Positions 1 to 64,000 of a stretch of 64,000 nucleotides of DNA are shown one piece after another. The notes below the pieces were generated by a model. The model worked only from the letters and a program-made list of their open reading frames with translations. It made no database searches and was not told the origin of the DNA. A program made the translations under genes and the position numbers. Location: assembly GCA_963716225.1 (NCBI GenBank), contig OY970299.1, forward strand, positions 777,397 to 841,396. The letters run 5' to 3'. Positions within the stretch are counted from its first letter, which is position 1. Every line of letters begins with the position of its first letter. This DNA comes from an uncultured Verrucomicrobiae bacterium. GTDB taxonomy: Bacteria > Acidobacteriota > Terriglobia > Terriglobales > Acidobacteriaceae.

Positions 1-2093
1 AATCCCTTCTCAGTCAGTAAGGTTCGCGCCGTCTCCAACGCCAGCCACGGGCATACAGCGCCGGCACCGTAGCCGATCAACACCGCCGCGTGATGCACGT
101 CGCGGCAATCTCCGGCTTCAGCGGCGAGGCCGCACAGCGTGCGCAATCCTGCCTCGACGAGCGCCTGATGCACAGAGCCGGTTGCCATCGCCATCGGCAC
201 CGGAATGCGCTCAGCGGATGCGGCACGGTCCGTGAGGACCAGCAGGCGCGCTCCATTGCGTACGAGTTCAACCGCACGCAGGCTCAGGTCATCGATCGCC
301 TGCTGCAAAGTCTTATCCGGCCCGAACACACACGCCAACTCTTCAACGCGCAGCTCCTTGGTGTGTGGATAGTTCCCCGTGCGCAGCGCGGCCATCTGGC
401 CCAGTGAAAGGAACGGCGACTCCATCGCGATGCCTGGCAGCGGCGCATGCTTGTCGAGCAGGTGCGGCCACGGGCCGAGCCTCGTGTGCAGGCTCACGAC
501 CACGGACTCACGCAATGAATCGATCGGCGGATTCGTCACCTGCGCGAAGCGCTGCCGGAAGAATGCATACAGCGGTCGCGGACTCTTTGCAAGAAATGCG
601 AGCGGCGTGTCATCGCCCATCGACCACACGGCATCTTTGCCGCTCGAGGCCATGGGCTTCAGGATCATATTGACGTCTTCCCTGGTGTACCCGAAACAGC
701 GCTGCAGGTCGGCGACATCTTCCGGTGCGGCGGCTGGCTCGACCGGAACCAGCGGCTGACCGCGGGTCAGCGCGACATACTCCTCGCGCGAGTCGAAGAC
801 GTCCATCATGTCTTCGTTGTGGTAGACCTTGCGCTCCGCCATATCCACGCCGAGCATTTGGCCCGGACCGAGACGTCCGCTCTCGATTACGGTCTCTGGG
901 TCGAGATCCACGAGGCCCGCCTCCGAGCCCGCAACAACGATGCCATCACTTGTGATCGCGTAGCGGCATGGCCGCAGACCATTGCGATCGAGTGCCGCGC
1001 CGACAACGATGCCGTCCGAGAAGGCGATTGCTGCCGGGCCATCCCACGGTTCGGCGCACTCGCGGTGGTATTCCAGAAACGGATGCACGCGCTTGGTCAC
1101 AGCAGGCGGCAGCAGCATGCGGACGCTCTCCGCGAGCGTGCGGCCGTTCTGGCTGAGCAGCTCAATCGCCTCATCGAGCGATGCGGAATCGGTTCCGCCA
1201 TCCGTGAGCACTGGCTTGCACTCAACGGGCAGTGTCGATCCGCGCGCCCTCATGCGCGCACGATTGCCCCAAACGGTGTTGATCTCGCCGTTGTGCGCGA
1301 GCTTGCGCGAAGGCTGCGCGCGATGCCACGTCGGCAGCGTGTTGGTTGCATAGCGCTGATGGAAGATCGTGAACGATGTGACGTAGTCGGCGGACGCGAG
1401 GTCGGGATAAAACTCCGGCAACAGACGCCCGAGGCACATCGCCTTGTACACAATCGTCTGCGCCGAGAGCGAGCAGATGTAGCCGCTCACTTCGCCGAGC
1501 TCGATGGCACGCTCAAACTGCTTGCGCGCGAGATAGAGTCGCCGCTCCATGGGGTCGAGGATCGCGTGCACCGCCGCATCGGCGACGAGCACCTGACGGA
1601 TCTTCGGCATGGTGGAGCGCGCGATTTCGCCGAGAATTTCGGGCCGCATGGGCACATCGCGCCAGCCCAGCACCTTCAGCTCCTGCGCACGCAGACTGCT
1701 CTCGAGGATCGCTTCCGCGCGCGTCTCCTCATGCGGCAGAAAGATCATGCCGACGCCAAGCAGCGCGCCATCTGCGAGTGCGATGCCGGTTGACTCGAGC
1801 AGCAGAGCGCGCGGCACATTTGTCATCAGGCCGACGCCGTCGCTCGAGGCGCCATCCGCCGCGACCGCACCGCGGTGCTCTAGACGAGCGAGCGCCGTCA
1901 GCGCGTCGTCCAGAATCCGGCGGCTCGGCTTGGCCAGCGCAGAGGCGACGAAGCCCACACCACAGGAGTCCTGGTCAAAGCGCGGATCGATCAGATTCGC
2001 CGTGTTCCCGAGAACGTCCGCCGCGGGCCGGACCGCAGGCATCGCATCTCCCGCCGAAAGACACTTTGGCCGCTGAGAAAAAACAAGGGGCAT
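1..2093 (-). CDS. gltB: Glutamate synthase large subunit, N-terminal part; runs off the left edge
   Basis: Manual translation gives FDQDSCGVGFVA and LEHRGA (class II glutamine amidotransferase domain), and GAGAVCPWLALET at the window edge. Start ATG 2093 or 2042. Confidence 0.95.
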   Translation of the reverse strand, partial: MPLVFSQRPKCLSAGDAMPAVRPAADVLGNTANLIDPRFDQDSCGVGFVASALAKPSRRILDDALTALARLEHRGAVAADGASSDGVGLMTNVPRALLLESTGIALADGALLGVGMIFLPHEETRAEAILESSLRAQELKVLGWRDVPMRPEILGEIARSTMPKIRQVLVADAAVHAILDPMERRLYLARKQFERAIELGEVSGYICSLSAQTIVYKAMCLGRLLPEFYPDLASADYVTSFTIFHQRYATNTLPTWHRAQPSRKLAHNGEINTVWGNRARMRARGSTLPVECKPVLTDGGTDSASLDEAIELLSQNGRTLAESVRMLLPPAVTKRVHPFLEYHRECAEPWDGPAAIAFSDGIVVGAALDRNGLRPCRYAITSDGIVVAGSEAGLVDLDPETVIESGRLGPGQMLGVDMAERKVYHNEDMMDVFDSREEYVALTRGQPLVPVEPAAAPEDVADLQRCFGYTREDVNMILKPMASSGKDAVWSMGDDTPLAFLAKSPRPLYAFFRQRFAQVTNPPIDSLRESVVVSLHTRLGPWPHLLDKHAPLPGIAMESPFLSLGQMAALRTGNYPHTKELRVEELACVFGPDKTLQQAIDDLSLRAVELVRNGARLLVLTDRAASAERIPVPMAMATGSVHQALVEAGLRTLCGLAAEAGDCRDVHHAAVLIGYGAGAVCPWLALETARTLLTEKG

Positions 2094-2176
2094 AGTTCAC
2101 TATACTTCCGTTGTTTGACTCGTGCGATGGCCGAGTCTGCGGAATTCGAGCAAAAAACTCCATTCCACGAGCTCGC

Positions 2177-2205
2177 TTGACATCTGAGCTGTGTATATTT
2201 ATACA
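2177..2205 (+). promoter_or_regulatory. Sigma70-type promoter of the arg operon
   Basis: TTGACA at 2177-2182, 17-bp spacer, TATACA at 2200-2205; overlapped by ARG boxes. Confidence 0.65.
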
Positions 2206-2228
2206 TTAATTGTGGATTTTTATGCATA
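2190..2228. promoter_or_regulatory. Tandem ARG boxes (ArgR operator)
   Basis: Cores TGTATATTTATACA (2192-2205) and TGGATTTTTATGCA (2213-2226) fit TGNATWWWWATNCA. The 21-bp period equals two 18-bp boxes 3 bp apart, upstream of argR. Confidence 0.85.
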
Positions 2229-2295
2229 CGGCGTGGCGCCCTAGCGTCGCGCCTTTTCCTGTGCCGAAGATCCGTTTTGAAGCGAAGCGGAGTGC

Positions 2296-2754
2296 ATGAA
2301 ACATCAGCGCCACAATGCGATCAGAGACCTCCTGGCTAAGGCCGCAGCCGGCAACGGAACGGCTGCGATCACTAATCAGGACGAACTCCGCCGCAAGCTC
2401 GCCGCGCGCGGCATTCACGTGACGCAGGCCACGCTCTCGCGCGACATCCGCGAGCTGAAGCTGCTGAAAGGACCTGCAGGGTACGAGCTGCCGGGTAATG
2501 CCGACGAAGAAGAGGACATGCCGGAGATCGGCGACGTGCTCCAGAACTTCTGTCTCGAAGTGCGTCAGGCGCAAAATCTGCTGATTGTCATGACGACCAT
2601 GGGCGGGGCGCAGCCCGTGGCGGCGTCGCTCGACTACGAGGAGTGGCCGGACGTGGTCGGAACAATCGCCGGCGACAACACCGTGCTCATCATCTGCCCG
2701 GACATGCGCCGCGGCGAACTGCTGAAGACGCGCATCGAGACCTTCATTGCCTGA
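2296..2754 (+). CDS. argR: Arginine repressor
   Basis: TQATLSRDIREL winged-helix motif and C-terminal GTIAGDNT. Confidence 0.95.
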   Translation: MKHQRHNAIRDLLAKAAAGNGTAAITNQDELRRKLAARGIHVTQATLSRDIRELKLLKGPAGYELPGNADEEEDMPEIGDVLQNFCLEVRQAQNLLIVMTTMGGAQPVAASLDYEEWPDVVGTIAGDNTVLIICPDMRRGELLKTRIETFIA

Positions 2755-3832
2755 CTCCTTTTCCAACTCGTTGCGTGTTGCCGTCGCGGGCGTTACCGGC
2801 TACGCCGGAGCGGAACTCGCACGCCTCCTGCTGCATCATCCGCGGCTTGCAGTCGCCCCACTCTTCCTCGGTCGCGAAGGCGCCGAAGAGACCCTACGCC
2901 TCACGCATATTCACCCGCAGCTTTCCGGCGCGCCGGGCGCAGATGCGGCCGAGGTCGTTCCCTTCTCCTGGGAGGCGATGGAGCGGAAGGGCATCAACAT
3001 TCTGTTCCTCGCTCTGCCGCACGAGCAGTCGCGCGAGGTTGCGCCTGCGGCTCTGAAGCGTCGTATTCGTGTGGTGGATCTCTCCGCTGCGTGGCGCCTG
3101 CAGCACGAGGCCAATCGCGCCATCTACAAATTGCAGGACGCGAATCCGGAGTGCGCGGCGAAGCTGCAGGCTGAAGCTGTGTATGGCTCGCCGGAGCTGC
3201 ACGCCGCTCAGATAAAGTCTGCCCGGCTGGTCGCGAACCCTGGCTGCTACGCGACGTGTGTCATTCTCGGCCTTGCGCCGCTCATGCGCGCCAACCTCAT
3301 CGACCTCGAAGTAGGGATCGTCGCCGATTCAAAGTCCGGCGTCTCCGGTGCCGGCAAGGCGCCGACACCCAGCACGCACTTCATGTACGCGGCCGACAAT
3401 CTCTCTGCCTATGCGGTCTATAACCACCGCCACACGGGAGAGTTGCTCGAACAGCTTCAACTCACGCGCGAGCAGATTCAGTTCACGCCTCATCTTCTTC
3501 CCATACCGCGCGGCATTCTTTCCACGCTTTACATCCGTCTAAACAAAGCGTGCGCCGTAGACGAGCTTCAGTCCTGCTTCGAGGAGTTCTACGCGAACGC
3601 CCCGCTCGTTCGTCTGCGCCGCTCGCCTGCTCTTCCCCAGATCCAGCACGTCGTGCGCACGAATTTCTGCGACGTCGGCTTCCATCTCGCAGGCGCCGCG
3701 GCAGGAGCGGAAGCTCAGCGTCGGCTCATTGTGATCTCGTGCCTGGACAATCTGCTGAAGGGCGCTGCCTCGCAGGCGGTCGAAAACATGAACCTGATGG
3801 CGGGGTTTCATCAGCAGGAGGGCCTGCTATGA
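2747..3832 (+). CDS. argC: N-acetyl-gamma-glutamyl-phosphate reductase
   Basis: GVTGYAG, NPGCYAT, SGVSGAG, DNLLKGAA motifs. Confidence 0.95.
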   Translation: MPDSFSNSLRVAVAGVTGYAGAELARLLLHHPRLAVAPLFLGREGAEETLRLTHIHPQLSGAPGADAAEVVPFSWEAMERKGINILFLALPHEQSREVAPAALKRRIRVVDLSAAWRLQHEANRAIYKLQDANPECAAKLQAEAVYGSPELHAAQIKSARLVANPGCYATCVILGLAPLMRANLIDLEVGIVADSKSGVSGAGKAPTPSTHFMYAADNLSAYAVYNHRHTGELLEQLQLTREQIQFTPHLLPIPRGILSTLYIRLNKACAVDELQSCFEEFYANAPLVRLRRSPALPQIQHVVRTNFCDVGFHLAGAAAGAEAQRRLIVISCLDNLLKGAASQAVENMNLMAGFHQQEGLL

Positions 3833-3878
3833 AGCGCCGCACCTCTTGCCTTGCGCATTTTGTTTCCGGAGTACGTTC

Positions 3879-4661
3879 ATGAAATTCGTTGTCAAAATCG
3901 GCGGAGCCGCCTTGGAAAAACCGGAGCTCCTCCATGCTTGCGCGCAGGCGATTGCCGATCTCGCGCGTAGCGGCCACCAGGTCGCGCTGGTCCACGGGGG
4001 CGGTGTGCAGCTCACGAAGGTGCTCGCACAGATGGGCAAGCAGTCCGAATTCGTGGCTGGCCTTCGCGTGACCGATGCCGAAACGCGCGACGCCGCGCTC
4101 ATGGTGCTGGGCGGTCGCGTGAACAAGTTGCTGGTTGCGGCCTTGACGCAACATGGCGTCTCGGCTGTCGGTCTCACAGGCGGCGATGCCCAGGTCTTCC
4201 GCGCGCGCAAGAAGAAGACAGAGCACGATCTAGGCTTTGTCGGCGAGATCGCCGCGACTGACCCCAAGTGGCTGCAGGCCATCTGGACCATGGGCGCGAT
4301 CCCGGTCATCTCCTCCATTGCGCTCGGTTTTGATGGCGAGTACTACAACATCAACGCCGACGAGATGGCGGCGGCCGCAGCTATCTCGACGAAAGCGGAC
4401 GCGCTCGTCTTCCTTACTGACGTTCCCGGTGTGAAGGGCGCGGACGGCGCTGTGATGCGCTGGCTATCACTCGCCCAGGTGCCCGCGCTCGAGAAGGCTG
4501 CTGTCCTCTCGGGCGGCATGCTGCCCAAACTCAACGCCTGCAAGGACGCCCTCACTCATGGAGTGAAACGCGTGCGCATTCTGCCGGCGGAATCCGCTGC
4601 GCTTCTCCCCGATTTTGCAAGCACACGCATCAACGATGGGACGGAGGTGATGGTCGCATGA
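3879..4661 (+). CDS. argB: Acetylglutamate kinase
   Basis: VVKIGG, VHGGG, GLRVTD, NINAD, GGMLPK motifs. Confidence 0.95.
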   Translation: MKFVVKIGGAALEKPELLHACAQAIADLARSGHQVALVHGGGVQLTKVLAQMGKQSEFVAGLRVTDAETRDAALMVLGGRVNKLLVAALTQHGVSAVGLTGGDAQVFRARKKKTEHDLGFVGEIAATDPKWLQAIWTMGAIPVISSIALGFDGEYYNINADEMAAAAAISTKADALVFLTDVPGVKGADGAVMRWLSLAQVPALEKAAVLSGGMLPKLNACKDALTHGVKRVRILPAESAALLPDFASTRINDGTEVMVA

Positions 4662-5911
4662 ACAACACATTGGATGAGCTCAAGGCCGCAGAATCCAAGC
4701 TGATGCTCAACACCTACGCGCGTTATCCCGTGCTTCTCACCCGCGGCCAGGGTGTGTTCGTATACAACGAGAACGGTACCGAGTATCTCGATCTGCTCTC
4801 GGGCATCGGCGTTTGCGCGCTCGGCTACAACCATCCCGCAATCACCGCCGCGATCAACTCGCAGGCGCAACGGCTCGTCCACACCAGCAACCTCTTCTAT
4901 CACCCGCACACGGCGGAGCTGGCTCTGCGCCTGACAGAGATCACCGGGCTCGATCGCGTCTTCCTCACCAACTCCGGCACCGAAGCCTGGGAAGCTGCGC
5001 TCAAGCTCGCCCGCGCGCATGCCGGACTTCTCCGCTCTGAAGGAAAGCGCATCGGCACGAAGTTCCTTGCGCTCGAGCACTCGTTTCACGGCCGCACGAT
5101 GGGATCCGTCGCCACCACAAGCAAAGCCGCATACCGTGAGCCGTTCCAGCCCGTCATGCCGAATGTCGAGTTCGTCCCGTTCAACGATCTCGCCGCGTTG
5201 CAAGCTGCATTCTCCACTGACGTCTGCGCCATCTGCATTGAGGTTGTGCAGGGTGAAGGCGGAATCAACCCCGTCTCGGCGGAGTTCCTCCGCGCCGCAC
5301 GCGCGCTGTGCGACTCCACCGGCGCGCTGCTGCTGTTCGACGAAATTCAATCCGGCATGGGGCGCACCGGAAAGTGGACCGCGTACCAGCACTACGACGT
5401 GATGCCCGACATTATGACCCTCGCCAAGCCGCTCGCCAGCGGAATCCCGATCGGGGCGATGGTCGCGAGCGAAGAGGCCGCGCGCGCCTTCACGCCTGGG
5501 ATGCACGGCACTACATTTGGCGGTAATCCGTTCGCTTGTGCGGTTGCGATTGCCGCGATCGACACGATAAAGCGCGAAAACCTGCTTGCCCACAACACCG
5601 AGCTGGGCGACTACTTCCTCGCGCAGCTTCGCGCGCTCGCCGCGAAACACACATCCATTAAGGAAGCACGCGGTCTCGGCCTGATGATCGGCCTGGAGCT
5701 TCACTCGGCCGAGCTCGCAAAGTCGCTGCATGAAGCGTTGATGCACAGGCATCACATCCTCCTCAACCGCACCCACGACACGGTGCTGCGCTTCCTTCCG
5801 CCGTACATCATCACGCGCGAGCACGTCGATCGCGCCACTTCCGCGCTCGATGAATTACTCACCGCGTACATCGCTCCCGAGCCGCAAACGGCTGAGGCCG
5901 CCGCAAAATAG
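4658..5911 (+). CDS. argD: Acetylornithine aminotransferase
   Basis: NSGTEA, FHGRT, FDEIQSGMGRTG, TLAKPL, HGTTFGGNP motifs; operon context. Confidence 0.93.
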   Translation: MNNTLDELKAAESKLMLNTYARYPVLLTRGQGVFVYNENGTEYLDLLSGIGVCALGYNHPAITAAINSQAQRLVHTSNLFYHPHTAELALRLTEITGLDRVFLTNSGTEAWEAALKLARAHAGLLRSEGKRIGTKFLALEHSFHGRTMGSVATTSKAAYREPFQPVMPNVEFVPFNDLAALQAAFSTDVCAICIEVVQGEGGINPVSAEFLRAARALCDSTGALLLFDEIQSGMGRTGKWTAYQHYDVMPDIMTLAKPLASGIPIGAMVASEEAARAFTPGMHGTTFGGNPFACAVAIAAIDTIKRENLLAHNTELGDYFLAQLRALAAKHTSIKEARGLGLMIGLELHSAELAKSLHEALMHRHHILLNRTHDTVLRFLPPYIITREHVDRATSALDELLTAYIAPEPQTAEAAAK

Positions 5912-5918
5912 GAATCGA

Positions 5919-6962
5919 ATGGACAGCAAAACGATCGTCATGAACCCAAGATCCAGACCGCTCGGCATCCAGTCCGACACCGCATTCACGGAGCTCGCCA
6001 AGGGCCTCGTGGGCCGCGACGTCGTATCGATGGCCGACCTCTCGCCGCAGGAGCTCGCCGCCATTCTTGAGCTGGCGCACGCCGTCAAAGCCAATCCCGA
6101 CGACTTCCGTCACGCGCTCGACGCCAAGCAGATGATCCTCATCTTCGAGAAGGCCTCGCTGCGCACGCGCGTCACGTTCGAAGCGGCTATCAATACGCTG
6201 GGCGGAAACGCGATCTTCTACGATCAGACCGACCAGCCGCTCGGCGAGCGCGAGTCCATCCCTGATGTCGCCCGCAACCTCGAGCGCTGGATGGACATCA
6301 TCGTCCTCCGCACCTTCGCGCACGAGACCATCACTGAAATGGCCGCGCACGCGAAGATCCCGGTCATCAACGCGCTCTCGGACCTTGAGCATCCGTGCCA
6401 GGCCGTCGCCGACTTCATGACTCTCGAAGAGCGCTTCGGCGCAGTCGACGGCCTGAAGTTCACCTACATCGGCGACGGTAACAACGTCTGCCACTCACTC
6501 ATGCTCGCCGGCGCTCTGCTTGGTTCACACGTTACCATCGCCACGCCGAAAGGCTTCGAGCCCAAGCTCGACATCATTCATAAGGCCATCGAGATCGCCG
6601 AGACCACCGGCGGCTCGCTTATCCTGACGCACGATCCGGTGAAAGCTGCGACGGGCGCCGACGCGATCTATACCGACGTCTGCGTCTCCATGGGCCAGGA
6701 GCACGAGGCCGCTCGCCGCGGATCGATCTTCATCCCGTTCCAGGTGAACGACGCGCTGATGTCTCACGCACAATCGGGCGCCGTCTTCATGCACTGCCTC
6801 CCCGCGCACCGCAACGCCGAAGTCACTGACTCGGTCCTCGACAGCGATCACTCCATCGTCTTCGACCAGGCCGAAAACCGCATGCACGCCCAAAAGGCAA
6901 TCACGCTTATGCTGCTCGGCGGCGCCAAGCGTTTGCCGAAGACACCGAACCGCCGCAGGTAA
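5919..6962 (+). CDS. argF: Ornithine carbamoyltransferase
   Basis: SLRTR, HPCQ, DxxxSMG, HCLP motifs. Confidence 0.92.
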   Translation: MDSKTIVMNPRSRPLGIQSDTAFTELAKGLVGRDVVSMADLSPQELAAILELAHAVKANPDDFRHALDAKQMILIFEKASLRTRVTFEAAINTLGGNAIFYDQTDQPLGERESIPDVARNLERWMDIIVLRTFAHETITEMAAHAKIPVINALSDLEHPCQAVADFMTLEERFGAVDGLKFTYIGDGNNVCHSLMLAGALLGSHVTIATPKGFEPKLDIIHKAIEIAETTGGSLILTHDPVKAATGADAIYTDVCVSMGQEHEAARRGSIFIPFQVNDALMSHAQSGAVFMHCLPAHRNAEVTDSVLDSDHSIVFDQAENRMHAQKAITLMLLGGAKRLPKTPNRRR

Positions 6963-6971
6963 CGCACGAAG

Positions 6972-8498
6972 ATGTCTAACTCGCAACAACCAACCAAGAT
7001 GTGGTCCGGCCGCTTCCGCGAGCCGCTCGACCGCACCTTCGAGCAGTGGCAGCGGAGCTTCCCCTTCGACTGGCGCCTGCTCCCTCACGAGGTCGCGGCC
7101 TCGCAGGCGCACGCACGGGCGCTCGCCGCAGCGGGAATCCTTAATGACGAGGAGCTCGAATCCATCCTCGGCGGCCTCACGCGGGTCGGCGAACGCATCG
7201 TGAACTGGTCGCATCGCATCTCCGCGACCTCGGGTCAAATCGACTACGAGACATCGAACGCGCAGATCGGCGCCGCGATCGTCGCCAGCGCCCCGCAGGC
7301 CGAGGACATCCACCACTTTGTTGAGCTCGAGCTCACTAAAGAGATCGGGGCGCTCGCCCTCAAACTCCACACCGGCCGCTCGCGCAACGAACAGATCGCG
7401 ACCGACATGCGTCTCTTTGTACGCGACGCGATCGGCGCCACGACCCGCGGCCTTATCGGTTGGCTCACAGCACTCCTCACGCAGGCTGAAGCACACATTG
7501 ACGACGTCATGCCGGGCTACACGCACCTCCAACGCGCCGAACCCGTCCTCCTCGCGCATTGGTTGTTGGCGTACGTTGCCATGCTGGAGCGCGACCTCTC
7601 GCGCTTCGCCGACGCCCGCGCTCGGATGAACTTCTGCCCGCTCGGCAGTGGAGCGATCGCCGGTGCGACGCTCGCGCTGGATCGCAACATTGCCAGCCAG
7701 GAACTCGGATTCATGGCGCCCACGCTCAACTCCATCGACGCGACTTCCGACCGCGACTTCATGCTCGACTTCGCTCAGGCTGCTTCGACGCTCGGCCTGC
7801 ACATCTCGCGCTTTGCCGAAGAGATCACCCTCTACGCAACCGCAGAATTTAATTTCATCGATCTCCCCGAAGCCTTCTCCACCGGCTCGTCCGCGATGCC
7901 GCAGAAGAAGAATCCCGACCTCACTGAGCTCGCTCGCGGAAAATCCGCCCGCCTCCTGGGTGCTGCGACTGCACTGGCAACGCTCATCAAAGGCCTGCCG
8001 CTCGCGTACAACAAAGATCTGCAGGAGGGCCAGGAGCAGATCTTCGACATCGCGGACACTCTCGCCGGCCTGCTAAGTGTGCTACCGAACTTTACACGCG
8101 CACTAAACTTCCGCACGCAAACCATGCAGCACGCCGCTGAAACCGGCTATCTCAATGCCATGGCCGCCGCCACCTACCTTTCGAACAAGGGCGTGCCCTT
8201 CCGCAATGCCCACGAGATCGTCGGGAACGCTGTCCGGATGGGGCTATTGAAAAATGAGAATAGCCGAGGAAACGAAAGCGTTGAACTCAATGCAATTCCG
8301 CTCGACGATCTCCGCACTCTGAGCCCCGAGTTCGGCGACGACTTTTTTGCGTTCATCACCCTCCGCTCCACGCTCGACTGCCACGACGTCGCAGGCGGTA
8401 CCGCATCTCACCGCGTTCGCGAAGCACTTCGCGCAGCAAAGACCCGCATCTCGCTTCTCGCATCTCGTACCTCGGACCCCGAATCAGCCAATGTCTAG
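6972..8498 (+). CDS. argH: Argininosuccinate lyase
   Basis: WSGRF, HTGRSRNEQ, GYTHLQRA, GSSAMPQKKNPD motifs. Confidence 0.96.
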   Translation: MSNSQQPTKMWSGRFREPLDRTFEQWQRSFPFDWRLLPHEVAASQAHARALAAAGILNDEELESILGGLTRVGERIVNWSHRISATSGQIDYETSNAQIGAAIVASAPQAEDIHHFVELELTKEIGALALKLHTGRSRNEQIATDMRLFVRDAIGATTRGLIGWLTALLTQAEAHIDDVMPGYTHLQRAEPVLLAHWLLAYVAMLERDLSRFADARARMNFCPLGSGAIAGATLALDRNIASQELGFMAPTLNSIDATSDRDFMLDFAQAASTLGLHISRFAEEITLYATAEFNFIDLPEAFSTGSSAMPQKKNPDLTELARGKSARLLGAATALATLIKGLPLAYNKDLQEGQEQIFDIADTLAGLLSVLPNFTRALNFRTQTMQHAAETGYLNAMAAATYLSNKGVPFRNAHEIVGNAVRMGLLKNENSRGNESVELNAIPLDDLRTLSPEFGDDFFAFITLRSTLDCHDVAGGTASHRVREALRAAKTRISLLASRTSDPESANV

Positions 8499-9123
8499 CG
8501 ACCTCATCACTCTCGATCTCGGCCCCTACGAGGCGCCCGCTGCGAGCGCCGCGCCCATTCGCGTCCAGAAAGCGCACCTGCAGGACGCGCGCAACATCTT
8601 CAACCTCGTCAACGCGCACTCGCACGACGGCACACTTCTGCGCCGCTCCTATGCGGAAATCTGCGAGAACGTGCGCGACTTCACTGTCGCCTATCGCAGC
8701 GTGGAGAATCCCGACACACACGAACTCGATGACGACTTCCTCGGCTGCGGCGCGCTGCACCTTTACGGTCCGCACCTCGCCGAGGTTCGCTCTATCGTCG
8801 TGCGTGAAGACCGTCGCGGCCTCGGCGCCGGCGATGCCGTCTTGGAAGCCCTCATCGCCGAAGCCGACGAGCACGAGGTCGCCAGCGTCTGCCTGTTCAC
8901 CCGCATCCCCGACTACTTCGAGCACCTCGGCTTCCGCGTGGCCGAGCGCGATGCGATGCCGGACAAAATTTACAAGGATTGCCAGACCTGCCCGCGACTT
9001 TACGCCTGCGACGAAGTCGCGATGGTGCGCGGTCCGCTGCCGAACATCGCAGTGCTCGGCCCCCGCGAGCCGCAATTGCCCGAGCTCGTGCAGATCAATC
9101 CGCTCGCGACCGGCACGCGCTAG
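8491..9123 (+). CDS. argA: Short GNAT N-acetylglutamate synthase
   Basis: GNAT fold with LAEVRS and KIYKDCQTCP...CDEVAM typical of short ArgA; last gene of the arg operon. Confidence 0.8.
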   Translation: MSSDLITLDLGPYEAPAASAAPIRVQKAHLQDARNIFNLVNAHSHDGTLLRRSYAEICENVRDFTVAYRSVENPDTHELDDDFLGCGALHLYGPHLAEVRSIVVREDRRGLGAGDAVLEALIAEADEHEVASVCLFTRIPDYFEHLGFRVAERDAMPDKIYKDCQTCPRLYACDEVAMVRGPLPNIAVLGPREPQLPELVQINPLATGTR

Positions 9124-9133
9124 CCGTGCGCGT

Positions 9134-9622
9134 TCACTTCCACTTCAGCCCACCGACCTCAAACACGAACTCCTGATCCACACCGAACATTGGTGGGCTA
9201 ACCCGCAGCTCCTTCGCATGCTGCATCTCTTTCAACAGCTTCTCCGGTTGCGGCAGAAACAGAATGCGCGTTCCTCCGCGATCATCATCGGTTCCCTCCA
9301 CCATCTGCGCCGGCCCGGCGTCCACCTTCAGCTTCGTCAAGCATCGCCCGCGCTGGCAGAAGAATGGATTGCCCTCCCATGACGGCAGGTGCAGATAGCC
9401 GTCGACATGCTTCTGCTCGCGCCGAAAGCAAAGCTCCGCCGCGTTATCGACGGAGCGCGCGCACGCCCACGAACTCGCGCCCTCTGTCTTGTACTCCCAG
9501 CTCGCAGCCGGTGTCGTCGGCTGCGCAGGCGTCGAATCATCCTCTTCCTGAATCACCACTCGCGGCCCCGCCTTGCACGCCGTCAGCAACAGCAGAAGCC
9601 CACTCAATACGACGGCTCTCAT
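9134..9622 (-). CDS. Hypothetical lipoprotein
   Basis: Signal peptide with lipobox LTAC. Confidence 0.65.
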   Translation of the reverse strand: MRAVVLSGLLLLLTACKAGPRVVIQEEDDSTPAQPTTPAASWEYKTEGASSWACARSVDNAAELCFRREQKHVDGYLHLPSWEGNPFFCQRGRCLTKLKVDAGPAQMVEGTDDDRGGTRILFLPQPEKLLKEMQHAKELRVSPPMFGVDQEFVFEVGGLKWK

Positions 9623-9656
9623 GCGCCGCAGTCTACCGCAATCTGGCGCTCGGATC

Positions 9657-10190
9657 TTACTGTGCTGCCTTCTGCGCTTTCTTGATTAGCCGCTGCGCTT
9701 CGTCAGTGCCCTTCGTACCCAGCAACTGATACTTCTTGCCCTCCTGGTCGTGATAGTTCACGAAGAATTGCTCCACCTCATCTATCCACTTAGCAGGAAG
9801 ATCATTCAGTTTCTTGACGTTTGCGTACTCGTGCGACTCCTCACAGACGACCACGAGGCGGTCGTTCCTGCGTCTTCTTCTTGCCCTCAACCTGTTGCCC
9901 TTCGATCACGCCGATCAGCCGGCCCTTCACCGGATCCCGGGGAACGCGGGCTCATCCATCAGCAGCAGCACGTCGATCGGGTCGCCATCGTCCGCCTTCG
10001 TCTGCGGCAGAAATCCAAAGTTATACGGAAACGACATGCCGGCCGGCAGCGTCTTCTTGTGAGCGAAGATTCCCTGCTCCTCGTCGAAGCTGAATTTGTT
10101 GCGACAGCCCGCCGGCGTCTCAATGATCACCTGCACAATATCGCCTTTCTCTACCGGGTTCAGCTTCACCGGATTCCGCAGCGATTTCAT
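9657..10190 (-). CDS. ppa: Family I inorganic pyrophosphatase, two frameshifts near 9930 and 9870
   Basis: IETP, PYNFGFLPQT, DGDPIDV, NDRL, FFVNYH motifs spread over three frames. Confidence 0.85.
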
Positions 10191-10355
10191 CGTTTGCTCC
10201 TCGTTCTGCTTTCTACGCACGCCACACGCGCAACTGCATCCCTGCACTGAGATGCAAACAACCCCTGCCGGTGCACCAGTTTGCCTGAAAAATCGCACCT
10301 TGCAGCGCACCGGCTCATAGGCGCAACCTGCGCGCCCCACTGCTAAAATGGACCT

Positions 10356-11588
10356 ATGCCATCCATCCAGCGACGCCGCGCTGTCACGGTCAACATAGGC
10401 GGCATCCGCGTCGGCTCCGACGCTCCCGTCGTCGTGCAGTCGATGACCAATACCGACACCGCCGACGTTGAATCCACCATCCAGCAGGTCGCTGCCCTGG
10501 CCCGTGCCGGGTCTGAGCTCGTCCGCGTGACCGTCAACAATGACGACGCCGCTAAGGCCGTTCCCTACATCGTCGAAGGCATTCGCGAAAAGGGCTGGGA
10601 GACGCCCATCGTCGGCGACTTCCACTACAACGGCCATCTGTTGCTGCGCAAATATCCTGACTGCGCGAAAGCTCTCGCCAAGTACCGCATCAACCCGGGC
10701 AACGTAAGCATCGGCCGCAAGGACGACGACAACTTCCGCACCATGGTGGAGTGCGCGGTCGAAAATCAGAAGCCTGTGCGCATCGGCGTCAACTGGGGCT
10801 CGCTTGATCAGGCTCTGCTGACGCGCATGATGGATGAGAATCGAAGTCAGCGCCAGCCTTTAGACGCGCGCGACGTGATGCTCGAAGCCATGGTGCGTTC
10901 CGCGCTCGACAACGCGTCTGCTGCTGAGCGTTACGGTCTGCGCCGCGACCAGATCATCCTCTCGGCAAAAGTCTCGAACGTTCGCGACCTCATCGACGTC
11001 TACACCGAACTGGCGCGCCGTTGCGATTACGCGCTGCATCTCGGGCTGACCGAAGCCGGTATGGGTATGAAGGGCGTCGTCGCTTCGACCGCCGGGCTTG
11101 CTCCGCTGCTGCTCAAGGGCATCGGCGACACCATCCGCGTCTCGCTCACGCCCGAGCCCGGCGCGGATCGTGCCGAAGAAGTCCGCTGCGCGCAGCAGAT
11201 CCTGCAGTCGCTCTCGATCCGCAGCTTCATGCCGCAGGTCACAAGCTGCCCGGGATGCGGGCGCACCACATCAACCTACTTCCAGGAACTCGCGCAACGC
11301 ATTCAGGCCTATCTCGCGGAGTCGATGCCCGAGTGGAAGAAGGTCTACCCCGGCGTTGAGGAGCTCAAGCTTGCGGTCATGGGTTGCATCGTCAACGGTC
11401 CCGGCGAATCCAAGCACGCCAACATCGGCATCTCGCTGCCCGGCACGTTCGAGGAGCCCAAAGCGCCTGTCTACGTTGACGGCAAGCTTTTCACCACGCT
11501 CAAGGGCGACCACATCGTCGAGGAGTTCCAGGTGATCCTCGATGAATACGTCGAGAAGCGTTACGGCCGGCAGGTCATCGAAGTCTAG
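10356..11588 (+). CDS. ispG: (E)-4-hydroxy-3-methylbut-2-enyl-diphosphate synthase
   Basis: [49 protein letters not shown] motifs. Confidence 0.97.
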
Positions 11589-11604
11589 CTCTTCGGTTCA
11601 CACC

Positions 11605-11642
11605 AACGCAGGCCGCGAGCAACCCTCGCGGCCTGCGTTTTT
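11605..11642 (+). terminator. Rho-independent terminator after ispG
   Basis: AACGCAGGCCGCGAG-CAACC-CTCGCGGCCTGCGTT followed by TTT. Confidence 0.85.
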
Positions 11643-11645
11643 GTG

Positions 11646-12970
11646 TCATTCTGCGGGCGGATCTGCTTTATCTGATCGGGAATGTCGGCGCTTTCGCAGC
11701 GCCGGCCACAGCGCGAGCAGCCGCAGGCGCAACGCGCGCTTCCCTTTCTCTTCCGCCTTCCGCGCCTGCGCTGCGGTGCGCTCCCACTGCCACGGGCTGT
11801 TGTGCAGCTTCAGCTCGCGCAACCGATAGAACGTGCCGCGCCACATCACCCCGCGCCTCACGATCGCCGAGAGCATCGAGCGCAGCATCGCCCACACCAT
11901 CGCAAACACACCCAGCGGATATGTCCATCCATAGCGCGCATCGATGCCCTCTTCTCGCTCATCACGCGATAGCACGCGCCGATGCAGCACAGCGCCAACA
12001 CCGATGGCACAATCGAGCGCCACCAGAACAGTCCAGCTACGGGCGCCAGAAATAGCACCAGCATCGCGGCGCACGCGGCAAACAACACCAGCGGGTTGAA
12101 GTTCACGCTCGCGAACAGATTCTTCGTCAAACCGCGCACGATGCCGCGCGCACCTTTGGCCCAGTGCACCAGCACCAGCTCCGGCCCGAACGCGACGCGC
12201 TGCCGCATCCCGGCAGCCTTCATCCTTCGGCCCAGCGTCATGTCCTCCACAACCGCCATCCGCTGCGGCTCCCATCCGCCGAGCACCTCCAGCGCCTCAC
12301 GCCGCACCAGGTTGAACGCGCCCACGCCCATCACATCATGCCGCGCCTGCGGATCGCTCACCCTCCACGGCCGCGTGACCCACACCCCAAGCACGCTGAA
12401 GAACGCAAGCACGATTCCTTCGCCACGGCCCTTCACCTGCGGCGTCGGCATCACGACAACGTGGTCCGCGCGTGTCATCGCCGCAAATCCCATCGCCCTG
12501 CGCAGCGATGACGGGGAGAACAACACATCCGCATCCGTAAACAACAGATACTCGCTCGCCGAGTTCCGCACGCCGACTTCAAGTGCGAACGTTTTTCCAA
12601 GCCATCCTTCCGGCAGATACTCGATATGGATCGCGCCGATCTGTTCCGGATATCGCTGCGCAAAGTCATCCACAATCGTCCGCGTACTATCCGTCGAGCG
12701 GTCATCAATCGCCAGCACGCGCAGCTCGCGATATTGCTGCATCAGCAGGCACTCGAGCGTCTGCCCGACCTTCTCGCCCTCGTTCCGCGCGGGCACGACC
12801 ACGGTAAGAGAGGGCGCCACACCCTCGGGCGGAATCAGGTCCCACTCCGGAGACGAGATGTCCGGCACCTCGCCCACACGACGGATAGTTTCATTGGTTC
12901 GCCACATCCACAGCACAGCCAGCAGCCACGCTGAATACTCGGCGACCGTGCGCCATTGCTGTCCCATCAT
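11646..12970 (-). CDS. Family 2 glycosyltransferase (HpnB/CrtQ-like), frameshift near 11955
   Basis: VVPARNE, DDRSTD, WLGK, FTDAD, EDxxLG, C-terminal TM helices and WRG motif across two frames. Confidence 0.8.
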
Positions 12971-14221
12971 GCCGGCGCAGGAGCCTCCACATCGCGCAGC
13001 GCCGGCGCCATTCGCGCTCCAATAAAGAAGATCACCGCGCCGGCTGCGAACGAGATCAGCGTCGCCGCCATACCCACGCGCAGGTTCGTCCTGTCGCTGA
13101 TCATCCCAATCACCTTCGACGACGGCATATCGCCCAGCACGTGAATCACAAACAACTGCCCCGCCATCGCGGTCGCACGCAGCCCTGCAGGCACTGCATT
13201 CAGTGTGGCCGCGTTCACCGGGCCGGTGCCGAGGAAGATCAGAAACACCGCCAGGCTCAGCGACGCCACAATCCACTTCGTCGGCCCGAAGAAGCACATC
13301 ACGGCAGGCGGAATCGTCAGTGCCGCGCTAATGCCAGGCACAAGATACAGCGCCCTTCGGCGTCCGGCGCGACCACATCTGCGCGATCCATCCGCCTAAC
13401 GCCGTTCCGCCCAGGCCCGCGACCACAATGATCGGTCCCATCAGCGCGCCCGCGGCCTCAATCGAGTAGCCCGCCTCACGGTGCAGAAAGCTCGGCATCC
13501 ACCACGAAATCCCACCGAGCGAAAACGTCACCGCTGCATAGCCGAGGATCGACGTCAGATACGCTCCGTTCTTCAGCAAGGACAACACACTCGCACGATC
13601 CGTCTTCGTCCTCTCATGCGCTTCCCCGGTGCGTTGCGGCTCGCGCATCCAGAACAGAATCAAAAGCGCCATCAGCACACCGGGCACGGCGCTCGCGACG
13701 AAGCTCATGCGCCATCCATGATGCTGCCCGATCCATGCTCCAGCCTCGTAGCCGGCAGCCGCTCCCACCGGCAGCGCAACGCTGAAGATGGTCATCGCGC
13801 GGTTGCGGTCCGACTCCGCGAAGAAGTCCGCCAGCAGCGCCGGGGCAAACACGCCAAAGCATGCCTCGCCGATACCCAGTGCTGCATGCCGGACGTTCAG
13901 CGAGGCGTACGAGTGCACGCTGGCGGTCACGAAGTTAACCGCCGCAATGCCGAGCGCAGCTACCACGATCATCGGCTTGCGCGGGAATCTGTCGCCCAGC
14001 CAGCCCGTAATCGGCGAAGCGCACACGTACGCCACCATGAACCACAGCGTCAGTGATCCAATCTGGGTATCGCTGAGCCGGAACTCGCCCTTGATCTGCT
14101 CCTGCACGGCCGGCAGAATGTAGCGGTCCAGATAGTTGACGAAGTTCATCGCCGTCAGCAGCACGAGCGCTGTCGTGGCACCCGCAACCGCTCCAGTTCT
14201 CGGGCTCAAACGCTGCGTCAT
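12967..14221 (-). CDS. MFS transporter (spinster-like), frameshift near 13345
   Basis: NYLDRYI, GWLGDRFPRK, HVLGD; extra G in a GGG run. Confidence 0.85.
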
Positions 14222-14289
14222 CGAACCCGAGAATACCAGTTGCCCATGAAGTTATCGCCGCGCTCGCGAAACGCGCTACCATTCCCCGC

Positions 14290-15312
14290 ATGCCGCTGCT
14301 CGCGAAATTTCTGTGCTCAACAACTGCCGCGCTGGCCCTCGCCTCGCCCCTCGCGCTGCATCACACAACTATGCCAGACCCTGCACGACCTGAGCCCTCT
14401 ATCGTTCGCCTTGATCCCGCACTCGATGCCCTCATTCCACGCGACGCCAAGCCCGAGCTTGTTGCCACCGGCTTCGGCTTCACCGAAGGTCCGCAGTGGC
14501 GCCACGGGCGCACATGGTTCGTCGACGGGCCCATGAACAAGCTGCGCGCCACCACACCCGGCGGGCAGGTCACCGAGCTGCTGACATCCGACTCCGGGTT
14601 TGCAAATTTCAGCGGACCGAATGGCAATGCGCCAGCCGCAGACGGCTCCGTGGTGATGTGCGAGCAGGATGGCCGCCGTGTCGTCCGCCTCGTGGGGCCC
14701 GACGACAAGCTGAAAGTCGAGACGCTGTTTGAGAACTACGAGGGCCATCGCCTCAACAGCCCCAACGACATCATCTTTGCGAAAGATGGCAGCTTCTACT
14801 TCACTGACCCGCCGTACGGCCTGAAACACATGGACAAGGACCCTGCGAAAGAGCTGCCGTTCAACGGCGTGTACCACTACAAAAACGGCAAGCTCACGCT
14901 GATCATCCGCGACCTCACGCTGCCCAACGGCATCACGCTGACTGAAGACGGCAAGACAATGTACGTTGCCAACTCCGGGCCGCACATGATGTACATGAAG
15001 TATCCGGTGAATCCGGATGGTACAGTCGGCCCCGGCACCATGCTGATCGATTTCCAGCCGCAGTCCGGAAAAGGGTGTACCTGACGGGTTGAAGCTCGAT
15101 TCGCGCGGGAAATCTGTGGGCCAGCAGCCCGGGTGGGATTCGCATCATCACGCCGGCAGGGAAAAGTGCTCGGGCAGATCAAGTTGCCGGAGGTTGCGGC
15201 GAACCTGGCCTGGGGTGAAGACGGCAAAACACTTTACATCTGTGCGTCACATTCGGTCTACAAACTGCGCACCAGCGTGAAGGGACGCATGCCATTGTTC
15301 ACGCAGCCGTGA
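14290..15312 (+). CDS. Secreted SMP-30/gluconolactonase family protein, frameshift near 15075
   Basis: FTEGP, LNSPND, FTDPPYG, PNGI; then PDGLKLD and NLAWG in the shifted frame. Confidence 0.85.
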
Positions 15313-15313
15313 C

Positions 15314-15439
15314 TGGGGTACCCCTCCCCCCTTTTTCGTGCAAAATATTCATTCTAAAGGGCCTTCTTTGTAAAATATTGTATCCAGATAACTTACGGGC
15401 AAAGTATTCCATTCAGGTGAGTTAACAGGTGGGGGGTAC
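15314..15439 (+). repeat. MITE-like intergenic element, copy 1
   Basis: Ends GTACCCC...GGGGTAC; AT-rich interior with three GYAAARTATTS units; related copy at 45993-46113. Confidence 0.65.
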
Positions 15440-15487
15440 TTTTCCCCGCTCACTCGCCGTGTCACAGCAGAGGCGTAGAGTTACCCC

Positions 15488-16614
15488 ATGAGCCGCATCG
15501 ACCGCCGCCGATTTACTGCTCTTTCCGCCCTCACGCTCGCCGCCACGCGCCTCCGCGCGCAGACGACGGCGCAGCCTCCGCAGCAGTCGCCTACCGGGAT
15601 GCCGACACTGGCCAAGCCGGTCGGCTACTGCCCTGTCGGTCTGGGCGACATCTCCGACATCTTCATCCGCGCCTGCGCGGAGACTCCGAACGCGCGGGTC
15701 ACCGGCCTGGTCTCCGGCCACGCCGAGCAGAAGGCGCCCAAGTATCAGCAGGAGTTCAACATCCCGAACTCGTCGGTCTACACCTATGAGACCTACGATC
15801 ACATCCGCGACAATCCGGCCATCGACGCGGTCTACATCGGCCTGCCGAACTCGATGCATGCCGAGTACACGATCCGCGCCGCGGAGGCGGGCAAGCACGT
15901 GCTCTGCGAGAAGCCGATGGCGATCTCTTCCGCCGAGTGCCGCAAGATGATCGACGCCTGCCGCGCGCACAACGTGAAGCTGATGATCGCCTACCGCGTG
16001 CACTACGATCCCACGTGGCAGCACATCCGCGACCTCGCTCGCAACGGCGCGATCGGCGAGATCCAGGGGTTTCAGGGCGGCTTCTACGGCAACAAGCGGG
16101 AAGGCGAGTGGCGTCTGGATCGCAAGCTGGCCGGCGGCGGATCGCTGATGGACCTCGGCATTTATCCGCTGAATGCGATCCGCTGGATCGCCGGTGAAGA
16201 GCCCGCGACCTATGCGGCGCAGGTCTCGACGAAGATCAAGGGCCGTCGCTTCGCGTCGGTCGAAGAGACGGTCGAGTTCAACTTCAAATTCCCGTCCGGC
16301 ACGCTGGCGTCGAGCGGAAGCTCCTATGGCGAAGCGGGGCCGGCGTACATCAACATCTGCGGTACCGAGGGATATCATCCAGGTGCAGCCCGCGTTCTTC
16401 TACAACGGCCTGAAGTTCACCGGGCACGACAAAGAACGGGCCGGTCTCCGGCTCCAACGACGCCAAGGGGCCGTACCAGTTCGTCTATGAGGCCGACCAC
16501 TTCGCCGGGTGCATTCGCAACAACACGGAGCCGCTCACGCCTGGTGAGGAAGGCCTGGCGGACATGCTCGCGATCGAGGCTATCTACCGCGCTGCAGGCG
16601 CTCCGATCGCGTAG
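15488..16614 (+). CDS. Tat-exported Gfo/Idh/MocA oxidoreductase, frameshift near 16370
   Basis: RRRF signal peptide, VYIGLPNSMH, HVLCEKP, GGGSLMDLGIY motifs. Confidence 0.88.
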
Positions 16615-16767
16615 AGCGGTTGCCCGCAGAGCGACAACCGGCCTCACATTCTGCATCGACACTACGAGCTCCGCAGAAAGGGTGTGCAGCCGTTGGCTCC
16701 TCGCTCGGAGACTCGCCGAATCGTACAATCTGATCTGACTTTGCGCTCTCCGGAGATCACCGCACGC

Positions 16768-18305
16768 ATGAACGACCACGCTGCGCCGGAAGACCGAAGA
16801 CGGCCAAGCTCGTATCAATCTCTCCGAACGCCGGATCTCCACCGGCGTCAGCGGCCTCGACGACATCCTCGGCGGCGGACTTCCTGCCGGCCACCTGTAC
16901 CTCGTCGAAGGCGATCCGGGCACGGGCAAAGACCACGCTCGCTCTGCAGTTTCTGCTCGAAGGCGTGCGCGCGCGGCGAGCGCTGCATGTACGTCACGCT
17001 GTCGGAGTCGAAAACCGAGCTCCAGCAGGTGGCCGAGTCGCACGGCTGGTCGCTCTCGCCGATCACCATCTTCGAGATGCTTCCCACCGATGAGGAACTC
17101 AGCCCCGAAGCCCAGTACACCGTCTTTCATCCCTCCGAGGTCGAGCTGGCGGACACCATGACCGCCATCATCAAGCCAGGTCAATGCCATCAACCCGGAG
17201 CGCGTGGTCTTCGACTCTCTCTCCGAGTTCCGGATGCTGGCACGCGACCCGCTTCGCTACCGCCGCCAGATCCTCGCGCTCAAGCGCCACTTCAGCGGCC
17301 GCAACAGCACGGTCCTTCTGCTCGACGACCGCACGGCCGCGGGCGGCTCGAACGATCTCCAGCTCCAATCGATCGCTCACGGCGTGATCAAGCTCCAGAA
17401 TCTCGAGCGCGAGTATGGCATCACCCGCCGCCGGATGGCCGTCCACAAGCTCCGCGGCTCGCGCTTCCGCGAGGGCTTCCACGACTACTCCATCCACACC
17501 GGCGGCCTGCAGATTTACCCCCGGATCGTGGCCGCCGAACACAGGCCCGGCTTCGTCCACCAGCAGGTCCCCAGCGGGATCAAGGAGCTCGACCAACTCT
17601 TCGGCGGCGGCATCGACAACGGCACCAACACGCTGCTGATGGGCCCCGCCGGCTGCGGCAAATCGACCGTCGCGATGCGTTACGCGCTCTCCGCCGCGCA
17701 ACGCGGCGAACTGGCCGCCATGTTCCTGTTCGACGAGACGCTCCCGACGCTGATCACGCGCTCCAAGGGCCTGAACATGGACCTCACGCCCGAGATGGAA
17801 TCCGGCAGGCTGCAGATCCAGCAGATCGACCCGGCGGAGCTCTCGCCCGGCGAGTTCATCGATCGCATCCGCGTGATGGTCGAACACCACAACTTGCGGC
17901 TGGTGGTCATCGACAGCATGAACGGCTTCCTCAACTCCATGCCGCATGAGCAGTTCCTCGCGATGCAGCTCCACGAGCTGTTCTCGTACCTCGGACAGCA
18001 GGGCATCACGACCCTGGTTACGCTCGCGCAGCATGGCTTCGTCGGCATCACACAGGCGCCAATTGACGTCAGCTATCTCGCCGATTCCGTCCTCCTGTTC
18101 CGGTATTTCGAACGCGCTGGCGGCGTCCGGCAGGCGCTTTCCGTCGTCAAGAAGAGAAGCGGCCGGCACGAGCGCACCATCCGCGAGCTTATCTTGAGCA
18201 ACGGTGTCTTTCGCGTTGGTCCCGGTACTTACTGACTTTGAAGGCGTCCTGACAGGACACCCGACCTACATCGGACCTGCCGAGACCCAGGAGCCTGCCC
18301 TCTGA
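16768..18305 (+). CDS. Double-domain KaiC-like ATPase, at least 4 frameshifts; N-terminus uncertain
   Basis: ISTGVSGLDDILGGG, GDPGTGKT, SGIKELDQLFGGG, GPAGCGKST, VVIDS, VVKKRSG motifs. Confidence 0.85.
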
Positions 18306-19511
18306 TCACCGGCCTCAAACGCTCGATCCGAGAGACCCGCACCATTGTCCTCGCACCCACTGGCCGCGACGCCCAGCTTATGACGGCGGTAATCGAGCGC
18401 TCCGGAAAGCCCTGCGAAGTCATCAACTCCATCGGCGAGCTCTGCGAGGAGATCCGCGCCGGCGCCGGTGCGGCAATCGTCGCCGAAGAGGCGTGCAAAG
18501 GCAACGCTGTCCTCGCAACTGATCCCTGTGCTCAGCGAACAGCCGCCATGGTCAGATTTCCCTCTCATCTTCCTCATTGCGGGCGGCCGGGTCACCATTC
18601 ACAGCGAACGCCTGCGCCAGCTTCGCCAGCCGCTCGGAAACGTTCTTCTGCTGGAGCGGCCCATCCGCCCCGAAACGCTTCTATCGACGCTTGATACCGC
18701 ACTCCGCGGCCGCGAGCGCCAGTACCAGATCCGCGATCAGATGCAGCAGGCCGAGCTCGCCCAGGAGGCCCTTCGCCGCTCCGAAAAGCTCGCTGTCACG
18801 GGCCGGCTCGCCGCCTCCATCGCGCACGAAATAAACAATCCGCTGGAGTCAGTCACAAATCTGCTCTATCTCGCGCGCACCGAGCCGTCAACCGAGGTTG
18901 TGAGCCACTACCTCGCACTGGCGGAGCAGGAACTCGCCCGGGTCACCGAGATCACCAAGCACACGCTGCGTTTCTACCGCGAGCCGAGCCAACCCTCGAC
19001 AGTGGATCTCGTAGCGGTGGTCGACTCCGTGCTGTCGCTTTACAACTCGCGGCTGCACGCCGCAGGTGTGGCGGTGGTAAAGCAGATTCGCGCTTCATCG
19101 ATTCCTCTCACCTCTTCGCTGGGTGAGCTCCGCCAGGTCATCGCCAACATCGTCGGCAATGCGCTCGACGCGATGCGAAGCGGCGGCCGGCTGGTCGTTC
19201 GCCTCAGCATCGAGCAGCGATCCTGGCGGCCGAACTGCCCGCTGGCCCGGCTCACCATCGCAGACAATGGTTCCGGCATTCCGCAGGACCTCATCTTTCG
19301 CATCTTCGAGCCTTTCATCACCACCAAGGGCGAGACCGGCACAGGGCTCGGACTGTGGGTGACGGCAGAGATCGCGCGCAAAAACGGCTGGAGCATCCGG
19401 GTGCGCAGTCGCACGGAGCCGAATCGCAGCGGCACCACCTTCTCTATCCTGATTCCGCTGGTCAGTCAGGCGCTGCAGCCTGAACTCGCGCTCGCGCAGA
19501 CAACAACGTAA
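18302..19511 (+). CDS. Soluble histidine kinase coupled to the KaiC-like gene, frameshift near 18495
   Basis: N-terminal LAPTGRDA/QPPWSD/LLERP domain; H-box IAHEINNPL, N-box NALDAM, G-boxes DNGSG and GTGLGL. Confidence 0.85.
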
Positions 19512-19513
19512 AC

Positions 19514-19720
19514 CTATAGCGGCTCTCTTCGCTCGACGCCGAAGAAGGCGCGGCGTCCCCACAACCGGACCTCCACGCCCACCACCTCAGGTCCGATCCC
19601 GCGATCGCCGCGGACCGTGTGCACCACAACGTCGCGACTCTCCGCTTTCAGCAGGATCGTCGCCGGAAGCAGCATCAGCAAAAGCATCATGGCGACGGCT
19701 ATCTTCAGAGTGGTCAGCAT
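19514..19720 (-). CDS. Small hypothetical protein with hydrophobic N-terminus
   Basis: 68-aa ORF with a signal-like helix, divergent from lytS-like gene. Confidence 0.4.
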   Translation of the reverse strand: MLTTLKIAVAMMLLLMLLPATILLKAESRDVVVHTVRGDRGIGPEVVGVEVRLWGRRAFFGVERREPL

Positions 19721-19833
19721 GCTTTGAGTATTTGCCCTGGGCGGACCGATCCGCCAGACCAGCCGCTGCACCGTTTCGGCCACTGGCTGCATTCCCGTTC
19801 CCCAGCGGCTTCCTCCCGGGCTACGATTCCTTC

Positions 19834-20934
19834 ATGAGCTCCCGCAAACCGGCCGCCGCGCGTTCCTCGCGCAGGATCTGGATACCCACAATCTGGCTGG
19901 GCTTCGGTCTCTTCGACGCCACACAGGCCGTCATTCGCATGCGCAGCGAAGGCATGCACCATAACTGGGGAAAGGTGTTCCTCGTCTCTGTGATCGCGTG
20001 GGTGCCATGGGCGCTCGCCACGGTGCCCGTGATGCGACTCAATCGCCGCTATGCCGTCACAGACTGGCGCTCCCGCAACACCTGGCGCGCGCACATTCCT
20101 GCGCTGCTTCTCCTGAACTGTGCAGTCGGCGCATGGTACGCGCTGTTTGAGAGATTCCTGCACCCCTACTCCAGCGCTCCCAGATCTTACGGCGCACTCT
20201 TCGTCGAGGACACACTCAGCAGCATTCTCGCCTCGGTGCTGCTCTACGGCGCCATCGTAGCTGTCGATACGGTCCTCGACTCACGCGCTCGTCTTGCTCG
20301 CCAGCAAGCCGAGACCGCCCGCTTGAACGAGCAGCTCTCGCAGGCACAGCTCGATGCGCTGCGGCGGCAGATCGAGCCGCACTTTCTGTTCAATACGCTG
20401 AACTCCGTCTCCGCGCTCATCCGCGAGCACCGCAACGATGCGGCGGTGATGATGATCGCCGGGCTCTCTGATTTTCTCCGCCGCCTGCTTGCTAACCCGG
20501 CGCGGCAGCAGGTCGCGCTGGCCGAAGAGATGGAGTTCGCCCAGCGATATCTCGACATCCAGAAGGTCCGCTTCGCCGACCGGCTGCAGCTCTCGCTCGA
20601 CGTCCCATCCGAGCTGCTTGTTGCGCAGGTTCCCACACTCGTCCTGCAGCTCATGCTGGAGAACGCGATCAAACACGGGATCGCCCAGCGCGCGCAAGGC
20701 GGCCTGGTTCGCATCTCCGCGACGCGCAGCAACGGCACACTCACGCTGTCGGTCTACAACGACGGACCCGCCATCAGCGCGCACGCCGAGACACACGCCG
20801 GCGTCGGTATCGGCCTCACGAACATGCGCACCCGGCTGCACGGTCTCTACGGAGATCGCTTCGCGCTCAATATGCAGAACCGTCAACCGCACGGGGTTGA
20901 GGTTTCCGTCTCAGTTCCCTTTATCGAGCAGTGA
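19834..20934 (+). CDS. LytS/YehU-type sensor histidine kinase
   Basis: TM N-terminus, QIEPHFLFNTLN, ENAIKHG, GIGLTN motifs. Confidence 0.92.
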   Translation: MSSRKPAAARSSRRIWIPTIWLGFGLFDATQAVIRMRSEGMHHNWGKVFLVSVIAWVPWALATVPVMRLNRRYAVTDWRSRNTWRAHIPALLLLNCAVGAWYALFERFLHPYSSAPRSYGALFVEDTLSSILASVLLYGAIVAVDTVLDSRARLARQQAETARLNEQLSQAQLDALRRQIEPHFLFNTLNSVSALIREHRNDAAVMMIAGLSDFLRRLLANPARQQVALAEEMEFAQRYLDIQKVRFADRLQLSLDVPSELLVAQVPTLVLQLMLENAIKHGIAQRAQGGLVRISATRSNGTLTLSVYNDGPAISAHAETHAGVGIGLTNMRTRLHGLYGDRFALNMQNRQPHGVEVSVSVPFIEQ

Positions 20935-21677
20935 CGCAACTCATGCCCGCGCCCGCTCCAATTCGCACCATCATCGTCGACGACGAGCCACTCGCCCGCG
21001 CGAACCTCCGCGTGCTCCTTCAGCGCGATGCCGCCATCGACATTGTCGCTGAGTGCGGCTGCGGCCCCGATGCACCCGCACTCATCCGCAGCACGCGCCC
21101 CGACCTCCTTTTTCTCGATGTCCAGATGCCGGAGTGTGACGGTTTCGACGTGCTCGAGCTTCTCGGCGCCGATCTCCCGCGCGCGATCGTCTTCGTCACG
21201 GCTTACGACCAGTACGCTCTCCGCGCGTTTGAAGCGGGCGCACTCGACTACCTGCTGAAACCGTTCGACAACCTCCGCTTCGACCTTGCACTCTCGCGCG
21301 CCAAACAAAAAATTGCGCTCGGCAAAGACCGTCGTCTTGATCGCCTCGCCATCAAATCCGCCGGCCAGATCGACTTCATCTCGCTAGCCGAGATCGACTG
21401 GATCGAAGCAGCCGACTACTACGCGGCGCTGCACATCGGCGCGCGCACGCACCTGCTGCGCCGCTCCTTGTCGGACCTCGAGCAGGACCTCGATCCCGCG
21501 CTCTTCTGCCGCATTCATCGGTCAGCCATCGTCAACCTCGACCGCGTGCGCGGCCTGCGCTCCAACGAAGACGGCGATTACACCGTCCTCCTTGCGAACG
21601 AGGCCACCCTCCGCCTCAGCCGCAAGTACCGCAAGCAACTGCAATCGCGGCTCGGCGTCATAAGCGAATCGACCTGA
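20931..21677 (+). CDS. LytTR family response regulator
   Basis: Receiver VDDE...FLDVQMP...KP; LytTR FCRIHRSAIVNL, LSRKY. Confidence 0.93.
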   Translation: MTQLMPAPAPIRTIIVDDEPLARANLRVLLQRDAAIDIVAECGCGPDAPALIRSTRPDLLFLDVQMPECDGFDVLELLGADLPRAIVFVTAYDQYALRAFEAGALDYLLKPFDNLRFDLALSRAKQKIALGKDRRLDRLAIKSAGQIDFISLAEIDWIEAADYYAALHIGARTHLLRRSLSDLEQDLDPALFCRIHRSAIVNLDRVRGLRSNEDGDYTVLLANEATLRLSRKYRKQLQSRLGVISEST

Positions 21678-21765
21678 GCGGATTTGCGCGCAATGCGTGT
21701 CGGTCCGACGCACTGCCGGGTTTCGCGTCTTATTGACTACTCGCTATTCGCCATTCACTACCGGC

Positions 21766-22569
21766 TCACCACGCGTTCCGATATCCATCGCGTTCAGTCA
21801 GCGTAATCGGACGCCCAAACAGCTCGCTCAGCCTGGCCTCCGTCAACAGCGCGCTCTTCGCTCCATCCGCCACAATCCTGCCACAGCGCATCATTACCAC
21901 GCGTTGCATCTCCGGCAGAATGTCGGCGATGTGATGCGTGATCATGACTATCGCAATCCCCCGCTGCGCCAGTCCGCGCAGCATCTCGCGCAAGTCATGC
22001 TGCGCGGCAAGATCAAGCGCATTCGAAGGCTCATCCAGCAGCAGCATCTGCACCTCGCCGTCTACGCTCGCGCCGGCGAGTGCGCGGCCGATCATCACCC
22101 TGCGCTGTTGGCCCGCCGACATCTGTCCCACCAGCTTCTCGCGCAATTCGCGCGCGCCCACCAGCTCCAGAATCACCGCCGCGCGCTCGCGCATCGCGTC
22201 CGTTACGTGCAGATTCGGCCACAGGGTCGAGCTCGAAAAAAATCCCGTCACCACCGCATCGAAGCCGGTTGTGTGCAGCGTCGGCTTGCCCGGCAGCTCC
22301 GGGCCCACCACACCCATCCTGCGCTTCAGCTCCGTCAAATCCCAGCGCTCGCGCCCCAGAATTCGCACGCGGGTCTCCGCTGTCACGATCGGATAAAGCT
22401 CGCACGTCATCGTCTTCAGCAGCGTCGACTTTCCGCATCCATTGGGGCCCAATATCACCACGTGCTCGCCGCGATCCACACGCAAATTCAAATCGTGCAG
22501 CACAACGTCTCTTCCGCGTGCCACATGCACGTGCTCCAACTCAATCAGCGCTTGCTGCACGCCGCTCAC
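21766..22569 (-). CDS. Stand-alone ABC ATP-binding protein (ModF-like)
   Basis: GPNGCGKST, MSAGQ, LLLDEP, ITHH motifs. Confidence 0.85.
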   Translation of the reverse strand: MSGVQQALIELEHVHVARGRDVVLHDLNLRVDRGEHVVILGPNGCGKSTLLKTMTCELYPIVTAETRVRILGRERWDLTELKRRMGVVGPELPGKPTLHTTGFDAVVTGFFSSSTLWPNLHVTDAMRERAAVILELVGARELREKLVGQMSAGQQRRVMIGRALAGASVDGEVQMLLLDEPSNALDLAAQHDLREMLRGLAQRGIAIVMITHHIADILPEMQRVVMMRCGRIVADGAKSALLTEARLSELFGRPITLTERDGYRNAW

Positions 22570-23246
22570 CGCGCCCTCGCGAGCACACCCAGGATCCGCA
22601 CACCCGCTTTCACACTCGCCCACGCATTTCCCGACACCTTCGACTCGCCGCCCATCCTGCACCGGTAATCCACTGGAATCTCCTGAATACGCAGGCCCAT
22701 CCGCACCGCTTTGATCTGCATCTCCAGGTTCCACCCATACGTCATCTCGCGCATCTGCATTCGCTCCAGCGTCTCTCTGCGAATGGCGCGGAACGGCCCC
22801 ATATCCGTATAGCGAAACCCATACATCGCCTTCACCAGCGCGCCAATTAATTTAGCCGCAAAGACCTGGCTGCCCAGCAGCGAGCTCGGTTCTGCTCGTC
22901 CGCGCATTCGCGACCCAATCACAAAATCCGCGTCATCGCGCAGAATCGGACTCACAATCTCATCCATTGCACTCACATCATCCGACCCATCACCATCCAG
23001 AAACACCAGCACATCGCTCGACGCAATCGCAGCCTTCGCTCCGGCCGCGCACGCCGCCCCGTACCCGCGCGCCGAGCTCACCACCCGCGCACCTGCAGCG
23101 CGCGCCACATCGGCAGTCGCATCGGTGGATCCGTTGTCCACTACAACGCACTCGGCAACGTCGCACTGCAGCACAGAACGCACGACGGTCGCAATCGCCT
23201 CCGCTTCATTCAGTGCCGGAATCACGACCGAAACCCTAGACTGCAT
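22566..23246 (-). CDS. Family 2 glycosyltransferase (polyprenol-phosphate glycosyl synthase-like)
   Basis: VIPALNE, DNGSTD, FLDGDGS, VIGSR, GPFRAI motifs. Confidence 0.85.
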   Translation of the reverse strand: MQSRVSVVIPALNEAEAIATVVRSVLQCDVAECVVVDNGSTDATADVARAAGARVVSSARGYGAACAAGAKAAIASSDVLVFLDGDGSDDVSAMDEIVSPILRDDADFVIGSRMRGRAEPSSLLGSQVFAAKLIGALVKAMYGFRYTDMGPFRAIRRETLERMQMREMTYGWNLEMQIKAVRMGLRIQEIPVDYRCRMGGESKVSGNAWASVKAGVRILGVLARAR

Positions 23247-24630
23247 GGCGCTGCGCCCGCGCATCGAACCACCGCCACACGCGCCAATGTCCGCACACTG
23301 CTCCCACAACCATCGCGATCAACACCACCGCATACATGCGCTCGTTCAGCAGAAACATCGCCGGCCCTGGCACGGCCAGCGCGGTTGTGAACAGATAAAA
23401 GAAGCTGACCACATACGCCAGCACCGGCAACTCCGGGATAAGCGGCAGAAACACAACGAGCCACGCGATGTACCACGGATAGTGCGGCGAAAACTCGAGC
23501 ATGAGTGCGAACGCCAGCATCAGCGCGGCGCCCACGTAGGCGGGATGCTTGTGCCGCGCGCCGCGTCCCAGCCTCTCGCGCGATGCATGCCGCCACGCCC
23601 ACCAGCAGATCCCCAGCATCACGACCGCACACGCCGCAACATAGATCGTCTTGCTGAACCACGCCATACCCGGCAAGCGCTGCACCCAATCCAGCACAAA
23701 ATAACGCGTCCCCGTGTCCAGCCCTTCCTCGTTCGCATAGCCAGCGAGGAATCCAAACACCAGCTTCCCCACGGGCGCATACACCGCATAACCTGCCGCA
23801 CATGCTGCCACGACAGTCACCGGCATCTTCCAATCACGCCTCTGCCATAAAGCCGGCAGCAGCACCAGCGGATAAAACTTCGTCATAACCGCGAGCCCCA
23901 GAAACAAGCCAGTCAGCACCGGCTGCTCGCGATAGCGGAACAGCAGTGCCAGCGCGACAAACCCCATGATCACCGCGTCCACATGCCCCGCCGCGCCAAT
24001 TTCCCACACCAGCAGCGGACACCACGCATACAGCAGCACATCCGTCGTGCGCCTTCCCATCAACCTCAGCAGCGCGATCAGCGCACACGCCGTCACACAC
24101 TCAAATCCAAACATTGCGATCTTCATCGCCTGCACCGTCGGCGAAAAGAGCGTAATGAGCCAATAGATCATCTGCGCGATCGGCGGATAGATCGTGTGCG
24201 CATACTCCTTGCGATTGATGTGCTCGTAAATGCCGGGATATCTCTGCTGCAGCGCCGCGAGCGCGTGGTCAGCGGGCACATACCGGTACGGACTGATATG
24301 CCCATGCTGCACAATGCCGTCCCACACGTAGCGGTAAATGTCAGTCGAAAGAGACGGCGGCTGAAACAGCACTACAGCCCGCATGGCCACCGCGAATCCC
24401 AGCACGATCCACAACGTCGCGCGATTCACCGGCTGCGTCAGCACAATCGAGATTGCCGCGACGTACAGCACGTCGCTCCAGCCAGACACGCCCGAGAAGC
24501 CGATGTGAAACCGCTGCTGTTCCGCAAGAAACTGGCGCGCCATCAGCACCAGCCCGATGCCCAGCGCGCACAACACAAGATTGGTGAACCAAGCGCGCCC
24601 CCCACGCCATTGCTGCAACTCTGCCGTCAT
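23236..24630 (-). CDS. Multi-TM GT-C fold glycosyltransferase (GT87/DUF2029-like)
   Basis: STDIYRYVWDG, TIYPP, GHVD, KFYP, HYPWY motifs; many TM helices. Confidence 0.75.
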   Translation of the reverse strand: MTAELQQWRGGRAWFTNLVLCALGIGLVLMARQFLAEQQRFHIGFSGVSGWSDVLYVAAISIVLTQPVNRATLWIVLGFAVAMRAVVLFQPPSLSTDIYRYVWDGIVQHGHISPYRYVPADHALAALQQRYPGIYEHINRKEYAHTIYPPIAQMIYWLITLFSPTVQAMKIAMFGFECVTACALIALLRLMGRRTTDVLLYAWCPLLVWEIGAAGHVDAVIMGFVALALLFRYREQPVLTGLFLGLAVMTKFYPLVLLPALWQRRDWKMPVTVVAACAAGYAVYAPVGKLVFGFLAGYANEEGLDTGTRYFVLDWVQRLPGMAWFSKTIYVAACAVVMLGICWWAWRHASRERLGRGARHKHPAYVGAALMLAFALMLEFSPHYPWYIAWLVVFLPLIPELPVLAYVVSFFYLFTTALAVPGPAMFLLNERMYAVVLIAMVVGAVCGHWRVWRWFDARAQRHAV

Positions 24631-25379
24631 CGCGCCGCACGCTCCCGCAGGAAATCGCGCGTCCAGCGCGCGTCATACCCACTCACCTGGGCAAACGCCG
24701 GCTGCGCGCCGCGCAACAACTCATGCTTCAGCAGTTCCAGCGTCCGCGCGTCATCCACGTCGTACCACTTCGGTAATTCGATCAGCTCCAGCCCCGCCTC
24801 CCGCACACGCTCCACAGTCTCCGCATACACACGCGGCGTGCTCCAAGTGATGCATTCGAACAGCCGCGCGTCCGCACGCTTCAATCCAATCAGGTAGTAG
24901 CCTCCGTCCTGCGACGGCCCGAGCACCACACGATCGATCCCGCGGCCCAGCGCATCGACGGCAGCTCGCAGCGCACTCGCCGGCACGGTCGGTGAATCCG
25001 AATCGATCAGGCACACTGCACCGAAGCCGCAACTGAGAATGTCCTGCGCTGCATTCAACAAGCGCTCGCCGAATCCATCGCCTCGCTGCGCAATCAACCC
25101 AAAACACTCCGGAAGCAATCCATCGAACGCCGCTTCATCGCCCACAGGCGTGTAGCACACCAGACCCTGAGCTCCGCCCTGATCCACGATCGCCGCAATG
25201 TTCTCCGCCGTGTCGCGAAGAAAGCATACATTCAGCGCCGCCGCTTCCTCCGCGCTCAGCGGCGGCTGCAACCGTGTCTTGACACTGCCCGCGCGCGGCG
25301 CCTTCGCCATCACGGCCAATGCACAAATATCCGTCAGCCCCGGCCGGCGCACTCCACGCTCTAGAATTTTCAAAGCCAC
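24627..25379 (-). CDS. DUF2064/TIGR04282 family CofC-like transferase
   Basis: AKAPxxGxVKTRL, QRGDGFGERL, DSP, GPSQDGGYYLIG, WST, DVD motifs. Confidence 0.85.
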   Translation of the reverse strand: MALKILERGVRRPGLTDICALAVMAKAPRAGSVKTRLQPPLSAEEAAALNVCFLRDTAENIAAIVDQGGAQGLVCYTPVGDEAAFDGLLPECFGLIAQRGDGFGERLLNAAQDILSCGFGAVCLIDSDSPTVPASALRAAVDALGRGIDRVVLGPSQDGGYYLIGLKRADARLFECITWSTPRVYAETVERVREAGLELIELPKWYDVDDARTLELLKHELLRGAQPAFAQVSGYDARWTRDFLRERAAR

Positions 25380-25483
25380 GACTCCCGCTCATCTCACCGC
25401 AGCCACAGTCTACCCGTCTTATTTAGCCCTGCCGCCCGGCCCACCCGTTTGCCGGCACCTCTTTTCGATGTCATCCTCAATTA

Positions 25484-25951
25484 ATGCGCTCTCACCCGCT
25501 GGCCTTCGCAAGGCTCGCAGCTCTCGCCGTCACTCTCTTCCTCACGCTCTCCGTGCACGCACAGGAGTCCGGCCCGTGGCGCGCCTCCAGTTCCAACGCC
25601 AAGGCCATCACCGGCGACGTCGCCTTCTCTCCAACCAAGATCATCATCAACTTCATCCCGTTCACGATCGCACAGATCCGTTCGCTCCAAACCCAGGAGG
25701 CCGTCGCGCTGTTCAACCCTGACACTCCCACCGGTGGCGGCAACATCTTTCGCGTCGACATCCCGGCCGACAATCGCTTCCTCCACAAAAACACGCTCTG
25801 CGGCTCCGACGACACGCAATGGATCGTCACCTACGCCCAGGGCCGCACGCTGGAGGTCGCCTTCTTCTCCGGCGCGACTCCGCCGGTCCTCACCTTCGAC
25901 GCGCTGAACAACGCCAGCAATCTCTGCGGAGTCTTCAACTACATCCGCTAG
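25484..25951 (+). CDS. Hypothetical secreted protein
   Basis: Signal peptide ending VHA; two Cys. Confidence 0.7.
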   Translation: MRSHPLAFARLAALAVTLFLTLSVHAQESGPWRASSSNAKAITGDVAFSPTKIIINFIPFTIAQIRSLQTQEAVALFNPDTPTGGGNIFRVDIPADNRFLHKNTLCGSDDTQWIVTYAQGRTLEVAFFSGATPPVLTFDALNNASNLCGVFNYIR

Positions 25952-26033
25952 TCTTCAACTACATTCGCTAGGCCTCAACTACATTCGCTAGGCCTCAACT
26001 ACATCCCCTAGCCTTCAACTACATTCGCTAGCC
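25931..26033 (+). repeat. Five tandem 20-bp repeats, consensus GYCTTCAACTACATTCGCTA
   Basis: Units start at 25931, 25951, 25971, 25991 and 26011. Confidence 0.95.
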
Positions 26034-26046
26034 ACGCGCGCACTTC

Positions 26047-26664
26047 CTACTCTTCGAAGCTGCGGTTCCATCGCGCAATCACCCGGGTCTCACGCTCGAA
26101 GCCGAGCACGCTCAAACTGCCGGTGCCCAGCGCGAACTTCGCTCCATTCACCGCCGGCAGTCCAATCCATCGCACCGCCAGAATCCGCAGAATATGCGCG
26201 TGCGCAAACAGCGCCACCTGATGTGATTTCCCCGCGTGCGGGCCAATCGCCACAGCCGCGAGCGCCCGCGCAATCACCTTGTCCGCGCGCTCTCCCACCG
26301 CGTCCACGGTTTCTCCGCCGACCATTTCATTTGTCCACACACTCCAGTCGGACCCGTACTTGGCCCGCATTTCAGCGGTCGTCTTGCCTTCGCTCTCGCC
26401 GTAGTTCCACTCCATAAGATTCTGGTCGACGATCGCCACATTGGCATAACCGGCAATCTCGCACGTCTCCTTCGCGCGCTGCATCGGGCTCACAAACACC
26501 GCCGCGAACTTACGCCCGGCCAGGTAATCTCTCAGCTCCCGCGCGCGCTCGCGTCCGTGGTCCGTCAGCGGAATATCTGTCGTGCTCGTGTGCCGCCCGT
26601 CCGCCGACCACTCCGTCTCTCCATGCCGCACCAGCCATAACTCCACCTTCGCCTCATCGCTCAT
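26047..26664 (-). CDS. Histidine phosphatase (phosphoglycerate mutase-like)
   Basis: RHGETEWS, SPMQRA, EWNYG, AHAH motifs. Confidence 0.9.
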   Translation of the reverse strand: MSDEAKVELWLVRHGETEWSADGRHTSTTDIPLTDHGRERARELRDYLAGRKFAAVFVSPMQRAKETCEIAGYANVAIVDQNLMEWNYGESEGKTTAEMRAKYGSDWSVWTNEMVGGETVDAVGERADKVIARALAAVAIGPHAGKSHQVALFAHAHILRILAVRWIGLPAVNGAKFALGTGSLSVLGFERETRVIARWNRSFEE

Positions 26665-26744
26665 TCGCCCATTCTATCGATCGCGTTTCACCCGGCTGCG
26701 ATACCCTGTTCACGCCATCGCAGACCCGCCCACAGGAGCAGCTC

Positions 26745-27971
26745 ATGCCTTCGACCGTGTGCATCATCGGCGGCGGCCCCGCCGGAATCATGCTCGCCCT
26801 TCTGCTTGCGCGCGCCGGCGTGCCCGTCACGGTTCTTGAAAAGCACCCCGATTTCTTCCGCGACTTCCGCGGCGACACCATCCATCCCTCCACGCTCGAG
26901 CTGCTCTACGAGCTCAATCTCCTCGACCGCTTCCTCACCCTGCCGCACTCCCGCATCGAAACCCTCGCCGTCAACATGGGCGGCCGCTCACTCCCGCTGC
27001 CCGACTTCACCCACCTCCCTGTGCACGCGCGCTACATCGCGCTGATGCCCCAATGGGACTTCCTCAACTTCCTCTCCGCCGAAGCCAAAAAGTACCCCGC
27101 GTTCAATCTGCTCATGAGCACGGAAGCGACGGGACTTCTTGAACAGCCCAGCCCACACGGGCCCATCATCACGGGCGTGCGCGCCAGCTCACCGCAAGGG
27201 CCCATCGAAATCCCCGCCGACCTAACCGTTGGCTGCGACGGCCGCCACGCGCTCTCACGCACCGCCGCGCATCTCGCACTCATCGACGAAGGCGTTCCCA
27301 TCGACGTCCTCTGGTTCCGTCTCGCACGCCAGCCGGATGACCCCGAGAACGCGCTCGGCTACATCGATCGCGGCCGCATCATGATCCTCATCAACCGCAA
27401 CGACTACTTCCAGTGCGGCTACATCATTCGCAAAGGAGACTTTGCCACCATCCAGCAGCGCGGACTCGACGCATTCCGGCACGACCTCGAAGAACTCGTC
27501 CCGTTCCTCCGCAGCCGCACTTCCGAGCTCGACAGCTTCGACAAGATCAAGCTCCTCACCGTGCAGGTCAATCACCTCGTACGCTGGGCCATGCCCGGCC
27601 TGCTCTGCATTGGCGACGCCGCACACGCCATGTCGCCGGTCGGCGGCATCGGCATCAACATCGCGTTGCAGGACGCCGTCGCGGCCGCCAACCTTCTCTA
27701 CGCCCCGCTGCTCCGCGGCGATCTGACCCTGCACGACCTGCTCGCCGTACAAACCCTGCGCGCCTCCGCCGTACACAACACGCAGCGCTTCCAGGTATTC
27801 GCCCACTCGGTCGTCACGCGCGTCCTCGGCAACCCAAAGCCCATGCACGCTCCGCTGTGGCTCCGCGCCGCCTCTGCAACTCCGATGATCCGCCACGCCA
27901 TGGGCCGCTTCATCGGCATGGGCCTGCAGCCGCAACACATCGAAACACCGGACCACTTCGCCAGTCTCTGA
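26745..27971 (+). CDS. FAD-dependent monooxygenase-like oxidoreductase
   Basis: GGGPAG, CDG, IGDAAHAMSPVGGIGINIALQDA motifs. Confidence 0.88.
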   Translation: MPSTVCIIGGGPAGIMLALLLARAGVPVTVLEKHPDFFRDFRGDTIHPSTLELLYELNLLDRFLTLPHSRIETLAVNMGGRSLPLPDFTHLPVHARYIALMPQWDFLNFLSAEAKKYPAFNLLMSTEATGLLEQPSPHGPIITGVRASSPQGPIEIPADLTVGCDGRHALSRTAAHLALIDEGVPIDVLWFRLARQPDDPENALGYIDRGRIMILINRNDYFQCGYIIRKGDFATIQQRGLDAFRHDLEELVPFLRSRTSELDSFDKIKLLTVQVNHLVRWAMPGLLCIGDAAHAMSPVGGIGINIALQDAVAAANLLYAPLLRGDLTLHDLLAVQTLRASAVHNTQRFQVFAHSVVTRVLGNPKPMHAPLWLRAASATPMIRHAMGRFIGMGLQPQHIETPDHFASL

Positions 27972-28033
27972 ATCGGCATTCATCGCATCCCGATTGCTGC
28001 TTCACACTCGCTCACGCGTGCTATCCTCCCCGC

Positions 28034-28828
28034 GTGCCCACCACCCTCGAAGTTTCGGGCCAAACCTCGCGCACTACATCCAGCCGCCACTCGCTGCTCG
28101 TGCGCATCACTCATTGGCTGACCTTCCTCGCCTGTATCGCGCTTCTCCTCACCGGCATCGAGATCCTCATCTCGCACCCGCGCTTCTACTGGGGCGAAAC
28201 CGGAAACGTGAACACGCCCGCACTGTTCTCCTTCCACATCCCCTCCTCGCGAGGCTCCGTGCCAACCGGCTACGGCTACGTCCTTCCGGATCAGAACGGC
28301 TGGAGCCGCTATCTGCATTTCGAAGCCGCCTGGCTGCTCGTCATCACCGGCGCTGTTTATCTCATCTATCTGGTCGCCACTGGCCACCTCCGCCGCAACT
28401 TGTTCCCCACGCGCGAGCAGCGCTCACTTAGCGCCTACACCAGTCGCATCGGCCACTACCTGCGCGGCGCGCGGCCCGATCCAGCCGAGCTCCACACCTA
28501 CAACGTCCTGCAGCGCAGTTCCTATGTGGCCGTCATTTTCGTTCTCTTCCCGCTCATGATCTGGACCGGCCTCGCAATGTCGCCCGCATTCACAGCCGCG
28601 TTCCCCTTCACATCATCTCTGCTCGGCGGCCGCCAGTCCGCGCGCACCATTCATCTGTTTCTCACCTTCGCGCTCGTTCTCTTCGTCATCGTTCATGTCG
28701 CCATGGTGGCGCTCACCGGCTTCCGCGCTCGCATGCGCGCCATCACTCTCGGAACATCTCAGCCCTCTGGAAACGTCACCGGATCGGAAGCGCATCTCGA
28801 TGACGCTCCGGTGAAGGTGCTCCCATGA
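28034..28828 (+). CDS. Cytochrome b/b6 domain membrane protein (Ni/Fe-hydrogenase cyt b-like)
   Basis: RITHW, LHF, YNVLQR, WTGL, ARTIH, IVH heme-ligand histidines. Confidence 0.8.
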   Translation: MPTTLEVSGQTSRTTSSRHSLLVRITHWLTFLACIALLLTGIEILISHPRFYWGETGNVNTPALFSFHIPSSRGSVPTGYGYVLPDQNGWSRYLHFEAAWLLVITGAVYLIYLVATGHLRRNLFPTREQRSLSAYTSRIGHYLRGARPDPAELHTYNVLQRSSYVAVIFVLFPLMIWTGLAMSPAFTAAFPFTSSLLGGRQSARTIHLFLTFALVLFVIVHVAMVALTGFRARMRAITLGTSQPSGNVTGSEAHLDDAPVKVLP

Positions 28829-29580
28829 ACGCCCTCACCCGCCGCAAGCTCCTCACCACCGGCACCGCAGCCCTCGCGGGCGCCACCGGGCTCGCGACCG
28901 CCGCACGCCTCGCTGAAAAGTACGGCCTCATCGCTCCCGATCACGGCAGCCTCTATGGCGCTGGCGAGACCCTCACCTACGCGTGCCAGCGCATCCTCAC
29001 CCAGCACCGCCCCATGCGGGAGTTTCCGCGCAGCATGATCTCCACGCCGTTCGTCAGCCCTTATGGGAAACTGCCGCCCGCCTTCGCCGCCTCACAGTCC
29101 AACAACTTTGCCGACTGGCGTCTCACCGTCGACGGCCTCGTCACTCACCCGCTCTCGCTCTCCGTCGCAGACCTTCGCGCGCTCGCCACACGCAGCCAGA
29201 TCACCGAGATCGCCTGCGAAGAGGGCTGGTCCTACATCGCCGAGTGGATTGGCACGCCGCTCTCGCTCGTCCTGCGCGAAGCCGGCATCAAGCCCGAAGC
29301 TCGTTACGTCGCCTACTTCGGCATTCAGGATGGGCTGTGGGACAGCCTCGACCTGCCCGAAGCGAATCACCCCGGCACCCTGCTCACGTGGGGCATGAAT
29401 GGCGGCGACCTGCCCATTGACTACGGCGCGCCGTTGCGGCTTCGCGTTCCGCGCCAGATCGGCTACAAGAGCCTGAAGTTCCTCACTCGCATCACCGTCA
29501 CCGACTCTCTCAAGCACGTCGGCAAAGGCCTGGGTTCGTCGAACGCCGACGACGGCTACGCCTGGTACGCGGGCATCTAG
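28825..29580 (+). CDS. MsrP/YedY-like molybdopterin oxidoreductase (sulfite oxidase family)
   Basis: RRKLL Tat-like signal, CEEGWS, YGAPLRLRVP, GYKSLK motifs. Confidence 0.85.
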   Translation: MNALTRRKLLTTGTAALAGATGLATAARLAEKYGLIAPDHGSLYGAGETLTYACQRILTQHRPMREFPRSMISTPFVSPYGKLPPAFAASQSNNFADWRLTVDGLVTHPLSLSVADLRALATRSQITEIACEEGWSYIAEWIGTPLSLVLREAGIKPEARYVAYFGIQDGLWDSLDLPEANHPGTLLTWGMNGGDLPIDYGAPLRLRVPRQIGYKSLKFLTRITVTDSLKHVGKGLGSSNADDGYAWYAGI

Positions 29581-29598
29581 TCTGACCAACCGCGCGCT

Positions 29599-30282
29599 TC
29601 ACAGCGCCACACGCAACCGTCTCCACAACTCGCGTCTGCCATCCAACGTCATCCGCACAGCGCGTGTGCTCTTCGAGGGCACAATCCAGCGCAGCTCAAC
29701 AAATCTTCTGTACATCGCGACACCCGCCGCGCCGGCCACATGCGGCCGCCGCTCCGTCCAGTCGATGCACTGTCGCGCAATCTTCGCATCCGCAGTCTCG
29801 GCGCGTGGCACAGCAACACCGATCTCCTGAAACCACTCACGGCCTCGCTCCGTCACGGCGAACGCTCTTTGAGCCGCCGGCAGCAACAGCCCATTTGCCT
29901 GCAGAGCATCGGCAATCTCCACTCCCACCCATCCCGCAAGGTGCGCATAACACGTACGCGCGTGCTCGATCGTGCCCGCCGCGGGCATCTGTCGCCGCTC
30001 CTTTGGCCGCGCCCCGCTCGAGAGCACCATCAACGCTTCCACGGCGGCTGCGACGTCCGTGCTCGCCAGCCGGTAGTAGCGGTTCCGTCCCTGCCGCTCG
30101 ACACGCAGAAATCGTCCTTCCACGAACCTCGCCAGATGGCCGCTCGCTGTCTGAGCAGACACATTGGCCGCGCGTGCAAGCTCACCTGCCGGCAGCGCGC
30201 GCCCATGCATCAACTCCAGCAGCATCGCCGCCCTCGCTGGTTCAGCAATCAGGTTTGCCGCCACGGCCAATCCATCATCCAT
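29599..30282 (-). CDS. ArsR-family transcriptional regulator with C-terminal extension
   Basis: AGELARAANVSAQTASGHL, QGRNRYYRL, RTCYAHLAG, CIDWTERRPH motifs. Confidence 0.85.
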   Translation of the reverse strand: MDDGLAVAANLIAEPARAAMLLELMHGRALPAGELARAANVSAQTASGHLARFVEGRFLRVERQGRNRYYRLASTDVAAAVEALMVLSSGARPKERRQMPAAGTIEHARTCYAHLAGWVGVEIADALQANGLLLPAAQRAFAVTERGREWFQEIGVAVPRAETADAKIARQCIDWTERRPHVAGAAGVAMYRRFVELRWIVPSKSTRAVRMTLDGRRELWRRLRVAL

Positions 30283-30312
30283 GCCAAACAGTATCGTCTC
30301 TTTTTCACATGA

Positions 30313-30336
30313 ATACTTCGGGCTGTGCCGAACTAT
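30313..30336. promoter_or_regulatory. Candidate operator of the ArsR-type regulator
   Basis: ATACTTCG-N8-CGAACTAT inverted repeat (7/8 match) in the divergent intergenic gap. Confidence 0.5.
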
Positions 30337-30377
30337 CTTCGCCACACTTCAGTGTCTACTTCCTGCAGGAGAACTCC

Positions 30378-30704
30378 ATGTACACGCTGTTCCTGCGCTA
30401 CACGCTTGACCCCAACAAGCTCGCCGACTGGAAGGCTTACGTCCAAGCCGAGATCGCCCCCATCGCCGAAGCCGGCGGCAAATCCATCGCCTACTTCGCG
30501 CCTACCGACTTCGCCGGTGACACCGCCGAAGCCATCGCAACCATCGAGGTCGGTACCATGGCCGACTACGAGACCTACCGCGCCAGGCTCGCCGAAATCC
30601 CGAAGCATAAGGAGAACGCCGCAAAGCTGCAGGCGTCCGGCGTCATCCGCTCGATTTACCGAGCCATCCTCCAGCGCGTCGATCCCGCACAGGCCGCCGG
30701 ATGA
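30378..30704 (+). CDS. NIPSNAP-like small protein
   Basis: RYTLDPNK...YFAP...ADYETYR pattern; divergent from the ArsR-type gene. Confidence 0.7.
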   Translation: MYTLFLRYTLDPNKLADWKAYVQAEIAPIAEAGGKSIAYFAPTDFAGDTAEAIATIEVGTMADYETYRARLAEIPKHKENAAKLQASGVIRSIYRAILQRVDPAQAAG

Positions 30705-30818
30705 TTCCGGTGTTTCCGCCCGGGCACATCAAAACTCGCCGCACGTTCCGTTCGCATGATCACAGCGCCGTGTCTTGCCGTCATCGACGCGTCATTTTTA
30801 TCTGTTAGCTTCACTGCT

Positions 30819-31994
30819 GTGAGCAGCGCATATCGATCCAAACTGTTTCTCTTCTTCGCTCTGCTCGGCCTCACACTTTCAATCGCGGGCGTATCCGAAA
30901 TCGCCGCGCAGAAGCTCGTACACTACGCCACACCCCCGGACGCGCATCGCGGCGAGGTCGTCTACAAGCAAGGCTGCATCGCCTGTCATGGCGCGGAAGG
31001 CAAAGGCGCGGACCCCGAATCCACCGTCTTCATCCGTCCCGGCACGTTCCCCGACTTCACTCGCTGCGACCAGACCACGTCCGAGCCCGACTCCGCCTAC
31101 AAAGCCGTCATCCTCCACGGCGGCCACGGCCTCGGCTTCTCGCAGATCATGCCCGCCTTCGGCGACCAGCTCACCGGCCAGCAGATCGACGACGTGATCG
31201 CTTACCTCCGCAGTTTCTGTCACAACGTGCACCACTATCCCGCCGGCGAGCTCAACCTGCCGCGTGCGCTCGTCACTGAGAAAGCCTTCCCTGAAGACGA
31301 GTTCGTTGTCTCCACAACCGCCGACGCCGCTTCACCCGCCTCCTGGACCACTCACTTTATCCACGAGGAGACCTTCGCCGGCCTGCAGCAGATCGAGATC
31401 GACGTCCCCGTCAACTACGCGGTCAATCCGCAAGCGCTGCCGAACAACAACAACTGGACCGCCGGTTTCGGCGACATCACCATCGGGCTCAAGCGCGTTC
31501 TCTTCTCCAACTTCCGTGCCGGTTCCATCGTCAGCGCGCAGGCTGGCTTCCTTTTTCCCACTGGCGACAGCAATCGCGGCTTCGGCGCAGGCACCGCCAC
31601 CTTCGAACCCTTCCTCGCCTACGATCAGCTTCTCGGGGAACGCAACTTCGTCCAGACGCAAATTGGCGGCGACATCACCTTCGATCCCACGAAATCGCCG
31701 CGCAGCCTCTTCTTCAACATCGCCGCGGGTCGCTCCATGGCGCCCGATCACGGCCTCGGCCGCCTCTACACACCCATGCTCGAGGTCACCGGCACGCACG
31801 AGTACACCGCGGGCGCCGGCACCGACCTCAACCTCGTCCCGGAGATGCAGGTCACCGTCTCCAAACGACAGCACATCCGCATAGGCGCCGGCGTCAGCGC
31901 TCCCGTCACCAGCACCTCCGATCGCAAACCGCAAATCATCTTCTACGTACTGTGGGACTGGGCTGAAGGAAACTTCTGGAACGGATGGCGATGA
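30819..31994 (+). CDS. Monoheme cytochrome c fused to a probable outer-membrane beta-barrel
   Basis: Signal peptide, CIACH, distal IMPAF; C-terminal amphipathic strands with GFGDITIGLK and FPTGD. Confidence 0.7.
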   Translation: MSSAYRSKLFLFFALLGLTLSIAGVSEIAAQKLVHYATPPDAHRGEVVYKQGCIACHGAEGKGADPESTVFIRPGTFPDFTRCDQTTSEPDSAYKAVILHGGHGLGFSQIMPAFGDQLTGQQIDDVIAYLRSFCHNVHHYPAGELNLPRALVTEKAFPEDEFVVSTTADAASPASWTTHFIHEETFAGLQQIEIDVPVNYAVNPQALPNNNNWTAGFGDITIGLKRVLFSNFRAGSIVSAQAGFLFPTGDSNRGFGAGTATFEPFLAYDQLLGERNFVQTQIGGDITFDPTKSPRSLFFNIAAGRSMAPDHGLGRLYTPMLEVTGTHEYTAGAGTDLNLVPEMQVTVSKRQHIRIGAGVSAPVTSTSDRKPQIIFYVLWDWAEGNFWNGWR

Positions 31995-33706
31995 ACAGAC
32001 CTCTGCTTGCGTGCGCTCTCTTCAGCGGCTCGCTTCTCGCAGCCATCTTCGCGGCGCGGACGCCGCCGCCCGTCTTCGCGCGTCAACAGAGCCAGCACCC
32101 AACCTCCACCGCACAACTGCAGCCCACCGAAGAAAAGCCGCTCATCGCCTTTGCGCCACATCAAGCGACGGCCTTCCACACCTCGGACCGCTGCGTCGCC
32201 TGCCACAACGGCATGACTTCAGCCAAGGGCGACGCCTTCTCCATCGGCTTCGACTGGCAGGCGAGCGTCATGGCCAACGCCGGTCGCGATCCCTACTGGC
32301 AGGGCAGCATTCGCCGCGAGACCATCGACCACCCCGAATCCTCGCAGTTCATCCAGAACGACTGCTCCATCTGCCACATGCCCGCCGTTCGCCTCGCCGA
32401 CCGCGACGCACATCGCGACACCCACGTGTTCGCACGCTTCCCGTTCCAGAAGCTCTCCGGGAAATCCTCGCAGCTCCAGCGCTCCGCACAGGACGGCGTC
32501 ACCTGCTCCGTCTGCCATCAGATCTCCAAAGATAACCTCGGCGATCCGTCGACCTTCAGCGGCAATCTCGTCATGAATCGCGCCGTCGACTTCGACATCC
32601 GTCCCGAGTACGGTCCCTTTGCACCCGACCACGGCCATCAGACGATGATGCATTCCTCGACCGGCGGCTTCCTGCCCGAGGAGGCCGCGCACATTCGCGA
32701 CGCCGCGCTCTGCGCCGGCTGCCACACCCTCATCACCACACCGCTCGGCCCCGGCGGCAAACAGCTCGGCCACTTTCCCGAACAAGTGCCCTACCAGGAA
32801 TGGCAGCACAGCGCCTACAACAACAAGCGCACCTGCCAGGACTGCCACATGCCGCCCGTTAACGGCGCCACTCCCATCACCGCGCTCTATGGCCAACTTC
32901 GCGACGGCGCGCGCCACCACTACTTCATCGGCGGCAACTTTTTTCTGCAGTCACTCCTGGATGAACACCGCGATGATCTCAAGACTGTCGCGCGCAGCGA
33001 AGACCTCGAAGCGGCCGCCAGGCGCACCGCGGAATTCCTCGGCACGCAATCCGCGCGCGTCACCATCGAGCACCCTGTCCTCTCCGCCGGCAAACTCTCC
33101 TTCACCGTGTTCACCGAAAACCTCACCGGCCACAAGCTCCCCACCGCTTACCCGTCACGACGCGCGTGGCTGCACGTCACCGTCACGGACTCCGGCGGCC
33201 GCACCGTCTTTGAATCCGGCGCGCTCCGCCCCGACGGTTCCATCATCGGCAACGCGAATGATGACGACAAAACCCGCTTCGAGCCTCACTTTCGCGAGAT
33301 CACACGCCCCGAGCAAGTTGAAATCTACGAGCCTATCCTCGGCGACATGAACGGCCACGTCACCACCGGCCTGCTGAACACCGTCCGCTACCTGAAGGAC
33401 AACCGCATCCTTCCCGCGGGCTTCGACAAGTCCACCGCCACACCGGACATCGCCGTCTACGGCAACGCCGCCGACGACCCCGACTTCACGGCCGGCGGCA
33501 GCCGCATCCGCTACATCGTCCCGACCAACAGCGCGACCGGCCCGCTGCACATTAAGATCGAGCTGCTCTATCAACCCATCGGCTTCCGCTGGGCCCACAA
33601 CCTGGAGCCCTACAAGGCCGCCGAGCCGCAGCGCATCCTCCACTACTACCAGACCGCCTCGACCCGCACGGCCACGACCCTCGCCAGTACCGAAGCGACA
33701 AGGTGA
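31991..33706 (+). CDS. Five-heme c-type cytochrome (c554-like)
   Basis: CVACH, CSICH, CSVCH, CAGCH, CQDCH; signal peptide; ATGA overlap with upstream gene. Confidence 0.9.
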   Translation: MNRPLLACALFSGSLLAAIFAARTPPPVFARQQSQHPTSTAQLQPTEEKPLIAFAPHQATAFHTSDRCVACHNGMTSAKGDAFSIGFDWQASVMANAGRDPYWQGSIRRETIDHPESSQFIQNDCSICHMPAVRLADRDAHRDTHVFARFPFQKLSGKSSQLQRSAQDGVTCSVCHQISKDNLGDPSTFSGNLVMNRAVDFDIRPEYGPFAPDHGHQTMMHSSTGGFLPEEAAHIRDAALCAGCHTLITTPLGPGGKQLGHFPEQVPYQEWQHSAYNNKRTCQDCHMPPVNGATPITALYGQLRDGARHHYFIGGNFFLQSLLDEHRDDLKTVARSEDLEAAARRTAEFLGTQSARVTIEHPVLSAGKLSFTVFTENLTGHKLPTAYPSRRAWLHVTVTDSGGRTVFESGALRPDGSIIGNANDDDKTRFEPHFREITRPEQVEIYEPILGDMNGHVTTGLLNTVRYLKDNRILPAGFDKSTATPDIAVYGNAADDPDFTAGGSRIRYIVPTNSATGPLHIKIELLYQPIGFRWAHNLEPYKAAEPQRILHYYQTASTRTATTLASTEATR

Positions 33707-33724
33707 TCCCCGCGCAGCCGCGCG

Positions 33725-34855
33725 TCAGCGCACCATCACCGGGTGCGCCACTACAGCGTTATACAAATATCCGCCATCGTTCCACGGCACGGTATCAGGT
33801 TGCGTCCGCCCGCGATCGTCAGTCGCTCGCACGCGTACGTCGTGCCTGCCTGGCGTCGGCTCCCACGCAAAGCTCCACCTTCTCCAGCAGCCCTGGATGT
33901 TGACTTCGTCCAGCGCCGCGCGTCTCCATTCCCCGCCATCGATGCTGTACATGACCTCGGCCACCTTCGCCTCACCGGCAAACGATCGCCCCCGAATCAC
34001 CTTCACGCGACTCGACAGCTCCGCCGGCCAATCCAGGTCCAGCACACTCATCACCGGCATCTCCGTGATCGCAGGTCCCGGCGCCAAACCCTCCCTCGCA
34101 TACTCCGGCCCCACCATCGTGTACAGCTCCGTGTTGAACCGCGAATAAAGCCGCTCTTCCGCAACTTCGATTGCGCTCACCCACTTGATATTCGCCGCGC
34201 CCGTCCACCCACTCACCAGCACTCGCACCGGATATCCGTGATCCATCGGCAGCGTCTCGCCATTCATCTTCAACACCAGCAGAGTGTCGTCGCGCATCGC
34301 CTTCTCGGCGGGCATCGGACGCCGTCCTCGCTCTTCATCCAGTCCGATCGGCATCACATCGCGCACACTCTGCTTCACTCCAGCCTTGGCCAGCACATCG
34401 CGTAACCGTACGCCCGTCCACTCAGCGCAGCCCATCGCCCCCATGCCCCATTGCCCACCGTCGGCCTTCTTCCCAAACTGCTCCTTGAAAAATCGCCGCC
34501 CATTCCCCGCGCATTCGATCGTCCGGATCAGCGTCACCTGCGGCATCGCCTCGAGCTCTTCGTAGGTCAGTTCCACCGGCCTCTCAACTCCGCTTCCATA
34601 AATCCTCAGCCGATAGCTCGCCATCTCAACCATCGGCGTAGAACTGTGACTCCGCACATAGAAGCGTTCGTTTGGCGTAATCAGGCTCTCGAACGCGCTC
34701 GGACGCGTCTCAAACTCCGTCCCACTTCCTATATCCCGGAATATCCCCTTCGGCACCGGCTTGAACACGCGCCTTCTGCGCCTGGCAGCGACCACCACAC
34801 CGATCGTGGCAACACTTGCACCCAACGCAGCCCAGAAAGTTCTCCTGCCCACCAA
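33725..34855 (-). CDS. Tat-exported sulfite oxidase-family molybdoenzyme (SorA/SoxC-like)
   Basis: RRTFW signal, FYVRSH, ECAGNGR, EWTGV, MNGETLPMDHGYPVR, IKW, C-terminal dimerisation domain; AGGAGG RBS before TTG at 34855. Confidence 0.88.
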   Translation of the reverse strand: MVGRRTFWAALGASVATIGVVVAARRRRRVFKPVPKGIFRDIGSGTEFETRPSAFESLITPNERFYVRSHSSTPMVEMASYRLRIYGSGVERPVELTYEELEAMPQVTLIRTIECAGNGRRFFKEQFGKKADGGQWGMGAMGCAEWTGVRLRDVLAKAGVKQSVRDVMPIGLDEERGRRPMPAEKAMRDDTLLVLKMNGETLPMDHGYPVRVLVSGWTGAANIKWVSAIEVAEERLYSRFNTELYTMVGPEYAREGLAPGPAITEMPVMSVLDLDWPAELSSRVKVIRGRSFAGEAKVAEVMYSIDGGEWRRAALDEVNIQGCWRRWSFAWEPTPGRHDVRVRATDDRGRTQPDTVPWNDGGYLYNAVVAHPVMVR

Positions 34856-35097
34856 CCCTCCTCCTGCCCACCGATCCAACACCCTAGCACGCGCTTCGGT
34901 GCATCGACCTGAAGTCGCCGCTCCGCCAGAGAATCACGCCACTTCGAGCGCCTCGCTCAAATACCGCGCTGTCTTGCTCCCCGCGCAGACGCAACTCGCT
35001 CCGGCACACCTTGCGCGACAATCCAACACCCGCCTCCCGCACGCTCCTCACGATATTGCTTCCCCGCGTACTCCGCGCAGTGCTACCCTTCCGCGCG

Positions 35098-36657
35098 ATG
35101 AGAACATTCGCTCTTCGAACAATTTCTGCCGCCGGACTCCTGCTCGCGCTCTCCGCTTATTCGCAGACCAGCCCTTCTCGCATGCCGGCCATCGCGCACG
35201 TCGATCCGCGCTTCCAGTCCTACAACATCGAGATGGTTGAAGTGATCGGCGGCCGCTTTTGGAAGCCGTACTCCGCCACCTCCAGCGCGCAGCCTGCCAT
35301 CACCATGAATGGAAACACTGCGACGCTGAGTTCCTCACTGTTCGAGCAGCGAAAGCCCGTCGATCTCTCCGACCCGCGCCTGCGCAAGCTCGCCGCCGCG
35401 CTCGGGCCAGCGTATGTGCGCGTCTCCGGCAGTTGGGCCAACAGCCTCTACTTCCAGAACTCCGACGCGCCCGCGCCCACTCAGCCGCCGCCCGATTTCG
35501 GAGGCACGCTCACTCGCGCCGAATGGAAAGGTGTCATCGACTTCGTACACGCGGTCGATGGCAAGCTCGTCACCTCCTTCGCTGTCTCGAAGGGCACACG
35601 CGACGCCTCCGGCGCCTGGACCACGACGCAAGCCCAGGCCTTCCTCAATGCGACGCAAGAGTTCGGCGGGTCCATCGCCGCCACCGAGTTCATCAACGAA
35701 CCAACCATCCCCTTCGCCGCGGGTCTGCCTCCTGACTACAACGGCGAGGCCTTCGGCCGCGACTACGCCACCTTTCGCACATGGCTCCGCAAAGCCTCTC
35801 CGCATACCATTCTTCTCGGCCCCAGCTCCACCGCCGAAGGCGGCCCGCCATCGCGCTTGAAACTTCTTCCTTCCACCGAGCTCTTGCAGGGCATGGGTCC
35901 GAATTCCATAGACGCGTTCAGCTATCACTTCTACGGAGCGATCTCGCAACGCTGCGCAGCAGGCCTCGGCGCTTCGGCCGGCACCTCACCCGATGCCGCG
36001 CTCACCGCCGACTGGCTTGACCGGACCGCTGCCACGGAAGCCTTCTATGCCAACCTGCGCGACAAGTATGAACCAGGCAAGCCCATCTGGGTCACCGAAA
36101 CAGGCCAGGCTGCATGCGGAGGCGATCGCTGGGCCTCAACCTTCCTCGATAGCTTCCGCTACCTCGACCAGCTCGGCCGTCTCGCGCAGAAAGACGTCCA
36201 AGTCGTCATGCACAACACACTCGACGCCAGCGACTACGGCCTTATCGACGAGCGCACCCTGACACCTCGCCCCAACTACTGGGCCGCCGTCCTCTGGCAT
36301 CGCACCATGGGTACAACCGTGCTTGACCCTGGCCCTGCACCCACACCCGACTTGCGCCTCTACGCTCAGTGCGCGCCGGACAAACCCGGCGGCGTCACTC
36401 TCCTCGCGCTCAACCTGAGCCGCACCGCAGCCGCGCATCTGCATCTCGACAAACCCTCCGCGCGCTACACGCTCACCGCCCCTGAACTCGAGTCCCACGA
36501 GGCGCTGCTCAACAACCAGCCGCTCACGCTCACCGCCTCCGGCGACTTGCCCCCCATCGACAGCACGCCGCAACCCGCCGGAGACGCCACCCTCGCGCCC
36601 GCAAGCATCACCTTCTTCGTCGTCCCCTCGGCCGGCAACAAATCCTGCATACGCTGA
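35098..36657 (+). CDS. Secreted glycoside hydrolase family 79 (beta-glucuronidase/heparanase-like)
   Basis: LGPAYVRVSG, NEP acid/base, WVTETG nucleophile region, PNYW. Confidence 0.8.
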   Translation: MRTFALRTISAAGLLLALSAYSQTSPSRMPAIAHVDPRFQSYNIEMVEVIGGRFWKPYSATSSAQPAITMNGNTATLSSSLFEQRKPVDLSDPRLRKLAAALGPAYVRVSGSWANSLYFQNSDAPAPTQPPPDFGGTLTRAEWKGVIDFVHAVDGKLVTSFAVSKGTRDASGAWTTTQAQAFLNATQEFGGSIAATEFINEPTIPFAAGLPPDYNGEAFGRDYATFRTWLRKASPHTILLGPSSTAEGGPPSRLKLLPSTELLQGMGPNSIDAFSYHFYGAISQRCAAGLGASAGTSPDAALTADWLDRTAATEAFYANLRDKYEPGKPIWVTETGQAACGGDRWASTFLDSFRYLDQLGRLAQKDVQVVMHNTLDASDYGLIDERTLTPRPNYWAAVLWHRTMGTTVLDPGPAPTPDLRLYAQCAPDKPGGVTLLALNLSRTAAAHLHLDKPSARYTLTAPELESHEALLNNQPLTLTASGDLPPIDSTPQPAGDATLAPASITFFVVPSAGNKSCIR

Positions 36658-36842
36658 AACGCCCGCACCCGTATGCATCGCTAAGATGCTTCCGATCCAC
36701 CCGCAGCAACGCCCATCCGCGTAAGCCCTGCTGCCACAACTTGAAGTTGCGGCACCGGCATTTCGCTCGACAGCCGCGTCAGCCGTTGCTACAGTGGCAG
36801 TGACCTCCCGAGATTTACACGTTCTGGGCCTCTGCCGCCAAG

Positions 36843-39295
36843 GTGGACCATTTGTTTCGCCACACGCTTAGCCGGCTTCCGCTCGTTCTTTTCCTCACAT
36901 CGTTCATCTCCTTGGGCCTGCTCGGCTGCGGCGGCTCCTCCTCAGGTTCAGGCGGAACGCAGTCTCAACCTGACTTCTCGCTCGTTGTCTCGCCGGCGAG
37001 CCTGGCGCTCAGCGCCGGCACTTCCGACAGCAGTGGCTTCATTCGGGTCGTGCCTTTAAACGGCTTCACCGGTACCGTCACACTCTCTGTCTCCGGCCTT
37101 CCTTCCGGTGTCGGTGCGTCGCTCCCTTTGGTCACCATCAACACATCCGGAAGCACGAACATCATCCTGAGCGCGTCGCCGACCGCGCCTCTCGTTTCAA
37201 ACCAGACCATGACGGTGCAGGCCGTTGGCGGCAACATCACCCACACCGGAACTATTTCGCTTACCGTCACCAGCCCGCAGCCGCCGGATTTCACGATCTC
37301 CGCCCCCAGCACCTTCAACATCTATCCCGGCTTCATGACAGCACTCAACTACACCACGGGCAGTGTCGCCGGCTACAACACGCCGATCAACGTCACCCTC
37401 TCCGGGCTTCCGCCCGGCATCACCGACAACGTCTCATCAGTGTCCAACTTGCCCGGCAACCCGACGATTTCACCCTCTACGTCGCCGCGAACGCCAGCAC
37501 CTCGGCGACCGTCACCCTAACCGCCACCAGCGGCACCATCACCCACGTCGTTCAAACCACACTCAACGTCATCACCACGCCGGACTTCGGCTTCGGCGTC
37601 ATTGGGAACGGAATCTATCCGTTTAACGGCAGCGTTCTTGACCAGCAAATCTTCGACTTCGTGCCTTACAACGGCTTCAACGCACCCGTTACCGTCACCA
37701 TCGGCCCTATACCCGACGACATCACCATCTCCCCCACCACCTTCACCATCCCCTCACCGACCCACTCGCCAAACCTCACCATCACAGTTCCTGAGGACCT
37801 CCCACCTCGGCCCGTCAGCATTCCCGTTCAAGCGACCAGCGGCACACTCTCTCACTCGATCACGTGGACCATCAATGTGCTGCTGAACGGCCCGGTCCTC
37901 AACCTGGAGCACTTCGCGGGCGACCCGCACGCAGGCTCATTTACCACTGTCTACGTTGACGTCACTACGAACGCCGGCAGCAACACCATCGGCACGTCCG
38001 CCCTGTCTGTTATCAGCGCACCCGCGGGAATAACCGTCTCCCCCCTGCTGACGACCTTCACAGGCCAGGGAGCGCAGCTCTTCAACATCCAGGCCACACC
38101 CAATGCTCAAAACGGAAACATCACCTTCCAGGACACATGGAACGGCGTCACCGTAACTGCGACACTACCCATCACCGTTCTCGCTGCAACTTCCAACAGC
38201 AGGACATCCACTCACACACATGGCGCTTACATCCGTTCCAGCTCCACGGCCGACTACCGCGCCTTCCCGCTCGTCAGCTGGTCCCTCTACGACGCCGGCA
38301 CCGCCCGCTTCTTCGCCGCCGACTACGCCACCGGCCGCCTCAACGTCTACGATTCCGTCGCCGAAAAGCAGATTGCATCTCTCGTCATCCCCGGCGCCTT
38401 TGGCATCGGCCAGTCCAGCGGCGACCATACCATCTACGTCGGAACTCTCTCCGGCGACATCTACCTCGTCGATCCCGTCGCGCTGACCATCACCCAGCGC
38501 ATCCCGTCATTCAGCATCGGCTCTTCCGGCTTCGCCGCCAATGCCGTCTTCCCGCGACAGGACGGGACCCTGCTCCTGGAAAGCTACTCTCACGTACCCG
38601 GCTTTCCCTCGGCGGACGGCTCCAATCACTTTGCTCTCTGGAATCCCGCGACGAACGCACTCCTCACCGTTCCCGGCTGTAACACTGGCTCCGGCCCCGC
38701 ACGTACTCTGTTCGGTATCCCCACCAGCAACGGCGCACGCCTGCTCACCCTCGCCGGGAATCCCGCGTCTGCCGCCACTCTTCTCTGCTCCATCGACCTC
38801 ACCACCGGCAACTTCTCTAACCTCACCGCCGACTCTGAGGCTGCCATCAACACGCTCGCCGTATGTCCTGACGGCAATACCGTAGCCGGTTTCGACCGCG
38901 CAAATATCTGGGTGGTCGACGCCGCCACCCTCGCCGTCAAAAACAAATTCCCTGTTCCCGCCTCCGGTTCACTCTCCGGAGACGCCAGCATGCTCATCAC
39001 GCCCGATAACCAGACCGTCTACATTACCGGCGCTGATAAGAAGAACCTGGTTCTAGCCTTCAACCTATCCACGGGCCAACTCATCGGCTCGATGCCCGCT
39101 ATTCCGGTGGACACAGACGGCAGTGATATCCCCTCAGCTCCCATTCCCCAGGGTCTCAGTTCCAACGGCCTCCTCGGAGGGGTCCTGGAGCAGGGCTTCG
39201 CCTTCATTGACACAACGGCCATCAATCCGCCCCCGACCCCCACAACGTCCTCCCAACGGAGTTCGGCCGCCGCCTCTTCCTCGCCGCGCAACTAG
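36843..39295 (+). CDS. Large lipoprotein with Ig-like repeats and beta-propeller-like region, frameshift near 37460
   Basis: Lipobox LLGC; three PDF...(F/Y)xxxxxxxxxxxP repeats; S/T-rich beta-strands. Confidence 0.7.
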
Positions 39296-39382
39296 CCCGC
39301 TCAACCCTCCTGACGCCTTGCTGTCAGCAGCTTCCATTGCTCCCCTCGTGTCTCGCATCTCGCGTCTCGTATCTTTAAAGCA

Positions 39383-41380
39383 ATGGACTTCCAGCTCCAC
39401 ACGGACTACAAGCCCCAGGGCGACCAACCCACCGCCATCCGCGACCTCGTCTCCGGCACCAACGCCGGCGAAAAGGACCAGGTCCTCCTCGGCGTCACGG
39501 GCTCCGGCAAGACCTTCACCATGGCCAAGGTCATCGCCGAGCTCAACCGCCCCGCGCTCATCCTCGCCCACAACAAAACTCTCGCCGCCCAGCTCTATCA
39601 CGAGTTCAAGCAGTTCTTCCCTACCAACGCCGTCGAGTACTTCGTCTCCTACTACGACTACTACCAGCCCGAAGCCTACATTCCCTCCGGCGACCTCTAC
39701 ATCGAAAAAGAAGCCACCATCAACGACGAGCTCGACAAGCTGCGCCTCTCCGCCACGCGCTCGCTCTTCGAACGCCGCGACGTCATCATCGTCTCCTCCG
39801 TCTCCTGCATCTATGGCCTCGGCTCGCCCGAAGCCTACTACGGCATGCTCCTCCTCCTCGAAAAAGGCCAGAAGCTCAAGCGCGAAGACATCACCCGCCG
39901 CCTCGTCGAAATCCTCTACGAGCGCAACGACGTCGACTTCCGCCGCGGCACCTTCCGCGTCCGCGGCGACATCATCGAAGTCTTCCCCACCTACGACGAA
40001 AACGCGTTCCGCATCGAGCTCTTCGGCGACGAGATCGACTCACTCTCGCAAATCGACCCACTCTTCGGCACCGTCAAGCAGCGCTACTCCCGCCTGCCCA
40101 TCTACCCCAAGTCCCACTACGTCGTCCAGCCCGAGCGCAAATCCACCGCCATCAACTCCATCCTCGCCGAGCTCACCGACTGGGAAGCCCAGCTCGAAAA
40201 AGAAGGCCGCCTGGTCGAATCCCAGCGCATTCATCAGCGAACTAGATTCGACTTAGAAATGATCAAGTCCGTCGGCTACTGCCACGGCATCGAAAACTAC
40301 TCGCGCCACTTCTCCGGCCGTCTCCCCGGCGAGCCCCCACCCACACTCCTCGACTACTTCCCGCGCGACTTCCTCACCTTCATCGACGAGTCCCACGTCA
40401 CCGTCCCGCAACTCCACGGCATGTGGCACGGCGACCGCTCGCGCAAACAAAACCTCGTCGACTACGGATTCCGCCTCCCCTCCGCCATGGACAACCGCCC
40501 GCTCCGTTTCGAAGAGTTCGAGAGCCGCGCCGGCCAGACCATCTACGTCTCCGCCACCCCCGGACCCTACGAGCTCACCAAGTCCGCCGGCGTCGTCGTC
40601 GAACAAATCATCCGCCCCACCGGCCTCGTCGACCCGCAAGTCGAAATCCGCCCCATCAAAGGCCAGATCGACGACCTCCTCGCCGAGATCCGCGACCGCG
40701 CCGCCATCAACCAGCGCGTCCTCGTCACCACACTGACAAAGCGCATGGCCGAAGACCTCGCCAACTACTACTCCGAGGTCGGCGTCCGCTGCCGCTACAT
40801 GCACTCCGAAATCGAAACCCTCGAGCGCATCCGCCTCCTCCGCGACCTCCGCCGCGGCGAGTACGACGTGCTCATCGGCATCAACCTCCTCCGCGAAGGC
40901 CTCGACCTCCCCGAGGTCTCACTCGTCGCCATCCTCGATGCCGACAAAGAAGGCTTCCTCCGCTCCCAGGGCTCCTTGATCCAGACCATCGGCCGCGCCG
41001 CACGCCACCTCGAAGGCCGCGCCATCCTCTACGCCGACAAGATGACCGACTCCATGCGCCGCGCCATCGACGAAACAGATCGTCGCCGCGAAAAACAAGA
41101 GCGCTACAACACCGAGAACGGAATCGAACCCCCCACCATCATCCGCGCCATCAACGACTCCCTCGCCAGCATTCTCAAGGCCGACTACGCCGACCTCACC
41201 GATGAACTGTCCGCCACCCCCGAAGAACTCGACTTCAACACCCAGGCCGAACTGGACAGTTACATCGCCAAACTAGAAACCGAAATGCGCGAGTCCGCCA
41301 AAAAGTTCGAATTCGAACGCGCCGCCACCCTCCGCGACACGATCAAAGAACTCCGCACCAAAGAATTCTTGTTCAGCTGA
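39383..41380 (+). CDS. uvrB: Excinuclease ABC subunit B
   Basis: [49 protein letters not shown]-terminal UVR domain. Confidence 0.98.
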
Positions 41381-41498
41381 CACTCATCCTCAGCGTGGGC
41401 TCCCAAAACGTGGGTAGCCGAGTCGAGCACGAGCATGGAACGTTAAAGCCCATCGGCGCGTACGTATCAAGTGCACCCATTCACGCCGAGGGATTTCA

Positions 41499-42668
41499 AT
41501 GCGCCTTTGGAAGCTACTCACCGTCCTCGTCCTGTGCCTTCAGCCGGCGATCGTTTTCAGTCAGACGCCACCCGACCCTCCTGCCTTTCAGGCAAAGCCC
41601 GGTCCCTTCCCCGTTGGATTGCGAGTCGTCCACCAATATGACCGTAGCCGCTCCTTCGCCTCCTCCACACAAGGCCGGCCGCTGCAAACGCTCGTCTGGT
41701 ACCCCGCCCAGGCCAGCGGCCTTCGACGCATGAGGGTCAAGGATTACGTTGGGCTCACGAGGACCGAGACTAGCTTTCAAACACCGGACGAAAACGCGCC
41801 ACACCAGGGCTTGGCCGGCGCCGTGACCGCGCATGCCGAAGATCCCATGCTGGCCACCATGGGCGCGCCTCCTACTGCGGAACGATTTCCCGTCGTCATC
41901 TATTCCCCCAGCTTCTCCGGAGTCTCCTGGGAGAACGCCGACCTCTGCGAGTACCTGGCCAGCCATGGCTACGTCGTGCTGACCGTTCCCGCGATGGGCG
42001 CCAACGGCCGCGAATCGACTCATGACCTTCAGGGAACCGAGGCCCAGGCGAAGGACATCACCTTCCTGATCAACTATGCCGAATCCCTGCCCGACACCAA
42101 CATGACCAAGGTCGCGACGGTCGGCTTCAGTTGGGGAGGTCTGGCCAACCTCTTCGCCGCCTCCCAGGACCACCGCATCCGCGCGCTCGTTTCGCTGGAC
42201 GGCAGCGAACGATACTTCCCCGGGCTCGTCAAGTCCTCAGGCCACGTCGATCCCGAGCAGATGAACCTTCCGCTCCTGTACTTCGAAGAGGGAGACCAGT
42301 CACTGGAAGTACAGGATGATCTGAACACCCGCTTCCACAGCGAAGGTCCGAACGTCCTCAATCGGTGGGAGCACGGCGACCTCATCACCGCACACATGCT
42401 GGGGATGTTCCATCCATCCTTCTACTCAATGTGCTTCCGTTTCGAGCAGCTCTGGCGCGACGAGGTGCCCCGTCTGCAGGTCGCCGACTACGACCGCGAC
42501 GATGTGTTCCTCCAGTTCTCCTGGATGATGCGCTACACCGCCGCCTTCCTGGATGCCACGCTCAAACAAGACGCCGAAGCCCGCAAATTCCTCGACGCAA
42601 CGCCGAAAGCCAACGGCATCCCCGCCCACATGATGTCCGTCAAGCTGAGACCTGCAACCGCCCAATAA
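41499..42668 (+). CDS. Secreted alpha/beta hydrolase (dienelactone hydrolase/PAF-AH-like)
   Basis: Signal peptide, LVWYPA, YLASHGY, GFSWGG nucleophile elbow, SLDG. Confidence 0.8.
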   Translation: MRLWKLLTVLVLCLQPAIVFSQTPPDPPAFQAKPGPFPVGLRVVHQYDRSRSFASSTQGRPLQTLVWYPAQASGLRRMRVKDYVGLTRTETSFQTPDENAPHQGLAGAVTAHAEDPMLATMGAPPTAERFPVVIYSPSFSGVSWENADLCEYLASHGYVVLTVPAMGANGRESTHDLQGTEAQAKDITFLINYAESLPDTNMTKVATVGFSWGGLANLFAASQDHRIRALVSLDGSERYFPGLVKSSGHVDPEQMNLPLLYFEEGDQSLEVQDDLNTRFHSEGPNVLNRWEHGDLITAHMLGMFHPSFYSMCFRFEQLWRDEVPRLQVADYDRDDVFLQFSWMMRYTAAFLDATLKQDAEARKFLDATPKANGIPAHMMSVKLRPATAQ

Positions 42669-42690
42669 CCGCCCAGACGGGGCGACGTGA

Positions 42691-42934
42691 CCCCACCATC
42701 CGCGCCATCACCGACTCCCTCGCCCATCCTCAAAGCCGACTATGCCGACCCCGCCGATGAACTGTCCGCCACCGCCGAAGAACTCAACTTCAATACCCAA
42801 GCCGAACTGGACACCTACATCGCCAAACTAGAAACCGAAATGCGCGAATCCGCCAAAAAATCGAATTCGAAAAGGCGGCAACACGCAGAGACACGATCAA
42901 GGAGCTCAGGACCAAAGAGTTTCTATTTTCATAA
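42691..42934 (+). pseudogene. Degenerate duplicate of the uvrB 3' end (41131-41380)
   Basis: Direct alignment; small deletions break the frame; ends with [14 protein letters not shown]-stop. Confidence 0.92.
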
Positions 42935-43007
42935 ACTCTCGAAGTAGAGGCTCGGATAGAGATCGACACCTGATCACCCTGCTACACTTTGGCCACCGAG
43001 AGCACCT

Positions 43008-44081
43008 ATGAGTAAGTTCCTGAGGAAATACTGGTTCGTTATCGTCGCGCTTGCGTTCACATTTGCCGCACGTCCTGCACATGGCACGAAGTGGGCTTCG
43101 GCAAGCTTTCACACGAAGCAGCCAATAGATCAAGTGTTCGACCCCACCGCGAAACTGATTGCAAGCAAGGAATGGTACGTCGGAACAAGATGGCACATTC
43201 AAGCTGTTGACCCAACGCTGAAAGCAATTCGGGCGACCACCGTTTCGTTTGGTGAGCAGTGGGGCGAAATCTATGTGTGGATGAAGCCGGAAGGAACCGG
43301 CACATGCATTCAGACTGTGATGACATTGCGTTCCGACGCGCATCTGCATCCTGCGGACTATGCTGCGAGGTTTGGGAAGGCGCTCAAAAAGCTATTCTCG
43401 GACCTCACCTACGATATCGAACGCGACAAAACTCCGACCGACTTTTACTTCGGCAGTCCTGCGGTTTCCATACCGCTGACTGCTTCTGCCGTCGCTAGTC
43501 AGCAGACCTCAGTGTCAGTCACGCAGAGCGTATCTACGACTCAGGTCGTACAGATCGGGTCGACAAACAACAACTTTTTTTCTGCACTCGCGGATTGGGC
43601 GGTCGAGCGAGAGCAACTAGCTAAGCAGAGGGACGAGGAGCTTGATGCAGCGAAAGCGAGCGCAGCAGCAAAACAAGTTCTCATAAACGCTAATCCTTTG
43701 ATGACGCAATACCTGGCTACAGTCGGCAAGGAATCCGCTGAACAGTTTCCAGTCGCTGCTCAGGCAATTAACGAGTCGCGCGACACTGCATATAAAGAAC
43801 TGACCAATCCGTTTCAGCGGGCTAAGTTCATTCAAATTACGAACGGTTACATGCGAACATTCGAACAACAGATGGGCGATCACGCGAAAGAACAAGCCAC
43901 GGCGGATCAGGAAACCAGTCGACAGGAAGTCACAGACAACCTGCATCGGGCACTCGATTACTGGTACGCAAACGGGAAAGACTGGACAAAGATACCGCCA
44001 GAAGTGTGGAACAAACTTTCGGAACGAGACAAAGGGCGATTGAAGGACGGAATCGACCCTGAAATTGGTCGACTAAGGTAG
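43008..44081 (+). CDS. Hypothetical secreted protein, lower GC
   Basis: Signal peptide; 357-aa ORF; sampled lines 48-53% GC. Confidence 0.75.
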   Translation: MSKFLRKYWFVIVALAFTFAARPAHGTKWASASFHTKQPIDQVFDPTAKLIASKEWYVGTRWHIQAVDPTLKAIRATTVSFGEQWGEIYVWMKPEGTGTCIQTVMTLRSDAHLHPADYAARFGKALKKLFSDLTYDIERDKTPTDFYFGSPAVSIPLTASAVASQQTSVSVTQSVSTTQVVQIGSTNNNFFSALADWAVEREQLAKQRDEELDAAKASAAAKQVLINANPLMTQYLATVGKESAEQFPVAAQAINESRDTAYKELTNPFQRAKFIQITNGYMRTFEQQMGDHAKEQATADQETSRQEVTDNLHRALDYWYANGKDWTKIPPEVWNKLSERDKGRLKDGIDPEIGRLR

Positions 44082-44723
44082 GTACCCTCCAGCCGATTTT
44101 TTTACGTTGCGGCGCCCGACGGCCCACCCATTCGTTCCTGCCTCCCCCAAATAGAATTTATAGAGATCGTCGGAACTAGGATGAGCATCCGCCGCCGCAT
44201 CCTCCTTCACCTCGAGCGGACGCATCTGCTCGATCAGCCAGGAACAGTTGGCCATGGATGCGGGACTCGTCTTCTGGTCGTCCTTAACCACTGGCTCTAG
44301 ATCGGCATACGTGTTCAAGAGCCAATACCCCATCTCGTTCCAAATGTCGGAGACATCGAGATAACCCCTACGAGCAAGAAGACCCACGTGATCACATGTG
44401 TTCAACACATCCCAAACCTGCTCTGGCGGATCGTCGACGTCTAATCGCTTTAGTTCTCCACGCTGGATATTTATACGAGCTTTGGCCAGCCCTTTCAGAG
44501 AGGTTGACAGTTCCTGATCGAACCGCGCAGATTCCTCGACCAGATGCTGAATCCTCAGCGCATCTCGCGACTGCCTGAGCTGCGCTTGCGCGTCTTCTCT
44601 AGCTTCCTTGATCTGTTTATCGATGAAGTAGCCGGAAACCACGACGCCAACAAACGTCACGAGAACTAATAGCGCCGTAGACCAGGCGAGTACCCGCTCC
44701 GATCCCATCTTGTCGGCCATCAT
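44073..44723 (-). CDS. Hypothetical single-TM protein (DUF4760-like)
   Basis: N-terminal TM, coiled coil, VLNTCDHVGLLARRGYLD segment. Confidence 0.6.
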   Translation of the reverse strand: MMADKMGSERVLAWSTALLVLVTFVGVVVSGYFIDKQIKEAREDAQAQLRQSRDALRIQHLVEESARFDQELSTSLKGLAKARINIQRGELKRLDVDDPPEQVWDVLNTCDHVGLLARRGYLDVSDIWNEMGYWLLNTYADLEPVVKDDQKTSPASMANCSWLIEQMRPLEVKEDAAADAHPSSDDLYKFYLGEAGTNGWAVGRRNVKKSAGGYLP

Positions 44724-45000
44724 GTGTTCTCCCGAGAAGGGAGTGTACAGCAGCACCCTGGCAACTTCGCCGCGCGCAGCGCTTCCGCTGGGCGGGTGGC
44801 CCACCCGTAGTTTTCTCTCGAACGACCTCTAATCTCCGGCTACCCCATTCGTACGCGCAGCGGACGGTGAGGACGAGGATGTCTACCTCATCCACCAAGA
44901 GCCAGGCCCGGAAACCGCCGGAAGCCGTGGATTACCAAAGATTTATGGGGGCTTAGGCAAGTGCCGTGTAGATTGACTCCACGTCATCAGGGGGTCTTGT

Positions 45001-45588
45001 ATGCGGCTTTGCGTATTAGCAGCACTCGCGTTGTTATCGGTAGCCCCGGCACACGCTGACACGCTCTTCTCGTTCACCAGCGGAAACTTTACGAACCCTT
45101 CCGGAAATCCTCATGAGGGGTTTACGACCTCGAGTACAAACCCGGTAGAGACCAACATTACTTTCACGTTTCTAGTGGGCGCCCCTGGATCGCTTACGAT
45201 GGATGCGGATGGAACGGCCTATCTGCTTTCGCAGAGCTACTCGGGTACGCCGTCCGGCCTGAGCTCCAGCACAGTTGGCTACCTTGCCTCGGCGGCCGGT
45301 TCCGGAGGAGTTTATTCCTTCGGATCCGTTGATCTGCAACCCGGCACGGAGTACTTCGTTTACCAGACTGGAACGGCGATCTCGAACCTCGACTCCGGAT
45401 TTGTCACCGGCGCGGAGGACGGGATCTCGGTTGGCGGGACTTCCTATCCGAGCTTCCCCGGCTATGCGTACAACAGCCTCGTATCCGGCTCGCCGGCGGC
45501 GGCGGCTACGCCGGAGCCTTCTTCCCTGGCGCTGCTGGGGACGGGCTTGTTGGGTTGCGTAGGTGTGCTGAAACGTCGGTTGGCGTAA
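45001..45588 (+). CDS. PEP-CTERM sorting-domain protein
   Basis: Signal peptide ending AHA; TPEPSSLALLGTGLLG...KRR. Confidence 0.92.
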   Translation: MRLCVLAALALLSVAPAHADTLFSFTSGNFTNPSGNPHEGFTTSSTNPVETNITFTFLVGAPGSLTMDADGTAYLLSQSYSGTPSGLSSSTVGYLASAAGSGGVYSFGSVDLQPGTEYFVYQTGTAISNLDSGFVTGAEDGISVGGTSYPSFPGYAYNSLVSGSPAAAATPEPSSLALLGTGLLGCVGVLKRRLA

Positions 45589-45660
45589 GAAGCGTTAGGA
45601 TGTGCGGGCCCCGGCGGGTGGTCCAGCCACAAATCCGGGAGCGGGGATCACCAACACCAT

Positions 45661-45701
45661 GGGTGCCCCATTCATGCGCAGCTTCACCGCGCATGGGTGG
45701 G
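45661..45701 (+). repeat. REP-like hairpin
   Basis: GGGTGCCCCA head with CCCA-TTCATGCGC/GCGCATGGG-TGGG stem; related heads near 44790 and 45625. Confidence 0.55.
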
Positions 45702-45829
45702 GTATGCCGCAGCCCACGTCCGTACCCACCCACCCCAGCGCCGCCACGGCGAATCCCGGGAAGGGCCATCTGCGTAGCCCCGGGCTTCAGCCCGAGGTCT
45801 ATGGGCCGCAAAACGCCGCGTCGCAGATG

Positions 45830-45861
45830 CTTCCGCTCTGCCCTGAGCGCAGCCGAAGGGC
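45830..45861 (+). repeat. 32-bp direct repeat, copy 1 (REP-like)
   Basis: CTTCCGCTCTGCCCTGAGCGCAGCCGAAGGGC, identical at 47600-47631. Confidence 0.9.
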
Positions 45862-45992
45862 GCAACCGCAGCCCGAAGGCCGAAGCGCGCGACTTGCCTT
45901 CCTCTACCTCGGCAACGATCGATCCTCAGCCCGAAAGCCCACTCATCCCGTAAATCAATGGACCCCCGCGACTTGACAAAACCCTCTGCCCA

Positions 45993-46113
45993 ACCCCCCC
46001 CACCCCATAGGCCCGGGGCCGACGGACAGACATCAGCCGCAGCCTCTGAGGTCCAAGGCTAAAGTATCTGCTCTGAAGACTTTGCACAAAAACAGGGGGG
46101 AGGGGGTACCCCA
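45993..46113 (-). repeat. MITE-like intergenic element, copy 2
   Basis: Minus strand TGGGGTACCCCCTCCCCCCTGTTTTTGTGCAAAGTCTTC matches 15314-15350. Confidence 0.65.
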
Positions 46114-46114
46114 C

Positions 46115-46633
46115 CTATTTCACCCGCTCCCAATACAACCTGTACGTTGCATCCTTCCGGAGAACCGCGCCGCCCTTGCCGTCTTCTCGCGGCATCAGCA
46201 CCATTCGATCGTTGCCCTGAAATTCCACCCACCGCACGTGATCGCGGCCGCGAAGGTCCGGGTACGAACTGTCTGCAACGTGGTGCGTCACCGTTCCCGC
46301 CGCCTCGTCCACCGTATACGTCCCGTAGTAGCTGAAGTAGCTACCGAACGCCGCCGCTTTCTCCGCCTCGGTTCCCGCCCCCAGCCCTCCCGCAAACTTC
46401 CTGCGTCCCCCCCGGTTCGCAATCTGGACCGACATCGTTCCTGACGGATCGTAAACAATCAAACCCGTCGGGTGATCGTAAAAACCAGGCAGTCCCGGCG
46501 GCTGCCCCTCAACCGAGACAAGCCGCCACGCGCCGACGATCTTCTTCGCGAGCGCGCCGTTCTGGCCTTGCGCCACGGCGCCACACACGCCAAGACAAAC
46601 AACCATCACGCAACACGCAATCACTCGACGCAT
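46115..46633 (-). CDS. Secreted lipocalin-like domain protein
   Basis: Signal peptide, GAWRLVS, YYGTYTVDE, LYWERVK motifs. Confidence 0.8.
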   Translation of the reverse strand: MRRVIACCVMVVCLGVCGAVAQGQNGALAKKIVGAWRLVSVEGQPPGLPGFYDHPTGLIVYDPSGTMSVQIANRGGRRKFAGGLGAGTEAEKAAAFGSYFSYYGTYTVDEAAGTVTHHVADSSYPDLRGRDHVRWVEFQGNDRMVLMPREDGKGGAVLRKDATYRLYWERVK

Positions 46634-46790
46634 CGCAGCCAAGTATAAGGGTTTCGCGCCCGCCACCCTCTTACCTAAGCGCCCACTCATCGGTTGATCC
46701 ACCACATCTTGAGTGCCCTGCCCATCTCCGCATGCCGCTTTCCGAGAACGTTGCGTACCGCTGCGCAAGTCGCTATAAACTGCCAGTGAG

Positions 46791-47087
46791 ATGACCCGCG
46801 ATCAAATCCTTGTGACACTCCGCCGTCACGCCCCGGACCTTCGCGCCGCCGGCGTCGCGCATTTGCGGCTCTTTGGCTCTGCGGCACGTGGTGAAGCAAC
46901 CGATGAATCCGACATCGACCTGCTCGCCGATTTCGCTCCCGGAGCGCACATCTCTCTGCTCACCATCAGCGGACTGCAACAGCGCCTCAAGGAACTGCTG
47001 GGAGCAGAGGTCGAGCTCTCGTCTCCCGCCTGGATGAAAGATCACGTCCGCCGTCAGGCGCTCCAGGAGGCCATTAGTGCCTTTTAG
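46791..47087 (+). CDS. Minimal nucleotidyltransferase antitoxin (MntA-like)
   Basis: LFGSAARGEATDESDIDLL (GS...DxD motif). Confidence 0.9.
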   Translation: MTRDQILVTLRRHAPDLRAAGVAHLRLFGSAARGEATDESDIDLLADFAPGAHISLLTISGLQQRLKELLGAEVELSSPAWMKDHVRRQALQEAISAF

Positions 47088-47429
47088 GGACGCTCAGACC
47101 CATTTCAGAGATATCCTCGATGCCGTCGCCCTTGTTGATGAATTCGTTGGCGCCATGGACTTCGAAGCATACCAAGCCGACCCAAAGACAAAAGCCGCTG
47201 TCGAGCGGGAGCTACAGATCATCACGGAGGCGGCGTACCGGCTGACACCGGAGGACGAAGCACTCTGCCCAGGACCAAATTGGGTCGCCTACAAAGGAAT
47301 GGGGAACATACTCCGTCACGGATACCACAAAGTTGATGACGAGATCGTCTGGAACACGGTGAAGGACGACCTCCCCAAGCTCAAGCGGCCATTCTTCAGA
47401 CGTTGGCGACTCATTTTGCAAAACCCTGA
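47077..47429 (+). CDS. HEPN/DUF86 toxin (HepT-like), frameshift near 47385
   Basis: AVERELQIITEA, W...GMGNILRHGY, VWNTVKDDLP; overlaps the MNT gene. Confidence 0.85.
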
Positions 47430-47599
47430 TCGCCCTCATCGCGTGCATTACCACACCTTGGGTAGCGGAGGCCGCACCCGTCGTTTTCTTCCGAATCACC
47501 GCCACTCTTCGCTGCCGCATCCCTACGCGGAGTGGACGGGTGGGGACGAGGATGCCTCCAGCGACCTCAACCCGGGAACGAACGTCGCGCGCGAAGCGC

Positions 47600-47631
47600 C
47601 TTCCGCTCTGCCCTGAGCGCAGCCGAAGGGC
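47600..47631 (+). repeat. 32-bp direct repeat, copy 2
   Basis: Identical to 45830-45861. Confidence 0.9.
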
Positions 47632-47716
47632 CGTCGTGAAGCCCAACAGGCGTAACGACCGAATCGCCTTCCTCAAACCGCAGCAAAGGCCGACCCATCG
47701 CCTCCCAAAGCCGACC

Positions 47717-48073
47717 CTACTTCTTCTTCGTTGCCTTCGGTCTCAGCCCGCGCGCATAGCGCACGCTCGCCTCAAAATACGGCCGCAGCTCGGCAGGCTT
47801 CTTCAGCAGCCTCTCCGGCACCGTGACATACTCCTTCTGCACAATCCCGTTCGCCTCGAACAATCCCGTCTTGTACTTCTTCAGGAAAGCTTCGCGCTCT
47901 TCCGGCCCCAGCCGCAACGACAGCACGCCTCCGGGATGCAGACACGAAAACATGTTCCCATTCACCGACGTATAGGGCTGCGTTGCGCCCTTGCGCTCTA
48001 CATCCGGAAAGAACGCCAGCAGCTTCTCATAGAACTGCACATTCTGATGCGGCCCCGCAATTGCCTTCGCCAT
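47717..48073 (-). CDS. TfoX/Sxy N-terminal-like protein
   Basis: VNGNMF, LSLRL, KEYVTVP, basic C-terminus; start uncertain. Confidence 0.65.
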   Translation of the reverse strand: MAKAIAGPHQNVQFYEKLLAFFPDVERKGATQPYTSVNGNMFSCLHPGGVLSLRLGPEEREAFLKKYKTGLFEANGIVQKEYVTVPERLLKKPAELRPYFEASVRYARGLRPKATKKK

Positions 48074-48159
48074 ACCTTGGGCGCCCCATTCATCGTCACT
48101 ATCTTGCTCGACATCCTCGAACAAACCGGCAGCCACCCGCTCGCGCCGGCGCACGTTTT

Positions 48160-49230
48160 CTACTTCGCATACGCATTCTTTTCATACGCCGACACCACAC
48201 CCGCGGCCGGCAGGCGACAGGTGTCGGGAGCGTCGGAAAAGAAGAGGCAGTCCGGCGATCCATCCTTGAAGGACACGGTCACCCGTCCGCGCTGCGTGCC
48301 TTGCATGCCCCCGTAACTGTACCCCGCCATCACGCGGACGGGCTGGCCCAGCGGATCGTGGGAGACGATGGGGTCGCTGATGCTGCCGCGCTGGTAGCGA
48401 TTCACCATCCATCCGCGCGCGTTGGCGGCGACCAGGTCGTCGAGCAGGCGCACGAAATCCGTGTCCTTGCCGGGCTCTCCTGCTTTCGCCGTTGCTGCAG
48501 GGCCGGCGTCCACAGCTCCCGCAAACTTGATGGGGTCGTCGCCGTTGGCGAAGCGGACGAGATTCGACTGAAAGTTTCCCAGGCCCGCGCTGCCGCAGGC
48601 GTTCGTCTCGATGAGCGTCTGCATCTCGGTGCCTACCGCGGTCATCTGGTCCAACATCTGCTGCGGCGCGGTGAAGAGATTCGTAGCGGCGCCGCGCTTG
48701 CCCATTCCCAGCATGTTGCCGAGCATGTTCACCTGGGCTTTCGCGCTGACGTCCTTGACAGCGTCATAGAGCTGCGGGTCGGCGTACAGGCCGGTGCCCA
48801 CGGTCACGTACGTGCAGCTTGAGCTTGGGAGCAGATTCCCGTAAGCGTCGTGGATGCCGTCGGGAGTATAGGTGTATGGGGTGGGGGATCCGGATCCGGC
48901 GCATACCTGCTGAGTGATCTCGACCTTGTTCGCCGGCAGGAAACGCGTGCACTGCTTGGCGTAGTCGTCCATGTAATTGGAGATGATCAACATGAACTCG
49001 AGGCCGGCGCGGTCGAGGTGGACGGCTTGGAAGTCGCCGGAGTAGATGCGCAGCAAATCATCTTCATTGTTGAGGCCGGCGGCCGAGAAGCGCGCGGGCG
49101 CCTTGGAAGCGGGTTTGGCCGGCGCGCCGGAATTCGCTCGAGCGGCCGGTCTGGGCCTGGCCCTTTGGGTTTGAGCGGCGGCCTGGGCCACCAGACAGGC
49201 AACGAGACCACAGAGGACGAGCACGCGCAT
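48160..49230 (-). CDS. Hypothetical secreted protein
   Basis: AGGAGG RBS, signal peptide, 356 aa. Confidence 0.75.
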   Translation of the reverse strand: MRVLVLCGLVACLVAQAAAQTQRARPRPAARANSGAPAKPASKAPARFSAAGLNNEDDLLRIYSGDFQAVHLDRAGLEFMLIISNYMDDYAKQCTRFLPANKVEITQQVCAGSGSPTPYTYTPDGIHDAYGNLLPSSSCTYVTVGTGLYADPQLYDAVKDVSAKAQVNMLGNMLGMGKRGAATNLFTAPQQMLDQMTAVGTEMQTLIETNACGSAGLGNFQSNLVRFANGDDPIKFAGAVDAGPAATAKAGEPGKDTDFVRLLDDLVAANARGWMVNRYQRGSISDPIVSHDPLGQPVRVMAGYSYGGMQGTQRGRVTVSFKDGSPDCLFFSDAPDTCRLPAAGVVSAYEKNAYAK

Positions 49231-49329
49231 GGCGTACCTCCTTCTTGCTGGGTACAACATCAGCCATGGCCCGGAGAGTGTCAGGATTCTACAGCACGGC
49301 GGCGTGCGCCGCTCACCGCGCCAATCGGG

Positions 49330-49427
49330 GGTAGTGGGTCGCTGACCCACTACCAAATGGGCGTCTGCCCCCGCCCATCTCGCCCCCTCCACCCCGCAAC
49401 GGGCAACAGCCCCTGCCGCCCGCCCGT
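49330..49427. repeat. Three consecutive hairpins; first is GTAG-type REP-like
   Basis: GGTAGTGGGTC-GCT-GACCCACTACC; ATGGGCG-N8-CGCCCAT; ACGGGC...GCCCGT. Confidence 0.5.
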
Positions 49428-49451
49428 CCAACCTTACTGGAGGAAAAACCC

Positions 49452-49766
49452 TTGATCAGAAAGACCATATCCTCACTCATCCTTCTCGGCGTCTGCTCGA
49501 CCCCGCTCATGGCGCTCGCTCAGCAAGGCGACGATCACCACGATGAGCACCAGCAGCAGCAGTACGTCCGCCACGACGAGTGGAAGCGCGGCTACCACAT
49601 GAACCACGATGACTGGGATCGCGCCCAGCGCGTCGACGACTGGCGCGCTCATCACCTCACCGCTCCGCGCCGTGGCTACGAGTGGCGCCAGATGGACGGC
49701 AACTATGTCCTCGCCGACAGAAACGGCGTCGTGAGCACCGTCGTCGTACAGCGGGACGGGCACTAA
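49452..49766 (+). CDS. RcnB-family periplasmic protein
   Basis: Signal peptide, His-rich, WKRG...DWRAHHLTAPRRGYEWRQMDGNYVL. Confidence 0.8.
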   Translation: MIRKTISSLILLGVCSTPLMALAQQGDDHHDEHQQQQYVRHDEWKRGYHMNHDDWDRAQRVDDWRAHHLTAPRRGYEWRQMDGNYVLADRNGVVSTVVVQRDGH

Positions 49767-49817
49767 TCCGCCAGACCAGTAGCCATCCTGCAGCATCGCC
49801 ATCCGTCCCGAAATAAG

Positions 49818-49844
49818 AGAGCCCCGCATCCGCGGGGCTCTTTC
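49818..49844. terminator. Terminator between convergent genes
   Basis: AGAGCCCCGC-ATCC-GCGGGGCTCT followed by TT, with an A-rich 5' flank. Confidence 0.75.
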
Positions 49845-49859
49845 ACATCTACTCGCCTC

Positions 49860-50606
49860 TTACCGCAACCGCCGCTTCAGTGCACCCGCGAATCCCAGCA
49901 GCCCCGTGCTCAGCAGCACCATGCTCCCGGGTTCCGGCGTGGCCGTCAGGCTCACCGGCACAGCTGAGCCCATATTGTCGGGATGAATCGGACCGGCGAC
50001 GGTCGCATCGTCGACCTCGTAGGCGACCCCCGGTGCGCCCGGAACCAGGCCATTGCTCCACAGATCAACCGAATATCCTCCGTTGACGTAGAACGCTAGC
50101 CCATAGATGTCGAGCACGCCACCCGAGAATGGATACCCCGGAGGCCCTCCCGGTGTGTTCGGAGGGCATATCACTGGCGAGTTTCCGGCCGGGTAAAACA
50201 GGACGTCATAGGTAAACGGAATAGAGAGGTCGGTGCCGGTAGGCGGGAATGTGCCGTCCGGATTGACGCTGGGCAGACCGGACACCGGCGCCAGCCCATT
50301 GATGGCCGCGTTGACAAGCCCTATCGACGTATCCGTGAACGTGCCGCTGATTCCCGTAACTTGATAACCGCCAGGAACGCCGGGAACAGGTGTGTTCGAA
50401 ACCTGCACAATGATATTGCCGCTAAGGGTGCCGCTCTTGGTGTCGGTAGGAACCGTATTGCCTGTGAATGAGATGCCGTACAAGGTATCAGCCCTGGCCG
50501 GCGTAACCGCAACGGCGATTGCTGCTGCCAGCAGAACTGGCAATGCAAAGTTCCAGTACCGCTTCGTTCCTGTCGGCGAAGGTTTATCAGAAGACCAGAG
50601 TGTCAT
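49860..50606 (-). CDS. PEP-CTERM sorting-domain protein
   Basis: Signal peptide ending ARA; TPEPGSMVLLSTGLLG...KRRLR. Confidence 0.92.
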   Translation of the reverse strand: MTLWSSDKPSPTGTKRYWNFALPVLLAAAIAVAVTPARADTLYGISFTGNTVPTDTKSGTLSGNIIVQVSNTPVPGVPGGYQVTGISGTFTDTSIGLVNAAINGLAPVSGLPSVNPDGTFPPTGTDLSIPFTYDVLFYPAGNSPVICPPNTPGGPPGYPFSGGVLDIYGLAFYVNGGYSVDLWSNGLVPGAPGVAYEVDDATVAGPIHPDNMGSAVPVSLTATPEPGSMVLLSTGLLGFAGALKRRLR

Positions 50607-50802
50607 GTGTCTTTCCTCCGTAGGTGGCTTGGCTAAATGGAATGCGGCAGCGAAGCTTTCGAAATCCAAGCTGCTGTATGCGAAGCATCTCGCTGCTGCT
50701 AATGAATTCGAACTAGAGTTTGTCGGGGCCCTGCAGAAAGGTGGAGCCCACCATATTGGGCCGCTCATCTCCTTCAGTCAAGAGGAAATGTCGTTCTAAG
50801 AC

Positions 50803-50822
50803 GTGTGCAGCATATTGCACAC
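50803..50822. promoter_or_regulatory. Candidate transcription-factor site
   Basis: Perfect GTGTGCA-N6-TGCACAC between divergent genes. Confidence 0.4.
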
Positions 50823-50983
50823 CGGCAGCTACCCTGCAAAGATGCTCAATTCCGCGCGCCTCCAATTTCCCAGGTTGCCCGCCGGTGAGCGGATTTCGCC
50901 GGTACTCGCGCCAAAACCTTTCGTAACACGGACATCGGCCCCGCTGCTCGCGCCATCCGACTTCAATGGCATAGGAGGAGACC

Positions 50984-51379
50984 ATGCGCAGCCGATCGTT
51001 CGCAGTGCTTGCATGTACGGTTCTGGGCTTAGCCGCGATGCTCGGCTCCGGAGCGATGGCACAGACCGCTTCGCACACCCAGAAGAAGGCCGAGCACCGC
51101 CGCGCCAAGGCCGAGGTCGAAGCGCGCGACGCTCGTCACCACAATAAGCTGAAGACCGAAGGTGTTCCCACGGTCGGCGGTGCCGTTGCGGGTGGCGTCG
51201 TCGCGGGACCGGCGGGGGCATTTGCCGGCGCGAAGGTCGGCCACACCGTAGGAACGGTCTTTCACGGCGTAAAGAAGCACCGCGACATCAAGCGCGTCGA
51301 GAAGCGCGACATCGCACGGCGGCGCGCCGTGGCTCGGCGCCGAACACGCACTCAGGCCGCGCGACGCAGGGCCGAGTAA
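50984..51379 (+). CDS. Basic secreted protein with glycine-zipper-like segment
   Basis: AGGAGG RBS, signal peptide, GGAVAGGVVAGPAGA. Confidence 0.75.
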   Translation: MRSRSFAVLACTVLGLAAMLGSGAMAQTASHTQKKAEHRRAKAEVEARDARHHNKLKTEGVPTVGGAVAGGVVAGPAGAFAGAKVGHTVGTVFHGVKKHRDIKRVEKRDIARRRAVARRRTRTQAARRRAE

Positions 51380-51412
51380 GAGTTACGGGATGGACCGTAA
51401 TAAAATCCATTC

Positions 51413-51622
51413 ATGACCGATCTACCGCCCAAACCCACCCCCACGCGCACGACCGGCCTCAGCCCGAAGGAACAGAAGCTCCAGGCGCTGCGCGAAAAGC
51501 TCGCCAACGCCGGGAACGGCGCGAAGCCCGGAGCAGCCAAGCCGAATGGCTCCTCCGGCGGTTTCCAGGGCAAGTCCACCACCGCCGGCCGCAAGACCGC
51601 TTTCCAACGCAAAGCTACCTAG
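51413..51622 (+). CDS. Small basic hypothetical protein
   Basis: 69 aa with host-like codon style. Confidence 0.55.
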   Translation: MTDLPPKPTPTRTTGLSPKEQKLQALREKLANAGNGAKPGAAKPNGSSGGFQGKSTTAGRKTAFQRKAT

Positions 51623-51742
51623 TCCTGCGAGCGCGGTTCGGGATGCGCGAACAAACTAAGACGACTACCCCGCAAATCGTGGCGACTGGTCGGCCGACGT
51701 CGTGGCCGTCGCGCGTCGCGTTTTGGGACTACACTGTCCGGA

Positions 51743-52243
51743 ATGACCGACGCATATCTCGGCCGCATGCTGGGCGTCGCCTGTGACATGGCGAACGCAC
51801 AGGGAGCAACGCTGTTCATGGTTGACGGCGCCGTGCTGCGCCCTCACCTCATCTATAACCTTCCCGCGGAATACATCCAGGGGATTGGCGAGGTGAAGGT
51901 CGGGGCGCAATGCTGCGGTCGTGCCGTCGAGCACAAGAAGCCTTGGATTGTCACCGACATGCTCACGGATCCGCTCTTCGCCGACGGACGCGCAGGGGCG
52001 CTTGCCTCTCCCATTCGCGCCGCCTTCTCCGTTCCGGTGATGGACGGCAATGCGGTCGTCGCCGCCCTCGCCTGCCACTACACCGAACCGCACGCACCTA
52101 CAAAGCTGGACGTCGAGCGCAACGAAGTCTTCGCCAAACTCTTTGCCATATCGCTTCGCACGCGGCTGCCGTTTCAGGTGGGCGAACCGCATTTCAGCTA
52201 TTCATCCGACCTGAATCTGGATGTGCCGGTGAGTAGCCTCTAA
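51743..52243 (+). CDS. Stand-alone GAF domain protein
   Basis: CCGRAVEHKKPWIVTD...DPLF, AFSVPV, LACHY motifs. Confidence 0.8.
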   Translation: MTDAYLGRMLGVACDMANAQGATLFMVDGAVLRPHLIYNLPAEYIQGIGEVKVGAQCCGRAVEHKKPWIVTDMLTDPLFADGRAGALASPIRAAFSVPVMDGNAVVAALACHYTEPHAPTKLDVERNEVFAKLFAISLRTRLPFQVGEPHFSYSSDLNLDVPVSSL

Positions 52244-52648
52244 GCATTTCGACGCTCTCGCTGGCCAATAATCGGCCGCCACCGTTCCCTCCATCCTTCT
52301 CCATGAACCACGCGCTTGCCGCAGCCACTCACGGGCCGGCCTTTTTTCTTCTGCGCAGCTCACAGAGGATGCTTCGGTTCGTGTTCACGTCACGTCAATT
52401 CCCCGCAACCGCAATGGCAACCTGAGCCTTGCTGAAGACGTCAATCCGGTTACTTCATCCGTGGATTTTGCGCGGAATGGAGTTACAACTCGGCACACTT
52501 TCCGGCGCGGATCTCCCACCGCACCGAGCGCGGGTCTCAACCGTCGCTCCAGTTGGCCAAACGGGGAGTTGGCCAAACCACATCTTCAACAACACTCCTC
52601 GAGCCGCAACGGAAACTTCCGCGCGCTCGCGCTGAGAGGAGCAGCTTA

Positions 52649-53440
52649 ATGAGACAGGAATCATCGAGCATGACCCAGCAGAACGGCTCGTACGACAGCC
52701 GCCAGAACTCAAACGACAATCAGCAGAATCCCGCTGCACTTCCGTTCGGTCCGAAGACGCTGGTCTTCGGCGCAACAGCGCTGATCGCCTACGGGCTCAG
52801 TCGCCGGTCGAAGTCCGGTGCCGCGATCGCCGCAGCGGGCGGCCTTCTCGCCTACCAGGCTGTGCGTTCCAACAACACCGAGCCGGATGACACACGCGCC
52901 ACGTTCCTCATCAACACAACTCCCGATCGCGCGTACTCGATGTGGCGTGATTTCCAGAATCTTCCGCGCTTCATGCCGCAGCTCAAGCAGGTCCGTGTGC
53001 TCGACAACCGCCGCAGCGAGTGGACGGCGAGCGGGCCGATGGACCGTGAGGTGCGCTGGACCGCTGAGATCACCGAGGACTCTCCTAACCAGCGGATCGC
53101 CTGGCGATCGCTTCCGGACTCCGACGTAGAGACTGCGGGTTACGTCAGCTTCCGCGCCGACCCGCTCGGTCGAGGGACTTTTGTTACCGCCGAGATGCAG
53201 TACAAGCTTCCGGGAGGCGCGCTGGGGAAAGGCCTCGCGACAGCCGCAGGCAAACATCCGGAGTTCCTTATCCGCGAGAATCTTCGCCACTTCAAGTCGC
53301 TGCTCGAAGCCGGCGAAGTGCCGACCACTGCCGGGCAGACACACGGGCCGCGCGGCATGCACGGACACGCCGAGCAGGTGCTCTTCCGCGAGACGTCGAA
53401 CCATCCTGCGCCGCAAGCAGAGGACGGACACAGCGCGTAG
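52649..53440 (+). CDS. SRPBCC (cyclase/dehydrase) family protein
   Basis: [36 protein letters not shown] motifs. Confidence 0.88.
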
Positions 53441-53501
53441 CAAATTTCGCTCGCGCAGTTTGTTCAAAATCGCGAACACGGAATTTTTCAAGGAGAAGAT
53501 C

Positions 53502-54695
53502 ATGAAGGCCGTCTGCTGGATGGGCAAAGAGAAGATGCAGGTGCACAACGTTCCGGACCCAACGATCCTGAACCCGCGCGATGCGATTATTAAAATCACA
53601 ACGACCTGCATCTGCGGATCGGACCTGCATCTCTACGACGGGTATGTGCCAACGATGGAGCAGGGCGACATCCTCGGCCACGAGTTCATGGGCGAGGTTG
53701 TAGAAGTCGGCTCCGGCATCAGCGCTGACAAGCTGAAAGTGGGCGACCGCGTTGTGGTTCCTTTCACGATCGCGTGCGGAAGCTGCCAAGCCTGCAAAGA
53801 CCAGCTCTGGTCATGCTGCGACAACTCCAACCCCAACGCGTGGGTTGCTGAAAAGCTGATGGGCTACTCGCCATCGGGCCTGTTCGGTTACACGCATATG
53901 CTCGGCGGATACGCCGGCGGACAGGCGCAATACGCTCGCGTTCCGTTTGCGGACGTCGGCCCGCTCAAGATTCCGAACGGCATGCCGGACGAGAAGGTCG
54001 TCTTTCTCACCGACATCTTCCCGACCGGCTACATGGGCGCGGAGAACTGCAACATTCGTCCGGGGGATACGGTCGCGGTGTGGGGCTGTGGTCCGGTCGG
54101 CCAGTTCGCGATTCGCAGTTGCTTCATGTTCGGTGCGGGACGCGTGATCGCGATTGACAAGGTTCCCGAGCGGCTCGAAATGGCGCGCCAGGGCGGAGCG
54201 GAGACGCTCAACTTCGACGAGGTCGACGTGCTCGAGGCGCTGAAGGATATGACGGGCAATCGCGGTCCCGATGCGTGCATGGACGCGGTCGGCATGGAAG
54301 CGTCAGGGCACGGCATGATGTTCGCGATGGATCGCGCCAAGCAGATGACGCGCATGCAAATGGACCGTCCGATCGTTCTCCGGCAGGCAATCATGGCCTC
54401 GAAGAAAGGCGGCACCGTGTCAGTGCCGGGTGTTTATGCGAGCTTCATCGACAAAGTGCCGATGGGCGCGTTCGTGAACAAGGGTCTGACGATGAAGACC
54501 GGGCAGACTCACATGATGCGCTACATGCAGCCGCTGCTGGAGCGCATCGAGCGTGGCGAGATCGATCCGTCGTTCGTCATCAGTCATGTGCTGCCAATCG
54601 ACAGCGCGCCTGACGCGTACCGTATGTTCCGCGATAAGCAGGACCACTGCACGAAGGTTGTGCTGAAGCCCTGGGAACAGCAGATGGCGGCGTAG
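53502..54695 (+). CDS. Zinc-dependent formaldehyde/alcohol dehydrogenase (FDH-like)
   Basis: [12 protein letters not shown], structural-Zn Cys cluster, GCGPVG motifs. Confidence 0.9.
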
Positions 54696-54785
54696 CCGCA
54701 CCGTCCAAAACCGCACCGCGAGAGGAGAAATTTGCATGTCGTTTCCGATGAACAGCGCGGATCACAATCGCAGCAGACGCATGGC

Positions 54786-55175
54786 ATGAGCGAATCGATA
54801 CCGAAGGTGATCAGTCCGCAGGTGCACGGCATCATCGACTACACGCACGTCGCGTTCTTCTTCACGGTTGGCCTGCTCTGCCGCAAGAGCAACAAGGCAG
54901 CGTCCATGGCGGCGTTTGCGACGAGCGGGTTCATTCTCGCGCAGTCGTTACTCACCGACTATCGCTGGGGAGTGAAGCCGGTCATCTCCTTCAAGACGCA
55001 CGGCAAGATGGACACGGTGTTCGCCTCGACATCGTGGATGTTTCCGCTGCTCTTCGGTTTCAAGGACACGGCCGCCGCGAAGATCTTCGAAGGCAATTCG
55101 CTGGCGGAAGCGTCGGTCGTTGCGGCGACCGACTGGAGCAGCGAACGCGCACGCGAAGAGCGCATGGCTGCGTAA
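54786..55175 (+). CDS. SPW-repeat-like membrane protein
   Basis: HGIIDY, LTDYRWG, H...D motifs. Confidence 0.7.
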   Translation: MSESIPKVISPQVHGIIDYTHVAFFFTVGLLCRKSNKAASMAAFATSGFILAQSLLTDYRWGVKPVISFKTHGKMDTVFASTSWMFPLLFGFKDTAAAKIFEGNSLAEASVVAATDWSSERAREERMAA

Positions 55176-55241
55176 ACAGCCTGGCGTTCCGTCGCGATGC
55201 ATCTACGAACTGGCGTCAGGCTTGAGAAGTCGGCGCGTTTA

Positions 55242-55296
55242 CATTCCTCGAGCGGCGCAATTTTTTCGCACTCCGCCGAAAGCGGAGCGAGGAATG
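55242..55296. repeat. Nested stem-loop (REP-like or ncRNA)
   Basis: CATTCCTCG/CGAGGAATG outer stem enclosing CTCCGC-CGAAA-GCGGAG. Confidence 0.45.
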
Positions 55297-55414
55297 CGTG
55301 CATCAAGACGGGCTGCGATGCAAAATTCCCACAAACCTGCTCACAGACGGATCGTCTAACCCGCACCCGTCCGGTCTTGAATTCTACAATCAGGTTTTTG
55401 GGAAGGCGAGGTCC

Positions 55415-55843
55415 ATGCAAGCAGGAGCTCTAGTCATCGCCAGCATGTTCGTGCTGGCCGCGTCCGCGCAGCAGGGGCCACCGGGAATTATGCCGCCGCC
55501 GCCGCTGCGCCAGACGTTCGTCTCGGCCGCGCAGGTGGTTATCGACGATGCACGGGGTGTGGATGTGAAGGCCGACAACGATCACTTCGCAGGCCAAATG
55601 CAAACACTGAAGGAGGCAAGCGATAACCTGGCTGCGATGGCTGGCGACGATCGCGAGAAGGACATCGCCTCTTCGATGAAGGACATCATCTTTCAGATCT
55701 CTTCCTGCCACATTCAGTCAATCGACGGCACGCCCACGGACAACTGCGAGGCGCAGATCAAGGCCGCCGAAGCACGAGCGATGGAAATCCTGAACCGCCA
55801 CAAGGAAAACGGAACCTGGGCCGAAGGGCCGCCGTCGAGCTAA
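55415..55843 (+). CDS. Hypothetical secreted protein
   Basis: Signal peptide ending ASA; helical; Cys pair. Confidence 0.7.
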   Translation: MQAGALVIASMFVLAASAQQGPPGIMPPPPLRQTFVSAAQVVIDDARGVDVKADNDHFAGQMQTLKEASDNLAAMAGDDREKDIASSMKDIIFQISSCHIQSIDGTPTDNCEAQIKAAEARAMEILNRHKENGTWAEGPPSS

Positions 55844-55880
55844 GTTAGCGACTCGGCAAGTGCAAGCCTGGCGCCGTAAC

Positions 55881-57566
55881 TCACGCCGGCACGAGCGGCT
55901 GCGGCGCTGCCTGCGCTTCGAGTGCGAGGTACTGGTGGATGAAGGCGATCGCCATGCTTCCTTCTCCCACGCCGCTCGAAACGCGCTTGATCGACGCGTG
56001 GCGCACGTCACCGACGCAGAACAAGCCAGGCAGATTTGTCTCGAGCGGATACGGATTGCGGTCGTCGTGGCCCCAGCCGGGAAGATCGCGCCCAGTGCAG
56101 ACGTAGCCCTGCTCGTCGCGCATCAACTCTGCCGGCAGCCAATCAGTCTGCGCGTTTGCGCCGATCATGACGAACAGCGCGTCGGCAGGTCGCGTGCGTG
56201 CGGGCTGATTGCCGGTTGTGGTGCAGATCGTTTCCAGCGCGTGTTCACCGCCGACGGAGACCACCCGCGTGTACGGCTCGACCTTGATGTTCGGCCGCGC
56301 GTTGATCTGCTCGATCAGGTACTGGCTCATCGTGAGCTTGAGGGCCGCCCCGCGCACGAGCACCGTCACGCTGTTTGCGAACTGGGAGAAGTACATCGCA
56401 GCCTGGCCTGCAGAGTTGCCGCCACCGACGATGAAGACGTCCTTACCGATGGCCGTTGTCGCCTCGGTCCGTGAAGCTCCATAGAGCACACCGCGGCCGA
56501 GCATTCGATCGACGCCATCGGCCTCCAGCCTGCGCCAGTCGACGCCGGTCGCGAGCACCACCGTGCGTGCGCTCACACGATCGCCGCCATCGAGTTCGAC
56601 GCACCATCCAGCGTCGATGGGCGCGAGGTTTTGCACTTCACGCGTCAGGACAATTTCGCTGCCAAAGTATTCCGCCTGACGCACCGCGCGCTGGCTCAGC
56701 TCATCGCCGGAGATGCCGCTCGGGAAGCCGAGATAGTTCTCGATGCGCGACGACGTACCGGCCTGTCCACCCACAGTTCCGCGCTCGATGATCACCACCT
56801 TGAGGCCTTCGGAGGCGCCATACACGGCCGCCGCGAGTCCGGCAGGCCCTGCGCCGATGACAACGACGTCGTAGCCGTCACTGCGCGGACGCGTACGATA
56901 GCCGAGCGCTTCCGCGACCTTGCGCACGGTCGGTGGCTGGCCTACGCAGAAGGCATGGTCCACAACCACGGCGGGTCCGTTCAGGTCGGGTGGCATGCAG
57001 GCCGGCACGCGCTCGGGCTCGCGCTCCTTGTCCACCCACTCGTACGGAATGCGATTCACGGAAAGAAAGCTGCGGATATCGCGACAGTCGGTGTCGTACT
57101 GTGAGCCCACGACGAGCACGCGCGCCCCTTGATAGTCGACCATGCGGTCCTGAATCATGTTCAGCCGGCTCGTCATCGTCTCCATCACCAGCGCGCGGCA
57201 GTCCTTCGAGCTGTCCAGCAGCTCCTTGAAAACCACGCGGTCCATCTTGGCCACACGCGACGGCTCGCGGGCGCGCAACGAAGCGATTGCGGGCGAGCCG
57301 AGCAGCAGCGGAACTTCGCCGAAGAAATCTCCGGACTTGTAGCGGCTCACTACCTGCTCCTTGCCGGAGAGCAGCTTCAACACATCCAGCGAGCCTTCGA
57401 GGAGCAGGTAAAACCACGGCTCCTCGCCCTCGCGCAGAAGCCACTCGCCTTGGTTCAGGTGGAGGTCCGCAGCGCCTCCCGCGACACGCAAAAGCTGCGC
57501 GTCCGGCAGACACGACATCAGGGGAAACTTTCTCAGCTCTTCGAGGTTGAACAAGGGACCCTCCAT
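55881..57566 (-). CDS. cNMP-binding domain fused to thioredoxin-reductase-like flavoprotein
   Basis: GDFFGEVPLL; GAGPAG, GGQAGTSSRIENYLGFP, GGGNSAG, GDVR; no CxxC. Confidence 0.88.
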   Translation of the reverse strand: MEGPLFNLEELRKFPLMSCLPDAQLLRVAGGAADLHLNQGEWLLREGEEPWFYLLLEGSLDVLKLLSGKEQVVSRYKSGDFFGEVPLLLGSPAIASLRAREPSRVAKMDRVVFKELLDSSKDCRALVMETMTSRLNMIQDRMVDYQGARVLVVGSQYDTDCRDIRSFLSVNRIPYEWVDKEREPERVPACMPPDLNGPAVVVDHAFCVGQPPTVRKVAEALGYRTRPRSDGYDVVVIGAGPAGLAAAVYGASEGLKVVIIERGTVGGQAGTSSRIENYLGFPSGISGDELSQRAVRQAEYFGSEIVLTREVQNLAPIDAGWCVELDGGDRVSARTVVLATGVDWRRLEADGVDRMLGRGVLYGASRTEATTAIGKDVFIVGGGNSAGQAAMYFSQFANSVTVLVRGAALKLTMSQYLIEQINARPNIKVEPYTRVVSVGGEHALETICTTTGNQPARTRPADALFVMIGANAQTDWLPAELMRDEQGYVCTGRDLPGWGHDDRNPYPLETNLPGLFCVGDVRHASIKRVSSGVGEGSMAIAFIHQYLALEAQAAPQPLVPA

Positions 57567-57758
57567 CTTGCAGAGGTGCCGTTCGCTCGGCACGGTTTTT
57601 CAGCAGTGTGCAGCGGCGGGTGCTCGCCTGGCATGCACGTTGAGGGCGCTTAGGAGAGGATACGCCGGTTTTGAGATGAAGGTTCCCGGGACGATTTATT
57701 CACGTTCCGTTTACAACCGGGCGAGACACCCAAGAAACACGTTTGTCTTCATCTTGTA

Positions 57759-59693
57759 TTAGAAGAGATGCAGAAAAAGTTGATTGGTGATGAGAGCGCC
57801 GAGATACGCAGCGCAAGTCATGTACGCGAACTGCAGCGCGGGCCACTTCCAGCTGTTTGTCTCGCGACGCACAACGGCAATAGTCGACGTGCACTGCATC
57901 GCGAAAGCGAAGAAAACCACTAGAGCGATCGCGCCGCCGATCGACATGTCGTAGTGTAGCGCGGATTGCAGGCTCGCCGCATGGGTTGCCGGATCGACGC
58001 CGTACAGCGTGCCCAGCGTGCCGACGATGACCTCGCGGGCAACGATCGAACTGAGCAGGCCGATGCCGATCTTCCAATCGAAGCCAAGCGGATGAATGAC
58101 CGGCTCAATGAAGTGGCCGATGTGCCCGATGACGCTCGAGGAGAGATCCGAGAAGTTTCCGCCATGCACCGGCAGCACGCTCAACAGCCACACGACGAAC
58201 GTGCAGGCCAGGATGATGGTGCCGGCCTTCCTCACAAACAGCTTTCCACGATCGTAGAGCCGTAGTGCGAGCGACCAGGGCGTCGGCCAGCGGTACTGCG
58301 GCAGTTCCAGAACGAACGGCGCCGAAGATGCTTTCATCACGCGCGAGTTCAGCAGCTTGGCCGTGAACAGCGCCATCAGGAATCCGAGCGCATACAGCCC
58401 CAGCATCACCGACGCGCGCAGGCCGACCAAATGGCCAAGGATCCTGCGGTCCGGAACGAACGCGGCGATGATCAGCGTGTACACCGGCAGCCGCGCGGAG
58501 CAGGTCATGAACGGCGCGATAAGGATTGTCGCCATGCGCTCACGCTTGTTCTCAATGGTGCGCGTGGCCATGATCGCGGGCACAGCGCAGGCATACGCGG
58601 AGAGCAGCGGGATGAATGCCTTACCGTTCAGGCCGATGGCACGCATGACGCGATCGGCGATCAGTGCCGCGCGGGCAAGATAACCCGAGTCTTCGAGGAT
58701 GCCGATGAAGAGAAACAGCAGAAGGATCTGCGGCAGGAAGACAAGGACTGCCTGCACGCCATTCCAGAGGCCCTCACGCAACAGCGCGCGAAGCCAGTTG
58801 TCCGGCAGCGTTTGTGCGACTGCGTTACCGAGGCGTGTAAGCACGTCGCCCAATCCGTCGGAGAGCGGCTGGCCGATCGAGAACACCACCTGGAAGACCG
58901 CGATGACGACGATCAGAAAGATGATCGGACCCCAGATGCGATGCAGCAGGATGGAGTCGAGCCGCCGCGTCCAGAGCGGCGACTCCGGCTGCGCGAAGTG
59001 GCTGCGCGAGCTGACCTGGCCGGCCCACTTGCGGCACGAAGCGGGGCTCTGGATGATCGGCAGGCGCGCTGAGCCGGGACGCGTCAGCGCGAATTCGGTG
59101 AACTGGTCCAGGAAGTCGCGGATGCGATCCATTCCCGTGCCCTTCGCCGCGCTGATCAGCGCGACCGGATGGCCAAGCTCATGCGCGAGCGCCAGCGCGT
59201 CAATTTTGCCGCCGCGCGCCTCGAGCAGATCCGACATGTTCAGCAGCACCAGAGTGGGCAGGCCAAGCGAAAGAATCGGCGCAGCAAGCATGAGCTGCCG
59301 GTTCAAGTGCATGCAGTCAAGGACAAGAAGCACCGCGTCCGGCGCGGGCACGCCGGCCATGTTGCCCTTCAGTACATCCACGGCAACGCGCGCGTCTTCG
59401 GAGTACGTCGCCAGCGAGTAGATGCCGGGGAGATCGATCAACGTGAGGTCAGCCCGACCAAAGCTCTTCATCCTGCCGGAGTGGTGCTCGACGGTCACTC
59501 CCGGATAGTTCGCGACCTTCTGGCGCATGCCGGTGAGGCGGTTGAACAGCGTCGACTTGCCGCAGTTCGGTGGGCCGATCAGCGCGAGAGTGCGGATGCG
59601 TCCGGTGCGCGATTTGCCAGGAGCCGGTGGCGCAGCTTCGAGCTCAACGGGCTCGGCGATCGCGGTGTTCGAGGTCGGGGTGCAGCAGTCCAT
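57759..59693 (-). CDS. feoB: Ferrous iron transporter B
   Basis: GPPNCGKST, NYPGVTVE, DLPG, CSARLPVY, QCTST motifs. Confidence 0.95.
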   Translation of the reverse strand: MDCCTPTSNTAIAEPVELEAAPPAPGKSRTGRIRTLALIGPPNCGKSTLFNRLTGMRQKVANYPGVTVEHHSGRMKSFGRADLTLIDLPGIYSLATYSEDARVAVDVLKGNMAGVPAPDAVLLVLDCMHLNRQLMLAAPILSLGLPTLVLLNMSDLLEARGGKIDALALAHELGHPVALISAAKGTGMDRIRDFLDQFTEFALTRPGSARLPIIQSPASCRKWAGQVSSRSHFAQPESPLWTRRLDSILLHRIWGPIIFLIVVIAVFQVVFSIGQPLSDGLGDVLTRLGNAVAQTLPDNWLRALLREGLWNGVQAVLVFLPQILLLFLFIGILEDSGYLARAALIADRVMRAIGLNGKAFIPLLSAYACAVPAIMATRTIENKRERMATILIAPFMTCSARLPVYTLIIAAFVPDRRILGHLVGLRASVMLGLYALGFLMALFTAKLLNSRVMKASSAPFVLELPQYRWPTPWSLALRLYDRGKLFVRKAGTIILACTFVVWLLSVLPVHGGNFSDLSSSVIGHIGHFIEPVIHPLGFDWKIGIGLLSSIVAREVIVGTLGTLYGVDPATHAASLQSALHYDMSIGGAIALVVFFAFAMQCTSTIAVVRRETNSWKWPALQFAYMTCAAYLGALITNQLFLHLF

Positions 59694-59698
59694 TCCGG

Positions 59699-59950
59699 CT
59701 AGTTCCTCGCGCCGGCTTCTTCGGCAGCCGCGGTCTCGACAATGATGCAACGGGCGGTCTCGCGGCGCAGGGCGACTTCCACACCATCAATGCGGTAAAC
59801 GGTGGGATCGCCCGCGGGCGCGCGACGCAGCACCTCAACGTTTGCGCCGGGAAGAAAACCGAGGTGCGCCAGGTGATCGGAGACCTTCTCGGGGAGCTCA
59901 AGCGCTTCGAGGGTTGCGGATTGTCCGACTCGGAGATCGCTCAGCGCCAT
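59699..59950 (-). CDS. feoA: Ferrous iron transport protein A
   Basis: LGFLPG, APAGDP, VALRRE motifs. Confidence 0.93.
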   Translation of the reverse strand: MALSDLRVGQSATLEALELPEKVSDHLAHLGFLPGANVEVLRRAPAGDPTVYRIDGVEVALRRETARCIIVETAAAEEAGARN

Positions 59951-60187
59951 GAGGTACCCTCTTCCGACAGATATACGACCATTGCTGTCGTAGTTTGAGT
60001 ATATACCTCGTTCCGCGGTTGTGTAGAAGGCGACGGCCGCTCTGATGATCGTCCCGGGTGTCAGGATTTCGCGTGACTAGACAGGAGCGAAACCTGACCG
60101 GCGCAGTTCCGCCGAGCCGCGCCGATATGTCGCAGAAAGAAGATGAACAGCAGAAGGGAGTCGCCGCCGTGTCAGCGCCGGAATATC

Positions 60188-60775
60188 TTAGCGGCGTGCC
60201 ACTGCCACGGCGACCCGGGGCCGCCGGAAAGCAGCGGCCGCGATACCCAGCAAAGCGGTCGCGAGCAGCGTCCATGCCGATGGCTCAGGCGTGATGCCCG
60301 GCGGCACCGTGTGCGGCGGCGGCGGGAAGTTGCCGAACAGCGTCGGATACGGTGGAGAGTAGATCGGCGGGCTGACCAGAGGGAGCGGCGTCGTGTCCGG
60401 GAAGATCACTGGCGGCGGTCCGCTCATCGTGATGAGCGTCGGCGGAGCCGGCGGCGGCAGGACTTCCATCGGAAAGTTGAACGTGCCCAGGGTCAGCGGC
60501 GGAAGCTCGCCGTCCACTGGATTCTGAATCAGCGGCACCGAGCAGGCGAAGTCAATCGCCGCCATTGCCTCATGGACAGGCTTCGGATGCCAGTTCGGGT
60601 GGGCTTTGTCCCATGCCGCCCAGCTCGCCGCGGTTGCGGCGCTGACGCGGTGATGGTGGACCTTTCTCTGAATAAAGCGGACACACTCGGTCGACGCGTG
60701 GACGCCTATCACTCCGAGGCTTATCACCGCAGAGGTCACCAGCGTGGCCAGCGGTATACGGACGATAGGTTTCAT
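60188..60775 (-). CDS. Proline-rich PEP-CTERM protein
   Basis: Signal peptide; TPEPSAWTLLATALLG...FRR. Confidence 0.85.
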   Translation of the reverse strand: MKPIVRIPLATLVTSAVISLGVIGVHASTECVRFIQRKVHHHRVSAATAASWAAWDKAHPNWHPKPVHEAMAAIDFACSVPLIQNPVDGELPPLTLGTFNFPMEVLPPPAPPTLITMSGPPPVIFPDTTPLPLVSPPIYSPPYPTLFGNFPPPPHTVPPGITPEPSAWTLLATALLGIAAAAFRRPRVAVAVARR

Positions 60776-60881
60776 AGCCAGCCCTTTCCCCGCTGCATCG
60801 CCAGTGGTGCAGTTTTGGCGCTGCAGGTCTTACTTGGCTTTCTGATCTCCGGGGACAAACCCAGAGTACCGCGCGGCCCTG

Positions 60882-61958
60882 TTATAAACGCCGTCCCGGC
60901 CCGAAGTTCGTTTCCGAATTCGGTTGCGGCGGCAAGTCGTCACTCATGGGAGATTGAGAAGGATTCGGCAGGTTGGCTGAATCCACCTCATTTAATTTGT
61001 AAAGAAGCGAACGGTAACTCATCTGGAGCCATTTGGCCGTCTTTTGGCGGTTCCAGTTGTTTGACCGCAGCACCTTCAGGATGATCTGGCGCTCCAGATC
61101 GAGCGTGGCCTTCTTGGTGATCCGCTTGAGCGACAGCGGCTGGCTGAGATCAATATCGGCCACGATGCTGTCACCGGATGGCTGTGGCATCAGCTCCGCA
61201 ATCAGCAGGTCCTCATCGCCGATCAGCACGTAGCTGCGGACCAGATTGGCCAGTTGGCGGATGTTTCCCGGCCACTGATAGCGCTCCATGAGCTGGATCG
61301 TCGACCGCGAGATCGGCTTCGGGGTCAGCCGGAAATTCTTGGCGTTGACCTCGGTGAAGTAGTGGACCAGCGGCTCGATCTCCTCGCGGCGCTGGCGCAG
61401 CGGCGGCAGATTGATGGTCACACGCATTGATGCGATACAGCAGGTCGAGCCGGAACGCGCCCTCATCCACCTGCGTGCGGAGATCGCGGTTCGCGCAGGA
61501 GACCAGCCTGGTCTGGATCGGTGCGCGTGGTGTGGCCGCCGACCCGGACAAAGCTGCCGTCCTGCAGAACCTGGAGGAGCTTGGACTGCGCAGAAAGATC
61601 GAGACTGCCGACCTCGTCCAGGAAGAGCGTTCCGTTGTGGGCCTCTTCGACCCGGCCGCGCTTGGTCGAATGAGCGCCGGTGAAGGCGCCCTTTTCATAG
61701 CCGAAGAGCTCTGTTTCCATCAGGCTCTCCGGGATCGCAGGGCAGCTCACCTTTACCAGCGAGCCTCTCGTGCGGCCCGGAGAACAGGTGCAGGAAGCGC
61801 GCGCAGACCTCTTTCCCGGTGCCGCTTTCCCCCTGCAGCAGAACGGGAACCCCGGTCTCCGCGATACTTTCGAGCTTTTGCCGGATGGCCCGCATCGCCG
61901 GCGTTCGCCCGAAGGCGAGCTCAAGCGGCGGCAGGTCGTGAAATTCCGCGAGGTCCAT
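60882..61958 (-). CDS. Sigma54 enhancer-binding protein lacking a regulatory domain; several frameshifts
   Basis: GESGTGKE, ELFGYEKGAFTGA, FLDE, WPGNIRQL, Fis-type HTH. Confidence 0.85.
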
Positions 61959-62311
61959 AGTCGTTCCGATCGTTTCTAGTTCCGCTGAGAGTCTGTGAGC
62001 ACGCCGGGTTCCATTCGTATTCAGATGGCGCAGAAATTGCGCAGGAACGCGAGCGCCCCAACTCGTGCAGCGGGTTTTTATTGTTAATTGTTTGCATACC
62101 AGTGAAACCATACTGCGTCGGGTGTGTGACCTTTTTTGCCTACAAAAGTGCAAAGTTCTTCCCTTTCACAGCCAGTCCGGCTACACTTGACGCCGTCTCA
62201 GGGCGTCGGTGGTCAAAACCGCTGCAGCCCTGCGGTTCACGCGGATATCTGCTCGCGGGACGCGAGCATGCTGTTGCAGTTTGCGGCATCAGAACCGCCG
62301 GAGTTGCTGGA

Positions 62312-63734
62312 ATGCTTTCGTCTTCGCTAGCCCGGAGTCTGCCCGCATCACCAGCCGGTCGGCCGGCCCCCGGCTGTATGCCTTGGACTCAAACATGGCC
62401 GTGCTGGATTATCTGCGCCGCAGCCTGCAGCCGAGCTATGACCTGAAGGTCTTCTCCGACCGAGGAGGCCTGCTGGACAGCCTGAACAAGGGTGCCGCGC
62501 CGGACCTGATCCTGCTCGAGTGGGAGAGCATGGAGAAGTCGCTGGCGGCGCTCTCCCACATCCGCGCCAGCCTGCCCGATGTGCCCATCGTCATGCTCTC
62601 CTGCACCGCCGAGGTGAAGGATTTCGAGGTCGTAACCCGCATCGGGGCGCGCGGCATCGTGCTGAAGCCGTTCCTGGACGGCAACCTGGAGAGCGCGATC
62701 GAGGAGCACCTGGCCCAAGCGCGCAAGGCGATCCCGGCCGAGCCGCAGGAGATCCCGCTGGATGAGACGCACTCGTTCGTGCGCTCCAGCAAGCGGATGT
62801 GCGAGCTGCAGGCCCAGGCCGCGCTCGTCGCAAAGTCCGACATCCCGGTGCTGATCCTCGGCGAGAGCGGCACCGGCAAGGAGATCCTCGCGCTCTACAC
62901 GCACAAGATGTCGAATCGCGCGCAACCGCATGTTCCTGAAGGTGAACTGCGCCGCGATGCCGGCCGACCTGCTCGAGAGCGAGCTCTTCGGCTACGAGCA
63001 GGGCGCGTTCACTGGCGCCATGAAGACCAAGCCCGGCAAGTTCGAGGTCTGCACGGGAGGAACGATCTTCCTCGATGAGATCGGTGAGATGCCCGCACTG
63101 TTGCAGGCGAAGCTTCTGCAGGTGCTGCAGGACGGAACCTTCTCGCGGCTCGGCAGCCGCTCATCGATGAAGGTGGACGTGCGTGTGATCGCCGCCACCA
63201 ACATCAACATGAAGGAGGCGATCGCGCGCAAGCAGTTCCGCGAGGACCTCTATTACCGCCTGAACGGATTTTCGCTGTCGATCCCGCCGCTGTGCGAGCG
63301 CCGCGAAGAGATTCCGCTGCTCGCAAATTACTTCATGCGCAAAGTTGCGAAGAAATACGGCCGGCAGTCGCTTCCCCTCTCGAACGCGATCCTCGATGCC
63401 TTCCAGCGCTACTCCTGGCCAGGCAATCTCCGCGAGATGGAAAATGTGGTGAACCGCTACTTCATCCTCGGCGACGAGCGGCCCATCCTTGCCGAGATGA
63501 ATCCGTACACGCCATTCCGCGGCGATGGCAACGGCACACGGCGATCCCGGCGAGGGGGCGGGGCTGAAGCAGATTGTGCGCAGCCTGAAGGGCGAGGCCG
63601 AAGCAACGGCTATCGCGCAAATGCTCGAGACCAAGGGATGGAACCGCAAGGCCGCGGCAAGCGAGCTGCAGATCAGCTACAAGGCGCTGCTCTACAAGAT
63701 CAAGCAGTATGATCTTGCGCCCAAGCGGGCCTGA
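62312..63734 (+). CDS. Sigma54 enhancer-binding protein with atypical receiver; frameshifts near 62350, 62925 and 63550; start uncertain
   Basis: PDLILLE...KPF receiver, GESGTGKE, GAFTGA, FREDLYYRL, WPGNLRE, HTH. Confidence 0.85.
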
Positions 63735-63749
63735 TAAACTTTGCCAGAG

Positions 63750-64000
63750 ATGCTCGATCCAGAGTCGTATTACAGAGTCGTCGTTCAGCGCAGCGACGGT
63801 GTGGTCAAAGGCTATGCAGAGAAGGCGCAGTGGACCACGTCCAATGGCGCGCTCTCGGCCGACGACCCGACGAGAGACAACATACGCGTGATGCGCCTCG
63901 ACTCCGGCGTGACCGAAGAGGTCAAGCTCGAGAACGTGAAGGCCGTCTTCTTCGTGCACGATTTCGCTGGTGAAGTCGAGCGGCGCGATCTCCGCTTCCA
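63750..64000 (+). CDS. Hypothetical protein (DUF6982-like), runs off the right edge
   Basis: Open frame VVVQRSDG-VVKGY...VKAVFFVHDF. Confidence 0.6.
   Translation, partial: MLDPESYYRVVVQRSDGVVKGYAEKAQWTTSNGALSADDPTRDNIRVMRLDSGVTEEVKLENVKAVFFVHDFAGEVERRDLRF

Follow-up and report, generated by a model that had tools for sequence, protein, structure and literature searches.

In Cyc2 and Cyt572, a single polypeptide carries a signal peptide, one N-terminal CxxCH heme motif and a C-terminal outer-membrane barrel, which has 16 strands and is OprP/PorB-like. For Cyc2, Keffer et al. proposed a geometry in which the heme sits at the periplasmic mouth and a dissolved solute enters the pore, after which electrons go to a periplasmic cytochrome. 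The motifs that define Cyc2 are AxPxFAR[Q/K][T/Y] and PxL, which lie 5 aa before and 4 aa after CxxCH, respectively (PMC8406198). In MtrCAB, PioAB, MtoAB and Pcc, a barrel gene adjoins a multiheme cytochrome gene, and a 26-strand barrel sheathes a decaheme wire that is joined by surface lipoprotein cytochromes. A channel gene likewise adjoins a pentaheme cytochrome gene in the extHIJKL cluster of Geobacter sulfurreducens, where the partners are ExtI and ExtKL (MccSep). The latter belongs to the PHC fold family, which includes the low-potential pentaheme c552 of Thermochromatium tepidum (5ZE8), ExtKL/MccSep and Gsu2801, and of which MccSep, periplasmic by fractionation, is the only fractionated member (PMC13510729). 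A further group of barrels, the COG4313 channels, is thought to carry hydrophobic molecules and is nearly closed in the crystal; the N-terminal segment ahead of strand 1 folds into the lumen from the periplasmic side and occludes it, the lumen of the solved homologue measures about 10-12 A, and a Pro-Thr-Gly cluster has been described in loop L3 (PMC4493636). The Acidobacteriaceae are viewed as ordinary aerobic heterotrophs without Mtr/Omc-type machinery (PMC5900883), and the Acidobacteriota extracellular electron transfer clusters reported from peat consist of 8-13-heme cytochromes and Mtr-like porins. Here, we describe a different arrangement from this family, a cytochrome-barrel fusion paired with a pentaheme cytochrome, for which a literature search found no earlier description.

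The window, meaning the whole stretch of DNA that was analysed, comprises 64,000 nt of the forward strand of contig OY970299.1 (positions 777,397-841,396; assembly GCA_963716225.1) from an uncultured Verrucomicrobiae bacterium, placed by GTDB in Acidobacteriota, Terriglobia, Terriglobales, Acidobacteriaceae. The pair lies in it as follows:

30819..31994, + strand: gene 1, a fusion of a monoheme class-I cytochrome c with a 12-stranded outer-membrane barrel (ORF, Pfam, AF2, homologues)
31991..31994, + strand: ATGA start/stop overlap of gene 1 and gene 2 (sequence; same 4-nt overlap in other loci)
31991..33706, + strand: gene 2, a secreted pentaheme cytochrome of the c552/ExtKL (PHC) fold (five CxxCH, PF22113, 5ZE8 fold match)

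Gene 1 encodes 391 aa between a GTG start at 30819 and a stop that ends at 31994. An upstream ATG at 30756 is a possible alternative start, but homologues begin at the position of the GTG. Gene 2 encodes 571 aa from an ATG at 31991, and the ATGA overlap, judged by its sequence, is a translational coupling of the two genes. The first-pass annotation of this DNA had named these two coupled genes, giving the first a signal peptide, one CxxCH and a distal Met and the second five CxxCH motifs, and all of these elements are in place. It had also made its proposal depend on the co-occurrence of the genes, and the survey upholds this; none of the outcomes that it had named as refuting was observed. 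With about 3000 homologues of gene 1 and about 7000 of gene 2, the two adjoin in 76 of 79 genome loci and stay together in 67 of the 72 roomy metagenome loci, gene 1 being found without an adjoining gene 2 in three or four loci. The ATGA junction is present in 69 of the 76 paired genome loci and recurs in distant ones (L083-L087), and the pair extends to Thermoanaerobaculia and Gemmatimonadota. Pairing is near-obligate across phyla and, given the numbers of homologues, the invariant heme motifs and the frequency of the ATGA junction, the pair is far beyond chance.

The neighbourhood of the pair is variable. In all-against-all clustering of flanking ORFs, no neighbour recurred in more than six of the 79 genome loci and none in more than six of the 84 distant-clade loci, so that no conserved third gene was found, and a Pfam scan of the 133 immediate neighbours returned no family in more than four. 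These surveys also yielded no neighbour gene that would indicate a substrate and no secretion genes linked to the pair. In the window, the neighbours are periplasmic Mo-enzymes, one YedY/MsrP-like with a cytochrome b and a second SorA-like without its own cytochrome gene. A Mo-enzyme/MFS cluster lies beside the pair in another locus (L086), and a di-heme peroxidase (CCP_MauG) lies near it in L085 and L087 and is not recurrent, and this lead was dropped. As for expression, only two public sequencing runs share sequence words with the pair, at most 9%.

The features of gene 1 are, in order:

30819..30908, + strand: signal peptide, aa 1 to about 30 (basic n-region, hydrophobic helix; predicted cleavage site)
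30939..31223, + strand: class-I cytochrome c domain, aa 41-135 (Pfam PF00034/PF13442, PDB profile matches)
30975-30989, + strand: CxxCH (C53-H57), the sole heme motif of gene 1 (sequence)
31149-31154, + strand: Met111-Pro112, near-invariant among homologues
31224..31298, + strand: linker before strand 1, aa 136-160 (...PAGELNLPRALVTEKAFPED), a candidate lumen-occluding segment (conservation, homology)
31299..31958, + strand: 12-stranded beta-barrel, aa 161-380 (DSSP on the model, Foldseek, PF13557)
31557-31610, + strand: loop L3 with conserved P247-T248-G249 (conservation)
31959..31991, + strand: aromatic C-terminal tail WAEGNFWNGWR (family consensus LWDWxDGxFxxGW)

The signal peptide consists of a basic RSK, a hydrophobic helix (aa 4-29 in the model) and an IAA end, and is weakly conserved among homologues, as is usual for signal peptides. 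The domain that follows has the hallmarks of a class-I c-type cytochrome, with a single N-terminal CxxCH, a distal Met about 50-60 residues further on and a helical fold (aa 42-131 in the AF2 model). Pfam Cytochrom_C (PF00034) and Cytochrome_CBB3 (PF13442) match aa 41-132 with E about 1e-10, and profile matches in the PDB are to CcoP, c552 and c6 domains. Among homologues, C53, C56 and H57 are invariant, while M111, P112, C83 and C134 are each at least 90% conserved; the heme is likely to have His/Met ligation, and Cys83 and Cys134 are likely to form a disulfide.

The C-terminal part of gene 1 had been likened at first pass to a MetA-pathway-type barrel, and this assignment stands. PF13557 (Phenol_MetA_deg) matches aa 204-359 at 30.3 bits against a cut-off of 22, about half of the gene 1 homologues have a precomputed match to this family, and the AF2 model (pLDDT 90.9, pTM 0.84) predicts a closed barrel, with 12 strands by DSSP, rather than a soluble domain. 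As sequence matches to solved structures are nil for the barrel (phmmer of the barrel alone against the PDB gave no match) and weak for gene 2, both assignments needed fold comparison. Foldseek placed the barrel with FapF (5O68, E 4e-9) and the COG4313 channel 4RL8 (E 6e-8), and also matched KdgM and NanC (target-normalised TM 0.73-0.76) and the autotransporter barrels of EspP and Hbp (E about 5e-5 to 8e-5). In L3, P247, T248 and G249 each reach at least 80% conservation among 50 sequences with identity down to 28%, and probably correspond to the cluster described for COG4313 channels such as Pput2725. The model thus puts the C-terminal domain of gene 1 among the closed outer-membrane barrels of PF13557/COG4313 type, and its aromatic tail may serve as the barrel-assembly signal.

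The linker is the most conserved segment of gene 1, with a mean top-residue frequency of 0.70, compared with 0.56 in the cytochrome domain and about 0.5 in the strands. Its block of the AF2 model has a pLDDT of 91-97 and is mainly coil with two 3-residue helical turns. By homology, the linker would be the counterpart of the N-terminal plug segment of COG4313 channels, which would place it in the lumen. In addition, barrel connections 1, 3, 5, 7, 9 and 11 total 56 aa and the even connections 27 aa, and the least conserved barrel segments (L1, L2, L5 and L6) fall in odd connections. The greater length and lower conservation of the odd connections fit periplasmic N- and C-termini of the barrel, and suggest that the heme domain is on the periplasmic side. 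Where the cytochrome domain lies with respect to the barrel, and how the linker runs, are likewise inferences.

An occluded lumen raises the question of whether the barrel transports anything. If it were a mere membrane anchor, the pair would serve other envelope redox enzymes as a periplasmic carrier or store of electrons associated with the outer membrane, a reading consistent with the largely occluded lumen of the COG4313 family, with the extreme conservation of the linker and with the position of the pair, in the window, among YedY/MsrP-like and SorA-like periplasmic Mo-enzymes that need redox partners. Outside the closest relatives (L003 and L079), however, these Mo-enzyme neighbours are not retained, the conserved functional PTG-loop cluster of COG4313 would be superfluous in an anchor, and a barrel of 230 aa would be a far costlier tether than a lipid anchor. 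We consider this reading unlikely.

Gene 2 contributes the following features:

32168..32980, + strand: alpha-helical five-heme cap, aa about 60-330 (five CxxCH; secondary structure)
32981..33703, + strand: C-terminal beta-sandwich (Ig-like) domain (block pLDDT mostly 70-93)
33119-33175, + strand: loop N377..G380-H381-K382-x-P384-T385-x-x-P388-S389-R390-R391 (invariant in homologues)

In gene 2, which encodes a 60-kDa protein, CxxCH occurs exactly five times, at aa 68, 125, 172, 241 and 282, and all five motifs are invariant among homologues. The only other Cys is in the signal peptide, so that the mature protein has no Cys beyond the heme motifs. This signal-peptide Cys, at position 8, lies in the hydrophobic core and is unconserved; there is no lipobox, and we rejected the possibility that gene 2 is a lipoprotein. 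The order of domains is that of the PHC fold, in which a helical cap with five CxxCH precedes an Ig-like beta-sandwich; the cap is modelled at low confidence (pLDDT 40-80), as is expected from a model built without hemes. Foldseek found 5ZE8 (E 2.5e-9, probability 1.0) as the only PDB match below 1e-3, a sequence search against the PDB likewise gave 5ZE8 as its sole match (E 0.04), and Pfam PF22113 scores 34 bits against a cut-off of 30. The loop N-x-x-x-H-x-[ILM]-P-x-x-X-P, which in the PHC family comes from the Ig-like domain, is present at aa 377-388 (NLTGHKLPTAYP), invariant except at positions 378, 379, 383, 386 and 387. It aligns with c552 within residues 292-340, where NLQPHAMPTGAP is its counterpart, with positions 295-338 of the NCBIfam ExtKL model and with the Sec-containing MccSep peptide NHAGHSIPDGUP. 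By its model, gene 2 is thus a member of the c552/ExtKL/MccSep fold family.

Membership in this family suggests a catalytic alternative, in which gene 1 would import a solute through its barrel and gene 2, as a multiheme enzyme of the periplasm, would reduce or oxidise it; the cytochrome c domain would then be no more than a dock and electron donor or acceptor for gene 2. By analogy with MccSep/ExtKL beside ExtI, the solute might be polysulfide or an oxyanion of sulfur, selenium or nitrogen. The family has a proven polysulfide/selenite reductase that is periplasmic and whose gene lies beside a porin gene, gene 2 keeps invariant the loop which in MccSep bears the catalytic Sec, and an invariant Met220, between hemes 3 and 4, falls roughly at the site of the heme-ligating Cys of MccSep. 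In two unrelated genomes, the pair has ScdA/hemerythrin, Crp-family and Rieske/DUF6755 genes as neighbours; in Acidipila rosea, the adjoining genes are HPP, Rrf2, ScdA/hemerythrin, Crp and Rieske/DUF6755. Yet the Sec position of MccSep is Tyr387 in gene 2 and Tyr or Phe in homologues, which together with the lack of Cys beyond the heme motifs excludes MccSep chemistry. In addition, five non-motif His are invariant for the five hemes, which leaves no evident open coordination site and fits an electron-transfer protein. The NCBIfam ExtKL model (NF040886) scores only 18.4 bits against a cut-off of 250. An NrfA-type nitrite reductase was also considered and rejected, since gene 2 has no CxxCK and its only NCBIfam match of this kind is a weak local one to NrfH. 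Neighbours of nitrogen-oxide type, to which the genes in A. rosea and the Mo-enzyme/MFS cluster of L086 had pointed, occur in just 2 lineages of about 160 loci, so that a nitrogen-oxide link is no more than a weak lead. Taken together, catalysis by gene 2 is improbable, though it is the likeliest of the rival readings.

A folded holo-cytochrome is a poor autotransporter passenger, and this bears on the idea that the pair forms a true trans-outer-membrane conduit, either with heme in or through the barrel or with the cytochrome displayed at the surface like an autotransporter passenger, exchanging electrons with an electrode or with solid Fe, Mn or humic material. The type Va autotransporter layout of gene 1, the EspP and Hbp fold matches and the weak resemblance that Pfam sees in gene 2 to the MtrC/MtrF pentaheme domain speak for such a conduit. 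The anatomy speaks against it. The barrel has 12 strands, compared with 26 in MtrB/PioB and 16 in Cyc2, gene 1 has no match to the MtrB_PioB Pfam family at E up to 0.01, and its linker is not predicted as an autotransporter-type pore-spanning helix. Gene 2 lacks a lipobox, and the pair has no linked secretion genes. As 12 strands cannot sheath a cytochrome, as a periplasmic location is expected for the globular heme domain and as gene 2 is without a lipobox, a conduit of the Mtr type has a very low probability, and the compact porin-cytochrome conduit in the Mtr/Pcc sense proposed in the first-pass annotation is not sustained. Its wider wording had offered a conduit or a redox-gated uptake system, and of these the uptake or channel option is closer to the anatomy.

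We tentatively favour, at somewhat less than even confidence, an envelope redox module made of a heme tethered at the periplasmic mouth of a narrow outer-membrane channel and a soluble pentaheme relay, which would share only its logic with Cyc2. Gene 1 would place a narrow 12-stranded barrel of COG4313/FapF type in the outer membrane and keep its monoheme cytochrome c domain, with His/Met ligation, at the periplasmic mouth, and its highly conserved linker would probably block part of the lumen. The ATGA overlap would couple the synthesis of gene 2 to that of gene 1. As part of this favoured reading, and as tentative as the whole, the gene 2 product would be soluble in the periplasm, as suggested by a signal peptide without lipobox and by the periplasmic relative MccSep; there it would dock on the tethered heme and link it, by electron relay, with the rest of the periplasm. 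The membrane itself would be crossed by no heme. Instead, a small redox-active solute, for which dissolved Fe or Mn species and quinone/phenolic humic-type molecules are candidates, would come to the tethered heme through the channel or through the lateral opening proposed for the COG4313 family. Passage of ions through the barrel is doubtful, given the hydrophobic cargo and near-closed crystal form of COG4313 channels. If gene 2 is low-potential like c552 and the class-I domain high-potential, electron flow toward the outer-membrane heme is favoured, which would amount to reduction of an incoming acceptor.

A more specific proposal, which we rate as rather improbable, is a new kind of electron transfer over the outer membrane in which no heme spans it. 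Here, the COG4313-type barrel would open laterally to the lipid, mediators would reach the tethered heme by this path and the pentaheme cytochrome would link it to respiration. The mediators would be membrane-soluble quinone, phenolic or humic-type molecules, or chelated Fe/Mn. If true, it would mean a two-gene extracellular electron exchange with organic matter and metals in Acidobacteriaceae, Thermoanaerobaculia and Gemmatimonadota. More generally, the Acidobacteriaceae rank with the most abundant bacteria of soil and peat, many soil Acidobacteria carry the pair and thousands of copies are found in soil metagenomes, which suggests an unrecognised envelope redox function in this family. Should the favoured module exchange electrons with iron, manganese or humic quinones, it would matter for how carbon is turned over and metals are cycled in acidic soils and peat.

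Compared with the described systems, the architecture of gene 1 and gene 2 belongs to none of MtrAB, PioAB, Pcc and Cyc2, as had been suggested at first pass. It shares with MtrCAB, PioAB, MtoAB and Pcc a barrel gene next to a multiheme cytochrome gene, but has no 26-strand barrel, decaheme wire or surface lipoprotein cytochromes. Type Va autotransporters, like gene 1, have an N-terminal domain, then a linker and then a 12-strand barrel at the C-terminus, but in them an alpha-helical linker crosses the pore to a surface passenger, whereas the linker of gene 1 is modelled mostly as coil. With the COG4313/PF13557 channels Pput2725, TcpY and SphA, gene 1 has in common the 12-strand barrel, the PTG loop and the conserved pre-strand-1 segment, and with FapF an N-terminal domain, probably periplasmic, ahead of the putative plug. 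The described members of these families carry no cytochrome and serve, as far as is known, to take up hydrophobic molecules or to secrete amyloid subunits rather than in redox chemistry, so that gene 1 is the first redox-domain fusion in the COG4313/FapF barrel family. Gene 2 shares heme order and the post-heme-5 loop with T. tepidum c552, at 17% identity over the fold alignment; c552, however, has 385-435 aa rather than 571, no barrel-fused partner and no assigned function. The ext cluster has the same adjacency of channel and pentaheme cytochrome, and ExtKL has the same helical five-heme cap, Ig-like stem and N..H.[ILM]P..xP loop. ExtI, however, is a larger porin-like protein without heme while gene 1 carries one, and the rhodanese ExtH and the ExtJ partner are absent here. 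MccSep has a selenocysteine and a Cys-ligated heme 2, and since gene 2 has neither it is not an MccSep; about 120 aa longer than MccSep/ExtKL, it may belong to a 'large PHC' class, and adds a Sec-free, Cys-free branch to the c552/MccSep fold family. The likeness to Cyc2 and Cyt572 lies in the single polypeptide with one N-terminal heme motif and a C-terminal barrel. Gene 1 has 12 strands of the COG4313/FapF class instead of 16, a full class-I domain of about 95 aa around its heme and an obligate, translationally coupled pentaheme partner that Cyc2 lacks. Both Cyc2 motifs are absent, PPDAHRGEVVYKQG preceding CIACH and GAEGKGAD following it, and for want of these motifs and of 16 strands gene 1 is not a Cyc2. 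If the favoured module does exchange electrons in this way, it would follow the logic proposed for Cyc2 with unrelated parts, and would be a second, independently evolved answer to the problem that Cyc2 solves.

The first-pass annotation had read one interval of the window as a cytochrome c fused to a beta-barrel and followed by a five-heme cytochrome, and this observation is correct in every particular. Two forward-strand ORFs fill the interval:

30819 (GTG) to 31994 (stop), forward strand: gene 1, ORF of 391 aa
31991 (ATG) to 33706, forward strand: gene 2, ORF of 571 aa

Gene 1 starts at the GTG at 30819 and not at the upstream ATG at 30756, as homologue starts coincide with the GTG, and the ATG of gene 2 lies on the TGA of gene 1 in an ATGA overlap. 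In gene 1, Pfam places a class-I cytochrome c domain at residues 41-132 (E ~1e-10) and PF13557 (Phenol_MetA_deg) at residues 204-359 (30.3 bits against a cut-off of 22), while gene 2 matches PF22113 (MtrC/MtrF domain II/IV; 34 bits against a cut-off of 30). Gene 1 carries one CxxCH motif and gene 2 five, and the single cysteine of gene 2 outside these motifs is within its signal peptide. Scored candidate homologues number ~3000 for gene 1 and ~7000 for gene 2. Their sources call them only 'mono/diheme cytochrome c family protein', 'c-type cytochrome' or 'hypothetical protein', and the named homologues come from Edaphobacter, Acidipila and Granulicella.

For gene 1, representatives clustered at 50% identity were searched exhaustively; 149 clusters matched (E up to 1e-30), and both domains are retained in full-length members to ~30% identity, with divergent members labelled Longimicrobiales (Gemmatimonadota) and Thermoanaerobaculia. 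In a 50-sequence alignment (lowest identity 28%), which served for both conservation and modelling, C53, C56 and H57 never vary, conservation is 90% or more at M111-P112, C83 and C134, and the consensus C-terminal end is LWDWxDGxFxxGW. The AlphaFold2 model from this alignment (pLDDT 90.9, pTM 0.84) has a helical domain at residues 42-131, then a linker that is for the most part without regular structure, and finally 12 beta-strands across residues 161-380. When compared with the PDB by Foldseek, the barrel matches the trimeric FapF (5O68, E 4e-9), the COG4313 channel Pput2725 (4RL8, E 6e-8) and the 12-stranded porins KdgM and NanC (target-normalised TM 0.73-0.76); autotransporter barrels match too, at lower rank. 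The 12-strand model and these matches identify the C-terminal domain as an outer-membrane barrel of the COG4313/FapF class, closed and with 12 strands.

In the COG4313 structure, the 10-12 A lumen is nearly fully occluded by ~14 residues that precede strand 1 and enter from the periplasmic side, loop L3 holds a conserved cluster including Pro-Thr-Gly, and the proposed role is uptake of hydrophobic molecules, possibly via lateral opening (PMC4493636). The gene 1 family keeps P247-T248-G249, in loop L3, at 80% or more, and the linker ahead of strand 1 (residues 136-160, ...GELNLPRALVTEKAFPED) is the best-conserved segment of gene 1, with a mean top-residue frequency of 0.70 compared to 0.56 for the cytochrome domain and ~0.5 for the strands. 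A rival in which the barrel is a mere anchor would fit the occluded lumen of the family and the conserved linker but not the conserved cluster in loop L3; we regard it as improbable. Long, poorly conserved connections are the usual mark of extracellular loops. The odd-numbered inter-strand connections of gene 1 total 56 aa versus 27 aa for the even-numbered ones, and its least conserved segments, L1, L2, L5 and L6, fall among the former, which would place both termini in the periplasm. We infer that the cytochrome domain sits at the periplasmic mouth of the barrel, with the linker within the lumen.

Co-occurrence of the two genes, proposed at first reading as a check, is nearly constant. A gene 2 homologue directly follows gene 1 in 76 of 79 distinct genome loci (the other three contigs stop at gene 1), with the ATGA overlap present in 69 of the 76. 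Gene 2 also abuts or overlaps the end of gene 1 in all five loci of a divergent set, one a Longimicrobiales MAG, whose gene 1 homologues are 30-40% identical to the window protein. Within a distant clade of 84 mostly metagenomic loci, 67 of the 72 with downstream room carry the pair, one locus has it divergently adjacent, and three or four have gene 1 alone. No third gene is conserved: across the genome loci and the 84 distant-clade loci no flanking-ORF cluster occurs in more than six, and among 133 immediate neighbours no Pfam family is shared by more than 4. The strands of neighbours are random, and the periplasmic Mo-enzyme neighbours found in the window are common to its closest relatives only. 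Given the near-constant pairing, the ATGA overlap and the lack of anything else conserved alongside, gene 1 and gene 2 are a self-contained, translationally coupled two-gene module.

Several loci depart from the general pattern or carry the pair in unexpected places. In the distant clade, gene 1 is without a downstream pentaheme gene in L123, L140/L165 and possibly L125, and in L155 the pentaheme gene is upstream on the opposite strand and apparently frameshifted or N-interrupted. Some genomes may hold two paralogous modules, since L050 and L073, separate contigs of one MAG (Acidobacteriota HIE bin25), each have a pair, with gene 1 57% and 52% identical to that of the window. Contigs L006, L009, L030, L031, L034, L059 and L064 carry pairs with 55-66% identity to that of the window and are labelled Acetobacteraceae, Actinomycetota, Dormiibacterota, Udaeobacter, Rhodanobacteraceae and Saccharimonadales. 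Given this level of identity to Acidobacteriaceae sequences, binning errors are more likely than lateral transfer.

The window itself is chromosomal, high-GC DNA (~62%), and its nearest relative by synteny is L003, from an Acidobacteriaceae MAG (protein identity 85-88%). Between ~20 and 42 kb the GC skew is strongly negative (-0.2 to -0.32), past ~50-54 kb it is near zero or slightly positive, and the G+C drops to 0.555-0.59 at 42-46 kb; these changes may reflect a switch in strand bias and a stretch of foreign composition. The following features flank the pair:

~27980-28828, forward strand: cytochrome b561-type membrane protein (PF01292)
from 28825, within 27980-29580, forward strand: YedY/MsrP-like molybdopterin oxidoreductase, 251 aa
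33725-34882, reverse strand: SorA/SorT-like sulfite-oxidase-family Mo-enzyme, 385 aa (Oxidored_molyb and Mo-co_dimer)
36843-39295, forward strand: two consecutive ORFs, 225 and 544 aa, with no Pfam match

The stop of the b561-type gene overlaps the start of the YedY/MsrP-like gene, and together they are an MsrPQ-like pair, except that the cytochrome b is of the Ni_hydr_CYTB family. L003 and L079, the closest relatives, have this pair too, on differing sides of the cytochrome operon. The SorA/SorT-like enzyme has a twin-arginine-like N-terminus, and its gene is convergent with gene 2, the stop codons being 18 nt apart. It has no adjoining cytochrome partner gene of its own, and its adjacency to gene 2 is not kept in other loci. 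The 225-aa ORF has a lipoprotein-like N-terminus, LLGCGGSSSGSGG, and shares with the 544-aa ORF repetitive Ser/Thr/Pro-rich segments; both products may be cell-surface proteins. Elsewhere, in L001 (Acidipila rosea, 7237-15087), L086 (1-7843) and L089, the module has neighbours of a kind typical for the handling of nitrogen oxides (HPP, Rrf2, ScdA/hemerythrin, Crp-family, Rieske and DUF6755, to which L086 adds a molybdopterin oxidoreductase and an MFS transporter). Such surroundings are rare, occurring in two unrelated lineages among ~160 loci, yet the evolutionary distance between them is large.

The model of gene 2 is weaker than that of gene 1 (pLDDT 65.8, pTM 0.70). Its C-terminal half is mostly well modelled (block pLDDT 70-93) and its heme-binding half poorly; heme-binding regions usually model poorly without hemes. 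The sole significant PDB match is pentaheme cytochrome c552 of Thermochromatium tepidum (5ZE8, E 2.5e-9, probability 1.0), which sequence profiles also retrieve via one loop following heme 5, and the NCBIfam ExtKL model touches that same loop. Cytochrome c552, Geobacter ExtKL and Gsu2801, and cable bacteria's pentaheme cytochromes belong to a single fold family that has an Ig-like domain (PMC11976967). ExtKL is MccSep, a tetrameric polysulfide/selenite reductase, periplasmic by fractionation, whose heme 2 is Cys-ligated and whose selenocysteine is located on exactly this post-heme-5 loop (PMC13510729). When the published Sec peptide, ...NHAGHSIPDGUPTPNR, is aligned with gene 2 (...NLTGHKLPTAYPSRR), the Sec position falls on Tyr387; gene 2 homologues have Tyr or Phe there. 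Because of this residue and the absence of a spare Cys, gene 2 is incapable of MccSep chemistry.

In a comparison that reaches pairs of only 46% identity, gene 2 has exactly five invariant non-motif histidines (H114, H310, H381, H395 and H433), and M94, M130, M220 and M287 are likewise invariant. Five such histidines match the need of five six-coordinate hemes, which, at the level of sequence, favours electron transfer over a substrate-binding heme. A rival in which gene 2 would be a catalytic periplasmic enzyme supplied by the channel has a fold relative in the reductase MccSep and is opposed by these histidines; we consider it unlikely. Gene 2 has a signal peptide, its N-terminal Cys is not conserved, and its N-terminus contains no lipobox. 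In the Acidipila rosea homologue (L001, 9225-11057; 610 aa), the N-terminus is extended by a long stretch of low complexity, and ~28 inserted residues, rich in Ser, Asn and Thr, lie between hemes 4 and 5.

A cytochrome-barrel fusion pays only for a heme acting at the outer membrane, and 12 strands cannot sheath the heme domain, so the substrate would come to the heme. The conduit suggested by the first-pass annotation is thus not sustained, and a true trans-membrane conduit, or surface display, is very improbable. Keffer et al. propose such a geometry for Cyc2, whose heme would plug the pore on its periplasmic side while dissolved Fe2+ enters it (PMC8406198). As the reading that we favour, though tentatively, we propose that gene 1 and gene 2 follow a Cyc2-like logic built from unrelated parts, in which electrons would pass between a small solute and the heme at the channel mouth, with the soluble pentaheme protein as their relay to or from the periplasm. 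Quinone or phenolic mediators, plausible because the barrel family is associated with hydrophobic substrates, and metal ions would be equally plausible solutes. Class-I His/Met hemes are generally high-potential, and c552 is reportedly low-potential, going by the title of Chen et al. 2019; if gene 2 resembles c552 and the gene 1 heme its class, electron flow toward the outer membrane would therefore be downhill.

Each part of the module belongs to a known family: the gene 1 barrel to COG4313/PF13557, its N-terminal domain to the class-I cytochromes c, and gene 2 to the c552/PHC fold. The claim that the architecture differs from Cyc2, MtrAB and PioAB stands, as the defining motif of Cyc2 is absent and the strand number differs, and every feature fails for MtrAB/PioAB. 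Gene 2 is also distinct from MccSep, having neither Sec nor a Cys ligand and an insufficient HMM score. Nothing in the literature searched describes this pairing or the fusion of a cytochrome to a COG4313-type barrel, though the wider literature may hold such a description. The module is widespread among dominant soil bacteria, has a clear-cut structure and lends itself to testing, and it shares with Cyc2 and ExtI/ExtKL the combination of a channel and a cytochrome.

Follow-up and report, generated by a model that had tools for sequence, protein, structure and literature searches.

The 3' end of uvrB is repeated as a mosaic pseudogene behind a single hydrolase gene in an uncultured Acidobacteriaceae bacterium

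We found that the window, a 64,000-nt stretch of DNA from an uncultured member of the Acidobacteriaceae, carries an intact uvrB gene followed by one hydrolase gene and then by a second, decayed copy of the uvrB 3' end, 245 nt long (Table 1). The copy is a pseudogene with no current working role. It is also a mosaic of two ancestries, with the switch located right after a 12-nt palindrome. The arrangement is old enough to be present in a diverged relative, and other lineages of the family carry comparable remnants behind uvrB. We consider it fairly probable that the uvrB tail was replaced twice, one event stacked on the other, by incoming DNA that used uvrB homology as its anchor, that gene conversion came afterwards, and that the copy is the displaced old end. 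The working gene itself is conserved, its product being 89-90% identical to the UvrB proteins of Granulicella and Bryocella, and nothing suggests that its repair function has changed.

Table 1. Coordinates of the uvrB locus and its downstream region in the window
Feature	Position	Strand	Evidence or remark
Intact uvrB, 665 aa	39383..41380	+	Pfam UvrB_inter, UvrB, Helicase_C, ResIII, UVR
Segment A1, part of the uvrB end repeated downstream (linker and start of UVR domain)	41131..41305	+	Alignment
12-nt palindrome TTCGAATTCGAA	41306..41317	.	Codes FEFE (Phe-Glu-Phe-Glu) of the conserved KKFEFE motif
Segment B1, working uvrB tail	41318..41380	+	GC 56%
Spacer between uvrB and hydrolase gene	41381..41498	.	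18% diverged from L081
Cargo gene, dienelactone-hydrolase / alpha-beta-hydrolase family, 389 aa	41499..42668	+	Pfam
Segment A2, first part of the pseudo-copy	42691..42860	+	90.6% identity to A1, frame broken
Palindrome remnant TCGAATTCGA in the copy	42861..42870	.	Divergence changes directly after
Segment B2, foreign-style copy tail, 21 residues then stop	42871..42934	+	GC 45%
orf43008 cassette, 357-aa ORF (43008-44081) and upstream region	42940..44082	+	77-90% aa homologues
DUF4760 membrane-protein gene	44073..44804	-	Pfam DUF4760; ends window-specific lower-GC stretch
REP-like hairpin stretch (GGCGGGTGGCCCACCCG...)	44791..44882	.	L081 similarity resumes here

An initial annotation had described a repeat of the last 250 nt of uvrB at 42691-42934, and both local BLAST and a repeat search bore this out. 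BLAST aligned positions 42693-42921 with 41136-41367 at 86% identity over 232 nt (E = 6e-74) and detected exactly one second copy of the uvrB end; the repeat search returned the same pair as the sole gene-tail duplication across the 64 kb. The two copies lie on the same strand 1.3 kb apart, with one ORF between them, as had been claimed for the enclosed hydrolase gene, and the palindrome and its remnant start where they had been placed. The proposed end of the copy was correct as an endpoint, except that 42932-42934 is a TAA stop and the final sense codon ends at 42931.

The annotation had also mentioned small deletions and, up to the palindrome, a likeness of roughly 85-90% by eye. We located three deletions in the copy relative to uvrB, of 3 nt (ATC) near 42696-42700, of 2 nt between 42724 and 42725, and of 1 nt between 42860 and 42861, and as a result the uvrB-like reading is split over three frames. 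The single ORF that spans the copy (42687-42947) is in the uvrB frame only over its middle stretch, bounded by the 2-nt and the 1-nt deletions, and had no Pfam match. An Rfam search of 38.5-47.5 kb returned nothing beyond one chance-level match elsewhere. Neither a start-bearing open frame nor an RNA family match that would indicate a functional small ORF or RNA was found at the copy. The corresponding copy in a relative, L081, is in frame and lacks a start codon. We used the spacer between uvrB and the hydrolase gene as the yardstick for near-neutral sites. The copies of the window and L081 differ by 21.7%, which is the intergenic rate; the divergence of the two genomes is 18-19% in intergenic DNA, 5.8% in uvrB and 3.8% in the hydrolase gene. 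A four-sequence alignment placed 21 and 16 private changes on the two copy branches and 2 on each uvrB branch.

The copy diverges from uvrB in two distinct parts. Segment A2 matches A1 at 154 of 170 positions (90.6%; pS 0.24, pN 0.05), while B2 matches B1 at only 48 of 62 nt. The differences between B2 and B1 affect 13.2 of the 14.3 synonymous sites (pS 0.92, saturated) and 7.8 of the 48.7 non-synonymous sites, and 19 of the 21 residues are kept. The ratio pN/pS is ~0.2 both before and after the palindrome, indicating that the differences arose in working genes and not by decay in place. Alignment column 220 is the first base past the palindrome; the 179 nt that precede it contain 15 mismatches and the 57 nt that follow contain 18. 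This break point was significant (Fisher p = 4e-5) and none of 500 permutations was as extreme. The onset of divergence at the palindrome, proposed by eye, is therefore real. The last 14 residues are indeed identical between the two tails with 8 of 14 codons differing. The description of these changes as mostly AT-rich held for four codons that lose GC and failed for three that gain it (AAA to AAG once, GAA to GAG twice) and for one that is neutral, whereas over the entire tail past the palindrome the shift towards AT was confirmed (GC 56% to 45%).

The two parts also differ in their affinities. A2 is 90.6% identical to A1 as compared to a maximum of 83% to any of 80 relatives. The distance between B2 and B1, on the other hand, is that found between the tails of different genera. 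B1 uses the C-ending codon style seen in the remainder of uvrB. The codon style of B2 is foreign and resembles that of L258, a non-C-style lineage in which such a tail is native, and of L242 and L016, in which it forms the working tail. Two stacked events, as suggested in the annotation, are the simplest reading of this mosaic given the pS of 0.24 before and 0.92 after the palindrome and the foreign codon style.

L081 is an independently assembled MAG whose contig of 1.22 Mb is ~7% diverged from the window. It shares positions 39383-42936, the block of uvrB, hydrolase gene and copy, at 92.9% identity with the same order and junctions, and its homology to the window ends 2 nt past the stop codon of the copy. 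The copy is therefore neither a chance resemblance nor a mis-assembly, the latter having been named in the annotation as a way for the observation to fail. The L081 copy has no break at the palindrome. At alignment columns 241-243 both window copies read ACG and both L081 copies read CAA, so that this three-base variant is common to both copies within a genome and differs between genomes, which is the pattern of gene conversion. Three further concerted sites were detected. Six concerted sites stood against four cross-type sites in the four-sequence alignment, a weak pattern apart from ACG/CAA. Each copy additionally has a strongly diverged patch of its own, at columns 219-276 for the window and 108-141 for L081.

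We compared the region downstream of uvrB in relatives and found it to be a site of repeated DNA gain, in support of the claim that the uvrB flank is a hotspot. The 83 ORFs found downstream of uvrB in relatives gave matches to 81 different Pfam families. Three other Acidobacteriaceae lineages carry an intact uvrB, an insert of 0.8-1.6 kb and a remnant of an old tail, with unrelated cargos: a GIY-YIG gene and repeats in L001/L005, a DUF4160/DUF2442 pair and an ORF in L056, and an IS200-like Y1 transposase gene, flanked by REP hairpins and lying between uvrB and the remnant, in L242. The remnant in L056 (11879-11998) is collinear with the uvrB tail and the response-regulator/ccmF flank of ~15 Terracidiphilus relatives; it sits at this native flank, with the intact uvrB and 1.5 kb of cargo upstream of it. 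In most relatives the site is 'empty', the uvrB end occurring there only once. No common terminal sequence was detected at the right ends of the inserts. The left edges of the remnants lie ~175 nt (window and L081) and ~68 nt (L056) before the FEFE 12-mer or 3 to 15 nt after it, the L001/L005 remnants starting 3-6 nt and the L242 remnant ~9-15 nt past it. The working uvrB of L242 and L016 switches codon style at the same point after the 12-mer. About four junctions thus fall within ~15 nt after the palindrome: the A2-B2 junction, the change of codon style in L242/L016, and the left edges of the remnants in L001/L005 and in L242. The sequence TTCGAATTCGAA is present in uvrB of L001, L002, L003, L007, L010, L016, L242 and others, while TTTGAGTTTGAG and similar forms replace it in lineages with other codon usage.

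The DNA beyond the copy is also informative. Nucleotide homology past the copy extends to L248 from 42940 and to L242 and L245 from ~42978. A homologue of orf43008 lies 11 nt past the stop codon of an intact uvrB in L253 and behind a uvrB-tail remnant in L242, indicating that orf43008 is a native neighbour of a uvrB end in related lineages; in L251 a GIY-YIG gene adjoins the homologue. The DUF4760 gene was absent from L081 and from 80 uvrB loci in relatives. The cassettes beyond the copy have REP-like hairpins (GGGTGGCCCA...) at their borders. The product of the hydrolase gene matched the Pfam families DLH (6e-10), Peptidase_S15 and Abhydrolase_1, and its N-terminus reads as a putative signal peptide, suggesting a secreted type. 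Its homologue lies behind uvrB only in L081 (95% aa identity), the next-best homologues (at most 71%) being located in other genomic contexts. The hydrolase 3' UTR ends in ...GACGTGACC and is joined directly to CCACCATC of the copy; at the position of this joint L081 has a REP-like GGCGGGTGGCC. We did not detect a recognisable REP hairpin at the hydrolase borders.

On our favoured explanation, an ancestral uvrB of the C-ending style would first have swapped its last ~21 codons just past the FEFE 12-mer for a tail from a lineage with different codon usage, and the lower-GC orf43008 DNA probably arrived as well; this would correspond to the present state of L242 and L016. Before the split of the window and L081, a segment from a closer relative, comprising at least 250 nt of the uvrB end and the hydrolase gene, may then have entered by homologous recombination inside uvrB on the left side, while its right side was joined illegitimately at a point 250 nt short of the old stop. 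A single cross-over of a circular molecule could have had the same outcome. The product would be an intact uvrB, the hydrolase gene and the old chimeric tail, which would have decayed as a pseudogene while gene conversion with the neighbouring uvrB overwrote patches of it up to the point where similarity collapses, i.e. the old junction past the palindrome. The palindrome would accordingly be a coding motif that marks the old junction and not a demonstrated recombinase site.

Several observations argue that the remnants are old ends and that uvrB could serve as an anchor. The L056 remnant sits at its native flank and the window copy abuts orf43008. Over most of its length uvrB is 85-94% identical in nucleotides to that of genus-level relatives, and each of the four insert types starts within uvrB or immediately behind it. 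The data show the anatomy of the locus, the pseudogene state of the copy, its age, its mosaic make-up and the recurrence in other lineages, while the sequence of events and the route of recombination are our reconstruction. A donor genome for the incoming segment was not found, and we infer both the left cross-over and the right illegitimate join. Sliding-window comparison of uvrB with 31 relatives, which are too distant for a strong test, revealed no clear change in the identity of the closest relative at the 3' end, and the same was true for uvrB of L056. The clustering of junctions within ~15 nt of the palindrome has no obvious reason under an illegitimate join. Since the FEFE block differs between C-style and other lineages, it is not an ideal homologous anchor.

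The annotation had read the locus as integration at the uvrB end with the palindrome as a candidate att core. Such site-specific integration would make the uvrB end an attB, with its core at or just after TTCGAATTCGAA, for integrative elements that bring a surrogate uvrB tail. The two copies would then be the attL and attR of stacked, degraded elements whose recombinase either has disappeared or operates from another part of the genome. We regard this as unlikely, although it has real points in its favour. As in a genomic island, the inserted DNA lies between direct repeats of a gene end, and the working gene is still whole at 665 aa. Divergence changes exactly after the palindrome; the L001/L005 and L242 remnants start, and the L242/L016 style switch falls, near the 12-mer; most relatives have an empty site; and in L056, where TTTGAGTTTGAG stands in place of the palindrome, the remnant edge lies elsewhere. 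No recombinase gene, however, lies inside the insert next to the repeat. Pfam scans of the larger ORFs at 41-64 kb and a PHROGs scan of the window's 55 largest ORFs detected no integrase, transposase or recombinase, which upholds the remark that no integrase is visible. There was likewise no recombinase among the best-scoring families of the 83 ORFs downstream of uvrB in relatives, or beside the inserts in L005, L056 and L081, while L242 had only the IS200-like Y1 transposase; viral contigs gave no match bearing a uvrB tail. The four cargos, all of them tiny (0.8-1.6 kb), are unrelated to one another and share no right-end sequence, and the remnant edges differ. The L081 copy has no break at the palindrome, and the 12-mer is one codon choice for FEFE that is not conserved as DNA across the family. 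The topology, which the annotation had given loosely, also speaks against integration: the working gene ends in native style and it is the pseudo-copy that has the foreign-style tail, the reverse of a single att integration. What stands of the integration reading is the repeated gain of DNA and the stacking of events, and what finds no support is an integrase element with an att core. The palindrome may still be a preferred junction because of the ~4 junctions that fall within ~15 nt after it. It is conceivable, although doubtful, that the last ~20 codons of uvrB and the following DNA form a swappable module in Acidobacteriaceae, with the junction set by TTCGAATTCGAA via a site-directed process; candidates for this process are a trans-acting recombinase, a small GIY-YIG nuclease and a REP-associated Y1 enzyme.

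The clustering of junctions just past the palindrome would also fit a hot spot driven by breaks, in which double-strand breaks form preferentially at the palindrome and repair captures foreign DNA, of which only DNA with a uvrB tail would pass selection. The cuts could fall at the overlapping restriction-type sites TTCGAA/GAATTC/TTCGAA or come from a nearby GIY-YIG or Y1 nuclease; a GIY-YIG gene lies directly behind uvrB in L001/L005 and another by the orf43008 homologue in L251, and in L242 the REP-flanked Y1 transposase gene lies between uvrB and the remnant. We find this explanation improbable. GAATTC occurs 14 times in the window against 10.5 expected and TTCGAA 21 times against 17.5, so that neither is avoided, which gives no hint of restriction acting against them. 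The inserts of the window and L081 have no nuclease gene, the sample is only four or five events, and a 12-nt palindrome is too short for extrusion on its own.

A plain local duplication at the insertion of the hydrolase gene, followed by decay and involving no foreign uvrB tail, is very improbable. It would agree with the pseudogene state and near-neutral rate of the copy and with two copies 1.3 kb apart on the same strand, but it accounts neither for the sharp break point nor for the match between the tail's codon style and the working tails of other lineages. Decay in place cannot saturate 13.2 of 14.3 synonymous sites and yet keep 19 of 21 residues, and the pS/pN pattern of the tail effectively refutes it. 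That the second copy is a mis-join of related-strain reads is scarcely credible even though the genome is probably a MAG or long-read assembly and public runs with parts of the region give zero coverage over the copy, since the 1.22-Mb L081 contig has the same order and junctions at 93% and four other assemblies carry analogous remnants.

Integrative elements such as P4-type islands, ICEs, dusA-specific islands and tycheposons insert at the end of a tRNA or protein gene, supply a surrogate end and leave partial duplications as attL and attR. The uvrB locus resembles them in several respects: the replacement end that came in leaves the gene intact, the far side of the insert is marked by a truncated second copy, relatives have an empty site, and events can stack. 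It differs in having no recombinase gene, in its unrelated single-gene inserts of 0.8-1.6 kb, in remnant edges that vary between events, and in the foreign-style tail on the pseudo-copy. Homology-facilitated illegitimate recombination (HFIR), a precedent for our favoured explanation, is an established way in which foreign DNA taken up by a cell is inserted one-sidedly. It has reportedly been described by de Vries & Wackernagel (2002), Prudhomme et al. (2002) and Meier & Wackernagel (2003), all in the reference list of PMC2884548, and comes from laboratory transformation experiments with Acinetobacter, Pseudomonas stutzeri and Streptococcus. The uvrB locus would share with HFIR an anchor in a conserved gene on one side and a joint without homology on the other, the trapping of foreign genes beside that anchor, small duplications or losses of recipient DNA at the illegitimate end, and independence from mobile-element enzymes. 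Unlike laboratory HFIR, the uvrB case would be deduced from scars in uncultured Acidobacteriaceae. Duplicates such as the tuf genes and pilE/pilS undergo gene conversion and concerted evolution, and the uvrB copies share with them patchy homogenisation, variants shared within a genome, and tracts ending where similarity drops. At uvrB, however, there is only one clear multi-base tract (ACG/CAA), and no evidence of the silent copy supplying useful variation to the working gene. Intergenic hot spots rich in REP/BIME and REP-associated Y1 (RAYT) transposases are also known, Y1 transposition proceeding without duplication of a target gene. REP-like hairpins border the downstream cassettes and flank the L242 Y1 transposase gene as at such loci, whereas the hydrolase borders lack a recognisable REP hairpin and the end of the target gene is duplicated.

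The repeat may now act as a homology patch through which new exchanges could occur or the hydrolase gene could be deleted. If a directed process did operate at the palindrome, it would represent a new, integrase-less way of loading cassettes behind a core gene, with a ready-made replacement tail. If our favoured reading is true, the locus would be a clean natural case of single-gene gain by a soil bacterium beside a conserved gene without a mobile-element enzyme, in which uvrB provides the homologous handle, the gene end has to be restored by the DNA that comes in, and the old end is left as a datable scar. It would also caution annotators against taking short gene-end fragments as att sites by default. 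Such scars could be used to order gene gains and to reveal 'anchor' genes with accessory turnover in the poorly studied, mostly uncultured Acidobacteria.

When the whole window was searched by BLAST with the uvrB end as query, one second copy only was identified (E 6e-74), lying 3' of a hydrolase gene, and a repeat search found it to be the sole gene-end duplication within 64 kb. No third tail copy was detected in the window by BLAST, and the 64 kb contained no tRNA genes as alternative att sites. On recheck, the coordinates of the repeat and the palindrome positions in the initial annotation were right, as was its count of 8 of 14 changed codons. The UvrB protein was 89-90% identical to those of Granulicella, Bryocella and Acidobacteriaceae MAGs, and the window was therefore assigned to this family, of which more than 598 uvrB loci gave matches. 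The N-terminus of the hydrolase, read by eye, is a predicted signal peptide. The palindrome is a 12-mer coding for Phe-Glu-Phe-Glu (FEFE), which reads TTCGAATTCGAA in uvrB and could be recoded synonymously to TTTGAGTTTGAG.

Features of the uvrB region and other repeats and ORFs of the window, with divergence from the corresponding parts of the sister MAG L081
Feature	Position	Strand	Description	Divergence from L081
uvrB	39383-41380	+	665 aa, full set of UvrB domains (Pfam)	5.8%
Palindrome in uvrB	41306-41317			
Spacer between uvrB and hydrolase gene			118 nt	18-19% (two spacers)
Dienelactone-hydrolase / alpha-beta-hydrolase gene	41499-42668		389 aa (Pfam)	3.8% (whole gene)
Hydrolase gene, 3' two-thirds	41983-42582			about 1%
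Copy of uvrB 3' end	42691-42934		Begins 22 nt past hydrolase stop; repeats last 250 nt of uvrB; stop 42932-42934	21.7%
Palindrome in copy	42861-42870			
orf43008	43008-44081		Lower-GC ORF, function unassigned	
Cassette of orf43008	42940-44082			
Tandem repeats	25930-26031		20-nt unit (AGTCTTCAACTACATCCGCT-like), ~5 repeats	
Direct repeats	45830-45904 and 47600-47674		75 nt, 77% identical, identical 32-nt core; bracket lipocalin + MNT/HepT cassette	
Sigma-54 activator	62209-63712		Receiver + AAA+ domain; split into overlapping ORFs 62209-63078 and 62930-63712	

The copy was found to be a mosaic. It differed from uvrB at 15 of 179 positions up to the palindrome and at 18 of 57 beyond it, and the best break point was the first base past the palindrome (Fisher p = 4e-5; 0 of 500 permutations as extreme), which bears out the earlier observation that divergence is not uniform along the copy and changes there. 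The portion 5' of the palindrome (pS 0.24, pN 0.05) was 90.6% identical to the resident uvrB, as against 83% at most among 80 relatives. In the portion 3' of it, 13.2 of 14.3 synonymous sites were changed while 19 of 21 residues were kept. Since synonymous change with residues retained arises only under selection, this tail derives from a working uvrB, that of a distant lineage, and did not decay in place. Its GC content was 45% versus 56% for the working tail, and at codons that are AAA, GAA, CGC and GCC in the resident gene it had AAG, GAG, AGG and GCG. A tail of this style (…AGGACNAAAGAGTTTCTATT…) is the working tail at two relatives' loci (L242 and L016) and is native in an Acidobacteriaceae genome (L258) that does not share the C-ending codon habit of the resident uvrB. 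Sliding-window identity along uvrB gave no clear indication of a donor.

With the hydrolase protein as query, a single close relative emerged, MAG MFD09603.bin.2.50 (L081; 95% amino acid identity). Positions 39383-42936 aligned to L081 3887-7440 at 92.9% identity with uvrB, hydrolase and copy in the same order. This excludes a mis-assembly, which the initial annotation had named as a possible explanation, and indicates that the duplication is older than the split of the two lineages. Public reads, examined for mis-assembly and for deletion or circle junctions, matched the region in low-coverage fragments, none of them over the copy. Homology extended from the uvrB start codon to 2 nt beyond the stop of the copy, and the flanks on both sides were unrelated. 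Behind the copy, the DNA specific to the window and that specific to L081 had no homology at the protein level; the first ~90 nt may be distantly related, although the similarity is not reliable. Within the hydrolase gene, the near identity of the 3' two-thirds, set against uvrB and the spacers, suggests that the two lineages exchanged DNA recently.

Three deletions set the copy apart from uvrB, one of 3 nt (near 42696-42700), one of 2 nt (past 42724) and one of 1 nt (past 42860), so that the uvrB-like reading switches frame. In the lone ORF across the copy, which had no family match, uvrB residues were in frame solely in the middle stretch from the 2-nt to the 1-nt deletion; no RNA family matched the region either. 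We therefore rejected a small functional ORF. In L081 the copy was still in frame, with no start codon. By its divergence from L081, the copy evolves as non-coding DNA does.

We also aligned uvrB and the copy from the window with those from L081. The divergent patch past the palindrome was private to the window copy; the L081 copy was uvrB-like there and had its own private patch upstream (columns 108-141, 13 of 31 mismatched, plus a 3-nt gap). An ACG/CAA codon at columns 241-243 was common to uvrB and copy inside each genome, while the extreme end of both copies read TTT TCR TAR versus TTC AGC TGA in both uvrB genes. The simplest account of these patterns is that an ancestral copy, divergent in several places, was later overwritten by the adjoining uvrB, with different tracts in each lineage. 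In the window, the conversion tract would stop past the palindrome because similarity collapses at an old junction there.

Because the hydrolase followed none of the uvrB genes in 80 relatives, we rejected it as a native neighbor of uvrB. In JGI metagenomes, relatives of its block reached 60% at best, a 5.8-billion-protein set returned L081 only, and a 71% homologue of the hydrolase did not adjoin uvrB. The 357-aa ORF behind the copy, orf43008, had homologues of 77-90% amino acid identity in at least six settings in Acidobacteria. It lay behind a uvrB remnant (a leftover uvrB tail) in the window and L242, and 11 nt 3' of the stop of an intact uvrB in L253; elsewhere it followed an alpha-amylase gene (L245), lay between Uma2 and ccmF (L248) or adjoined a GIY-YIG gene (L251). 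The three uvrB-linked settings of six fit an old uvrB-orf43008 neighborhood in this clade, and hence the copy as the old end, still beside its old neighbor. We noted that orf43008 behaves as a single-gene cassette, with REP-like hairpins bordering it at several loci.

The upstream side of uvrB was variable too, as the 5' flanks differed between the window, L081 and a group of relatives. In five of the latter (L001, L005, L008, L012 and L014) a homologue of 26047-26664 lay directly upstream of uvrB. In the window 12.7 kb intervened (26665-39382), holding a cytochrome and sulfite-oxidase block, a glycosidase and an Ig-repeat lipoprotein; L081 had a different 3.3 kb with GH10/CBM genes. Elsewhere in the window, the motif CTGAGCGCAGCCGAAGGGC of the 75-nt direct repeats recurred in repeats behind uvrB in L005, and the sigma-54 activator is split either by a frameshift or through a sequencing error.

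When 87 uvrB loci were searched with an nhmmer tail profile, the window, L081, L056, L001 and L005 proved to have remnants downstream, and inspection added L242-244. In L056 (Terracidiphilus) the remnant (11879-11998) was collinear with the uvrB tail and the response-regulator/ccmF flank of ~15 relatives and is thus the old native end. The cargo of 1.5 kb, which lay upstream of the remnant as did the intact uvrB, comprised a DUF4160/DUF2442 pair plus one ORF that also occurs behind uvrB in L028, L057 and L033. In L001 and L005, uvrB was followed by a small GIY-YIG gene and repeats, then by a 60-nt remnant starting 3-6 nt past the FEFE 12-mer. These GIY-YIG genes (~107 aa) lay directly behind uvrB (L005 12411-12734, L001 12159-12494); a third, L251 4371-4697, adjoined the orf43008 homologue. 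The order in L242 was uvrB, a REP hairpin, an IS200-like Y1 transposase, more REP hairpins and a deleted remnant (1917-1959), with an 88%-identical orf43008 copy 3' of it. Directly past FEFE+EKA, the C-ending codons of the working uvrB here gave way to the other style, and the remnant was C-ending, a mirror image of the window. Two tail styles thus circulate: C-ending in the working tail of the window (41318-41380) and the other in its remnant (42871-42934), and the reverse in L242 (working 1041-1128, remnant 1917-1959).

We somewhat favor an account in which incoming DNA, with uvrB as the homologous handle, replaced the tail twice, one event stacked on the other. The analysis shows the anatomy and age of the duplication, that the copy is a mosaic pseudogene, and that such remnants recur; by which pathway and in what order the replacements took place is inferred. 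A foreign tail would first have joined just past FEFE, probably along with orf43008. Later, a segment of a closer relative carrying a uvrB end and the hydrolase would have entered by a homologous left join and an illegitimate right join 250 nt before the old stop, or by a single cross-over of a circle with equal outcome. Homology-facilitated illegitimate recombination is known to yield this outcome. Only inserts bringing a full uvrB end would survive, because a working uvrB is under selection.

A site-specific enzyme acting in trans at the palindrome is unlikely, but it would account for some four junctions lying within ~15 nt past it, where illegitimate joins should not cluster so, and for L056, the one lineage without the palindrome, having its remnant edge elsewhere. 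However, no integrase, transposase or recombinase was found among the ORFs of 41-64 kb (Pfam) or the window's 55 largest ORFs (PHROGs), the cargos are unrelated, remnant edges vary, the break is absent from the L081 copy, and GAATTC and TTCGAA were not avoided in the window. Still less likely is a hot spot of breaks at the palindrome, to which the same observations apply on both sides. In a census of 80 relatives, a reduced set of ORFs downstream of uvrB had no integrase among the best 25 of 81 families, a weak negative; uvrB tails had no match on viral contigs, and a literature search for uvrB as an integration site gave no paper with uvrB in its title or abstract excerpt. Of the integration hotspot proposed initially, the hot spot and the stacked events find support in the mosaic copy and the remnants in other lineages, while an att site and an integrase were not demonstrated. 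That a directed, integrase-less process of cassette loading lies behind the uvrB-tail scars is decidedly unlikely; the copy is a fresh example of an already known kind of scar.
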